A stretch of 64,000 bases of DNA from Lama guanicoe (lineage: Eukaryota). The translations under genes were made by a program, and so were the position numbers. Shown here in pieces: positions 1 to 64,000 of the stretch (position 1 is its first letter; every line of letters begins with the position of its first letter). Where the stretch lies: contig MU057069.1 of assembly GCA_013239625.1 (NCBI GenBank), positions 678,018 through 742,017 on the forward strand, written 5' to 3'. The notes beneath the pieces were generated by a model. The model was not told the DNA's origin. It was given only the letters and a program-made list of their open reading frames with translations, and made no database searches.

Positions 1-19
1 AAAAAAAAAAAAAAAAGAA

Positions 20-799
20 AAGGGACCCCCTCCTACACTGTTGGTAGAAACGTAAATTGGTGCAGCCATTATGGAAAACAGTATGGAGTTTCCTTAAGAA
101 AATAAAAATAATTACCATATGATCTAGCAGTCTCACTCCTGGACATATATTTGAAGGAAATTCTAACTCAAAAAGATACATGCACCCCAATGTTCACAGC
201 AGCANNNNNNNNNNNNNNNNNNNNNNNNNNNNNNNNNNNNNNNNNNNNNNNNNNNNNNNNNNNNNNNNNNNNNNNNNNNNNNNNNNNNNNNNNNNNNNNN
301 NNNNNNNNNNNNNNNNNNNNNNNNNNNNNNNNNNNNNNNNNNNNNNNNNNNNNGCAGCAATATGGTAGGACCCAGAGGAGATCAAACTAAGCGAAGTAAG
401 TCAGACAGAGAAAGACAAATATCGTATGATATCACTTACATGTGGAACCTAAAAACAATGATACAAATGAACTTACTTACAAAACAGAAATAGACTCACA
501 GACATAGAAAACAAATTTACGGTTACCAAAGAGGAAGGTAGGGGGGAAGCATATATTAGGAGTTTGAGATTAGCAGACACACACGACTGTATATAAAATA
601 GGTAAACAAGATCCTGCTATACAGCACAGGAAACTACATTCAACTTCTTGTAATAGCCTATAATGGAAAAGAATCTGAAAAAGAATATATATATACATAC
701 ACACATACATGTATGTGTGTATGTATGTATAACTGAATCACTATGCTGTACACCTGAAACTAACATAACCTTGTAAATCAACTAGACTTCCAAATAAAA
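20..799 (+). mobile_element. LINE-1 3' end (ORF2 C-terminus and 3'UTR)
   Basis: Typical L1 3' motifs (tacactgttggt...ggaaaacagtatggag; tgcaccccaatgttcacagcagca; atgatatcacttacatgtggaa); ends in caaataaaa. Confidence 0.88.
693..726. repeat. Perfect 34-bp palindrome in an alternating purine-pyrimidine microsatellite
   Basis: ATACATACACACATACA|TGTATGTGTGTATGTAT. Confidence 0.85.
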
Positions 800-807
800 G
801 ATCCAAG

Positions 808-2702
808 TCCTGCAGCCAACAAGCCGGTCGCTCACCTGCACCGTGCGGCTGCAGGGGAACCTGGCCAGTGGGGAGCCGGGGGGAGAGCAGGGATCGGGAA
901 CCTGGGCTGAGCGAGGAGCACGCAGCCGCCTCCGAGTCACCCCCGGAGGACAGGGAGGAAAGGCCAGCAGGGACCAATGCCAACGCGGACGACTCAGCGC
1001 CCCTTCCGTGGCCCAGCTGGCCGGGCGGTTTAGGGGGCAGGCAGCTGCTGCCGAGGACACACTAGCCAGAAAAACAAGAAGGAAACCCCGGTGCTCCATC
1101 TCTCTCTTCTCCCCAAGGCAGAGCTGGGCCAGAATGGGGAGAAGTCACCGCCCAGTGCAAACCAACCTCCTAAAGTCAAGGTGAAGAGCTTGCATCTGTT
1201 GGAGAAGCTTCAGGCCAGTTTAGCCTTTGCTCCAGCGGCCCTGCTTCCTGGGGCCTCACCCATGAGTCCTGGACTCAAGGCCATGGTGTTGCCCTTTCAC
1301 AGCCCGCCAGCTACCCCCAGCAGCCCTGGCGTGCGGTCTCAGGCCAGTGAGCCAAAGGGGTGCCCGTCAGCTCCGGCCAGCCTCCTGGAGGCAGCCGTCT
1401 GCCCTGTCACAATAAGGTGCGGACCAGGGGCTTGATCAAAAGGCGCCCTCCCTCCAGGCAATTCTGAGGGTCCCAGTCCAACTGTGGGAACCTGGGAGAC
1501 TTCGGGGCCATGGAGCCCTCCCAGGAGAATGGTGCCAAGGAAGAGAATGGAGGTGATGTGTTCCCCCCACGAGTCAGGCCTCAGGATCCCCTCCTCCGAG
1601 CAAGACGTCCAGCAGGACAGAGAAGCAGGAGGAGGAGGGCACGGCCACAGAGGAAGGCCCGCAGCGCGAAGAGAAGGCCGGCCAGCATCCAGCCCCAGCC
1701 TGCAACCCCAGCGTCCAGCCCAGGGGCAGAGGGCGGGTGTGGGAGCCCCACGGAGGAGAAAACAGAGGGAAAGCAGACGGAGGAGCCTAGGAGGTGAAGG
1801 AGAGGGCGGCCAGTGAAGAAGCTGAGCCCGGGGAAAGGAGCCAAGACGCAAGAGGCCTGAGGAGGCAGTGTGGGAGAGGAGAGCCCCCTAAAGTCCTCCA
1901 GGGGAGCGGAGGCAGCCCAGCCCCAGACAGAGGAAAGGCAGGGAAAAGCAAGACAAGGGCCGGTCTGGAGCCGGGCTGTGACTCCAGCCCTGGCCAAGCC
2001 CAGCCAGACACCAGCAGTGAGGTCCTGAGACAGAGGGCAACACCCTGCCCAGGACACTAAGACGTGAAGAGGAGCTGACCGTGCTGGTGAGGGAGCTGCT
2101 GGACCGTCTCTTTGGAAGCCAGGGAAGCCTTGGCAGAAGCGGGACGTGCTGAGGGTCAGGGGTCCTCCTGGAGGCACAGGGTGCCATTTCCCCACCTCCG
2201 TGCCGTAGGACAGAGGGTGGATCTGAGCGCAGCAGATTTTTATCAGCTTGAGTTTGTGTCACTTGACGGACTTGGTTTTAAAAAATATATTTTTAAAACA
2301 ATCTACTTTGATGACAAGTCCCCAGGGGTACGGGTCAACCTGGGGGGCCCGGGTGCTCTCCACACCCTCCTCTCCCTGTGGCTGACCTCGGAAGCGGGCT
2401 GGGATTTAGGGAGTCAGATCTGGTTTGGGTAAAGTAAGCACCTTCTGACTAAAGCTTTCACGATTCTCCGATGTAAGTCACAAGTCATTTCAGGTGGCTG
2501 GAAACAAAAGAGAATCACTGGAAACAGAAACCCTGCGCGTCACCGAAGACCTTCAGTTGCACAGAGGCCCCCGAAACAACCCTTTCAGCTGGGTCCACAT
2601 TTGAACTGGCCCAGTAATTTTGAAAACGCTGGACTAGAAGAGATAATTACTGAACTATTAAAAAAAAATGTGTTGGGTCGAGTGAAAAAAAAGAAAAGAA
2701 AG
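808..2702 (+). pseudogene. RCSD1: Processed pseudogene of RCSD1 (CapZ-interacting protein, CapZIP); former CDS 952..2067
   Basis: Intronless pieces in shifting frames: [15 protein letters not shown] / [17 protein letters not shown] / [14 protein letters not shown]...[17 protein letters not shown]...[13 protein letters not shown] / [20 protein letters not shown] / ...QDTKT*. Start codon reads AGG at 952; in-frame TGA at 1465; several frameshifts; ATTAAA at 2657; A-tail ~2685-2702; TSD AAAAGATCCAAG (796-807) / AAGAGATCCAGG (2703-2714). Confidence 0.92.
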
Positions 2703-2949
2703 AAGAGATCCAGGGCTGTGGTGAGAACATCCACAGCTGGTTCAAACAGCCTGTTCAGGCGGGACTCGGCCCGGAGGAACGAGGAGCGACAGTGTCGAGG
2801 CAAGGGCAGAACTTGCCCCCATCTTTCCTAACGTTATTATTAAACGTTTATCTATATTTGTCCATGCATTTACCACTTTGCTCTTTACGATGTCTTGCAT
2901 CTCAGGCTTTCCATCTGATGTTACTTTCCTTCTGCCTGAAGCAAATTCT

Positions 2950-3538
2950 TTTTTTGCTGTCTTTATTTTTATTGAGGTATAGTTGACTTACAATGTCATG
3001 TTGGCTTTTGGTGTACAGCATAGTGATTCGGTTCCACATATATATTCTTTTTCATAATAGGTTATTACAAACTATTGAATGCAGTTCCCTGTGCTGTACA
3101 GTAGGAACCTGTGGTTCATCTGTTCTGTTTATAGTAGTTTGTATCTGCTAATCCCAAACTCCCAATTTATCCCTACCCACCCCGCCCCAGCTCTTTCCCC
3201 TTTGGCAACCACAAGTTTGTTTCTATATCTGTGAATCTCTTTCTGCTTTGTAAATAAGTTCATTTGTCATTTTTTTTTAAGATTCCACATGTAAGTGATA
3301 TCATACGATATTTATTTTTCTCTGTCTGACTTACTTAACTTAGTATGATAATCTTTAGGTCTATCCATGTTGCTGCAAATGGCATTATTTCATCCTTTTT
3401 ATGCCTGAGTACTATTCCATTGTATATACAGCACGTCTTCTTTATCCAGTCATCTTTTGATGGACATTTAGTTGCTTGCCCATCTTGTAAATATGTCTTA
3501 TCTTGGCTATGATCAATGTCTTGGCTGGTGTGAATAGC
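2950..3538 (-). mobile_element. LINE-1 3' end, antisense, inserted into an older L1
   Basis: T-tail then reverse L1 3'UTR; the minus ORF carries KCPSKDDWIKK...DEIMPFAATWIDL; candidate TSD tgaagcaaatt / tgaaacaaatt. Confidence 0.85.
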
Positions 3539-3549
3539 ATGAAACAAAT

Positions 3550-4500
3550 TTGTTAAGAGTATCCTTTAGTAAGTTCTGCTGGTGAAAATTTTTTTCTGAT
3601 TTTGTCTGAAAATGTCTAATTTTGTGTCACCTTTGACATATATGTTTGATGGGTAAAGGATGCCAGGTTGGTGGTTACTTTTTCTAGCACACTGAAGATA
3701 TAATTCCACAGTCCTCTGGCTTCCATCATAACTGTTGAAAAAATCAGCTGCCAAAGTGTCATTCCTTTGAAGGTAATCTATTTCTCCTACCCTCAGCTAG
3801 GTTTAATAATTTTTATTTTTTTTTTGTTTCTTTAAGTATCATTATTCATAACCTAGGTGTGGATTTTTTTCTTTATTTTGTATGGAGTTCATAGTGACTC
3901 TTGAATGGATAGGCTGGTTTTTGTCATCACTTCAGGAAAACTGTCAGCCATTAATTTTTCAAATACTTCCTCTGCTACATTGTCTCTCTTCTCCTGGGGC
4001 TTTGATGAAACACATGGTAAACCTTCTCACTATATTCTCTACGTCTCTAACCCTCCCTTCATTCTGGATATTTTCTTCTGAACTGTCTTCCATTTCACAA
4101 GTTCTCTCTTTAGCTGTAACTCTGCTTACAGACCCATCTACTTGGTTATTAGTTTCAGTTATTTTGTTTTTCAGTTCTAGAATTTCTAGTTGCTTCTTTT
4201 TCACATATGCTCTGTCAGTTTTTGTAGTTTCCAGTTCTCTGCCCAAATTTCCAGTCTTGTTTTTTATATCTTTGACCACAGTAAGCAGAGTTATGCTAAA
4301 ATCTATGTCCAATAATTCTACTATTTGGAGCTCCCATCCCATTTCTATCGCTTGCCATTTCTCTTGGCTCTTCCTCCTAAAACATTGTCTCCGCATGTCT
4401 GATACCTGTGATTGTGTGTCAAATGTTATATTTGAAAAATTGTTTGTGGAAATAATTTGAGACCTTGGGTGTTGATACCTTATTCCAAGAGGATTTTCAC
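3550..4500 (-). mobile_element. Ancient L1/HAL1-like ORF1 remnant
   Basis: Minus ORF 3959..4396 (QLEILELKNKITETNNQVDG...KERTCEMEDSSEENIQNE) resembles the L1 ORF1p coiled coil. Confidence 0.7.
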
Positions 4501-7500
4501 TTGCTTCTATCAGGCTCGTGGAACACTAGCTAGTAGGATTTTCTTGACTTACTTTAGGGATTAAGATTTCCTGGGCCACACAGATGACTTGAAGGTGGGC
4601 TGAGATCCCTGCAGGGCTGGTGCAGCTTTCTCAGACTCCCAGCCCAAAGCAGGCTCTGGGCTCCAACTTTTTCCCTTTAGTCTATGTTGCTATCGAAAGC
4701 ATCACTCAGCTTCTCAGACTCTTCCATGAACAGTGGATGCTCCCAGAGCAGGAGGCCCCAAATGCAGGGCTTAATTCACTGGACTTTGTTTTTCTTCTCT
4801 ATCTTCACCAGGTAATTCTTCATTATCTTCTTATTGCCTCAGTGTCTTTTAATGTTTTGTTCACCCTTTCCAGCTTTCCTTAGCAGGTGGCTGGCTCGTC
4901 CAAATGACCTGTTCCACTGTTATTAGAAGAAATCTCTGTTATGCAAATCTAGGAAATTATTATTGTTATAACCTCCTGACTACCACTTTTGGGTTCCTTT
5001 GATGGGAAAAATGTAATCTAAACTCCCATTTAGCTGTCACGATATAGAAACTACAGTAGAAATAAATTATGTTAAGGCCAAATTGCTTTGGTTCAGGTTT
5101 GATTAAAACTAAAATCAGAAGCCACAGTTTTTTTAGAGATAAATTTTACAAAGTTATTGACACAAATGCTTTTGAGAAGGTAAAACACTGGGTTAAAAAT
5201 TAGCCTTTGGACAGTTAAGGAGAATTTTAAGTTGTATCAATATATATTCTGGATTTTGTTATAAATCCTAGTTTTTATCTGCTTATTAAAAAGTTATAAG
5301 CAGCTTCCTTTTCCTATAATATCAAAAGATTTATTTGAATAGTTTCCTTGAGGTTATGAATGTCTGATATAGAAAACTACATGCGTTAGAATGAATGTTT
5401 GTTATAGGACACTGTTCATTAGCTTTGTAAACAGTGTTTGTCATAGGAGATTAATTTTATTCACTGGCTTTATGATAATTAACTTGCTTATTTTACCTCA
5501 CTGATTTATTGTAATTAATACAACTAGTATAAAAAGACTGTGAGGATTTGCTTAAAATTAGGAACGTAATGAAAGAAATTCCTTCTGGTAAAAATTTGCT
5601 TTCAAATTTTACAAAATTTAAATTTGTTTTACATGTAAATTACAGTGGCTCTAAGAAATTAACTTGGAAATGCAATGCAAAGTATCAGTCACAACTGGGT
5701 ATTTAGGCTAATGTAATATTCTTGTTTATTTTGATATTCTTGTTTTATTTTAATTCTATTCATGTGTGGATCATCAAATTTCAGAAGATTAAATGATAAT
5801 ACCCTTAAAGCTTCCCTAAGAGTATAAAAACTTTAATGGGTGATGAGTCAGAAGGCATCCGCACTGCTAAATACCATTCATCCCCTTATACTCGTCCAAT
5901 AAATAGACATCCCATTCCGAAACACGGAATAAATGGCTGTTAGCAGGAGGTGGAGGGGAAGACTGGAGGAAGTGGTATAAGCAAATTGCTTTGGCATCAG
6001 ACTGACCCTGATTGAAATCATCTCTCTACGCCTTAGGATCCTGTGATAAGTGACCTGAGCCTCAGTAGTCATCATCCCTAAATTGGGGGTAATGATGGGA
6101 GCCACCTCACACTGGCTTGGGGTGGGGGTGGAGAAGGTAAAGGATTACGTGAGATTGTGATTATAAATCACTTAATACTTTGAGAGCACATGATAAGTAC
6201 TTAATAACCACGGCTATTGTTAGCTGCCTGGGAGGCATTCAGGTGTCCTGAGAATAAAGGTAGCTCCAGAATTTCTGCTGGGAGGAGCTGCAGCGCTGTA
6301 GGACCCTGCTTTTACGTTGATTCTACGCAGTTGGAGAGAAAAGGAAGATTTACAGCGACGGGAGCGCTCCCCCCACACCCTTGTGCACTGCTCCTGTCCC
6401 GGAGGTTTTGGGGCATTCTTGCACTCCTCTGTTCCTTTCGTCCCAACCAACAAACCAGTCAACAAATAGAAAACAGCCCTGCCTAGGTGTTTGGACCCGG
6501 AAGGAAAGAGAGGTCACCAGTTTCTTACTCGGTGTGTAGCTGCCCTGCGCTCAGGCCTCGGCTAGATGTCCCTTACGCCTTACACTGACCCAGCAGGGAA
6601 CCCACTGAGACCAGCCCCGATCGTCCTTGATGTCAGCCAGTCTCCCTTTCCAGGGAGAAGGGTCAGGATCCAGGGTTTTATCGGGCACAAATCGCAGTGG
6701 TCCCCCTGCGCCAGGCTGGTGTCCAGCGCACTTCTGACCCCGGGGACGCGGCGCGGATCCCCTGCAGCCTCTGCTGCGCCGGGGAGGACAAGGTCGGATA
6801 GATGTCCACTCTCCGCACCTGCTCAGGTCAGGGACATACTCGAGCGTCCAGAGCCGCGGCCAGTGTCTTCTTCCTGCCCGAACATACTCTCCCCACCCAG
6901 GGAGAGGCTTGACCTTGGCTCTGGAAACGACTCTCTAGGTCTGAAACCCAGGCTCCACCTCCAGTTATGTTGCGACCTTGGGCAGGTTATTTTTCTATGC
7001 CTGGTTTCCCCCATACCAAGATAAACTCCAAGGACTATTACCAGTCTGGAGGGTTTGGCACAGCACCTGCGCACAGTAAATTTCCAATACATATCAGGTG
7101 CGATTGCCTTACATGCCCCCAAACCAAAACAGACCCATCTATTAATCTGCTCTGATTATATACTGTAAGGACCCCAGGTTCCGGTGACTGCCTCGACTGC
7201 AGTCTCAACACTGACACACTGAATCACCTTGGACCAGTCGCCTCCTCTCTGGACCTCAGTTGCTCCGTCCGTCACAGGGCGGGCTTCACTGATTTGAAAA
7301 ACTCAGGCTCCTCCCCCGCAGGAGCGCACGCCTGCAGTGGTCACCCAGCCCCGGGATCAGGGGCCCCAGGGGTGGGAGGCTCGGCACTCTGCTTTAGGGG
7401 CAGAGGAAGGTCGAGGTTCATGGGAAACCGGCATTTGAGCAGGGCTCGTAGGATGACCCACTGGAGTACGCCTGGTAAATCCTGGCGAGGCTTTTATGTG

Positions 7501-7957
7501 GCTGTCCTTTCGGAGCTGAGCGTTGGCAGGAGTCGAGTCCTGAAATGAGCCCACTCTCCTTGTCCACGGCCGAGGTCGCGGTGACCGCGGGGCCCCGGAG
7601 CCTCACGAAGTGGGTGATGGCTCCGAGTCCCTATCCCGAGGCCCGCACCGGGGCCCGCTCGCTGGGAGCGCGGGGTGCGGCTCCTCTGACTGCCGGCGCC
7701 CGGACCACACTCGCGCCAAGGCAGGGCCCCCGACTCGCGGGGCTGCGGCTCGGAGAGGACTGACCTGGGGGGGGGCCGCGCCCGCAGCGCCGGGACACCG
7801 GAAAGTCGCGGGGCCCCGGAGAGTCGCGGGGCCCCGGGCCAGGCGCAGGCGGTGCGCGCGCGTCACGTGGGCGGGTGGGGAGCGCGGCCTGCGCGGCCTC
7901 CCGTGAAGCCCCGCGCGGGGAAGGACCGGAACTCCGGGCGGGCGGCTTGTTGATAAT

Positions 7958-8023
7958 ATGGCGGCGGTGTCGCGAGGAGGCGGCGGGGCCCACACCCGGA
8001 AGAAGGGTCTCTCTTCGGGCTAG
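7958..8023 (+). promoter_or_regulatory. Upstream ORF (21 aa, MAAVSRGGGGAHTRKKGLSSG*) in the probable AKAP10 5'UTR
   Basis: aatATGg (A at -3, G at +4); TAG at 8021-8023, 43 nt before the main ATG. Confidence 0.65.
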
Positions 8024-8066
8024 CGCGGCGGCCGCTGCGGACCCGGAAGTCCGGGTCGGTTGCTGA

Positions 8067-8154
8067 ATGAGGGGAGCCGGGCCCTCCCCGCACCAGTCCC
8101 CCCGCGCCCTCCGCCCCGACCCGGGCCCCGCCATGTCCTTCTTCCGGCGGAAAG
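8067..8154 (+). CDS. AKAP10: AKAP10 coding exon 1
   Basis: ATG at 8067; [29 protein letters not shown]; donor AAAG|gtagcg. Confidence 0.95.
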
Positions 8155-11100
8155 GTAGCGAGGGGCGCGGGCGGTGCGACCGGGCCCGGACCCGGGGGCG
8201 GCGGGCTGCGGGGCCTCGGGGCGGCGGCCCGCCCGGGCTCTGCGGGAGGGACGCGGCCTCCGCGCGGGCGGGCGCTGGGCCCGCTGCCCCGAGGCGTTCG
8301 TGCGCCCCGACCCGCGCGAGGCAGTGCCTTTTTCGTCAGGACAGTTTTCCGGTTGTGCGTGTGTGTGTACGAGAAAAAGGGAATTCCTGCGACTCGTGAG
8401 AATATCGAGGGGTCACTGTGTAAAAGCAACACGTGAAAAAATGTTTTCTTCAGCCGGTGCTGTTTTCCTGTTTCCCCTTTTTTTCCAGTTTCCAGCAGGG
8501 GGATTCTGCTCTTCCTAAAATGACATTGCTTAACTTACGGCTAAAAGTTCCTTGATGAAGGCGACTACTTCTTTTGATGACTTAGCAAGTTTACCACGAA
8601 CTGGAACCCTAACTTTATAAACAGTCTCCTTCTATTCCTGGTTTTCAGTAGTAATAGCTGCCTAGTTTTTAAGTAGAGGCGGCTTTTAAGTAGGGGTACC
8701 TATCCACAGTGAACGAGTGTGGGTCTTTTTTGGATGATAGTGGTTCTTGTATCAATTCTTGTTGCTTCAGAGAAAATCTCCCGGACAAAAACGGGTTTTG
8801 GGAAAAAGACTAAACTAAATCAGGGACTTGGGTTCACGTGACAGCCCTACTACTAACTGTGTCACCTGGGACAGAAAAATGTTAACCCACTTTCCTCTCT
8901 CATCTGAGACTCAGATAATTCCTAAAGGCCCCATTAAACTCTAGAAATTAAAGAATTCCTTTTAAGTACACACAGAGGTTTAGTAACTGAAGCCATGTGA
9001 TGAGTGAATGAAACCTCTCAGAATGAATGAAAACCGCTGTGAATGAATGAAGCCGATATTTTTAACCTTGGTGCAGTTAACAGCCCTTTAATTTGCCTGA
9101 CAGTGTTGAAATGGTTAGTTGGGGGGGGTTGTTTTTTAAAACAGCAAAGACATTCTGTGTATAATGGGGCGAATGGCATGTTGCACAATAGACTGTTGTC
9201 TCTACTTATTAAATACTTTTGAAAGTCTGCTGTTTGCCAGGCACTGTGCTAGGCCCTCACTGCTGAGCACCGAACAAGACACAGTCCCTCTACTCATGGA
9301 GCTTATTGTCTTCTGGGGTAGACAGACAATAAATCTCTCTCTCTCTCTTTACAAATTGAGTAAAGTGTTATGAGAGAGAAGACACATATTTTGGTTTGAT
9401 GTTAGTCAAAGGCCTTAGCAGGTGACCCTGAAACTTAGAGCTGCAGGAACGCAGGAGGTACCATAGAGGCCAAGAAGAGTTTGGAGCCCTTCGGGAAAGA
9501 AAAGAAGCCCAGAGCGACTCGGGCCGGAGAGGAGGACCAGGGTCAGGTGATTCAGAGCTTTGTGGCTCGCGGTTAGGTTTTATTCCAAGTGCAGAGGCAA
9601 TATTACTTTAAAATTTTAGAAGAGGAGTGATTTGATCTTATTTTATGTTTTAAAAAGATCATTCTAGGTGCTTTTTGGAGACTGGATGTGGCAAGAATAG
9701 AAACTGAAGATGGTCCTATTTAGAGATCCCATCCAGTCTCCAAATACCACTTCTAAATACCACATATCTGCTGGTGAGTCCCAAATTCACATCTCCAGCT
9801 TGGATTCTCTGCCCTGAATCCGGACTGTATATCCAACTGCTGGTCCACTTTATACCTCTACCTCGTAGTTGTCTAATAGATCGACTAGTAGATAAATCTT
9901 TAGGTTACTGTATCTGAAATCTAACTTCAGATTTAGTCTTCCCAAACCAGTTCATCAGTTTTTCACAACTCAATAAATTGCATTTCTTGCCTCTTAAAGG
10001 ATTGCTCGGGCTAAAACCTTAGTACATTCTTGAACCTCTCTCTCCTGCTCTAGATCTGATCCATCGACAGGTCGTCGACCCCAGAACATATCTAGATCCG
10101 ACCACTTCTTACCATCCTGCTCTAGACAGTCATCTCTACATAAGCTGGGTGATTAAGGAAGTCCTCTGAGGGGATGTCATTCCAATCTTAAATGTCAAGA
10201 GGAAGCCAGTTTTATATGTAGACCGAGGAAGCAGCATTATGTAGCCCTGGGCTTCAGTTTGGTTTCCCTTCCTCCATCCTTGACCCCTCTGGTATATTTC
10301 AGGCCTGTTATATTGCATTTCTTCTCTTTGTTCATCTCCTGCTCTCTTTCCCTATTAGTCTTCCATTTATACTGGCCTCCTTGTTGTCAAGTACATTCCT
10401 CCTTCAGGGCCTTTGCACTTCTCTCTGTCTGGAAGCCTCTTCCCACAGATACACACCTATTTTGTTCCCCTATCTCCTTCAGGTTTTGGTTAATTGACAT
10501 CTTAGTGAAGCTTTCTCTGACCTTCCTGCTTAGGATTGCAGTCCGCAGCCCAGGCACTCGCCCCCTTGCTGTGCCTTGTTTTTCTCTGCAGCATTTATCA
10601 CTGTCTGCTTTACTGTGTGTTTTGTTAGGATGGAAGCCGATTTTTGTTCATGGCTATATCCCCATGTCTAGATCAGTGCCTGGGATATACTTAGAAATTT
10701 AGTAAATATTTGTTGAATAAGTGAATAAAAATAAGAAAAATATCAGCTAGTAGTATGTGCTGTGCAGGGAGTTTAAACAGTGATGTGGGAGCAGATCCCC
10801 AGGTGACAGTTTGCACTCAGATAGGAAGGGAAAGCTTGTCTGAGAAGGTGGTATTTAAGCCGAGGTCTCAATGAGGAAAGAGCATCAGCCTTGCAGAAAT
10901 AAAAGAAACTACATTCCAGAAAACTGGTAGTGCAAATGTCCTGAGGCAAGGAGGAGCTGGGTTTACTCAAGGATGGAAAGAAGGCTGAAGTTCACTGGGA
11001 GAGGAGGGCGAAGGGGTGTGTTTTGGAGATAGAGATGGCATGACTTGAATTTCAAGAGATTGGAGTGAAGGAAAACTGGGAAGTTTTGGAAAGCTTAGAG

Positions 11101-14100
11101 CTCAGGTAGGAAGAATCAAGAATTCTCCTTCTGCAGTTGTGAGTTTACAGTAACTCCGGGACAGTCCATGTGGATAGATCAAGGAGGCAGCTGGACGTAC
11201 AAGTCTGTAGTTCTGAAGGGAGGCCAGAGCTTGAGTTCTGGATCTGGATTTAGAGGCATTTTGCAGGACTCTTTGAGATCATCTAGGGAATACACATGAT
11301 ATATGAAGTAGTTGCGTAGAAAGGCTAAGCTACCATAACAAAAAGACGTAAAGTATAATGGCTCAAATAAGATAGGCCTCTGTTTCTCTCTTGTGTAACA
11401 GTTCAGTTCCTGGGCATCAGGTGGCTTTGTCTCACCACATTCAGGGATCATTTTTCTCCTATCTTGTTATTCCTCTGTCTCTTAGGGCGTAGTCTTTTTT
11501 ATCAAAGCCAGATCATAGCTACCTCTGTCAGTTTTCTGACCAGTGACAGGGGAAAGAGTATGGAGGAAAGAGAAGCTTTGGCCAGGAAGTGGCCCTTACC
11601 ACTTGTGCTCACTTTCTCTTGGTGAGAACCTTGTCCGACGGTCCTGGCCAACCCTGGGGCTTCTGGGAAATGCAGAGAAGCTCGCCAGCTTGTGCCAGGC
11701 TGCAGCCCTCTTGCTAGGAAGGGGAGACTGAGTTCAGTGGCCAGGTAGCATTTCCTGCCATTCTGTGGACTAGGGGAGAGCTCTGGGATTAATCGAGCTT
11801 TTCGAAGTTAAGTTGAAGAACTTGAGCCATTGGCAAAGGAGAATCGAAAAGAAAACGCCAGTGATATAGGAGTGCAATGTCATGGTAGCTAAGAGAAGAT
11901 AGTATTTCAAAAAGGAGGGACTATTGTATTGAATGTCACTTGGAAGGTCAAGATAAATAGAAATAGCCACTCAGTTTGATAACGCAGAAGTAATTCCTGA
12001 CTTTTGTAAGAGTGATGTCAGTGGAGCAGGTTGAGGGGAGAAAGGGGAGTGAGGAAAATACAAAGAATAACTGAAAACATAATTTTGCAGAAACTTTGCA
12101 GTGGAAAGGGAGAAGAGGGGCAGTAGCTGGAGGGGCTTTTGGGGTAGGCAATTTTTGTTTAAGCTGAAAGAGCTAGAGAATGCTTGTTTGCTAATAGGAA
12201 GGCTCCGGTAGAGCGGGAGAAAATGATACAGAGGAGAGTTGTTACTTGCGGGAGTGAAGTTCTTAAAAAGACCTTAGGAGTTGGGATTGAAGCTTGTCCG
12301 TGTCAAAATTTGGATAGGATACACTGCTGCTGGAACCAACAATTGGTACAACCACTTGTATATACAAGTTTAAAAACCTTCAAACAATGCCTTATATTAT
12401 TTATGGATACAAACATATTATGGAGTGAAAATGTGGATGGAAACCATAAATATCAATTTATGAGATTGCTTTTCTAGAGAATGAGAAGCTTCTCGTTCCT
12501 GCCTTCTCTAGGGAGGGGAGAATGAGATCAGGGAGGGACTTCAGTTGTACCTGCAATGTTTTATTTCTTTTAAAAATTCTTCTGAAGCAAATAATGGCAT
12601 GATGTTAAAATTTGCTAAACCCGAGTGTTCCTTATATTAAAGTGCAGTCTTGCCTTTATGTTTTAAATGTTTCATAATAAAAAGAAATACACAAAAAGGA
12701 GAAGTCAGTAGTATAAAATAATGTGGCAGAAATAAACCTGAATAGATGAGTGATCACAATAAATGTAAATAGACTAAAATCTGTATGGCTGAAAATCTAG
12801 CAGGAGTCCATATAAGTGGGCTAAAAGATAAAGATTCAGGTTGGATAATAAACCAAAATCCAGCCATAAGCTATTTACCAGAGGTACAACCAAAACATAA
12901 GGACACAGAGAAATTGAAAATAAATGGAAAAGATATACCAGGCAAATATTGACCAGAAGAAAGCTTGTTTGGTAGGTGAAGTATTTGAAAGCATAAAATG
13001 TTATTAGGGGCTCAAAAGGTCTGTACATTACAATAAAATGAGCAGGGTACTAGGAAGATAAAATTCTGAGCTGGTTTGTACTGAAAATTAGTCTCCAAAT
13101 ACATAAAACAAAATATACAGAATTACCAGGAGAAGTCAACAAATTCATAGTTGTAGTTAGAGCTTTAAGAATGTTCATTTTTAGAAATAAAAAGCAGCGA
13201 TCACCATATACAGAAATGGACTGACCCAGGCAATAAAAAGATGGCAACCTTCACGTTAGATTCTTGTTCTGTCTGTTTAGATGTTAAAAAGATCTCGGGA
13301 AGGTTCAAAGTAAAAGGATAGAAAACTGTATCAGGGATATATAAGCAAAAAGAAAGCTAACAGTCTTCACAATTACACACACATAAAAAAAGATGGAAGA
13401 GTTCAGTTTTGGGAGGGAAAGGGAATTTGGGAGGGAAGGAGCCATTATTCACAGATAATATGACTGTGTATAAAAGATTCGAGAAAATCTGCACATACAC
13501 CATAGAACAAGGATTTAAAACTCAGTTGTATCCCAGTATGCCAGTATAGACAAAAGACTGTGAAATCTTTATGGAGTTTACAAAACGTAATTGGACATAA
13601 AGGGAGACCCAGGTAAGTGGAGGTGTACTATGTTCGTGAATAGAAAGACTCCCTACCAGAAAGATGTGAACTTTCACCCATATTAGTCATTAAGCCAGTG
13701 CTATTTAAAAAGAACCTGCCATGGGGGTTTTAGGGTCAGGAAGTTGGTCCTATAGTTAATATGGAAGGTACTTTTGAAAAAGGAATGACCGGGGACTTGG
13801 CTCTGCCAGAGGCTTATTATGTAGTTAAGTAATTGCAACAGTAGGCCCAGAGACAGACCTCGATCTGTATGGGAACTTGGCATGTAGAGTTCTTATTCAG
13901 TTGGGAAGAGTTGGAATAATTGGTAAGTGATGTTTGTTATCCGTTTGGCAAAAAAAAAAAAAAAAAAAAANNNNNNNNNNNNNNNNNNNNNNNNNNNNNN
14001 NNNNCAAAAAAAAAAAAAAAAAAAAGAAAAGGAAAAACAATTACGATTTCCTCCCTTCCCCCTGTTATGTATGTCAGGGGTAGGCAGACTTTCTGTAAAA

Positions 14101-17100
14101 GGCCAGATAGTGACTGTGTTAGGCTCTGCAGGCTCTGTGGCCTGTCTCGCTCTGTCCTTGTGGCCACAGACAGACCATATGTATACACTGCAAAAAACTG
14201 ACGGTGGGCTGGATCTGGCCCTTGGGCTGTAGTCCGCCAGCCCCTGATAATACAGAAATGAATTCCAGGTGGATAGGAGCCCAGAATTTGACACAAAAAA
14301 AGTAAAGTGGGTTAAAAATAGTCTTGTGTCAGATTCTGTAAGGTTCACACTTGGCTTAAGCTGCCATGCACCTTCCTTCTTGGATGTTAGTATATCTGCG
14401 TTAGAATTTCCAGTGTTTTATGTAATGAAGGAGGGATTGTATAATTTTTTAAGAGACAGTTGTTAAACCTTGAGTACTCGAAGTTTTCAAATGTTTGTAT
14501 TTGATGCTGTGGTGGAAATACCCAGTAAGTAAGAGCCTGTCTTTTTCTTCAGGACACATCCAGTAGTCAGTGGCACGTGGTCATGATATCATACAATGTC
14601 CTAAATTTCCTATGTCCTAGTCCCTCTTCTAAGCCCTTTACAAGTATTTATTTTTTCACCTGTAGCGCTCTGAGGAAGTCTCCACTGTGACCGGTGGAGA
14701 GCCCAACTGGGAAACGGCATGTTCAGTTTTGGGATGTGGGGTGGGAGGTGCTTTTGAGATATCCACTTACATGTGTTATCCACACAGTAACTCTAGAGGC
14801 GGAGTTTTTAACCAAAGGTAAAAGAGTGACTTTCTAGAGTCTAGCTGACCGCGGTTGAAATCCTCCCTGTTGAAATGATTCTTTCCTAGCTTGTAACAGT
14901 GACCTAGTTTCATAAATCAAGGAAACTGAGACTCAGGAAATTAAGGTAACTTATCCAGGCTCACGGGGCTATGGAATGGCAGAGCCAGAATTTGAACCCA
15001 GATATTCCGACACTGTCTCTCCTTAGGCACTCAGTGACCAAATGCTGTTCACAGGTCACTTCCTGAGGGAAGCTTCCCTGACGGTTGCTCTGCCCCCCTC
15101 CCCGAGGCAGTTAGTCCATTGTTGTGGAACTTTGAACACTCCTCTGTTAGAATGAAGCTTGTCTGACCTTTACAGTGTGTGGAATGGAACTTTCTGACTG
15201 TGGAAGTTGATCATAATGCTCTCTTACCTTCCAGTGAAAGGCAAGGAACAAGACAAGACCTCCGATGTCAAGTCAGTTAAAGGTGAGTCAGCGCTTGGCA
15301 GGGATGGGCTCTTTAATCCTGCTATTCTGCCTTCTTTAATAATCACCTGTGATTGTGACTTATTTCCCTGTTAGTTTATATGCTCTTCAGCACCAGCATA
15401 TTGTAACCTCTCACCAACACGCACTTGTTGGCTGCCCCAGTGATTGCAGTGAACCAGTGTCCTCCTTGTGAGTCACACATCTGATTGTTCCCTAAAAGTG
15501 GTTGGTTGACTTTATTTTAAAAAACAAAAAGCAAGCAATACTCTTTACTGAGCAGCCTGACAACTGACCTGAGAAGCCTAGTTTTCCGTGGTCTGTCTGG
15601 AAGCGTGAGGCTTACAGTTCCACTACCTTATTACTTTGGATGCGTGGCCTTCACGTTTACTCGGAACACATCCTTATCTATGGGGAGGAGCGTGCCTTTT
15701 CACGTTGGAATCCCTGCTGTAGCTTTGAGAGGTTTCATTATGTCAGTGCACAAAACTGGAGTGGGAAAATTACAATGAAAATTATTCCTATATCCATTAT
15801 ATATAAACTTCATAAATGTAATTTGTTTACATGAAATCTATAGATTGCTGCTTACATTTTTTTAAGTGTTTATATGTTGTGTAGCTAGCGTTGAATATTA
15901 ACCCCATACGCTCAGTTTGCCTGAGAGACACTAATTATAACTTAGGAGACTTGTGAGATTAGAGAAGTGGGGTGGTTTACAGCCTTATTTCCTGCTTATT
16001 TCTGATCATTTAAAACCGGTTGGGTTCCATGTCATTCATACTGCCTTCTTTAAGCAGAGTTTGATTGGCATTGGTAAAGGCTCAAAGCCCTCGGTGAGCA
16101 GAGGCTTGTGGAGACTAGGCTAGTGGAAGGAAGGCATGCTGATGCCTGGGGCACACCAGCCTTCTGCTCTAAGCTCTGCCTCTGACGGTGGGACCTTAGG
16201 GAGCCGTGGGACTTCCCTCCTTTGTAAGACGGGGGGGTTTGGCCTGCCTAACCTCTGAGTGTGTACCAGGCTAAAATAGTCCCTGCTTGTTCTGTTTGTG
16301 ACAGTCCTCAGTCTGTGCTTAGCATTCACTGACTTCAGAATAAGACAGAAGCAGCAGAGGACGCAGGCCCTCAAGAAGTTTGCAGTCTGATTAGAAGGAC
16401 GAGCTTAGAGCAGCAGCAGGTGAACCGAAAGAGTGACAGCTTTGGTTTATTGAGCACCTCTTCTGTTCCAGGCGTTAGCCAGAACTGTGGCTGTAGCTAA
16501 GAAAAGACTTAGATCCAGGCCCCGCCCTCCTCCACCTTACAGTTTGATGGGGGAGCAGCATTAATCCAGTGATTCCACAGATGGCTTGGGTGAGGCCAGC
16601 AGTGATGGAGATAAAGAGACCTGGGCAGATGATTGAGGAGACAAAATGGGCAGAGCTTTGTTCTTGATTAAATGTAAGGTATGGGGGGAGAAGGTTAAGG
16701 TTAATACCCACCTTTCTGCTTACCTAACGCTGTGACTGGTGCAGAGCCCAGCTGGGAAATTACATGTTCAGTTTTGGGATGTGAGGTGGGAAGTGCTTTT
16801 GAGACTGATATACACGTGTTACCTTGTCCCCACGATAACTCTAGAGTTGGAGTTTTTAACCAAAGATAAGAGAGTGACTTTCTAGAGTCTAGCAGACCAA
16901 GGTTGAAATCCTGCCTCTTGAAGTGACTCCTGCGTCTTTGACTTATGGCTACGACTAAGTACTTACCTTTTTCTGTTTGTGTACTCATCTCCAAAATGAG
17001 GAAAACACTGGTCTTGCAAGATTGTTGTGAGAGATAAGTGAAATAAAAAAAACCAGTACAGTACCTGGTACATAGTAGATGGTACATTGGGGGCTATTAC

Positions 17101-20100
17101 TGTCTCGTTTCAACAGAGGCGTTTATAGTATCACAAGGAGTTTGGGGGAGTTTGAGCTCAGCAAATGGTGTCTGAAGACTTCGTAGAAGTGAGACTTGAC
17201 CGGTGGGAACACTAGGAAGGGTTTGAACGGAAGAGTTGATTCTTTCTCTTTTTCCCCTACCAGCCCAGCTTCTTATTTCTTGAGTATGTACTGGGCAGAG
17301 GGACCTTCAGACTAGTTAAGGGAAATTTTTACAGATAGATTAAGATCAGAATGTAGAGGGTCTTAAGGACCAGAAAAGAGAGTTGAGAGAAAACGGGGAG
17401 TCACTCTGGGCTTTTGAACAGGATGTTGGTGCTTTACATATGGCCTTTGTGAAAGGCGAGTTACATAGGGTGGAGGCCTAGAAGTGCTTCTTCTGTAACA
17501 CAGAAAAATCTGTACTAAGGGTGTGGTGTTGAGAATAAACAGGTGAGTATCTTGAAGAAAAAGTCAACAGATTTTGAGCTTTGGGGACCAGTGGGCTGAG
17601 CAGAGAGAGGGAAGTTAAAGATGGAGACTCGGTCTGGAAGAGAATGTGGGAAGTCTGACATTTGGACAAACTGGTCTTGAGATCGTAAAGTCTAAGTGAG
17701 GATGACTAGTAGCAAATAAAAGAGACAGGAGACTGAATCCCAGCTCAGAGGTCAGCCTGAGATGCAGGTCGGGGTTCGCACCTGGCCTCCAGTCCACAGA
17801 GCTGTGCCATCGGGGCTGTCGCTGAGAGGCCCATGGCCAGGGTGTGCATGAGGCTTTCCCCTGCAATCAGCCGGAGTTAGTATTAACTCTGTTTTGTCTA
17901 TTCTAGATAACCATTTAGATTTTAGATATCTATTTTACCTGGACTTCTGTCTGATTTACAGACATATTAGGGTCCCACTTAAGTTTATTTGAGTGGGGGG
18001 AGCCTACAGCTAAAAAAAAGTTTGAAGAAGATTGCTCTAGTAATAACTGAAGGCTTGAGAATAAATGTGCTTTGTAGCAGAAAGAATAAAAGAACAGAGA
18101 ACCTGCAGAAGAAGAGGGCTCATGGAAGGAGGCCATACCTGACACATTTAATAAATGGATTCTGAAAGGCTGAGAGGGGGAGCAGAGGGCGAGGAAGAGG
18201 TACGTGGAGGGTAGGGCCACGGAGACCTGGGAAGGTGGGATGTCAGGAAGGAGCATGTGAAGTAAATCATTCTAACAGAGAAGGTAAGGAGGAGGAAGGA
18301 AGCCTGCACAAAGGAATTCACGGTATTTCACACCATCATCCACATCTAATTAGGAGGCACTTAGGGAACCTCACTGTTCTTATAGAATGTTATTTGTAGT
18401 TTCTTGTCTCTGCCAAAAAAAACCCTAGATATTATTGTTTATAAACCAATTATAAAAAACCAAAATGATTTTGCTGCATTCAGTATATCATAAAAATGAA
18501 AACCAAAGAAAACTTCCTTATGTAATTGAAAAAAATCATTTAAAGACAGCTTTATTGCATGATAGACTAATAAATGCCTGGAAAACAGGTATGGATGTGT
18601 GTACCTGCTCCATCCTGTAGACACATCTCAGAGGAATAGATTGAATTACACCACCATGTATTCTCCATAGGAAATATTGCGTGGGATTACTCAGACTCTG
18701 TGTCCAGGAACTGTTTGCTCAGGTTGAGAGCACTTCAGCTTACCTGTTAACTGCTCAGTAAAACAAGTGGCGCCAGGCACAAGTTCAGTTATCTCAGAGT
18801 ATTTATGCTGAGGGTGTGGAATGCTAAGTGACCTGTATCCTTTCTAGCCTTCTTGCTATAGCAACGCGCTAATCTGAAATTTCTTAAAAAACCTTTAAGA
18901 AGAGTCTCTGATATTTCTGTGGGATAAATTGAATAGGTGGAATTTTAATTCAGCTGTAGCAACAAGTTCATAGGGTTCTTTGACCATGTTGTAGTATGGA
19001 GTTGATTATTTCCTATTAATTCATTGAACTCTGATCATAAATGTTTTACTAGATGGTGAGATTTTGTTACTCAATTAAAAAGTAAAATAAGTTATTCTGA
19101 AGCATATTTTTCTAATTTTTCCCCCTAAGCTTTTATTTTGCGATTTTAGTTTTGTTCCTTCGGCAAGAAGGATTAAGGAATTGAGAAAGGTCCGTGTTTC
19201 AGAATGCTGGCTTTGGTACTTTCTATCCTCAAAAGTTCTCAAAGAGAACGTTCTCAAAGAAAGATCTCTCTTAAGTTTCATTTTTGGCACAGTATTTTGA
19301 GGTTTATAAATAATAGTAGGGTGTTTTCCAATTTTCTGCTGCTTGGTTAATTTATCTTTTCCCTAAGTATTTTTTGTTGAGTGTATGTACTTAAGTGTTA
19401 CAAAATTGAATTTTTAAAGTTCCCTTAGGAGACAGTTTTAGGCTATCATTTGTGTTTAATTTTTAATAATTTTTTGAAAAATTATAGCTTCAATCTCCGT
19501 ACATTCCCCACAAAAAAGCACTAAAAATCATGCCTTGCTGGAGGCTGCAGGACCAAGTCACGTTGCAATCAATGCCATTTCCGCCAACATGGACTCCTTT
19601 TCAAGTAGCAGGACCGCGACACTTAAGAAACAGCCAAGCCACATGGAGGCCGCTCATTTTGGGGACCTGGGTAAGTGACTCTGTGCTTGTTAACTTCCAG
19701 TAGGAGGAGGGATTTGAGTATGGTGTGTGAAACTCCTGCCGGAGGGACTGGGCTTTGAAAAAACATGTTTAAACTGAAATAACAGCTCTGAGTGTAACGG
19801 ATGGTATCATGTTGTGTAAATTTAAATAACATGCCCAACAGAAAAATGGGCCATTTCCAGAAGAAGAAATATATCTGGCTACTAAATATATGAAAAAAAT
19901 GCTTCATTTCACTAGTACTCAGTGAAATGCAAATTAAAATGATGAGTTAACGTTCCCCCTGATACATCAGCAGATACTTAGTTTGATAATTGAATGTTAA
20001 TGTGGATGCAGAGAATGAGCCACTCCTGTTTAGTGGAGGTGTTAATTTGGTAACAGTTTTTTGGAAGACAGTTTGCAAGTATGTATCAAAAATAAAATAT

Positions 20101-23100
20101 AAGATCTAGCCCTCAGATATGCTCCCATATGTGCACAAAAACGCATGTACACGCAGAAGGCTGTCGATTGCAGTATTGTGTATGATGGCAAAAACTTGGG
20201 AGCAACGTATGAATATCCATCAACAAGGAAGTAAAGTTGTGATGCAGCCGTTCTCTGCGGCGCTGTGTAGCCATTTAGAAGTCTGAAGAGGACGTCGAGG
20301 TACGCTCAAGGGAGGAGAGCTGGTCACCTCGTGCTGTACACAGCAGGGTCTCTGTCATGTTAAAATAATTCCTCCCTCTCCCTGCAAAAAAAAAAAAAGG
20401 GGTACACAGAGGTCCTTGTTTTCTGAACATTTGTTGCCCACATTTCTGCACGTATAGAAATTGTGTGTCACTTTATCGCAAATTGAAAAAAATCCATGAA
20501 TGGATTAAATTCTAATACAATTAGTTCCTCTTTCGATACCTCTCTCTGCCTGCTTAACATTTTGTATGTATTCAAAGCCAAGGTGTCAAAGTCTTGGTGG
20601 GTCACGCTCGGCCGTATGCTGCAAATGACATCCGTGTTGGTCACAAAGTAAAATTGTAAGTTTTACTGGATTACTCATCTGTCTGGTGGGAATGTAAAAA
20701 TGGCACAGCCACCCTAGAAAACAGTTTGGCAGGTTCTTATAAAGCTAAACATGCAATTACCATGTGACCCAGCAGTTGCAGTTTTAGGCATTTATCCCAG
20801 AAAATGGAAAGTTATGTTCACAAAAAAACCAATGTTCATAGCAGCGTGAAAGCTAAAAATTGGATATCCTTCAGCAGGTGAGCAGTTAAACACTGGTACC
20901 TCCGTGTCACAGAGCACTGCTCAGCGAGGTGAGAAGAACAAACTGCTGATACACAGGACAACTTGGCTCAATCAAGGGGATGATGCCAACAGGTGTTAGT
21001 CCCTTCTTGAAATGACAAAATGATAGACATGGAGAACACATCAGTGTTTGCCAGAGGTTTGGGATGTGGGAGTTGGTTATGAAGGGCCACCCAAGGGACC
21101 CTTACGTTACTGGATCTGTTCTGTCTTCATGGTGTTTACACAAATCTGTGCATGTGATAAAGTTGCATAGAACTGTGCACACACACGCATGAGTACTACT
21201 AAAACTGGGGAGATCTGAATAAGATCGGTGGATTGTATCAGTGTCAGTATCTTGGTGTGATATTGAACTGTGGTTTGAAAGATGTTACCCTTGGGGGAAA
21301 CTGGATAAAGTGTGCATGTGAGCTCTCGGTATTACTCCTTACAGCTGTGTGTGAATCCACCATCATCTCAAAATTAAAAGTTTAATTTAAAAAAAAATTA
21401 AGTCTTGCAAAGATCAAGATTTCCTGCAGTTCATGAAAGAGATGTTGACATTGACAATAAGATAGCCAGCAAGGATGAGATCCACGAAGTGCTTCAGAAG
21501 AAACATCAAAAGGTTAAGAAAAGCCCTTTTGAAGAATTGATGAAGCCCCCAGTTGATTTTATGAAAATGAGCCTCTTTACATCATGCTGTGAACATTTAA
21601 AACTTTTTTATTTTTTTCTTTGTTCTAATAATCAGCTTGTGGTTATAACCTAAATTTAGTTAAGTATAAAATAAACTTTTATTATGTTTTATTAAGTTTA
21701 GTTTTTATTTTTCAAGATAAAATCCCAGAGCTAACTCTTTACTCTGTTATAAATAATGCTGAAGAGTTGATAACATCTTTCCAGCTGTATCCACACATCC
21801 ACAGTTCTTCCTCGGGGTGGGTTCCTGAAGTGGAGCCACTGGACTGAAAGTTGTGCGGATGGCCGAGGCCGTCCCGTCGTTACTGAATGCTCCTCCAGAA
21901 GGGTCTTGCCTGTTTACGGCTCCATTGTCAGTGGCTTGAGCCTGTTACCTGTTTTGCTGTGCTCTTGTTAGTGCTTCTTGTTTTTTTTTTTTTTAATCTT
22001 CCAATTTGACAGGAAAAATGCTCTTGTATTGATTTGCTTTTCTGGAATTTTTAGTGAGGTTGAAATTTTTTCCATATTTTATTGGCCTTTTTTCTTTGGA
22101 GCTAGTATCATGTAAGATGTTTTCCTTAAGAATTTACGTGGTCTGAGTTGCCATTAAAAGAATGATCAGGGTTAACTGAGTAACTTTTTAATAAGTTTTG
22201 GACCATTGTTATCTGTTACTGAACTGCTAATTCTTCTGCTTCTTTTAGGCAGATCTTGTCTGGACTACCAGACTCAAGAGACCAAATCAAGTCTTTCAAA
22301 GACCCTTGAACAAGTCCTGCGTGACACTGCTGTCCTCCCTTATTTCATTCAGTTCATGGAACTTCGGAGAATGGAGCATTTAGTTAAATTTTGGTTAGAA
22401 GCTGAGAGTTTTCACTCTACAACTTGGTCCCGAATAAGAGCACACAGTCTGAACACAGTTAAGCAGAGCTCATTGGCTGAGCCTGTCTCTCCGTCTAAAA
22501 AGCACGAAACAACAGCAGCTTTTGTCGCCGAGTCTCTTGACAAGCGATTGGAGGATTCTCGCTCAGCACCATTGCCTCTGACTCCATCGGAAGAGTCTGA
22601 CTTGAACTCCAGAACTAGCAACACTCAGAATCACTTGCTGCTCTCCCAGGAATGTCACAGTGCTCCTCCTCTCCACCTGGAAATGGCCAGAACCGGGGCT
22701 CGTCCAAGTTCCACAGACACCCAGGAGTCCTCCAGACTGACAGTAGCCAGTAGAAATAGTCCCTCCTCTCCACTAAAGGAACTGTCTGGAAAATTAATGA
22801 AAAGTAAGTAGGTGATTTTTGTGTCACTTTATCCTTTTTAAAAAAAAATTTTAGATCATTTCACAAAGTGGAACTTGAGATGGGGATTGTTGAGTTGGAA
22901 TAGTTTCCAACATTGTTAGTTAAAGACCACCCTTAGCCTGCTGGGTTGCCTTCCTCCCGTGACCGTAACTGCAGGGCATTTCTGGGCTCTCTGTTCTTCT
23001 GTTCCGTGATGTGTATGTTCCTTCACCAGTACCACACTGTCTTGATTATGGCAGCTTTGTGGTCAGTCTTACAATTGGATAATATGAGTCCTGCAAGTTT

Positions 23101-26100
23101 GCTCTTTTTCAGAATTGTTTTTTCTATTCTAGCTATTTTTTCCGTCAGTATAAATTTTAGAATAATCCTGTCTATATCTACCGGAAACCCTACTGGAATT
23201 TTTATTGGAATTGTATTCAACCTATAGGTCAGTTTGAGGAGAATTTACTTCTTACCCGTATCAAGTCTTCAAATCCACAGATATGATGTGTCTTCATTTT
23301 CTTAGGTCTGGTTTCTTTCATCAGCATTGTACAGTTTTCAGCATATAGATCCTTCACATGTTTTATTTCCCCTTTTTTGGTGGCATTGTAAATAGTATTT
23401 ACATTTTTGTTTGTTTGTTTCTAGTTTTTCATTGCTGGTATATAGAAATATGATTGACTTTTATATGTTGATTTTCGACGACTGTGTTTCTCACTTGTTA
23501 CCTCTAGATGCTTTCTGTAGATCGCTTGAAATTCTTGTCTTGTTCCTGGTCTTGGAAAGCATTCAGTCTTTCACCATCAAGGATGGGGTTGGCTGTGGGT
23601 TTTTGCAAATGCCCTGTGTCAGGCTGATGAAGTTCCCTTATTGTTTACTGAGAGTTGTTGTCTGAATCATGAATGGTGTTGAATTTTGTCCAGTGTTTTC
23701 CCCGTGTCATTTGATATGACCATGTGGTTTTCCTTCTTTGTCTGTTAATATGATGGACTACATTGATTTTTTAAAAATATGTTGAATAAACGTGCATTCC
23801 CAGGGTAAGTACCATTTGGTTGTGAAGTATCAGCCTTTTCATACGTTGCTGGACTGGATCTCCTAGTATTTCTTGAGCATTTTTGTGTCTGTGTTTTCGT
23901 GGGTATCAGTCTGCCGTTGTCTTGCATTGCTTTTATCTGGTGTTGTATCAGCATATTTCTGGCCCCATAAAATGAGTTGTCATTTCATGGAAAACAGCTG
24001 ATAGCGTTTGCTGCCCAGTGGTAAAATTTTTCAAGTGAATCTTAGAATTTGGAAAACTTGTATTCATTACCGTGGGTCTTGACAGCTTTAAAGAGTGTTC
24101 CAATAAGATCATGGCGGTAATGGCGATGTGATTTCTTTTTTTACACTATATTATGCGATGTTTCAGCATCTGGAAGATCTTCATAAGTCAGTAAATCAGT
24201 ATTTTCTAAAATACTTGAAAGCATGTAGTGTTATAAAATCATTTGTGAGTAGAAGACTTTTCAACATAGGAGATAGACCAGTAGATTTTAGTGTAACAGA
24301 ATACAAGTTCATTAATGTGATTTCAGATTCTACATTCTAACCTTTAAGAAACTACCACTTTTCAAGTTTTGATATATCAAAGAAGAATATATCCACAGTT
24401 ATCTCAGAAAGCTGTTAAAAAAATACTCCTTTTCCCAATTACACATCTCTGAGGCCATATTTTCTTAATATCAATAAAACAAAACCACCTCTGTGTTCGC
24501 AGCACTCCTGACACCACATGTGTGGGTTTCCCACACCAAGCAATTCTCCAGTTCTCTGTGGATAGTGGTGGGGTATCCTACAGTGCATTTCATCCTGACA
24601 CTACCCAGAGTTACTGCAGACCCCCAGGTTAAGGGCTCAGTCCCACATGACGGCTACCCACATCAGATGCTTGTCACAGGTCCCAAGTTGTCACCTTGGT
24701 CCTGGCCAACCAGCTGTAAACCAGGGGTTCCCACTACCCCTTCCTCGTTTCAGCAATTTGCTATAATGGCTCAAAGAACTCAGGAGAACACTTTGTTTGC
24801 ATTTATTGGTTTATTGTAAAGGGTATTATAAAGGATAGAAAGGAACAGCCAGGTGGTAGGTCCGCAAGGCAAGGTCCAGAAGGGTCCCAAGTGCAGGAGC
24901 GTCTGTCTGTACAGGGTTGGGGTGCCTCACCCTCTTGGCACGTGGATACGGTCACCCGCCCAGAAGTGGGGCGGGGAGGGGTACGGCTTCGTCACGCGGC
25001 ACAACTGATGGAATCACTGCCATTGGTGATCAGCTGATGGCCCCCAGCCCCTCCAATCTCCCCGGAGGTTGGGCGTGGGGCCTTCTCACAACCAGGCCCC
25101 ACTCCACTGGTCACCTCATCACCATAAACCTCTCCAAGGGCGGAAAGGGTAACAAAGGATGCTCCTCTGGCCCTGCCACTGGAGACTCCGTGGGTTTTAG
25201 GAGCTCTGTGCCAGGAACCACGACAAAGACTGTGTGTGCACGTGCGTATGTGTGTGCACGTGCCTGTGCATGTGCATGCATTTCTTCTCACACCACCAGA
25301 GCCCCATGTATTTCAGCCAAAACTAAGTAGCACAATAGGTTGAAGGGCAAAGCAGATATGAGAATGTATTTGCTATCAAGACAAGTAGAGTTGCAGAATG
25401 TGAAACAGTGCCCTCTTCTCACTAACTTTGTCAGTTATTTTCTATAGAAATTGGTGTTTATTGTTAACTTCTAACAGATTTAATGTTGTTAATTTAACTG
25501 AATAATTTTTCTCATTTTAACTTTTAATACCTTTATAGATAAAATTCACATAAACAAAAGCTCTTATGGGCCTCAGTAATTTTGAAGATTGCAAAGTCCC
25601 AAGACTGAAAAGTTTGAAATCATTGTTGTAACCTTCCAGGAGTGTTGAAAGTCAAATGAATGTATTCATGAATGTGCAATTTGGTAAAAGTATTTTAAAT
25701 GTAGACTTATAAATAATTTTTGAGCCCCTGCTGTGTGAGCCCTTCAGGTAATGGCTGGAGAAGTGCTGTGGGACGAGGCTGCACACAAGTGAGTCCTGTT
25801 AAGGAGCGTGTTGGCTCAGATGGGGCGTGGGGGGCGGTTCACATGTCACGCGCCTCTGCTCTGCAGACCGGGTAGTGTGAAAGCAGCACTACGATAGAGC
25901 GTGTTTTGTCCAAAGTATGTTAACAAGTAGTATTTGTAATAAAAAGTGTGTACATCTCTGTGTGCGTGCGCATGGGCCTGGGTACACAGCAGAGCCCCGC
26001 TCTGCGTGAATGTGGTCCGGTGCCACCCAAGGTGCTGTGTGGTTTTTGAAGTTGTCCTCTTCTTGCCTTGCAGGTATAGAACAAGATGCAGTGAATACTT

Positions 26101-29100
26101 TTACCAAATATATCTCTCCAGATGCTGCTAAGCCAATACCCATTACAGAAGCAATGAGAAACGACATCATAGGTAAGCAGTGCTTGAAGTGACGCCCCAC
26201 AATGCCTGGTTTTGGTAATTGATTCAGAGAGTTTTTCATGAACGTGAAATTCAGCAAGTCCCTTGGTCGTCTGTTTTCAGGGTACTTTAGTACGTCTGAT
26301 TGTAGCTCACTCAAAAAGTTTCTCTCTTACTTGTTGGGCCCAGATTAGTAGATTCTGAGTTGAATTAACAGCAGCAAGACCACCAGTAGTGCGCGTTTAC
26401 TGAGCACTCACTGTGTCCCGGACAGCATTCTAAGCACTTTCCAAGGGTAACCTCGTTTATTCTTCTAAAGAACCTTGTGGCATAAACACAGTTGTTACTC
26501 TGTACGCGAGGAAGCACAGAGAAGGTAAGTAGTGTGCCCAGGGTCACGGCTCAGACCTGACAGCATCAGGATTTGAAACCAGACCCTCACGTGTTAACTA
26601 GTATGCTGTTGGCAGTGTTTTTCAAACTGTGGGTTAGGACCGGTCTCCCCTTATGTCCTTACCCCCCTGCCGAAAAAAGACTCAACTAGAAAGATCAAAG
26701 CGCTTCATAGTAGCCAGGGCAGACAAACACCATTTCAGAAGACTGTTTCCATCATATGTGCACGTGTATGTGTACACTGAGTCACGTAAATACAGTTTTC
26801 TGTAGGTCGTAATGGAAGAATGAAAGCTTTTACTGTGTTGTTTCAGAAAGACCTCAGAGGCACCTGAAATCACAGATAGAAGTGGTTCATTGATTCAGTA
26901 AGCAAATATTTGTTATAGTCCCATCAAGTCCTGCTCCTAAGTTTTGAATTTTTATTACAAAAATTAGTATTTTCAATCTGTGAGCTGAAGCCCCTTGCCC
27001 TGCTCCCGGCAGCCTCTCGCCAGCCGGGGTGCTCTGGGCCTCCACTCCTCGGCGGGGCTGCAGCCCCGGGCCCCACCGTGCGCTCGCACCTGCCCACCGT
27101 GCCACCTGGCCCGCCAGGAGAGCACCCCACTGGTTTCCTTTCTTCTCCCACGTGCTCGAACGCCTGTAACTCGTGGGTCTCGTGACTGTTGGTGGCTTGT
27201 CCCCACCTCCTGGCCGTTTGGAGTTTCCACCAGGTTTTGTCGCAGATGTTGTCGTGGGATTTGGGTTTTCTGTGTCGTCCCTCTGTTTGTGAGTGTTTGT
27301 CGCTGCCACCTCCTAGACTTCCCTGGGCTGTTCTAGTCGTGACTGTTAGGAGTCTGAACAGAGTAGCGCGTAGCTCTGGGAGGGATTGGTTGGTGTGGAA
27401 GTGAGTGGTGTGAGAGGAAAAAAGGAATCCAGCATGACTTCATTTTTTAAAACCTGAATACCCGGGAGAGAGGAGTTGCTGTTTGTAAGATGAAGATGTG
27501 GTGACGGGGAAGTCAGGGGTGTGGGTTTCAGATGTCCGGGTGGGGAGTGTCAGGCGGGCAGCGGGACCTTAGGTTAGGAGCTCGAGAGAGAGATGCAGGC
27601 TGGAGGTGTCTGCTTGGAAGTCATTGGCACATGGGTGGGTTAGAGCCGTGGAGCCCAGTATGGTCACTGAGAGCACGAGAGGCTGGAGCACTGAGGCCTG
27701 GGGTGGGCCCAGCACCTGGAAGCCTGGCAGGTGAGGAGGAGCCAGCGAAGGAGTCAGGGAAGACGCTGCCGGTAGTGTCGGCCCCCCGCATCAACTGTGT
27801 GTCGAGAGCACAGTCTTTACTGGAGGCCAAGTGAAAAAGTGTTTCTGGAAGGAAGGGAGGGGCCAGAGGCGTTAAGTCGGGCTGACAGGGTGAGTAAGAT
27901 GAACACCAGGAATAGAATGGATTTTACAGCCCAGCGGGCAGCTGGGCCACTGGTCCTCTTAATTTCGGTGGACCGTTAGGGACAAAAACTTAACTAGGGG
28001 AGCCTTAAGAGCAGAGAGGAGGAGGAGTGGGAACAGCAGGTATGAGGCATTTTGCTCGAGGGTGAGCTGCAAGGGGGTGTTAAGTCAAGGGACAGTGGTT
28101 TGGGGTTTGTTTTTAAGGTGTGGAGGGAGCCTCTGGGGTGTGTTGCCTGTGCGCATGTGTACAATGTACCAACAGCTGTGGGAGTGAGGCAGTAGCGAAG
28201 GGGGCGTTGATGCGGGAGGGAGGGGACAGCAGCTGGAGGAGAGAAGTCCTCAGGAGGCAGAAGAGGGTAGGACTCAGTGCTCGAGTGAGAGTGGTCTGGT
28301 GGGAGCGAGGGCAGTTCGTCTGTAGGAACAGGAGAGACTGAGAGGTGGTGGCTCGTGGGAGCCGGTGGTGTGGCAGGTGATGGCGACGGTGCTCTGATTG
28401 CTTCTGTTCCCTGAATGCAGTAGGAAGCAGAGTGGGCAGCAGAGAGCACAGGAGGCGAGACATAAGGCGTTTCCGGAGGGCAGGGTGCACTGTGTGTTGC
28501 CTGGGAGAGCACGGGCTTGGGTGGCCCGGAAGCTCTCCGCCACCCCGGCTTTCGTTCAGAGCCCACTGAGGCCGTGAACTGTGACCCCAGCCGTCGTGGC
28601 GGGGCTTTCTAGCCTTGCGCACGGGCTGGGGAAGCGGCTCATTGGTTCATCACAGTTTATTTAGGCCACTCCTAATTTTAGCCCATTTTATGTTTTAAAA
28701 TTTGTGCCGAATGACATCTTGATAAACTTTATCTTACAGATAGCTCTTTTCACAAATCTGTAATTTCTTGGGTTATAATCCTAGAAATAGAACTGCTTGT
28801 TGGAGGGGTATATACATTTTTAAAGCTGATGCTAGGAACTTCCAGACTGCCCTCCAGAGATAGACCAGTCTGTATTCCCACTAACGGTCAGCTGTCCCAC
28901 GCCCCTGCCCAAGTTTGCGTGCCATTACACGGTCAAGCATAGGGTTTGCTGAAACAGCTGTGTGCCGACTGACTAGACGGAGGGCGGCATCCTCCTTGTT
29001 CTGATCCGCAGTTATATTTCTGTGCTCACTAGAGAGCACGTGTGTCTTTTCATGTTGGCCATTTTATATTTGTTCTTTAGTCAGTTTTCTTTCTCTGTCC

Positions 29101-32100
29101 TTCATTCATTTTTCTTTTGGGACTTTCTTTTTAGTTTGTAAGAGCTCTTGATACGTGAGTGAAAATAATGTGTCGTTCACAGAGTAAACTGTCATATATA
29201 CTGCAAATTTTTTTACCCAGTTTGCCCTTTTATTTGGTTACGGGGGTGTTATAAGGTATAAAAATCTTACATTGTTGAATCTTTTGATTTCCACTTTTGC
29301 GTGTATGCTTCAAAAGACCTTCTTTACCTCAAGATCAGCTGTTCACTGGTGTTTTCATTTCATTTAAAAATCTTCTAATTTATATGCATTTACATTTATT
29401 TCCTAGTTTGATTTACAAATATGTGTAGTTTGGACTTAGAAAAAAACTTAAGTATCCACCATTTCTTTTGCAGCAAAGATCTGTGGAGAAGATGGGCAGG
29501 TGGATCCCAACTGTTTTGTTTTGGCGCAGTCCATCGTCTTCAGTGCGATGGAGCAAGAGTAAGTCAGCCTCATCCTTGCGCATTTCTCGTCCTTGGGAAT
29601 TTGGGTTCAGTCTTAAGAATAGAACTAAAAACAAACTACCTTTGAGGATTTAAGTACTTTGAATGTTTACAGGGTCTTATAGGCATACTCTGTGACTACC
29701 TTGGTTAATGGTTTCTTTTAAATATAAATAATGTGAATTCTATTAAAAATAAAACAGATTTTTATTTTTACTGCTGATATTTCCTAATTTAAAGAATTTA
29801 ATTCTGAAGTCACCTGCGGATGACTGTGATTGGTGTGATGCGTGATTGGTTTATCTGTGTAAACAGTGCGTGTCTTCAGATGGGCACCCTCGCTTGTTAG
29901 TGCATGCTTGAAGCTTAATGGATGCTGTGTCACTGAATTCACATAGATTTGTTGAAACTGCCTCCAGAGTTTTGTTAGATCAATTCTTGCTGCATGCCCT
30001 CTAAAAAAATCTACGTATTCATTCTTTCACGTAACATTTATGAAAAGGGTGCTGTGCACAGTCGGATGTAGGACCTGCTTTGAGGAAAATTACAGCCTAA
30101 AAAGAGCAATAGGCCATGTTCTTTAGTTGCTGTAATAAAAGGTAGCATGTGGCAGGTATCAGGGGAGAGCTACCGCCCAGTGCGAGGTGGGGAGACCTTT
30201 TACAGCTGGAGGAAGCAGAACGCACCGCGAGAAGAGGGGGAGCGCTGGCCTGGGCTGATGAGCTGCAGGGGCGCAGGGTGGAAAGACTGTATCACCCCGG
30301 TTGAGCTCTTTGCTTGGTCGATCCCTCACGTTTTACCTTTTTGTCCATGTGTAGGCACTTTAGTGAATTTCTCCGAAGTCACCATTTCTGTAAATACCAG
30401 ATTGAAGTGCTGACCAGTGGAGCTGTTTACCTGGCTGATATCCTCTTCTGTGAGTCAGCCCTCTTTTATTTCTCTGAGGTAAAGTCTGCATTTCCTTTTG
30501 CACTCCGTTAGGGCATTCCGGCCTCTAGACCCTAACTGCTCGGCCCCTGGCTGTGGAAGATAGCACACATATCATTTCCAAAAACATCAGTTGGATTTAA
30601 GTACTTTTATTACTGTTCTGCGTTGCGTATAATGGCAAGAGTACTCAATGGCATATTAGATTAAAGAGAACATGAAAATTCGGTGTGCAACAACTAATTT
30701 TGAAAAACCTAATTAAAGTTCTTCTTATAAAAAATGCAGGTATTTAGTTATTTACAACTGTTTTAAAACTGCAGATTTGGTACTTGACTCCAGTGCATAA
30801 ATGTTTGTGACCAGACTTCAGAAGAGAGAGGGGAAGCAGGGAGTTTTCCCTGCTGTCATCAGTCTCCTTGAGCTGCTCGGCAGGGCCGCCCAGCGAGGCT
30901 TCCGGCTCTGCAGCTGTTAGGCCGCAGCAAATCGCTTCATTGCAAAGCAAGTGCCTCTTAAGCAGCGAGGATTCCAGGTCTCACAGGCAGCAACTTAGCC
31001 TCACGCTTGCATCCTGCCTCTTCACAGAAACAGTTACTCAGTGGATTTATTTTTTCACTCCCTCTTTTTGCCATAAATTTAAGTCAGCATTTGTTCTGGT
31101 TAATACGGCTGTGTGGAATGGTGGAAATGACCAAGTATAAAAGATTTGGTCCGAAAAAGAAGAGCAAAAACACCCAAAAGTCAGCAGAAGGAAGGAAATA
31201 ATAAAGATCAGGGAGGAAATAAATATAACAGAGATTTTAAAAAAAACAGAAAAAAATCAATTAAACCAAAAGCTGTTTTTTTGAAAAAGTAAATAAAATC
31301 AACAAACCTCTGGCCAAACTCAAAAAGAAGAAGAAAGCACAAATAAGCAAAATAAGAAAGGAAAATGGAGAAATTACAACAAATAACATAGATATACAGA
31401 ATATCATACAAGAATATTATGAAAAACTGTATGGAACCAAAATGGATAACCTAGAGGAGATGGACAAGTTTCTGGAAACATACAGTCCACCAAGAATGAA
31501 CCGAGAAGAATCTGAACACTTGAACAAACCGATCACTAGAAATGAAATCAAATTAGCAATAAAAAACCTCCCTACAAATAAATGTCCAGGACTGGNNNNN
31601 NNNNNNNNNNNNNNNNNNNNNNNNNNNNNNNNNNNNNNNNNNNNNNNNNNNNNNNNNNNNNNNNNNNNNNNNNNNNNNNNNNNNNNNNNNNNNNNNNNNN
31701 NNNNNNNNNNNNNNNNNNNNNNNNNNNNNNNNNNNNNNNNNNNNNNNNNNNNNNNNNNNNNNNNNNNNNNNNNNNNNNNNNNNNNNNNNNNNNNNNNNNN
31801 NNNNNNNNNNNNNNNNNCACATAAAAAGGATTATACATCATGATCAAGTTGGGTTCATCCCAGGGACACAAGAGTGGTTCAACATATGCAAATCAATCCG
31901 TTTAACACATCACATCAACAGGAGAAAGGACAAAAACCACATGATCATCTCAATAGATGCAGAAAAAGCATTTGATAAAATTCAACACCCATTTATGATA
32001 AAGACTCTTGCCAAAGTGGGTAAAGTGGGAACATATCTCAACATAATAAAAGCTCTATGTGACAAACCTACAGCCAGCATAGTACTCAACAGTGAAAAAC

Positions 32101-35100
32101 TCAAAAGCTTCCCACCAGAATTTGGGACAAGACAAGGCTGCCCACCATCACCACTCCTATTCAACATAGTCCTGGAAGTCCTAACCACAGCAATCAGGCA
32201 AGAGAGAGAAATAAAAGGGATCCAAATTGGAAAAGAAGAGGTGAAAGTGTCACTATATGCAGGTGACATGATACTATATATAGAAAACCCTGAAAGGTCC
32301 ACACAAAAACTAGTAGAAATAATCGAAGAACTCAGCAAGGTAGCAGGTTACAAGATTAACGTTCAAAAATCAGTTGCATTTCTTTACACTAATGATGAAT
32401 CAACAGAAAAAGAAAGTGAAGAAACAATCCCCTTTAAAATAGCACCCAAAGTAATAAAATACCTAGGAATAAATCTAACCAAGGAGGTGAAAGACTTATA
32501 CATGGAAAACTATAAAACACTGATTAAGGAAATTAAAGAAGACTTAAAAAAATGGAAAGATATCCCATGCTCCTGGATTGGAAGAATCAATATTGTTAAA
32601 ATGGTCACACTGCCCAAGCAAATCTACAGATTTAATGCAGTCCCTATCAAATTACCCAGGACATATTTCACAGAACTAGAACAAATCATAATAGAATTTA
32701 TATGGAACCATCAAAGACCTAGAATTGCCAAAGCATTACTGAAGAAGAAGAAAGAGGCTGGAGGAATAACTCTCCCAGGCTTCAGACAATACTACAGAGC
32801 TACAGTAATCAAAACAGCATGGTATTGGTACAAAAACAGACATATAGACCAATGGAACAGAATAACCCAGAAATGAACCCACAAACTTTTGGTCAACTAA
32901 TCTTCGACAAAGGAGGCAAGAATATATAATGGAATAAAGACAGTCTCTTCAGCAAATGGTGTTGGGAAAACTGGACAGCAGCATGTAAATCAATGATGCT
33001 AGAACACTCACTCATACCACACACAAAAAATAACTCAAAATGGATCAAAGGCTTAAACATAAGACAAGATACAATAAACCTCCTAGAAGAAAACATAGGC
33101 AAAACATTATCTGAAATACATCTCAAAAATTGTCTCCTAGGGCAGTCTACCCAAGCAATAGAAATAAAAGCAAGAATAAACAAATGGGACCTAATGAAAC
33201 TTACAAGCTTCTGCACAGCAAAGGAAACCATAAGTAAAACAAAACAACAACCTGCAGAAAGGGAGAAAATTTTTGCAAATGAAACCGACAAAGGCTTGAT
33301 CTCCAGAATATATGAGCAGCTCATACGACTTAATAAAAAAAACAAACAGCTCAATCCAAAAATGGGCAGAAGACCTAAACAAGCAATTCTCCAGTGAAGA
33401 CATACAGATGATCAACAGGCACATGAAAAAGTGCTCAATATCACTAATTATCAGAGAAATGCAAATCAAAACTACAGTGAGGTGTCACCTCACACTGGTC
33501 AGAATGGCCATCATTCAAAAGNNNNNNNNNNNNNNNNNNNNNNNNNNNNNNNNNNNNNNNNNNNNNNNNNNNNNNNNNNNNNNNNNNNNNNNNNNNNNNN
33601 NNNNNNNNNNNNNNNNNNNNNNNNNNNNNNNNNNNNNNNNNNNNNNNNNNNNNNNNNNNNNNNNNNNNNNNNNNNNNNNNNNNCATATATCCAGAAGGAA
33701 CCCTACTTCAAANNNNNNNNNNNNNNNNNNNNNNNNNNNNNNNNNNNNNNNNNNNNNNNNNNNNNNNNNNNNNNNNNNNNNNNNNNNNNNNNNNNNNNNN
33801 NNNNNNNNNNNNNNNNNNNNNNNNNNNNNNNNNNNNNNNNNNNNNNNNNNNNNNNNNNNNNNNNNNCCATTTGTAGCAAATTGGATGTTCCTGGAGAATG
33901 TCATTCTAAGTGAAGGAAGCCAGAAAGAGAAAGAAAAATACTATATGAGATCGCTTATATGTGGAATCTAAAAAAAAAGGGAGGGAACATAAATACAAAA
34001 CAGAAACAGACTCATAGACGTAGAATACAAACTTGTGGTTGCCAGGGGTGGGGGCAGGGAAGGGATAGACTGGGAGTTCAAAATTTGTAGATACTGACAG
34101 GCATATGTATAATAGATAAACAAGGTTATACTGTATAGCACAGGGAAATATATACAAAATCTTGTGGTAGCTCATAGCGAAAAAAATGTGACAATATATG
34201 TATGTTCATGTGTAACTGAAAAATTGTGCTCTACACTGGAATTTGACACAACATTGTAAAATGACTATAACTCAATAAAAAAAATGTTTGAAAAAAAGAT
34301 TTGATCTGGTTAGTTTACTATTTGAATGTTTGCCAGTGAGGAGCCACTAATCCATCTTTACTGTCATTTTTATTCTGGTTCACTAAAGTTTGCATTCAGC
34401 TGCATGGTGGTTGGGTTTTTTGTTGTTTTTAGGTTTTTGTTTTGTTTTGTTTTGTTTTTTCTCCTAAAAGAATATTTTTAAACTTCTCGATCTCAAATGA
34501 CTGTAAGTTGCTGGCTGACATTAACTAAACATGTAGATCTGTTTGGAGGGGGGTGGGAAAGGTTGGTTTTTTGTTTAGTGTTTGTTTTTTCCTTTGTGTC
34601 TTGTATATTAATAGTTGGAACTTACATATGGATTGTAGTTGGTGAGAGAAATCTGCTTATAGTCTTACTTTCTTCTTCTGTATTTTTTCTTCCCAGTACA
34701 TGGAAAAAGAGGATGCAGTGAATATCTTACAGTTCTGGTTGGCAGCTGATAACTTCCAGTCTCAGCTTGCTGCCAAAAAGGGCCAGTATGATGGACAGGA
34801 AGCACAGAATGATGCCATGATTTTATACGACAAGTGAGTTTGATTGATAGGTGCATTCAGCATTTCGCAGATACTTACTGAGTATTTGGTGTCTTCTTTG
34901 GAAATAAAGAATAAACTCAGTCTCTGCTGTCAAGGAGCTCACAGGGAGCCACGTACAAGCTGCTTTTCATTGGGGTGTGCACAGTGTGGGGGTCCTTAGA
35001 GTAAAAGTTGTTGATGGGGAAAGGGGAGGTGTGTGTGTGGCAAGTGGGATGGTGGCGGTGAGTTCATTGAGGGTTTCACAGAAGGAGGATTTGGATTGGA

Positions 35101-38100
35101 TTCTGCTGGCCAGAGAAGGTGGGAAAGGACATTCTTGGCAGAGGCACCAGCACAAGCAGAGCCATAGGAACCTGGGGAGCATGTCACTAAAGACACTTGG
35201 CTCTGGGTAACTGACACCTGAGCAGGGTGTGTAAGCGGAGGAGGAACTCGCTGGACTGGACTGCAGAGGGCCTTAAATACCTGTGCGGTGGTGACCATGT
35301 CTTCTGGTGCAGAGCTGCTCAGCCAGACTGACGACTCAGAGGGGGATAGTCTTTCAGTAGTTTTCAGTGAAAATAAGAGGGCAGCAAAATCTTACAGTGA
35401 GCAGAACGGAAAACTCTATCCCTCTTTTTTTTCTTTTTTCTTTTTTTTTTTTATTTTCTTTGTTCTGTAAAGAAAAGTAATATGTCTCTGTGTCCATAAG
35501 CAAGTGGTAAGAGGAGGACTGGAGGATGGAGAAGAGTCCGGGCCAGGGGTCCTGGCCGCTGCTGCGCAGGCTCGCGCTGGGCTGTGAGAAGGAGAAGCGC
35601 CCAGGAGCTCCTCGGTCCTCCTCTCAGAGAGTCTGACTCAGCCGGTTGGAGGTGTGACCCAGGAGCCTTTAGTTTTAGAAGACACCCAGGTGATTCCGAT
35701 AAATAGCCAGATTAGGGATCTAGTCTGATTTTTCCCATTCTGCAGATAAGAAAACTGAGGCTCAGAGGGTAGTGCCTTTCTCAAAGTCACAGGGTGAATT
35801 AGTGGCAGAACTTGGACTGGGTTGCAGCTTTTAATGTTTGTCCACTGTTTACTCTAGTATAATGTATTTGTGGGGAAGTGTTACATAGGAAACGTTGTTA
35901 TATGTATGTTAATGTAGCAAGCATTTACATTTAGATATTTGGTCTGGAGTGCTCCAAAATTTAAATCATAGAGGAATATTTGCCAACTTATTTGTTGCAA
36001 GATGGGAGACTCACTTTTTGTTAAGAAAATGCTGGTAACAAGAAAAAAGAAAGTTTTTTCCTGCTGGAACTGAAGAGTGGATCTAAGGATGGTGGCGGGT
36101 TGACTCAGGTACCTCGGGGGCAGCGGGAATAAAGGTTGCGGCAGGGCTGTCAGCAGCCCCTCTCTGTGTCCTGCGTCTGCGGGCTGAATCAAGTAGCCCC
36201 ACAGAAGATTCTCTGGTGTAGGGGCCAGAAGTTGCTAATAATTGTGTGGCATTCGGTTTCACTTTGGCTGTCTTTCTTCCATAGGTACTTCTCCCTCCAA
36301 GCCACACATCCTCTTGGATTCGATGACGTTGTGCGATTAGAAATTGAATCCAATATCTGCAGGGAAGGTGGGCCCCTGCCCAACTGTTTCACCACTCCGT
36401 TACGTCAGGCCTGGACGACCATGGAGAAGGTAACCAGACTTCAAAGGCATTGAACTACGAGAAGTTTTTACCGCTGGAACCCAAAATACTATGTGGGGAA
36501 AACCAGTTGTAACAGAACGGTGGAAGGTGGAAGCCGCGCGGCAGTGGTGGGGCGCAGAGGCGTCGCTGGGTCTCACGTGGTGCGCGTTCGTCTTCACAGA
36601 CTGACTGGCCTCGGGCAGCTCCTCACGTTCTCTACCTTTGCTCATCTGTGAAATGGACTAATACAGATACTTACCTCAGTGTAGTTTGAGGGTAAAAATG
36701 AGGTAAGATGTATAGAGTGCGTGTTAGGGACACAGCATCCGACTCAGTAAGCATTAAAAGTGTGAAGTGCTCTCCTTACTGCCATTGTCACACCCGTGGG
36801 TCACTGCATAGTGTTCTGCAGCATTAGCCTGGAGACGATCCAAGTGTCTCGCCAAGACCCCTGTGGGGCTGGAGCGCTAGTTCTCAGCGTCGCGGTCGCT
36901 TACAGGGCCTCAGTAATAACTGCCTAATAACCAAGTGTTAGAAGTGGTGCGTGGATCAGTCTTCTAACGAACCAGAGCGGGCTTTACTCGGCATTGCAGG
37001 GCCCAGGATGAGCCATGAGTTTATTTGGCTTAAATGTTTCCTGGGCATCTAGGCAGAAAGGGATTACGAGACACCACATGTAGAAACTGGGTTTCAGGAA
37101 TATGGAAGAGTTACGCATAAAAAAAATCATTGAAGGGCTAGCGGTAAACTGGATGGACCATCAGCTATTGCCCAGGGTTGATCATTTTTTCATGATTGAA
37201 ATGAAAAGTTTCTGATCGTAAAGGAAAAGTTCAAGATCTGTATCATACAAAGAACATAAACTTTCTGGTTAATAAAGTTAAAATACAGAAAAACAAACTG
37301 TAAAATACTCCTTACTAACTGTGTATTTAAGGAACTTAAGCCAATTTTAAGAATACAGTCAAGGATGCTTCGTCCAGTAGCACTGAGCGTCTCTGTGCTG
37401 GACGCTGGTGGTGCAGCGGTGTGCAGGACGTGGTTCCTGCCCTCCTGGACCTCCGTCTGTGAGGAAGGCACATACTAAACACAGGCATACATATTTACAA
37501 TTGTGCCAAGTGTTGTGAAGGAAAAGTTGGTAATGGGAAATGCCAATAATAAACGTGGAAACTTAGCATCAATATAATTTTTAAATGCAGATAAAAACAT
37601 CATGTAGCATTAGACATTTCTTAAACAATGATTTAAAAAAAACAACGCAGTGTTGGAAAGCCTGATGTGTAGTGATACGTCTTCAACATCCTCCGCGTTA
37701 TCAGAGCTAAAACCTTCAGACCATTCCACTCAGTAATCACACCCCTGGTAATTCATCTTAAGGAAATCAGTTCAAAAGTCAAAATCAGTGGATATGCAAA
37801 AATATTTATAACAAACCAGAAAAATCTAGTTTCAAATTATATCCACTCCATGGACTGGTTTCTGGTCACTAAGAAGTCTTGATATCAAGTCCATTCAGTA
37901 GTTGCACGGCAAGTGTTTTGGGGGCAAAGTACCTGTAAATTGTAAGTTCTCATTATAGTTTGAATTAGAAAGTAAACTGTATACAAAGGGGTGATATTTG
38001 GAATGTAACAAGGAGAAGCAAAATCATGTGTGGTGACTGGTAGCATTGTAGGTAGAACTGTGTTTTGAAATAAAGTTGTGGTGTGTGTGATTCCACCATT

Positions 38101-41100
38101 GAAATAATGCATATCCTCTCTTTCAGGTCTTTTTACCTGGCTTTTTGTCCAGCAATCTCTATTATAAATATTTGAATGATCTCATCCATTCGGTTCGCGG
38201 AGACGAGTTTCTGGGAGGGGGTGTGTCGCTGACTGCCCATGGCCCCGGGGGCCCTCCTGATGACGCTCACCCAGGTGGCTCCGACGGTTTGGCTTCTCAG
38301 GTACCCACCGATTTCCTCTGCTGTTAGGAAGGAGGGCGTACAGATCCTTCCGTTCAGGTACCCGTGTCAGACCCGGTTTGTAAGTTTTAAGTTGTAGAAG
38401 AAACAAAAACAAAGGAGAAGCAGAGTCAGCCTGCTTACTGTCTAGTCTGACCAGAGTGTGTGTGACGGCTGCTGGCGAGTTACACTGAAAGGGGGCGTGT
38501 GTGTCATTCAGGCCTTTGTTCTGGCACTGGCACTTACTGGCTCTGTGGCTGCTGCTTTTAATAATCAAATGATGTGACATATCTATAGCCTCCAGGAAGC
38601 TCTCTGTATAATTATTTGAGAAATTTTAGTTACTGAATTTGGAATGCTTTTTTATAGGATGATTGCATGAACTCCTAGATTTATTACTATTTCACTGAAG
38701 AGCTTTTGGTTTTGTTTTGAACCGTGGTGTCGTTGGACAGCTCCTTAAGCTTCTTTGGTCTTTTTGGAGTGCTTTCATTCATCAGACCCGACCTGATTCT
38801 CCCCAAATCACGTGAAATGGGTTGTGCCCAAGGAAAGAGTTCTGGGGACATAGTAGAAAGGTGCCTGATTTTATCAAAGCCACGCAGTGAGTGGCAGAAC
38901 CGGGGGTGTGTTCCCGGTCTAGTTTCTTCACCGTGGTTTTAATAATGTAGCAGAGTTGTTTCCTCATCCCCGTTGACAACTAAATAAGTAATCCTGGCCT
39001 TGGATCAATTTTCTTAGTTTATAAGACAGTAGCAATTTTATTGCCATAAGCAAGGCTCTCTCTGTAAGTTTTGAAATCAGAAAGTATGTGTTCACTGACT
39101 TTGCTTTTTTTCATTTGCAAGATAGTTTTGGCTGTTCTGGGTCTCTTGCCATTCCATGTGAATTTTAGGATCAGCTTTTCCATTTTGGTCAGGGTTGCAC
39201 TGAGTCTTTAAATTGCTTTAGGCAGTATTGCCATCTTAACGACGCTGCCTCTCAGTCCACGAACGTGGGCTGCCGTTCCATGTAGGCGGCCTTTCATTTC
39301 TTTCAGCCATGTTCTGTAGTTTTCTGTGTATAAGTCTTACACCTCCTTGGGTCAGTTTATTCCTGAGCATTTTATTCTTTTTGATGCTACTGTAATTTGC
39401 TTTCTTAATTTCATGTTCTGATTCTTCATTGACGGTATGCAGAAACAGAACTGCTTTTGGTGTGTTTTGTAGCTTCAGCTTTACTAAATTCATCTGTCAG
39501 CTCTAATAGTTTTCCTGTGGATTCGTCAGGATTTTCTGTATGTAAGATTATGCTGTCTGTGGATGGAACTAGTTTTCTTTCTTCCTGCCCACTTTGGATG
39601 CTTCTTTCCTTTGCCTGCCGAGCTGCTCCGGTTAGAACTCGCAGGACAGTGTTTAGGGGAAGTCGTGAAGGTGGGCATCTTGCTCCTGATCTCTCGGGAA
39701 GGCGGTCAGGTTTTCGTCGTTTACCGGGATGTTCGGTGTGGAACTTTCACCAGTGCTCTTTATCAGGTTGACGTCCCTACTATTCTTAGTTTGTTGAATT
39801 TTTTTTACCATGAAAGGTGTTGGGTTCTGTTAGGCGTCTTTTCTTTGTCAGCTGAGGCACTTGCGTGGGTTTGGTTTTCCTCTGTCGGTTTCGGACATCA
39901 GCCCAGCCCTGCGTTCTCGGGACAGCCCCGCCTACTGTGGTGCGGGGGGCGCGAGTGCAGTGCTGGGCTTGGCTGCTAGTCTTCGGCTGAGGGTTTTGCG
40001 TTTCACTCTGAGAGATAGTGTCCAAAGTTTTCTTCTCTTGAGATGCCTGGTTTTGGTGTCTTACCTCAGTGGCCTCATGGAAGAATTCCCTCTTCTCTTA
40101 TTCTGGTGCCTCTTTCTGATTAATTGTGCGCCCTTCTCAGCACACAGAGAGAGCCCTTTTCACCCCTACTGTAGAGTGTTCTGTAAGCATCTGTTCCGTT
40201 ATTTTTTTAACTTAACGTACGCTTCAGTTGTAGATGTTAAGTGCGTTCCTGTCTGTTATTTTCAGTGGTGCTGCAGTAAGTAAGCTTGTGTATAAGGCAG
40301 CCACTTTGAACTATACTCTCCCCAACAATTGAATGTTTAAAAGTGGAGTCTCTGGGTTGGCCCTGTACCTCATGGACGCGCCAGCTCTGACTTGCTTTGT
40401 TTCCGTGGACGTGAGTGGGAGGGAGTGTGCCGCTCTCTGTCTAGCCGGTCATTTTAGAAAGTGTCCTTTATCTTCTCGTTCGTCACAGGGCCACACTGAG
40501 AATCAAAAGCGTTCATGTTTATCATGTAGAAGTTGGGCTTTACATTTATTAGCAAAGATACACGTGCCCCAAAGGATGGGAGTTTGGCATGGTTGGGACC
40601 GTCGGCATGTCTGTTGGAACTTAGGTCATTAAGAAAAACACACTTGACGTACGGGTGCACGTGTCGCATGTTTTAATTACGTGCTTTGAGGTTCCATTTC
40701 AGAGTCACTGCTGTCAAGTGTCTCACTAGTAACGGGGTTGAGTGAGAAGTACAGGTGTTTCAGAAGTAAAGATTTTGTCCAGATCTGTTATATTCAAAGC
40801 CAGGACCGATTTGATTCCTGAATAACCCACTACTAATTTCACAACTTCTGTTGTAGTCCAGTGTGAAAAAAGCCAGTGTTAAAATTCTGAAAAATTTTGA
40901 TGAAGCGATAATTGTGGATGCTGCAAGTCTGGATCCAGAATCTTTATATCAGCGGACATACGCAGGGTGAGCATCTTTTGTATTTTCCAGTTTAAAATGT
41001 AAGAATGGTTTCTGATTGCTGCTGTATGCGCCCAGCGCTCTCACGCGAGTGCTCCTTGGGGGGCAGTTCAGAGTGAGGGCTCGGGGCACGTCCTGCGTTT

Positions 41101-44100
41101 CCGTCTCAGCTCCGCCGCTTACCGGCAAGCTCTTTGACCCCTTTGTGTCTCAGTTTCTCTGTCTGTAAGATGAGGGTAGTGTCCTACTTTACTGGGTTGT
41201 TGGGGGGATTGAATGAGATGATACATGAAAAGCATCTGAACCAGTGCCTGGTATCAGTGGGCACTCGATAAATGTCATTACCACCGTCCTTGCACCACCG
41301 CACACGAGGCTGGTGAGTGTCATGTTTGCATGGTGTGTTTTAGGCTGTCGCTTCCACTTTCATTTGGTTCACATGTCAGCTGTTTCAGAGTCTCTGCCTT
41401 AAAAGCAAAAATCAAGTACCAAGACACCAATATGATTTATTCTGGACTGTACAACTATCACAGTCATCCCTCAGTGGCAGCAGGGGATTGGTTCCAGGAC
41501 CCCCTCGGATACTGAAATCTGAGGATGCTCAAGTCCTTTACCTAAAGTGGCTTACTTAGTATTTTAAACCTGTGTACGTCATCTCTAGGTTACTTATAAC
41601 CCCTAATGCAGTGTCCATGCTGTGTAAATAGTTGTGAGCACAATGTAAATGCTATGTAAATGGTTGACAGTACACAGCAAATTCAAGTTTTGCTTTTTGG
41701 AACTTCCTGGAATTCTTTTTTTCTTCCTGAATATTTTCAGTCAGCAGTTGGTTGACTCTGTAGAGGGTGAACCCGCAGATATGGAGAGCCAGCTGTACTT
41801 GGAAAATGGAATAAAATCATTCCTTTGTATTTAAGAATTACTAGGTTGTTTATTTTGTCTGTAACAGGAAGATTTGCCCATACTCCTGTGATACACCACT
41901 TCTTGCACTTTACCGTGGATTGAATCATGAAATCATTGCCTCTTCCCTAAAGATGGCTTGAAAACACAGAACCCTGTGTAAAGGCTTGATTCCCCCACCT
42001 CAGTCCCAGCAGTACCACAAAAAGGAATTTCAGCACGCTCAATTGCGTTCATCCGAAAGTAAAGTGATAGTTGACAGACCAAGGAGTCTGGAAAGTACCT
42101 TGGAGAGAGCAGGTGGTTGTCCTCGGCCGTGTTGGGGTTGCAGTAGTCTTCATTTCTTCTTGTAGGAAATGGTGGACAGTAAGCTGGTGACTTCATGCCA
42201 TTCTTAAGGAATGGTTGGTTCATTTATTTCAAATCTTACTTGAGAAAGTCTATCAGCTGCAAGATGTTTTATTTCTGTAGTTTTTGTGTGTGTGTAAAAT
42301 AAATATATATAAAAATTCATTAAATTTAAATTTGTAAAATAAATACATATTTTTTGACTTATAAAATGGGTCAAAAATAGGGAATAATTATTTTCCTCAA
42401 TCTTCAGAGGTAGTTTTCAGTGTTTGTTTTAGCTTTATGATTTTAGCATCTTCCTGCAGTTTTCCAGAAGGCAAACAAGCCTGCACCAGTTGGTACGTTG
42501 GTCCCCATGTATGAATCTGACTCACTAGGAAGGCCCTCTGTAAAAGAAGATCCACTTTTTGTGAAATGGAGTAACTTGCAGACACCACAAGATTTGTCTT
42601 TCTTCTTCAGCTAACTTTCAGTTACAAATGTGTTAATCTCTCATGAAAACCTGAGTTTACAGGTGAGGCTGAGCCCCCTTATTGCACAGCAGGGCCTGTT
42701 GTCTCCCTTCCTCGAGGGTGGTCACTGCTATGTTGTAGTGTATGTTTTTGTTTCTTGCGTTTATGTAACTGATACTCTGTATCTTGTGCTTTCACTCACA
42801 GTGAATTTTGAAGATTTTTCTGTTAGTCCACACAGATTTACCTCATTTTAACCATGTTAGAGTGTTCTATACATAATTATAGCTCGTGGCTGTGGCAGAA
42901 TAGTCCGTAGTGTGCTTTGTTACTGTTTGGCCATTTTGGTATTGATGAGTATTTAAGTTGCTGGCAATCTTACTGTTAAACCGTGTAGCAGGGGACTTAT
43001 TTTTCTGTTTCCTAGTGCCAAGAAGCAGATTTAAAATTTTAATAGCCCTTCCCAGTTTACCTTTAAAAGGATCTGTACATTTTCCATTCTTACCAATCAT
43101 TAATAAAGATACTAATTTTCCCCACATCCTTGTCAAAATAAATAATATCAAAGTTTAAACTTTTTCAGTAATCTGGGGTTATTGCTTATGAGATTGAGCT
43201 TCTTTTGGGCTGTTTGTTGGTGGTTCAGATTTTTCTTCTATGAATGGCTGTTCATCTCCTTTTCACATTTTTCTGTTGGGTAATTCCATAGCGATTTGTC
43301 GGAATTCTGTGTGTTTCTGGATATTAATTATCAGTTACTAACATCTGTTAAAAATAAGGCCTTTCACTGTGTTCTTTGCCTTCTAAGTTTGCTTTCTGTT
43401 ACTATACAATGTATATAATTACAACATATTTTGATCTTGTTAGGGCAAGTCCTACCTTTCTGCCTCTTTTACAAAGTTATTTTGGCTATTCTTATGCCTT
43501 TTCTGTATGAATTTTTATAACTGAGTTATCTACTAATTCACCATGTTTCATAAACTTTCTGAGGACCTTGAGTGGAATTGCTTTGGCGTAAAGATGACTT
43601 TCTGTGGGGGTGGTTCTTTTGATGTAAGCCCCACTCTGAGTAACATGGGATAGACGTAAATTGTATTTCTGGCTTTCTAGATCTAGATGAGGTGCTTAAA
43701 AATTGATTTTTTTCTTCTTAATTTAAAATTGATGTTATAAATTATATTCTTTTCATCCTTACCTAGGAAGATGACGTTTGGAAGAGTGAGTGACTTGGGG
43801 CAGTTCATCCGGGAGTCTGAGCCTGAACCTGATGTAAAGAAATCAAAAGGTTTGTGGTGTTTTTATTTACTGCTCTCGTCTCACCTCTACTCACGTTAGT
43901 CACTGACTGTAAGTGAAGGACCATTGGGATACAGACTGTTTCTTTTACAAAGTGACTGCCGTCTCTGACCCTGCGTCTGCAGTCATGCATGGGTATCAGG
44001 GCTATACAGTCGCTCTGACCAGAAGGTATTGAACCTGCTTTCCTGTCACAGAGGCACGTCTGTGTGGAAAGGCACTTGTCACCTTTCTATTTAAAGGCAG

Positions 44101-47100
44101 TACATCCAGTCCAGGTTGGACTTGAGGTTTATCTTGAGACCCTTTATTGTATTAGATTTCTCCTAAATTGCTGAAAATTATGATGAAATAATAATATGGA
44201 AAATACTAATAGGTTGACATTCAGTTCCTTTGTTTAATCAGCAAAAGAGAGTGTGACTAATTCCAAAAGTTAAACACAGAAATCCTTTTGACAGGTATGT
44301 TCTTTGTGACTGACTTCAGCTTCCAAACAACTGGTTATGCAGGAATATTTTGGGAACCAGTGTAGATCCAGTCAGAGAATATCTAGAAATTTTCCAGTGT
44401 GGTTGAACTGACAGTGCTGCCTCGAGTAAAAAAAAATACTAACTTACGTAAGAAGAAAATGCTCCATTTTGACAAATGTGTCTAAAGTTAAGAGCTCTTG
44501 CTCATCTTGGTGTTGAATGGAATAGAACCACATTCCTAGCGTGTTTATCTTAGTTTTGAACACATGTCGTCGGGGGATGAGTCGCACCGATTTATGTTGG
44601 TGGATAATCTGCTTTGGGGTCAGATAGAAATTAACGGAGTGAGCAGAAAGTGCAGCAGTCGTTGAAGTAGTTTAAACCATAAACCAAAAAAGGGCCCGTT
44701 AACCTACTTGTCTTCATTAGTTCATCCCAATAATTGGTTTTATTCCTGTTTTGCCAGAGAAGTCTGAGGTACACAGCTGGGAAAAGCATAAAGGTGCAAG
44801 GACGTCTACACAGTTCTTTCAGTAAATGATTTTTTCAGGCCTCTGTGCACTCACACTGGCAGGTTAGAGGGCACAGATCCTGCTGTCAAGAGACTTACAG
44901 TCGAGCGTGTCTTTATCGGGCAGAAGATGTGGGGATGCACGGGAGGCTGGAGCGGGAAAGCCACACGATGTGAGCGATGTTGTCAGAAGGGCGACCCCAC
45001 GGCCGTTCGGAGCGTAGACTGTCGGGGCGCGGGGGGCAGGGAAACGACGTTCTCGCCGCGGTCCGTGTAAGGGGCGAGGACGGTGGCCGTGGGTCCGGTA
45101 GCGGAGGAATGGTGGGGTTTGGTTCTCTGAAAATGGAGGCAACAGGATCGCGTCTCTGCCAGCAAGCCCGTGCCTCCGGTTACTGGTGTTACTGCTGTAA
45201 CCGAGATGCACCACAGCAGGTAACGACTGGTAGTTCCTGCAGTCTGAGTAGATACGTCTGTCTGTCCCGGCGCTTCCGTTAGTTGTCAGGTGTCTGTGAG
45301 TCGGGTGTTTTTCAGTGAGTGAGTGGCGTCGCGTAGGAGCTTACAGACTCAGTTCACTCGCTCAGCAGGCACTGGAGTGACCCCTGTGTGCGGGACACTG
45401 CGCTGGGTCCCAGGGAGGCAGCTGAGAGGGCGTGGCCCCTGTTCCGCGGCGCTGCCTGGGCAGGCCTGTCGTGCTGCTGCCCTGGGGGACGCCTGAGCCT
45501 TTGGGTGCTCTGGGTTGTGTTCCTTTCCTCACTGCTTCCTCCCTCATGTCTCTTCCAAAGCGGAAGGTGTACCTGAGGCCTGATGGTTCAAGTTACACGT
45601 TTTGGTTAGCCTACGTCATGGGTGATGCTACATAGTGTTTTTAAAAGGAGAATAGATGTGTAGAGAGAGGTACTTACATCTCCGTCTCCTGAAAGGACGC
45701 AAGAAGATGTAGCCTAGATTGCTTTGGAGATAAGAAGAGGGAGCCTTTACTTTCCACTCTACCCTATTCCTCTCCTTTCTGAGTTTCCTCACTCCACTTG
45801 CTGCTTAGCCACCCCCCCACGGCATCCTCTTGCCCCTTCACTGTGACCTTGAGTGGCCCCTGGCTGCCTCTGCACCTTCACCTCGAACGACGAACAGCGC
45901 TTCCCTTTGCAGAGTGAGCTCCAGCTGGACGCTCCTCCATTCTTCGGAGGCCCCCTCCTTGAGGGCGTCTGCGGCCCCTCCCCTCACAGACGCCCTCTTC
46001 CGAGGAGACCTCCCAGCCCACGTGGTCTGGGGCCGTCCACCCCACCAACACGTCACTTCTTCGTCTTCTTGTTCCTGGTCTGAAGTCATCTTGTCCATTT
46101 ATTTGCATGCTTGTTCATAGTCTCATTTCTCTTCCATTACTAGAGTATCACCCCTCTGACAGCAGAGATTTTGTCTATCTTATTTGGCATCGCATTCCCT
46201 GATTCTAAAACTACGCCTGGCACGTGGTAGGTACTCACTGAATTAATTAACCGTGAAGAATTTCAGTGGATGTTATCTGCGTGGTAAGATTACGGGTTTT
46301 ATTTATTTTATTTAAGAAGAAAATTGTTCTTGGTGACACAGACACTAAGTTTTCTCATCCAAATTGTTTCATTCTTGTGAAAATATTCAGAGCTCCGCTC
46401 CCCTCTTCTCAGACCCAAATGCCGGAGGTTTCTGAGCGTTTTCAAGCTCATTCAAATCTTAGATGATGCATCTGTGGGTGCCCCTCCTTCTACAAGTGAG
46501 GACGTTGAGGATCAGGGGAGCTGCAACTTGTTGGGGGTCACCGAGCAGAGTGATAGCAACCCTGGGGCTTTGCGTCCGAGTACCATGTTGACAGGGTTGT
46601 TTGCAGTTCAGCTCTGCTTCCTGTCCCTCCCTCTCCTTGCTGGGGGCAGCTGCAAAGAATCTTTGTCGTTTACCAACCTGTGGTTTCATTTTGGATTTTA
46701 AAACTCCAACAGTAGAGCACAGAAGAAAGGGCTGAATTTTGAGGCAGTATATCTCTCTTTTGCAAATGTGAGAACTTTGCTCTCAGGGCAAGCAAGGTAA
46801 TTTTAAAAGTTACCTTCGAGTTGTCTGGGACAAAGTGTAGCAAGAAGGAATTGTGAAGGGCGTGGTGGGCGGGTAGTCCCTGCAGCTCAGCCCCTGTGCC
46901 GGGGTGCAGTGGCGGGAGGTGAAGCCCTGCTTGCGCTGGGAAAGCCCCTGCCTGTCACAGGAAGAAGCCTGCGTCACCGTCATTCAGGCACCAGAGTTTG
47001 TAAGCAGAGAGCGGTGAGGTGCATTTTTCTGCCCGTCGTCTAGGAATGAATGGGAGTTGGGGAGAGGCCGGAATTAGCCTGGCCACGTAGTAGAATTTGC

Positions 47101-50100
47101 TAGTAATGCAGAGAGAAGAAAAAGAAGAATGGAGGGTAGGTAATGGTAGCAGGAATTAGAGAGAAGATCAGGTTTATAAGACTTCCCAGGGGGAATTCAG
47201 GAGACTGCATCCAGGGTGGAGTTTGGTGACAGATTTCATATGGAGAGTAATGAGGAAGGTAGATGAGTTTTAACACGAGTTCTCTAGATGAAAAATTACA
47301 ATGTTAATTTTTAATAGAGGATTAAGCTAATGTCTGAGCTGGAGGCTGCAAGGAAGAGAGTAGGTGCCTTGGAGCACGTTGGGGCGGTTTGTGAGTGGGA
47401 GACCGTCAGTGCAGCGAGGCTGGGGGTCCCACAGCCGCCAGGGACGTCTGGCACATCACGAAGTGTTGCGGCCCTGGTGGCTCTACCTGGCATTAAACTT
47501 AACCGACCAGCGTTCAGACTTTTAGCTAATCATAACAATTATGCAGGGGGAAGGATCCAGGCTTTTGTTTCCCATGAATGCTGTAGTTGCATGGAACCAT
47601 AGAACTGGAGAGCTGGGTCCCAGTCCTTGAACTAGTCAGGGCCTTGCCCGGGAAACGATCTGCCAACCACTTGGTTTAAGGCAGCGTCAGGATGCAAGCC
47701 TGTTTGTATGAATGAAAGGAGACGCTGTGTATTTAACTCCTGGAAGTAGAGGCTAACCCACGTCCTCGGTGATCCCTCCGCATCTAGAGTGCAGGTGTAG
47801 ATAGGTTGTGTGTCTCCCAGGAAGCGGAGGTGTGTTGTGGCCAGGGCAGAGTGTGGCTGGCTCTTGAAGACACTGGTCTTACCCAGCGAACTCACGCGGA
47901 CCAGAGGCCCAGCGCTGAGCAGCGTACTCTGCCCTGGACGCCCTTCTGTTTTGGAGCTGAGCGGAAAGATTTGGGTCCCTGGTGGTGGATTGATACCTCC
48001 TGGTGTGCTGCTAGATTCTTACCCCAAGACCACATCCTCCTCATGGTTTTGTTTTACTCTTTGAATGTTTGCTGCAAATCTAACACTCGATAGTTTGTTT
48101 CCTCGGGTGAAGCGAGTAGAAGAAAAATCTAGAACTCTAAAACAGCTTTTCACAATTTTCAAACCTTAATCTTTGCAAGTTAAGTATCCTGTTATGGAGA
48201 CAATATAATCAGTTTTTACTTAATTTGGGGGTGAGGTTATCCCCCCCAAAAAAAAATCCATGTCTGGAAAATAGTTTTTAAATAAGGGCATTTTTTTAAA
48301 TGTAAAACTACGCATGAGATCTACATTCAGCTTTGGCTTTGTTTTCTAGGATCCATGTTCTCACAAGCTATGAAGAAGTGGGTGCAAGGAAATACTGATG
48401 AGGTAAATTCTGCTTTTGCTGCAGAGATTCCTGTTTGTAAGGGCATCTTGCCTAAGTAAGACTTCAGGTGTTCTCTGTCTCTGGTTCCCTCGGGCACATC
48501 GCTGCTTCCCTGCCTGCGATGTATCTGGAAGGCGTGGGCCTCCTAGCATCCCACAGTTGCCTGGTAGAGGCAGTGGCAGTACCTTCAGTCCAGAGACTCT
48601 GGCCCCCGAGAAATACCCATGTGGCCAGGTTTCCGTTGACCAGCAGCCACTGGTAGTCAGTGCAGAAACAGAAGCTCGGGTGGTTCCTTCCTCGCTGTCA
48701 GTTTTACTTTCAGAGGTGGAGGTTTGCTTTCTTGAGTAGTTAAGTACATTGAAAGACGAGAGTGGAAAAAGAGACATGTTTTGTTTTGATGTCTGACATG
48801 AAAGTGGTCAGGAAGTTGGGTGGCCCGTGGCTGAGTCTGGGAGGTGCTGAAGAGCATGTCAGTGTGTCGCACCTGGGGGCAGCCCGGGTCCTTTCACACA
48901 CGGATCGCGCGTGTTTCCCACTAGGCAGAGATGATGTGCATGTGCAGACCAACATTGTGTGTTGGTTCTGCTCGTGAATACGCATTATCAACAGTCTGAA
49001 CGCCTTCTTCCAGGCCCAGGAGGAGCTAGCCTGGAAGATCGCTAAGATGATCGTCGGCGACGTGATGCAGCAGGCGCAGCGCGGCCAGCCACAAGCGGAG
49101 TCCGCAGGGGTAAGGGCGGCGGCGCGCTGGCCCGGCATCGGGGACGCTGCGGGGAATTGGGTTCCAGAGATACAGAAATGTGAACGTACATAACGGAGCT
49201 CCTGCCTTTGAAGGAGTGACCGTCATAGGAATTGCCTTCTAGTTATAAACAGCTGGAGAACTCTCAGACTAAATGGAACAGCAGTTTCCAGACAGCAGGC
49301 AACAGGCAGCAGAGAGCTGTCGTCCCTGAGAGACGGGTGGCACGGTCGTGATCGCCAGTTCACTTCCCAGGAGCGGTTTCCAAAGTGCAGGGAGGGGGAA
49401 GCCTAGCAAGGTCGGAGTCTTGCTGAACCGAGGAGTCAGAAATCAGCGTTTGGAGAGCCCAAGGTGGCTAGAAGTCACAGAACAGGCACAGAAAGGAAGG
49501 ACCCGCATAGAGGGGGAGCTCCGGAGGCACTGAGAGAGGTCCTTTTAAGTCCTTGGCCATGTGCTGATCTGTATACATGTTGGGGGAGATGCCCGTTGCT
49601 AGGCAAAGAATTAGAGGGGTTAGCAGGCTGAACGGCTCTCGTGCTGTGGGGGGGCTCGGAGCGGTTTGTGCGCCCGCTGCCCGGTGAGGGCAGACCTTGT
49701 GGCGCACAAGGCGGTGTCCTTGGGAATACTCTGCCTTACTACGAGACGTGGACTAGCCCTGGAGTGAGGCGCCACAGCCAAGCTTAAAAGCAACTTCTGA
49801 AAGGATCAGACAGCTCTGCACATAACAACTGCACGCCAGAACACAGGCCAACCCCCCTTAAAGGAATGAGCCGGAGAACATCTGCTCACACCCTGTGGAG
49901 ACACCAGGCGCCTCCCCTGTTGTCTGATTGGTGAAAGCTAGGAAGCCGAGGTACCTGTGCTGAGATGGCATCCCATGTACCCTCCGTGGTCTAGAGGTGT
50001 GAATTTAGGTTTGGGTCCAGCATCACCCCTTCCCTGCCAACTTTTTTTCTTTTTTTTCGTAGAGGGGGCGGTAATTAGGTTTACTTATTTTATTTTATTT

Positions 50101-51634
50101 TAATTTTATTTTTAATTTTAATTTTTTGATGGAGGTGCTGGGGATAGAACCCAGGACTTCGTGCATGCTAGGCATGTGCTCTACCACTGAGCTATACACC
50201 TACTCCCCCCACCTCCCCCGGCCAACTTCCTAGCCAGCTTTTTACTCTGAGAACTGTCTCTACCAGAGCTTGGTTTAATTTTGAATTATTCACTGAGCTG
50301 ATTCATACCAAAGCTCAGTTCGCTTTGGCAGATTCCATCCTCTTTTCTCTGTAAGGGTGCTAATTTTTGTCTATATTTATCCTCACTGGCTCAGTCAAAC
50401 CTAAAATAGCAAAGGGCAAGATAAAGGTGTATAAAGCAATGCAAGGTAGTTATTTTTGTGATGCCGCATCATGTTGGTGGTAAATGTTTGACGGTGTGGC
50501 CGTGTTCGTTAGAAACCGTGGAAAGCAGATGCTTCAGAGGAAGGCTTTCCATCTGAGTCGTGCGTTCAGGTTTTGTCACCACGTGCTTTTCCTTTCTGGG
50601 ACATACAGACATGTTCTGCTGGGCTTCGCTCTTGCCCTTGCTGGGCTTTCTCTCTGTCTGGCCGGGGTGTCCGTCCTGCCTGTCTGCGGGGATCAGCAGT
50701 GTGTTGGAATGTAGGGGCCCTGGACCAGCAGACCTAGTTCAGGCCACTTCTAGTCAGTGCGTGTGACCTTTCGCAAGTTGCTTCTCTGCAGCCCTTCATT
50801 TCCTTATCAGTTGATCAGGGAAACTGAACAAGAAAATCTCATTTTGTAATTCTCATTCTGTGACTGCAGAAGTGTGAGAAGTCCTGCGTCCACAAAGGAA
50901 CGCCCAGCCCCTCCTCAGCCCGCTCTGGTGCCTCTCTGCTGGGAGCCCATGCCCCGCGTTTGCCTGTGGAGTGGGCCTGGGTGGCTTGCGCCGGGCCCTC
51001 GCAGCACTGCTGAGTTATCCCGTGTGCGGACGCCCCGTCACAGACAGCAGAGGCCGCGTCTTCTGTGATGTGTGCCTCCCTCCCAGTGCAGTGGAGGGAC
51101 GCTTGGCCCCAGGAGGCACGATGATCAGAGCTCCCCTCTTTCCTTCTGGAGGCTTTGGCACGTCCCACGCTGTGGCTCTGTTGTCATTTGTAGGTGGTCA
51201 CTTAGGCTGTTTCAAGTTGCTCCCTGTTACAAACAGTACTTTAATGAATGAATGTGTGTGTGCAGCTCTGCTCTTACTTACGGATACATGAGATCTAACT
51301 CCTAGGAGCAGAATTTTGTGTCAGAAAGTAGGTGTTTGGTTCTGATATTTATTACCAAAACAGAAAGATAAAAGCGGGTCTGGGTGCCAGTCCTTGTGTG
51401 ACGGTGGGGGTAGGGTGGCAGTGTGCTTGACCTCTAGGCGTCTGTTCACTGCCGTGTGAATGACGAGAGCTATAGGGCTTTACCTCCCGTGACTGTCGTC
51501 AGGTCCTGGCTATCATGAGCACAGTATACAGGTGGCATTCACTAAGTGTTGGTTCCCTTCTTCCTTAATCTGTGGTGATGTGTCGCTGGTTATAGAAATG
51601 GCCCTTACCTTTTTCTTTCTTTTTTCAGCTATGA
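8067..51634 (+). CDS. AKAP10: A-kinase anchoring protein 10 (D-AKAP2), complete 15-exon CDS, 661 aa; two RGS-like domains and a C-terminal PKA-binding helix
   Basis: Exons of 88+48+183+555+99+85+124+137+145+174+110+83+53+96+6 = 1986 nt join in frame with GT-AG introns. The translation runs [29 protein letters not shown]...[33 protein letters not shown] and matches AKAP10 as I recall it. Confidence 0.98.
9200..12180. mobile_element. Cluster of L2 fragments in both orientations, with an MLT1-like LTR at ~11300-11760
   Basis: L2 3'-end motifs (tgccaggcactgtgctaggc; gtaaatatttgttgaataagtgaa; cccaaattcacatctccagc); MLT1-like gctaccataacaaaa...aatggctcaaa. Confidence 0.6.
12320..13950 (+). mobile_element. 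Degraded old L1 fragments
   Basis: A-rich ORF2 endonuclease/RT-like remnants (aaatgtaaatagactaaa; ggaaaagatataccaggcaaat). Confidence 0.6.
14075..14246 (+). mobile_element. MER58-like hAT-Charlie MITE
   Basis: TIRs CAGGGG...CCCCTG; internal ttctgtaaaaggccagatagt. Confidence 0.75.
14685..14880 (+). repeat. Direct repeat copy 1 (~200 bp; partner at 16730-16929)
   Basis: Colinear shared blocks: catgttcagttttgggatgtg, gtgcttttgaga, taactctagag, ggagtttttaaccaaag, agagtgactttctagagtctagc, ggttgaaatcct. Confidence 0.9.
15235..15282 (+). CDS. AKAP10: AKAP10 exon 2
   Basis: cttccag|TGAAAGGC...GTTAAAG|gtgagt; (V)[15 protein letters not shown]. Confidence 0.96.
16730..16929 (+). repeat. Direct repeat copy 2 (L2/MIR-derived junction)
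   Basis: Matches copy 1; continues into a MIR to ~17090. Confidence 0.9.
19488..19670 (+). CDS. AKAP10: AKAP10 exon 3
   Basis: attatag|CTTCAATC...GACCTGG|gtaagt; (A)[37 protein letters not shown]...HFGDL. Confidence 0.96.
20670..21400 (+). mobile_element. L1MC-like 3' end
   Basis: ggtgggaatgtaaaaatggcacagccac...gtgaatccac...ctcaaaattaaaagtttaatttaaaaaaa. Confidence 0.75.
22249..22803 (+). CDS. AKAP10: AKAP10 exon 4 (start of RGS domain 1)
   Basis: ttttag|GCAGATCT...ATGAAAA|gtaagt; lies within ORF 22206..22811 ([23 protein letters not shown]...[11 protein letters not shown]...LSGKLMK). Confidence 0.97.
22960..23975 (-). mobile_element. Old L1 ORF2 fragment, antisense
   Basis: Minus ORF 23023..23220 [11 protein letters not shown]...ILKFI...[11 protein letters not shown]. 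Confidence 0.8.
23980..25625. mobile_element. Charlie1-like hAT DNA transposon remnant split by an LTR
   Basis: Charlie-like sequence at ~23980-24480 resumes at ~25300-25625 (gactgaaaagtttgaaatcattg terminus). Confidence 0.6.
24490..25225. mobile_element. MER21-like LTR
   Basis: cacaccaagcaattctccag...ggttaagggctcagtcccaca...ggctcaaagaactcaggagaacac. Confidence 0.65.
26074..26172 (+). CDS. AKAP10: AKAP10 exon 5
   Basis: ttgcag|GTATAGAA...ATCATAG|gtaagc; [32 protein letters not shown]. Confidence 0.97.
29474..29558 (+). CDS. AKAP10: AKAP10 exon 6
   Basis: ttttgcag|CAAAGATC...GAGCAAGA|gtaagt; (A)[27 protein letters not shown]. Confidence 0.97.
30355..30478 (+). CDS. AKAP10: AKAP10 exon 7
   Basis: gtgtag|GCACTTT...TCTGAG|gtaaag; [41 protein letters not shown]. 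Confidence 0.97.
31154..34293 (+). mobile_element. Young 5'-truncated LINE-1 (ORF2 RT and C-terminus, 3'UTR), sense to AKAP10, in intron 7
   Basis: ORF 31941..32876 is L1 RT ([33 protein letters not shown]); AATAAA at 34274 plus A-tail; 15-bp TSD AAAAGATTTGGTCCG (31139-31153) / AAAAGATTTGATCTG (34294-34308). Confidence 0.95.
34697..34833 (+). CDS. AKAP10: AKAP10 exon 8 (RGS domain 2)
   Basis: tcccag|TACATGG...TACGACAA|gtgagt; [45 protein letters not shown]. Confidence 0.97.
36285..36429 (+). CDS. AKAP10: AKAP10 exon 9
   Basis: ccatag|GTACTTC...GAGAAG|gtaacc; [48 protein letters not shown]. Confidence 0.97.
38127..38300 (+). CDS. AKAP10: AKAP10 exon 10
   Basis: tttcag|GTCTTT...TCTCAG|gtaccc; [58 protein letters not shown]. 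Confidence 0.96.
39040..40080 (-). mobile_element. Old L1 ORF2 fragment, antisense, unusually CpG-rich
   Basis: Minus ORF 39236..39493 retains [19 protein letters not shown]; also ttccatgtgaattttaggatcagc. Confidence 0.75.
40857..40966 (+). CDS. AKAP10: AKAP10 exon 11
   Basis: ttgtag|TCCAGTG...GCAGG|gtgagc; [36 protein letters not shown]. Confidence 0.97.
41461..41795 (+). mobile_element. MER2-like TcMar-Tigger MITE
   Basis: CAGTCATCCCTCAGT...GGAGAGCCAGCTG termini followed by TA; ggggattggttccaggacccc core. Confidence 0.8.
43767..43849 (+). CDS. AKAP10: AKAP10 exon 12
   Basis: acctag|GAAGATG...TCAAAAG|gtttgt; [27 protein letters not shown]. Confidence 0.96.
48350..48402 (+). CDS. AKAP10: AKAP10 exon 13
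   Basis: ttctag|GATCCATG...GATGAG|gtaaat; (G)[17 protein letters not shown]. Confidence 0.97.
49014..49109 (+). CDS. AKAP10: AKAP10 exon 14 (PKA R-subunit-binding amphipathic helix)
   Basis: ttccag|GCCCAG...GCAGGG|gtaagg; [32 protein letters not shown]. Confidence 0.96.
50042..50205 (-). mobile_element. tRNA-Ala-derived SINE (Vic-1-like)
   Basis: Reverse strand reads gtatagctcagtggtagagcacatgcctagcatgcacgaagtcctgggttctatccccagcacctcc, followed by an A-rich tail containing aaacctaattacc. Confidence 0.85.
51629..51634 (+). CDS. AKAP10: AKAP10 exon 15 coding part (final Leu + stop)
   Basis: Long pyrimidine tract ...tttttcag|CTA TGA, followed by sequence resembling the AKAP10 3'UTR as I recall it. 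Confidence 0.92.
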   Translation, partial: L

Positions 51635-53370
51635 CTCAAGACCTGAGATAAAGGAAATCAGCTTTTGGAGGATAAGAGAACTTTTTCCCTTTGTTGGTTT
51701 CTTCAACACAGCCGATGAAAACAGAGCACTGTATTTCTTTTCACTGATAAAAATCACTGTTGTTCCCGAGAAAGAATGGCAGACAGTCCCAGACCTCCAC
51801 CTCAAGCAGAGCGGCACGTAGACACACCTGCTGCACACAGTGTTCACACAGTGAAAGTCAGAAGCAGACAAAGTAGTATTGTTTACATTACTAGAAAATT
51901 ACTAGTTTTCCAATGGCAATAACCCATTTATGGAAGAGTTCCAGTCTGGAACCAACAGGGACCATGTGCTGTGCGAGGCAGAGGAGCACAGAGCTGAGAC
52001 CCGGTGCACGTCTGGTAACCCGTCCCTAACAGCAGCGTGAAGCAGGTAGCAGAGGTGCTTGGCCCAAGCAGGCGGGGGAGCTGGCCCCTCCGGGGGCCCG
52101 CGGTGCCGGGCGCCGGCCAGCAGCCTGCCTTCCTTCCGGTCGCGCGGGGCGAAGGCTCGTCCTGCGTCTCCCTGCACGGAGGCGGCAGTGTGGGAGGGGG
52201 CTGACGGGTCACGGGGCAAGTCTTGGTGACACTGGCCTTCTCTTTGGCGGCGGTGTATGGTTTTCATGTCGTAATAGCTCCTGAGATGCAGTGTGCTTAA
52301 AACCAGCCCCCCTGCCGCCAAAGGGCTGAGCGTCCTGAGCTCTGAGCTCTAGGGCTTGCTCCCCTGGGGTCCTGTCCTCCAAGCTCCTCCCCTTTCCCCA
52401 GTGCACGGGGAGGGACCATCCGGCAAGGATCACTCCACTCTTCCCCTTTGGTACCTTGAACAGAACGTTTATTCCCAGATGGTACAATCTTTTCAAAGAA
52501 GATGGGTGGGCAAGGGTTGAGGGAGGAGAGGCACTCGACTTTGACTGCCTCCCCTTTCTTTGCTGTGTGCCGTGACGTGTGTAGTTCGTGGCCTTTTCTC
52601 TGTCTGTCTGTTGGGCAGTGAGAGACCCCCTCACTGCACTCCCACTTGGCCGGCTTCTGGGTCTCGACCTGCTGCCACCAGCAGGGCCGCCCCGATGGCG
52701 AGCACACTCCACTGGCCGGCGGTGCCAATGCTGCCCCACCGCCCGTGACTGTCAGAGGGGAAGGAACGTTCTCTTAGGGTGTTACTGCTTTTGCTCAGAC
52801 TTTGCAAAAAATATATATATACATATAAATATATAATTATTAATCATCTCTGTCCTTGAGAAAGTCTTGAATGAATAGAGAATTTATTCCACTGCAATAT
52901 TTGATTGTATAGAGGCACACTGTTTCATCAACAGAAGAAGCGAAAAGGCTGTGTCTAAGTGTTTGGTACCATGTACCACCTGTTATTCTTCTAAAGCGAA
53001 GTATTCATGTACCTAAACCACCTTCTATTTAATTGTGTTTGATTTTAAAATATATATATGAATTATATTTAAAATTGTGTCAACTTTCTGCTTTCAGGGC
53101 ATTTATGGTTCTTCTATTGAAATGTGTTGATCCCTCCAGATACTTCCATTTGCTTTACCAAAACCCAGAATGTGAGCGGCTCCTGGACTTAGCCTTGTGT
53201 TTGGAGTGAATGGCATTAGACCTGAGGTGTTATTAGATGCATAGTCTGTGATTGACTCAAGTCTGTTCTTTTAACAAGTACTTCCATCCATTTCAGTTTG
53301 CATCAATCTCTAAATAACAGAAAAGCAATATAAAGGTCACGGAATAAACTGATTTTGGGCGACTCTTACT
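51635..53370 (+). other. AKAP10: AKAP10 3'UTR (3' end approximate)
   Basis: Follows the stop codon; AU-rich blocks at ~51640-51930 and ~52790-53350; AATAAA at 53343. Confidence 0.65.
53343..53348 (+). terminator. Candidate polyadenylation signal of AKAP10
   Basis: AATAAA at the end of the AU-rich UTR block, with GU/U-rich sequence downstream. Confidence 0.55.
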
Positions 53371-56300
53371 GCCTCTGCATGTTTGGGAGTAAATTTCTGT
53401 ACAACTCGAGGCTGCATAAACTAGTGCTTTCAGTTAAGATGCTATCTGGTCATTTCTCTGTGTACGTTGTGTGCTTCTGAGCTAGAGATGTCAGTGGTTC
53501 TAAGGTTCTTATAAAGAGAAGAACAGCACGTATGAGACTCGGTGACTTTCTTCTGCCCCACCTGCTGTAGGACACAAAGCAAAACGTGGCCTGAAGCAGT
53601 GAGGCCGACCGGACGTGCGCTCTGGCTCAGCCCTCGCTCTCACTGGCGTTGCGGGGCTGGCTGCATCTGGCGGTGCTGCAGGCTCTGTGCAGGTGCGCAC
53701 AAAGGAGGAGTCTCGGGCAGGGTTTTCATAGGTTCCAGAAAACACGTGAAGCCCCGTCTTTACTGTGGTGTTGACATCAATGCAAATTGTTTAAAAAGAG
53801 AAGGTTTTAGTGGAAAGGGGTACCTTTTGTGACTGGGTATGTCTTCAGCCCTCCTGTGAGATTTGATGAAAGTTGAAAACCAGTCTCAGCAGGTCCAGCA
53901 GAGAGCAGCCAACTGGAGAGCGCCTTCCGCAGCCCCGCCTGCGCCCGGGCTCTGGGCTAGTCTTGGAGCTTCAGCCACTTCGGTCAGAACTCGGAGGGGA
54001 GCATCACTCCGAACAGGACACAGCAGACCTCGGTCCTGTGTGTTTAAGTGCTGCTGGCTAGGCCCCTCTGAAGCGCTGAGCGCTCTGCTGGCACTGCTGT
54101 GGGGCCGCGTGTGTACAGGAGGACCTTCCCCTCCCTCCCCGCCACCCACAGCAGCTGGACAGGGTTGAACTGATCCAAACAGGCCCAAGAGAATTCTTTA
54201 TCCTAAGAATTGTGCAAGGGGAAGGAGAAACACCAGTCCCCTCCTGGGGCTGCAGCTCGCCCGGGCCCCTACGGAGGACAGGCGGGCGTCTGTGGAGCTG
54301 GAGACCAGAGACGGGAGAGCCAGTGGGCGTGGGAGCCGCCGCTGGGGAGGACACGCAGGTCCCTGGGTCCAGTCCTGAATCCTTGCCCTGGACGCCAGTC
54401 ACCCTTCAGGTGTCCTCAGAGTGCATTTTGCCTTTTTAAAAGTCAGTCTGAAGTGCGTTTTTATTATGTGTAACCAAAGGACCTTGACTAAAACTCGACC
54501 AGACTGCTCTGATCACTAAGGGTGTGCCTGCGCAGCATGTTTGCAAAGCACTGCAGAATTCTGGAGAACTTGTCTTTAGTAAGCCTTCCTTGGTCATTTT
54601 GTGTATGCTCTCGGCGCTAAAAGACACCCTCCCTTTTACAGGGAGGAGTCCCTCAGGCCGGGAGAAGGGCAGGGCTTTGGCCTGTTGTGGGGCGTCGCCT
54701 CCTGGACCAGGCCTTTGTCCTCTTCCCAGCAGCCCTTTGAAGGGTGAACACCATTCCCACTTAGCACCTAGAACCCAGGAGTTTCTACTAGTGAGGAGCC
54801 AGTGAAAGCTCCAGACGAGGGGGTCGTGGTGGTCACGGGGTTTGTAAGTGCTGACCGCCTCTGTCCTGGGCCAGGGGCCTGGCCTCTGGCTGAGCCGTCA
54901 GTGGCAGTGGATTCCAGCAGGACGTCAGGTTACAAGTTAGGAGACCCTCAGGAACAGCGACCGTGCGGGGCCCCCTGCAGACGAGCCCCGTGGGCCCTGA
55001 GGGGCCTCAGCTTGGGCAGGGGTGGGTGGGGGTGACCTGCAGGGGCATTGCCGGGACCCTGCGAGCCATCGCCTGGAGGGTGTTCACATCCCATCCGCTG
55101 CCTGTCACGTGGGGTCTTGTGACAGGTGTGCCCTCCTCGGCCCCCTTCGGACCTTCTGCTCCAGCCCTGGCCCCTGGAGTCCCGACCCTGCTCAGAGCGC
55201 TAGTGCGCCGCCTGGACACGGCTGAGCATCTCCAGGGCCACGTCTCAGTCACCCCAGAGGAACACTGGGAGCCCAGGCGGGGGCCCCAAGACGGGCTTTG
55301 GTTCAGCTGAGGGGAGCTGGAGTTCGCCCAGGAGCCGGTGAGGATTGTGACGGTGGCACTTCCTCGGATGCCCGAGCCCCTCTTTGACTGTGTCTTCAGG
55401 CTCAGCCCCAAGTGATCTCAAACAGGCCTCAGCTTCCATCCCGTCAGGACCCCATGGTCCCTGCACCCTGGGAGAGGCTCGGGCTGGCCCTCCAGCCCCC
55501 ATGCTCACCAGACCCAGCAGTTCCTCCCAGCAAAGAGCCCTTGTTCCTTCTAGTGACAGGACTGCTGGGTGAGCCATGTGCCCCCAACATGCCTACGGCA
55601 TGTCAATGGTGCAGGGACACAGGAAGGGGTGGGACACTCCTGGCCCCAGAGCTTGCTTTGTACTGAGGGGACAGAAGCTGGAAGTTCCTCCAAAGTGGGC
55701 GCTGCTGTTTCAGATTCAGGATGGCCTTTTGAACCTGACTTAACACCCCTTCCTCCCAAGGTCCTGCCAAAAGTCTCCAGGCTGCTGTGACCTCTCGTGC
55801 CACGCTCCCCTGAGCCCAGCTCCCCCGCCCCCCAGGACTGGTTGCGGCACGGCCCCATTCCTTCCTGATGGGGGACACACTCAGGTGTGGAGCACCTGCT
55901 GACAGCGGGGTTGGGCGCCTGAGGCTGCCCAGGCCATCTCAGCCCTGGGGCACCCTGGGAGCTGGAAATGAGACCAGGGAAGGGTTAATTCTGTGCGTGT
56001 GATAGAAAAGTCCTGACAAATACTGTGTTGAGCTGATGCCATGTGGTGACAGCCCCTCCCTCGTCTTTAACAGGAATCACGTTCAGCACTTGTATGTGCC
56101 GGTCGTGCGGTCTTGTGAGGGCGAGCCTCCCCCATGGACGAGGAGGCTGGCGGTTCGGAGGTGAAGGAGTTCTCCGGCTCCCTCATGCCGGGAATCTCCC
56201 ACGCTGCTCGGCTGCTCCGCACGTCCTGTGGGCCCGCCTCTCGTTCTGCTGCAGCTTAGGCCTCACTACAGGCTAGGAGAGCAGATGTTCAGGGTCTAAC

Positions 56301-56480
56301 AAAAAGGTAGGGGGCTGTGCCTGTGAAATTAAAAGCATTCCATCCATTACCTTAAACCTTCACGTGCATCTGGGTCCCCGGAGAACGGGTTAAGACCACC
56401 CCTCCCCCACCGAGTCACTGAGTTGGGAGATCTGGGGTGGGGCCTGACCTGAGAATTTGCATGGTAGCCAGTTCCCAGCC

Positions 56481-56506
56481 CTGCTGCTGCTGCTGCTGCT
56501 ACTGCT
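56481..56506 (+). repeat. Short interrupted (CTG)n at the end of a MER5-like fragment
   Basis: ctgctgctgctgctgctgctactgct. Confidence 0.7.
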
Positions 56507-57429
56507 CGGCCTTAAAACCTTCCCCGTAACTGGGAAAGGAATGTCTTCACTCCCTTTTATTGGAAGTGTCTGTGCTACAAGGCAGTGCAATTTGAGACCT
56601 TCAAGTACAGAAATCCTGTATCAGTATTTGGATGTTTGTCAAGGCCAAGAGTCCCCAGACACCAGTCCACCGTCTGTGTCAGTACCTATGTAGGTCTGGG
56701 GCCATCAAGGTGGGCGTCTCCCCCTGGGGTAAGGTCAGACCAGTCCCGGCTTCCCGGTCTTAGCTCCCCGGCCCCCAGTGCCTTAGCTGGGGACAGTGCA
56801 CCTGACATGTTCCTCCAAGGCTGAGGCTGGGCTGTTGGGGTCACACCTGAGGTCCCAGTGGAACCTTTGGCACAAACCCAGCCTGGCCCATTTCCTTCCA
56901 GTTTGTCCCCCAGGTCCTCACTGCGGCCCTCTGAGGCCCTGGCCAGGCCATCCTGCCTGCCTCCTCGCCGTGCTTTTCCAGGTCCCTCCCCTGGGGCACT
57001 GGCACTTCGTTTTCCTGTCCTTCCTTCATATCCTCCCTCCCCACCATTTCTCCCTTCAGCCCACACTTCCAGGGGTGCCTGTCCTCAGTGCTGGGATACG
57101 AAGTCCCCGGGCACGCTGCCCGCCCCCTTGCAGTCTCAGAACCAAATCAGGATGCATTCCTAGGGTGAGTGTTACCTGTTGGGGGCTCTCTGGGCAGTTT
57201 GCAGACCCCTGAGCATCCCAGACTTTCCCCAGAACATGTCCACTGGGTGTGTCTTTTCCCTAAGATACCATTTCTTCACAGTCCCAACACAAGCTGGCCA
57301 CGCCGTCCCCTCCCCCAGCTGGGCCAGGACTTCACATTGGCCTTGTCTGTGACTGCCCACCCCTGGCCAGTGCTGCTTCCACAACCGGGGGACTGTCCTC
57401 TCACCTGCGTCACAGCAAAGCCATCCCAC

Positions 57430-57990
57430 TGACCCCGGGTAGTGATGAAGGAAAGTGCAGCATTGTTTGCAGGGTGCCAGGCAAGGAGAATGGGCAGCTC
57501 AGGCTCAGAAGACCTGAACTCCCCCAGGGCTTTCAGGGAAGGGGTTTTAAAGGCAACTTTAGGGGTGAGGGAGAGGGTCAAGGGGTGTGTGATCAGCTCC
57601 TGCACAATTCTCTGGCTGATGGTGAGATAACAGGGCAGTGTTCCAGGAATCTCAGCCATCAGCCTGTTGGTTCCAAGTGTTCTGGGTCTACTTGCTGGTG
57701 GTCGGCTTGCAGTTAACTTCTTCCATCTGGTGGCCGTTTCGGTATCTGCAAAGCAGCTCAAGGATGCGGCTCAGGACATTATCTACAGCCCTTGATGAGG
57801 AACCAATGGTCTCTAAACTATGATTATTTTGTCTTGTTGGACTGTTTTCCTTTGCTACTTCTCTGATTAAATTTGCTTTTAGTAACTTGGGGAAGGCCTT
57901 GGAGGCTAGAGTCCTTTTCTAGAAACAAGAGGCAGGGGACACAGGAGTGGGTCTGTCCCCGGGAAGCCCCCGTAGGTCCTGCCCGGCTCC
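57430..57990. mobile_element. ERV LTR-like element
   Basis: aagacctgaactcccccagggctttcagggaaggggttttaaaggc and catctgcaaa-type LTR motifs; family not resolved. Confidence 0.55.
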
Positions 57991-58771
57991 ATGACACTGG
58001 CTCCCTTTCTTCAGAGCTCTCCCAGCCCTCTCATTGCTGCCCCGGGAAGCTGCCCTATCCGTGGTGACCACCCGGCCTGAGCTCTTTGGCTTCTCTGTCC
58101 CCAAGAACTGTTTCACTCTCCAGACACCCGTCACCAGGCTTCATCATCTCCAGCAACCGCTCTGCCTCTGGTACCCCCTCCGCTGCCGTTTACAGCAGCC
58201 GCATGCGGTGCAGGCTTTGCAGGGTTATAGAGCCCTCCAGCTGGAACAGGTTGGGGGGGGGGGACTTAGGAATTACTCCGGGGGGTTCCCTTGCTGTTCC
58301 GAGAGGTGGGTTTCTCAAACCAGCTTTCAAAGAGCGATTTCAAAAGCAGCAAGTGAGGCGTCTTGTTGGAAGGCTCACAGACCTGCACATAGATGGCACT
58401 GCGGGGCAGGGGGAGGACCGTCCTTGCGGGGTGACTTGGGTCAAGCTTCCCAGGGCCGCTGTCAGCCCAGCGTCTAGGGCCGCATGCCGCACACCTTAGA
58501 CGCACGTGAGGGGGAAACGCCTTGAGAACCCGTGGCTCTAGGTACAATGAAGACACTGATGTCCCAGAGGCTTGTAGAGTGTGAATAAGGTTGTTAACTG
58601 AAATGTGAGAATGGGGGGGGAAAGCAATATTTTGTACTAACGTATTCTTGTAGACAATGTTATTTTAAATACGCATGTGTAAGTAAATTAATAAATTAGA
58701 TATTATAACTAGACATCTGACTGTTTTGTTAACTTTCCTAAAAATTTAAATACTCATATTGAAACCCTAAC

Positions 58772-58870
58772 TTTTTTAGTTTTTCTTTTTTTAAACAGAG
58801 GGACTGGGGGTTGAACCTAGGACCTCATGCGTGCTAAGCATGCACTCTACCACTGAGCTGTACCCTCCCC
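58772..58870 (-). mobile_element. tRNA-Ala-derived SINE (Vic-1-like)
   Basis: Reverse strand cagctcagtggtagagtgcatgcttagcacgcatgaggtcctaggttcaacccccag, plus T-tail on the + strand. Confidence 0.85.
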
Positions 58871-59230
58871 AGATACCTTGATTTTTTAAAATATTTTTCT
58901 TTAGGAAAATCGGGATTTGCCTTAAATGTAGGATCACTTATATCTTGAATGGACTCCCTGTGGTCTGCTGAATAAAGTCCAAATTCTTTTATTTAGCATT
59001 TAACGCCTTGGCTGACTTAGCCTCCAAGACCTCGGACCCCTGTGCTTTTAACTCCACCTCTCCACATTCTTCCTCAGTGGGCTTTGCAGGCATCCTCCCC
59101 ACACTCCGCCATAGGAAGTTCTCATCTTGAAGGCTCGCCCCTCCCCTTCCTCCAGAAATCTTCCCTGATGTCCAGTCCACCTGAGTCCCCCAAGCAGGTC
59201 CTCGCACAGTGTCCAGTTCGGCCTCATCGA

Positions 59231-59321
59231 GGGTGGGTGCAGCTCCGTGGTCGAGCGCGTGCTTCGCATGCACGACGAAGTCTTGGGTTCAATTTCCAAT
59301 ACCGCTGTTAAAAAAAAAAAA
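59231..59321 (+). mobile_element. tRNA-Ala-derived SINE (Vic-1-like)
   Basis: gcagctccgtggtcgagcgcgtgcttcgcatgcacg...tgggttcaatttcc plus A-tail. Confidence 0.8.
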
Positions 59322-61869
59322 GTTAAGCAAAATATAAAAAAGCAAAAACAATTACTGGTTCATAGAAGGGCATGTGTCAAAACAGGCCCGACACAGCCCC
59401 TACAGAAAAAAAAAAGAAGGTTTTGATGATGCGTTGCCAAGAAGGGGTGGGGTGTTTGTTTTCTTTGGTTTATGACAAAGAAGACCCACTCTGACCATCT
59501 TCCGTCCACGGCTGCCCTCCTAGTGCAGACCTAGCGCTGTGTGTGCCGCCCTGGGTTCCTCTGGAGACTCCACTCTAGTCACGAGGGCTCACTTCTAGTG
59601 GTGGGGTAATTGCCAGCGATGGGAAATGGAGATTTCCTCCTCTCCCCACTGCGGTGAGAATTGCTGATCTGATGACTTCACCTAACGCAAGAGGAAGTGA
59701 GCCTTCTGTCCCGACCACAGGGCCCCCAGCCACCTGCCCCTTGGGGACCCAGCCTGGCTGCCCAGCCTCTTAGGGAGAAGGCTCATGGAGCCAAAGGAAC
59801 AGAGAAGCAGAACCCACGGGTGACGGGAACCAAGCCCGTGCACATGGTCTGGAGCAGAAAAGCAGAGCTCAGCACAGCAGAGGGAAAGCCTGAGATCCGG
59901 GGCGAGGTCAGCAGCCCCGCACGACTGGTGTTGGCAGGAGGGGCACTGGGGGCCAGCTGTCCCCCACTGGGAATCCACAGGAACCTGATTTCAGGAGCCC
60001 CCAGGAGTCCAGGTGATCGATCCAGGGACCATTACATCCATTGAGTTCCCACAGGATGGGACGCAAATATTCACCAGAGGCCCGATTTATTGATTTAGGA
60101 GGAAAAGTTCAACTGTCGAAAAGCAAACCAGAAAGAGCATTTGACAAAATCCAACGCTCATTCCTGTTGAAACCTCTCAGCAGCATAAGCCACAGGGCTA
60201 CCCTCTTCACACAGGGACGACAGCCTGTGTTTCACAGTAACTGAAAGTGGAACAGAACCTTTGAAAGTTGCGAATAGCTGCATCGTACCCCTGTAACTTA
60301 CGTAATGTTGGACGTTGAATATACTCTCATTAAAGAGAAAGCCCCACAGCAAAGTCGGAAGAGAAGGAAATGTCCCTCAACTGGAACGTTTGTCCAAACC
60401 CACGGAACGTACACCACCAGGAGGGAATCCGCGTGTACACTGGGGACTCCGGGTGGTGACGACGTGTCCATGGAGGCTCATCAGTCGTGACAAACGTTCC
60501 CATCTGCTGGGGATGTTGCTGGTGGGGAAACTGCATGCGGGGGGGCCAGGGGAATGTGGGAAATCTGCTTTCTGCCCGGTTCTGTAGTTGAGATAGCATT
60601 GATGTAGAGCATTGTGTAAGTTTAACAGGCACAACATATTGACTTGAAGTATTTATATTGTAGTATGATTGCATGAGCTGACACCTCGGTTACATCACAT
60701 AATCATTATTTCTTCCGGTGGTGAGAGCAACGTTCTGCTCAGTTTTGCTGAGATGATGTTCTTCTGTTAAAAACCTTACAAACGCCTCTCATCTGACCCC
60801 GGGGCGAAGTCCACGTCCTTATAAGGACCTGGGGGACCCTTCATCTCCAACCACAGCCCCCAGGTCCACTCAGCCCCTGCCTCACTGAGTTCCAGGCAAG
60901 CTCCCGCCTCAGAGCGTGTGCACCTGGGACTCCTCCACCTGGAGTGCTCCCCCCCTCACTGTCTGTGTGGATCACGGCCCTTTTTTACTCTTCCCAGGTT
61001 CTCAGCCCCTTTCTGATTGGCTTTCTTAAGAGATGCTTGACGTTAAGGACTTACTGACCTGGAGTCATATTTTTTTCCCTCTACAACATCGTGCATAAAC
61101 TTTGGTGTGAGCCATAGTGCTGATTTAGAACTTTGACTCCCAGAGCCAACCCTCCGTCCTTGCAGCACCTCCTCCAGTAACTCGTCTGTTACCTCCACCT
61201 CCACCATGGCAGCCCCAGTGCCAACGCAGCCAATGGGGCTGGAGGAACGATGGAGACATCACGAAACAGAGGTGCCTCATTTAATCCATTATCCTGGAAG
61301 AATGAAAGAGCAATTTTTAAAAGAGTTTTATTTTTGTACCTCGGGAAAAGCTAAATTTCAGATAGATTAAAAATTAAATGTGAAACAAAAAAAGAATTTC
61401 CCAGCTAACACAGGAAATCTGGACGCTAGGGAGGGATAAAACAGAAACACATGTCTGAAAATTACGAATGTGTCCTGGGGGATGCCATAAACTAAGCCAA
61501 AGGGTAAACTACGGGTTTGGGAAAACACTATTTTCAAAACAAATGACAGTGCGTGTGCTATGTAGTTCCATAAAGATCTCCGACACATTCCAAATATTAA
61601 AATGGAAAATCACAAAAGAGCAGATGCAAATGGCCTACAAACATATGAAAACCTGTGTCGGCTCCTTAGCTTCCAGGGAAAAGCCTATTAAAGAAAATGA
61701 AACATCATTTTATTGCCAGTAGACTGGGAAAACGGGAGGTCGAAGTGGGAATGGCGGCAGCATATTAGGAAAGCAACCTGGGAAAATTCGTTATGTTTAA
61801 AAACCCTTATACTCTTAGAGCAAGCAGTCCCACTCCTGGGATCTATTCCAAGAAATAAAGGCGCCCGTA

Positions 61870-62000
61870 GGGAGGAGGAGGTAGTTCCGGTGGTAGAGCG
61901 TGTGCTTAGCACGCACAAGGTCCTGGGTTCAATTCCCAGGACCTCCTCCAAATATAAATAAACCTAATTACTGCCCCCCAAAAAACACCATTTAAAAAAA
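61870..62000 (+). mobile_element. tRNA-Ala-derived SINE (Vic-1-like)
   Basis: gtggtagagcgtgtgcttagcacgcacaaggtcctgggttcaattccc...aaacctaattac. Confidence 0.85.
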
Positions 62001-62116
62001 TTCACCTATAGGTAAAGAATTAATGTGATATAGCAGAGTTCACAGTGGCTAATACACACACACACATCAGGAAACAGTGAATGTCCAACGACAGAGAATG
62101 AATATATCTGGTTAAC

Positions 62117-62212
62117 GCAGTGGTGGAGCACGTGCATGCGGTTCTGGGCTCAATCCCCAGTACCTCCATGAAAAGTAAAAATAAATAAGCATAATTACCG
62201 CCCACAAAAAAA
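62117..62212 (+). mobile_element. 5'-truncated, internally deleted Vic-1-like SINE
   Basis: cagtggtggagc...ctgggctcaatccccagtacctcc plus tail; flanked by GGTTAAC direct repeats (62110-62116, 62213-62219). Confidence 0.75.
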
Positions 62213-64000
62213 GGTTAACTAGATTTGCCCCAATTAATTGCAGGAAAGCATGTATCATACGATCCACACGTATAGGATAATACCATTTCTACTCTTTGAA
62301 AATCTACATCAGTGAATACACAAATAAACTTTAGAACAGACACACTACCAATATTCCTCTTGTTTTCTATAATTGGAAATAAATTGAGCAAGAGACTACG
62401 AGTACGCCAAGACTGGTTATCCTTTGATTTTCAATTTTTTCTGCAATAATTTGCTACAGCTTTTATTATAAGTAGATATAATACTGTAAACAAGATCAGG
62501 GAAGGTTTCCTAATACCGCCCACCGCCTTTCATGAGCTGCTTCGCTGTCCCCACCTCCATCCTCCTTTGTGCTGTCTCTCCTGTCTCAGCCTCCTGCAGG
62601 TCCCCCCACGGCTCCCACACCTCTCTTCAGTCCAGGTATTAACCAAGTGGCTGGTCCTCCACCAGTGACACCAGCAAGACAGCAATCAATTACTGAAACA
62701 ATTTTCATCCTTGAGGGGCTTCTGAGGTCAGGGGCCAGCTCTTTCTTGTATTCAGAGTGATGTTAAAAATATTTAACAATATTTAATACAAATAATATTG
62801 TATATTAATACACAAATAATTTTAATCATTCTTTTGATTCTCTGAGTAAACTAAACAGCATAAACCATAAAGCTTCTTACCAATGTATATAAGATGCAGC
62901 ATACATTACTTATTAAATTACTTTAATTCCTGAATAATTTGTTAATATGTTGAAATTGTTGCACAATCATTTCTCCGATGTGGCTGTCACTAATGAGGGC
63001 TCTGTTGGAAGCATGATGTAACAATAAGGAACAATAGCAAATTCTTTTTTAAGGCTTCTCTACGAAATTTAAAGTCATAAAGTGTTTCAGTATTCTTAAA
63101 TTCAGAATAACTTCAGTATTCTTAATAAATACTGAATGTCTCTTAATATTATCTAGGTTGTCCATGGCTCTGAATCCTTTCTTCATCCTTATAATAATCT
63201 CAGTTGAATATATTCAACATCTTTATTATTAAGTGTATATAAAATAATTCATTGGTACATCTTGTTTAATTAGTTAGCATAATTTTAGCTCCTCTTCAGT
63301 CCATGAGGCTAAAACGTCACTTAGATGAATTTCAGAATTTAATAAATGGAAAGGTTTAGAAGTTTACTATAATGTTCACTTTTGTCGTTAAATAATAAAT
63401 CCATTATCATATAATTAAATAATCTAAAAGTCTCTCAGAATTGGTTCTTTGTTTTATTTCTGGAGGCATACCATACCTCTTCAGTTCTCTTTCGTCTACT
63501 CATTTTTCATAGTTTCGTTTACTTAGTTTTCTGTGTTCGGTCACTTTTATCATTTGCTTAATTAATCTGACAGTTCTCAAATTTTGTCTCAAGAGACCCC
63601 TAACAGATTTACTGTATTAAAAATTAAAACTAAGAAATTCAAAATATGTTTATTCTGATTTTATTTAAAGATAACAGTAAGCCCATTATAGTTAATAAAA
63701 ATAACATATTATTAAGAAAAATAACTGTATTTTCAAAAACAAGTTTAGAAAACTGGCTTTTGCACCATCAAAGCCAGCAAGTGATACAATAAAAAAGGCA
63801 GTTCATATCTTTGTGTTTTTATGGCAATGGTTTTGACCTCACCCGGACCTCTGAAAGCATTTCAGAAACCTTTCAGGAGACCACTTTTGAGGACCACTGA
63901 ATTGATCTACCAGCTTCAACAATATCTTTAAAAAGTGAAGTGTTGACTTTTCTATTATAACACATAATAGATAATATATAATATCATTTATTCAATCCAA

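Follow-up and report, generated by a model that had tools for sequence, protein, structure and literature searches.

The window, a stretch of 64,000 nucleotides from the guanaco (Lama guanicoe), contains the complete gene for AKAP10 (D-AKAP2) on its forward strand (Table 1). The GT-AG chain of 15 exons has a coding length of 1,986 nt, and its translation is letter-for-letter that of alpaca XP_031541776.1. The product is an RGS-domain protein with a C-terminal A-kinase-binding helix and the same exon chain, and is thus an AKAP10 orthologue. The first 30 residues encoded by exon 14 match the D-AKAP2 peptide in PDB 3im4_C with an E-value of 4.6e-10. Two repetitive stretches were also seen in the introns. 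Intron 7 holds reverse-transcriptase-like reading frames (31265–33970), broken by several N runs, which we take to be LINE-1 from their translation. Intron 14 holds a short T-rich tandem array (50087–50210) followed by an element that presumably belongs to a SINE-like family.

Table 1. Features of the AKAP10 locus, in positions of the window.
Feature	Position	Strand	Basis or remark
AKAP10 (D-AKAP2) coding span, 15 exons, 661 aa	8067–51634	+	Exact translation of alpaca XP_031541776.1; Pfam PF00615 on homologues
Exon 14: PKA-binding helix and linker	49014–49109	+	8 amino-acid changes vs other mammals; GC3 0.84; 10 CpG
A-kinase-binding helix	49017–49079	+	Match to D-AKAP2 peptides, PDB 3im4_C and 2hwn_E
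GC- and CpG-rich patch spanning the exon 14/intron 14 border	49040–49160	no strand	Base composition
Gly643 codon GGC in the PKA-binding helix	49056–49058	+	Elsewhere Ser, Asn or Thr
Ala659 codon GCA, position −2	49104–49106	+	Thr in most mammals
Gly660 codon GGG, position −1, final codon before the donor	49107–49109	+	Lys in 117 of 124 mammal species
Exon 15, coding part: Leu and stop	51629–51634	+	
Alternative acceptor inside the last exon	53098–53130	+	End ...GIYGSSIEMC, no class I motif; ending also modelled in whales

The C-terminal end of camelid AKAP10

The last codons of exon 14 are GAG (49098–49100), TCC (49101–49103), GCA and GGG, and the donor GTAAGG comes next at 49110. The acceptor AG at 51627–51628 precedes exon 15, which supplies CTA (51629–51631) and TGA (51632–51634), and the two exons together give the C-terminus ...QPQAESAGL. 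The preliminary description of this DNA had read the same codons and the same protein end at the correct coordinates. Its human counterpart, a D-AKAP2 ending in ...QPLEKSTKL, agrees with the C-terminus of NP_009133.2 (...DQPLEKSTKL). Like human AKAP10, the camelid gene has 15 exons and encodes RGS domains, a PKA-binding helix and a Leu in exon 15. Unlike the human protein, it has Ala at −2, Gly at −1, five more differing linker residues and Gly643 in the helix.

The camelid protein cluster has 13 members, of which 8 end in ...QPQAESAGL; these 8 come from Camelus dromedarius, C. bactrianus, C. ferus and Vicugna pacos. The other five are models with alternative endings: two end in -MTQDLR, and three are long and run into downstream sequence. 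A transcript-derived camelid AKAP10 protein was not found (0 of the 13 cluster members from Logan, 0 of 47 short matches with the camelid tail), and the exon 14–15 junction is therefore based on gene models and splice signals. A sequencing-run search with the exon 13–14 region recovered part of it in 20 of the 24 listed runs, six of them at 0.84–0.86 of words (two studies), and is not counted as evidence here. An assembly error as the source of -SAGL, which the preliminary description had kept in view, is very unlikely because the models of four camelid species agree. As all four share -SAGL, the change predates the split between camels and llamas about 16–17 million years ago.

Both the Ala and the Gly codon sit in exon 14, so every in-frame ending carries them. 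Candidate acceptors with at least 11 of 14 pyrimidines were collected between 49160 and 56000, and none of the 16 yields an S/T-x-hydrophobic end. This disposes of another last exon as a rescue, including the terminal exon restoring S/T-x-L that had been envisaged for this locus. The form with intron 14 retained ends in -ERT, which is no class I motif either, and the predicted acceptor at 53098 gives an -SIEMC end, also present in whale models. An isoform joining exon 12 to exon 15 (43849 to 51629) has also been modelled; it is read in another frame, ends in -MTQDLR and is without the PKA helix and the PDZ tag. Models of the blue whale include the same isoform, and a bat model has it with the end -MTEYLR.

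Conservation of the tag and predicted PDZ binding

The last three residues of the human protein, TKL, mediate the binding of D-AKAP2 to PDZK1 and NHERF1, and their removal stops the recruitment of PDZK1 to Rab11 endosomes (PMC2781703, accessible part). The human tail had thus rightly been described as a ligand of these two proteins. Class I PDZ recognition depends on a Ser or Thr at −2 that is hydrogen-bonded by a residue of the PDZ helix (excerpts of PMC7138185). The accessible part of a preprint describes this hydrogen bond in PDZK1 domains 1, 2 and 4, where the partner is His or Tyr (bioRxiv 2025.07.21.665923). In the guanaco protein the last residue is hydrophobic (Leu, the junction being taken from gene models) and position −2 is Ala, which confirms the earlier claim that the class I motif is lost. 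Binding of the camelid -SAGL to PDZK1 and NHERF1 is predicted to drop because Ala cannot form the hydrogen bond at −2. Class II ligands are defined as hydrophobic-X-hydrophobic (PMC2891790, seen in part). The Ala is small, and the hydrophobic set named in the excerpts of PMC7138185 consists of I, L, V and F. The human AKAP10 10-mer was among the peptides of a PDZ affinity study, according to the accessible text of PMC9482650, whose data may be relevant to the choice of PDZ domains and to the binding of peptides with Ala at −2.

We examined the tail in one model per species for 132 mammal species, and the tail could be read in 124 of them but not in the other 8; the sample comprises the best 120 of 332 and the best 120 of 630 records with at most 15 per cluster, and thus not all mammals. 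Position −2 is Thr in 116 of the 124 species, Ala in seven (the four camelids, pig, warthog and Kogia breviceps) and Pro in one, the wolverine, while position −1 is Lys in 117. The PDZ tag is therefore conserved. The idea that the motif is commonly degenerate across mammals, which the preliminary description had put forward as a way in which the case could fail, is ruled out by the same count of Thr. Outside mammals, T-K occurs in 31 of the 35 records that were checked (birds, crocodilians, tortoise); two had no tail, and the cobra and catfish models differ. The tag looks like a vertebrate addition, judged from the sequences compared, because only 8 of 150 distant representatives have the class I pattern at their end.

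Tails without the Thr end in -SAKL in pig, -AAKL in warthog, -AKL in the pygmy sperm whale and -PKL in the wolverine. The pig form is well supported, its three sequence variants being carried by 123, 34 and 13 Logan contigs, and the Kogia and wolverine tails come from one gene model each. The Thr is kept in the peccary and most whales (-STKL), the hippo (-PTKL) and ruminants (-STKI). On the usual artiodactyl tree the Thr was therefore probably lost separately in camelids, suids, Kogia and the wolverine. Pig and warthog AKAP10 share with the camelid protein both the Thr-to-Ala change and the AT-to-GC bias across the gene. Unlike camelids they keep Lys at −1, and a separate origin is likely because the linker changes are different and the peccary still has -STKL. 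All lineages without the Thr still end in a hydrophobic residue. The lineage-specific uncoupling proposed earlier for this gene is weakened, since alpaca has the change too and pig, warthog, Kogia and wolverine are likewise without the Thr.

The pig, warthog and Kogia models share the end -AKL. This presumably fits the PTS1 peroxisomal consensus S/A/C-K/R/H-L, whereas the camelid -AGL does not. Import by PTS1 is PEX5-dependent. No account of the pig- or Kogia-type -AKL of AKAP10 as a peroxisomal signal was found in the literature searched. Ruminant models end in -STKI or -STEI, not -STKL. The tag may thus be altered in a third artiodactyl group, because some PDZ domains refuse Ile at position 0 (excerpts of PMC7138185).

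Changes and base composition around exon 14

Comparison with the majority of nine non-artiodactyl mammals showed that 8 of the 32 residues of exon 14 differ (S643G, Y651R, D652G, L655Q, E656A, K657E, T659A and K660G). With the codons of the window, the minimal base changes are AT-to-GC in 9 of 10 cases, AT-to-AT in one and GC-to-AT in none. If the Cys found at 651 in other artiodactyls is taken into account, the AT-to-GC count is lowered to 8 of 9. Exons 5, 6, 8, 9 and 11–13 have no difference from the mammal majority, and because of this match the rest of the AKAP10 scaffold is, as judged from the proteins compared, under constraint.

The change S643G lies within the PKA-binding helix and may alter its affinity for RI or RII. 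Gly at this position was found in 10 of 306 stored proteins with the helix, which equals the number of camelid records. By analogy, PKA anchoring itself may have been retuned, because a nearby human AKAP10 variant shifts RI-alpha binding about threefold (PMC5872355, accessible part).

The direction of change was also counted over the whole gene. The base changes were inferred from amino acids in living species, at about 585 columns in which rhinoceros, fruit bat and rabbit have the same residue; residues 1–29 and sites common to at least two other artiodactyl groups were left out, and T659A was thereby dropped. The resulting ratios of AT-to-GC to GC-to-AT changes are 21:1 for alpaca, 24:0 for pig, 25:0 for warthog, 11:0 for Kogia, 19:1 for peccary, 15:1 for baiji and 6:2 for wolverine, against 75:51 for 11 control species summed. 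Fisher tests against the controls gave p-values of 0.0006 for alpaca, 2e-5 for pig, 1e-5 for warthog, 0.007 for Kogia and 0.48 for wolverine, all of them optimistic because the control species share branches. Exons 14–15 hold 7 of the 22 differences of alpaca, compared with 12 of the 175 found in control species (p 0.002). The tail shows no such enrichment in pig (3 of 32 differences, p 0.71).

Sites on which selection for the protein does not act point the same way. The GC3 of 0.84 in exon 14 compares with 0.27–0.61 in exons 2–13, and the 60 intron bases after exon 14 have a GC content of 0.72 and 8 CpG, compared with 0.23–0.55 and 0–4 CpG after exons 2–13. The patch over the exon 14 border has a GC content of 0.72, 18 CpG and a CpG observed/expected ratio of 1.21, against a GC content of 0.44 and a ratio of 0.43 in the gene body. 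Two 100-base windows of the patch rank third and sixth of 437, and other intron CpG patches are equally strong. Further short GC- and CpG-rich patches were seen in introns and the 3' UTR (44940–45120, 52020–52240, 36500–36620 and 26980–27140), with up to 17 CpG per 100 bases, and are possibly other conversion tracts.

Gene models that read through into intron 14 give an indirect view of the same bases in other species. The start of the intron encodes M/V/I-T in 12 of 15 distinct mammal peptides, for which the possible GC content is at most 0.67. The same 18 intron bases have a GC content of 0.94 in the window, and the pig peptide is GRFPAR. Ruminant and bird read-through peptides likewise allow a high GC content at the intron start. 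Synonymous sites could be compared with a single bird: differences go towards camelid GC by 8:0 in exon 14 and by 8:5 in exon 12, in counts that are not assignable to the camelid branch. When metagenomes were scanned for exon 14 of a mammalian outgroup, one locus came up, which was bird-like by translation and too distant for branch assignment.

Possible causes of the loss

Of the four features that define an episode of GC-biased gene conversion (gBGC), two are seen at this locus; the remaining two are synonymous AT-to-GC substitutions clustered on the branch, and high local recombination with allele frequencies skewed towards GC. One of the two seen is the excess of AT-to-GC replacements, both gene-wide (21:1 vs 75:51) and in exon 14 (9:0), as inferred from amino acids. 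The other is a bias that reaches the neighbouring non-coding DNA, indicated indirectly by the GC content and the 8 CpG of intron 14 and by the read-through peptides. On balance we lean towards a gBGC episode at the end of exon 14 that brought a series of AT-to-GC changes to fixation in a tail under weak constraint, with the RGS domains and the PKA helix kept and docking to PDZK1 and NHERF1 predicted to be lost. Recombination-linked conversion over the end of the exon would have produced the run of fixations, and selection on the tail would have been too weak to resist it. AKAP10 would then keep its Rab-binding RGS domains and its PKA helix while being predicted to lack the docking site. The conversion as cause, the weakness of selection and the loss of binding are what we infer from these patterns. 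A single A-to-G change turns Thr into Ala, which explains the recurrence of this loss in suids and Kogia, whose AKAP10 genes carry the bias throughout.

The correspondence between bias and loss is incomplete, as peccary and baiji are biased yet keep the Thr, and the wolverine lost it without a gene-wide bias. A similar patch could also arise as a new CpG island, through loss of methylation. Whatever the mechanism, selection on the tail must have been weak. Episodes of gBGC specific to an exon and a lineage, with spill-over to other exons, have been described in rodents (PMC12290510, accessible part), and the pattern including the spill-over also appears in excerpts of PMC3744432. The camelid case resembles them in its AT-to-GC changes clustered in one exon, in the spill-over and in replacements at conserved sites. 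It differs in that a known interaction motif is hit, in that this recurs in separate lineages and in that the base changes are inferred from amino acids. Point changes at the C-terminus that create or abolish PDZ ligands are themselves a known mode of evolution (PMC3276551, seen in part), and the camelid motif has likewise been lost through sequence change. What is available of that source stresses gain and innovation, whereas the camelid case looks like a loss from fixation bias.

Plain relaxation, in which the PDZ link first became dispensable in camelids, through another anchor or because the need for it was gone, and the tail then drifted in a region of rising GC content, is a less probable explanation, though one to be reckoned with. 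There are seven changes among the last 11 residues and none in 6 of the 12 exons 2–13, four separate losses among 124 species suggest that the tag is not vital, and most distant homologues do without it (8 of 150 end in the class I pattern). Yet drift alone predicts neither the lack of GC-to-AT changes in exon 14 nor its GC3, and neither the intron patch nor a Ser-to-Gly change in a conserved helix. The persistence of T-K in 31 of the 35 non-mammal vertebrate records also speaks against a dispensable tag.

We consider it distinctly unlikely that binding has been kept or rewired, so that -A-G-L docks weakly through its Leu, serves as a class II-like ligand for other PDZ domains or is met by a matching change in camelid PDZK1. 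The terminal hydrophobic residue does persist in every lineage that lost the Thr. The Leu is the only residue encoded by exon 15 and lies beyond the GC patch, and its survival therefore needs no selection. The domain of PDZK1 that binds D-AKAP2 is presumably domain 4. It contacts position −2 through Tyr, not His, which would favour retained binding, but NHERF-family domains generally take class I ligands (both from the accessible part of bioRxiv 2025.07.21.665923). The hydrophobic-X-hydrophobic pattern of class II (PMC2891790, seen in part) would accommodate a rewired tail, although Ala is a small hydrophobe.

Still a little less credible is an adaptive uncoupling of PKA from proximal-tubule scaffolds in the service of camelid water or phosphate handling. 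The changes are clustered in a conserved tail (7 of 22 vs 12 of 175) and are fixed in all four camelid species, but the clustering is explained by the base-composition bias, which is also seen at synonymous and intron sites. One change is enough to destroy the motif, yet eight occurred. The loss is moreover shared by alpaca, pig, warthog, a toothed whale and the wolverine, which have no common ecology. The link to camelid renal physiology that had been offered as speculation thus found no support, as pig, warthog, Kogia and wolverine are also without the Thr. An artefact of assembly or annotation, with a real mRNA that ends otherwise, would suit the lack of transcript assemblies among the 13 camelid cluster members but can practically be dismissed, since four species' models agree, the Ala and Gly codons are common to any in-frame ending, and neither the 16 acceptors nor the retained-intron form gives a class I end.

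The camelid sequences are already public as RefSeq models, and the loss of the tail is apparently undescribed: no account of it in camelids or pig was found in the literature searched outside subscription journals, and the main text of PMC11161765 does not mention camel, alpaca or pig. If gBGC is the cause, AKAP10 offers a clean case in which fixation bias most likely removed a conserved signalling motif, repeatedly across lineages, and a caution against taking such bursts in camel genes for desert adaptation. The camelid and pig tails are ready alleles for probing the function of the D-AKAP2–PDZK1 link. The pig result carries more weight in practice, as pig kidney cells and grafts are predicted to be without a documented PKA anchor. 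One could go further and regard camelids and pigs as natural mutants in which fixation bias separately erased the link from PKA to PDZK1 in the proximal tubule, its lack in pig kidneys being one cause of the unexplained low phosphate seen after grafting; this reading we hold to be very doubtful. Low phosphate independent of PTH was reported after pig-to-primate kidney grafts in 15 of 17 animals, with AKAP and PDZK1 unmentioned in the accessible text (PMC10264453). The same excerpts argue against the graft reading, as the donor pigs have high serum phosphate.
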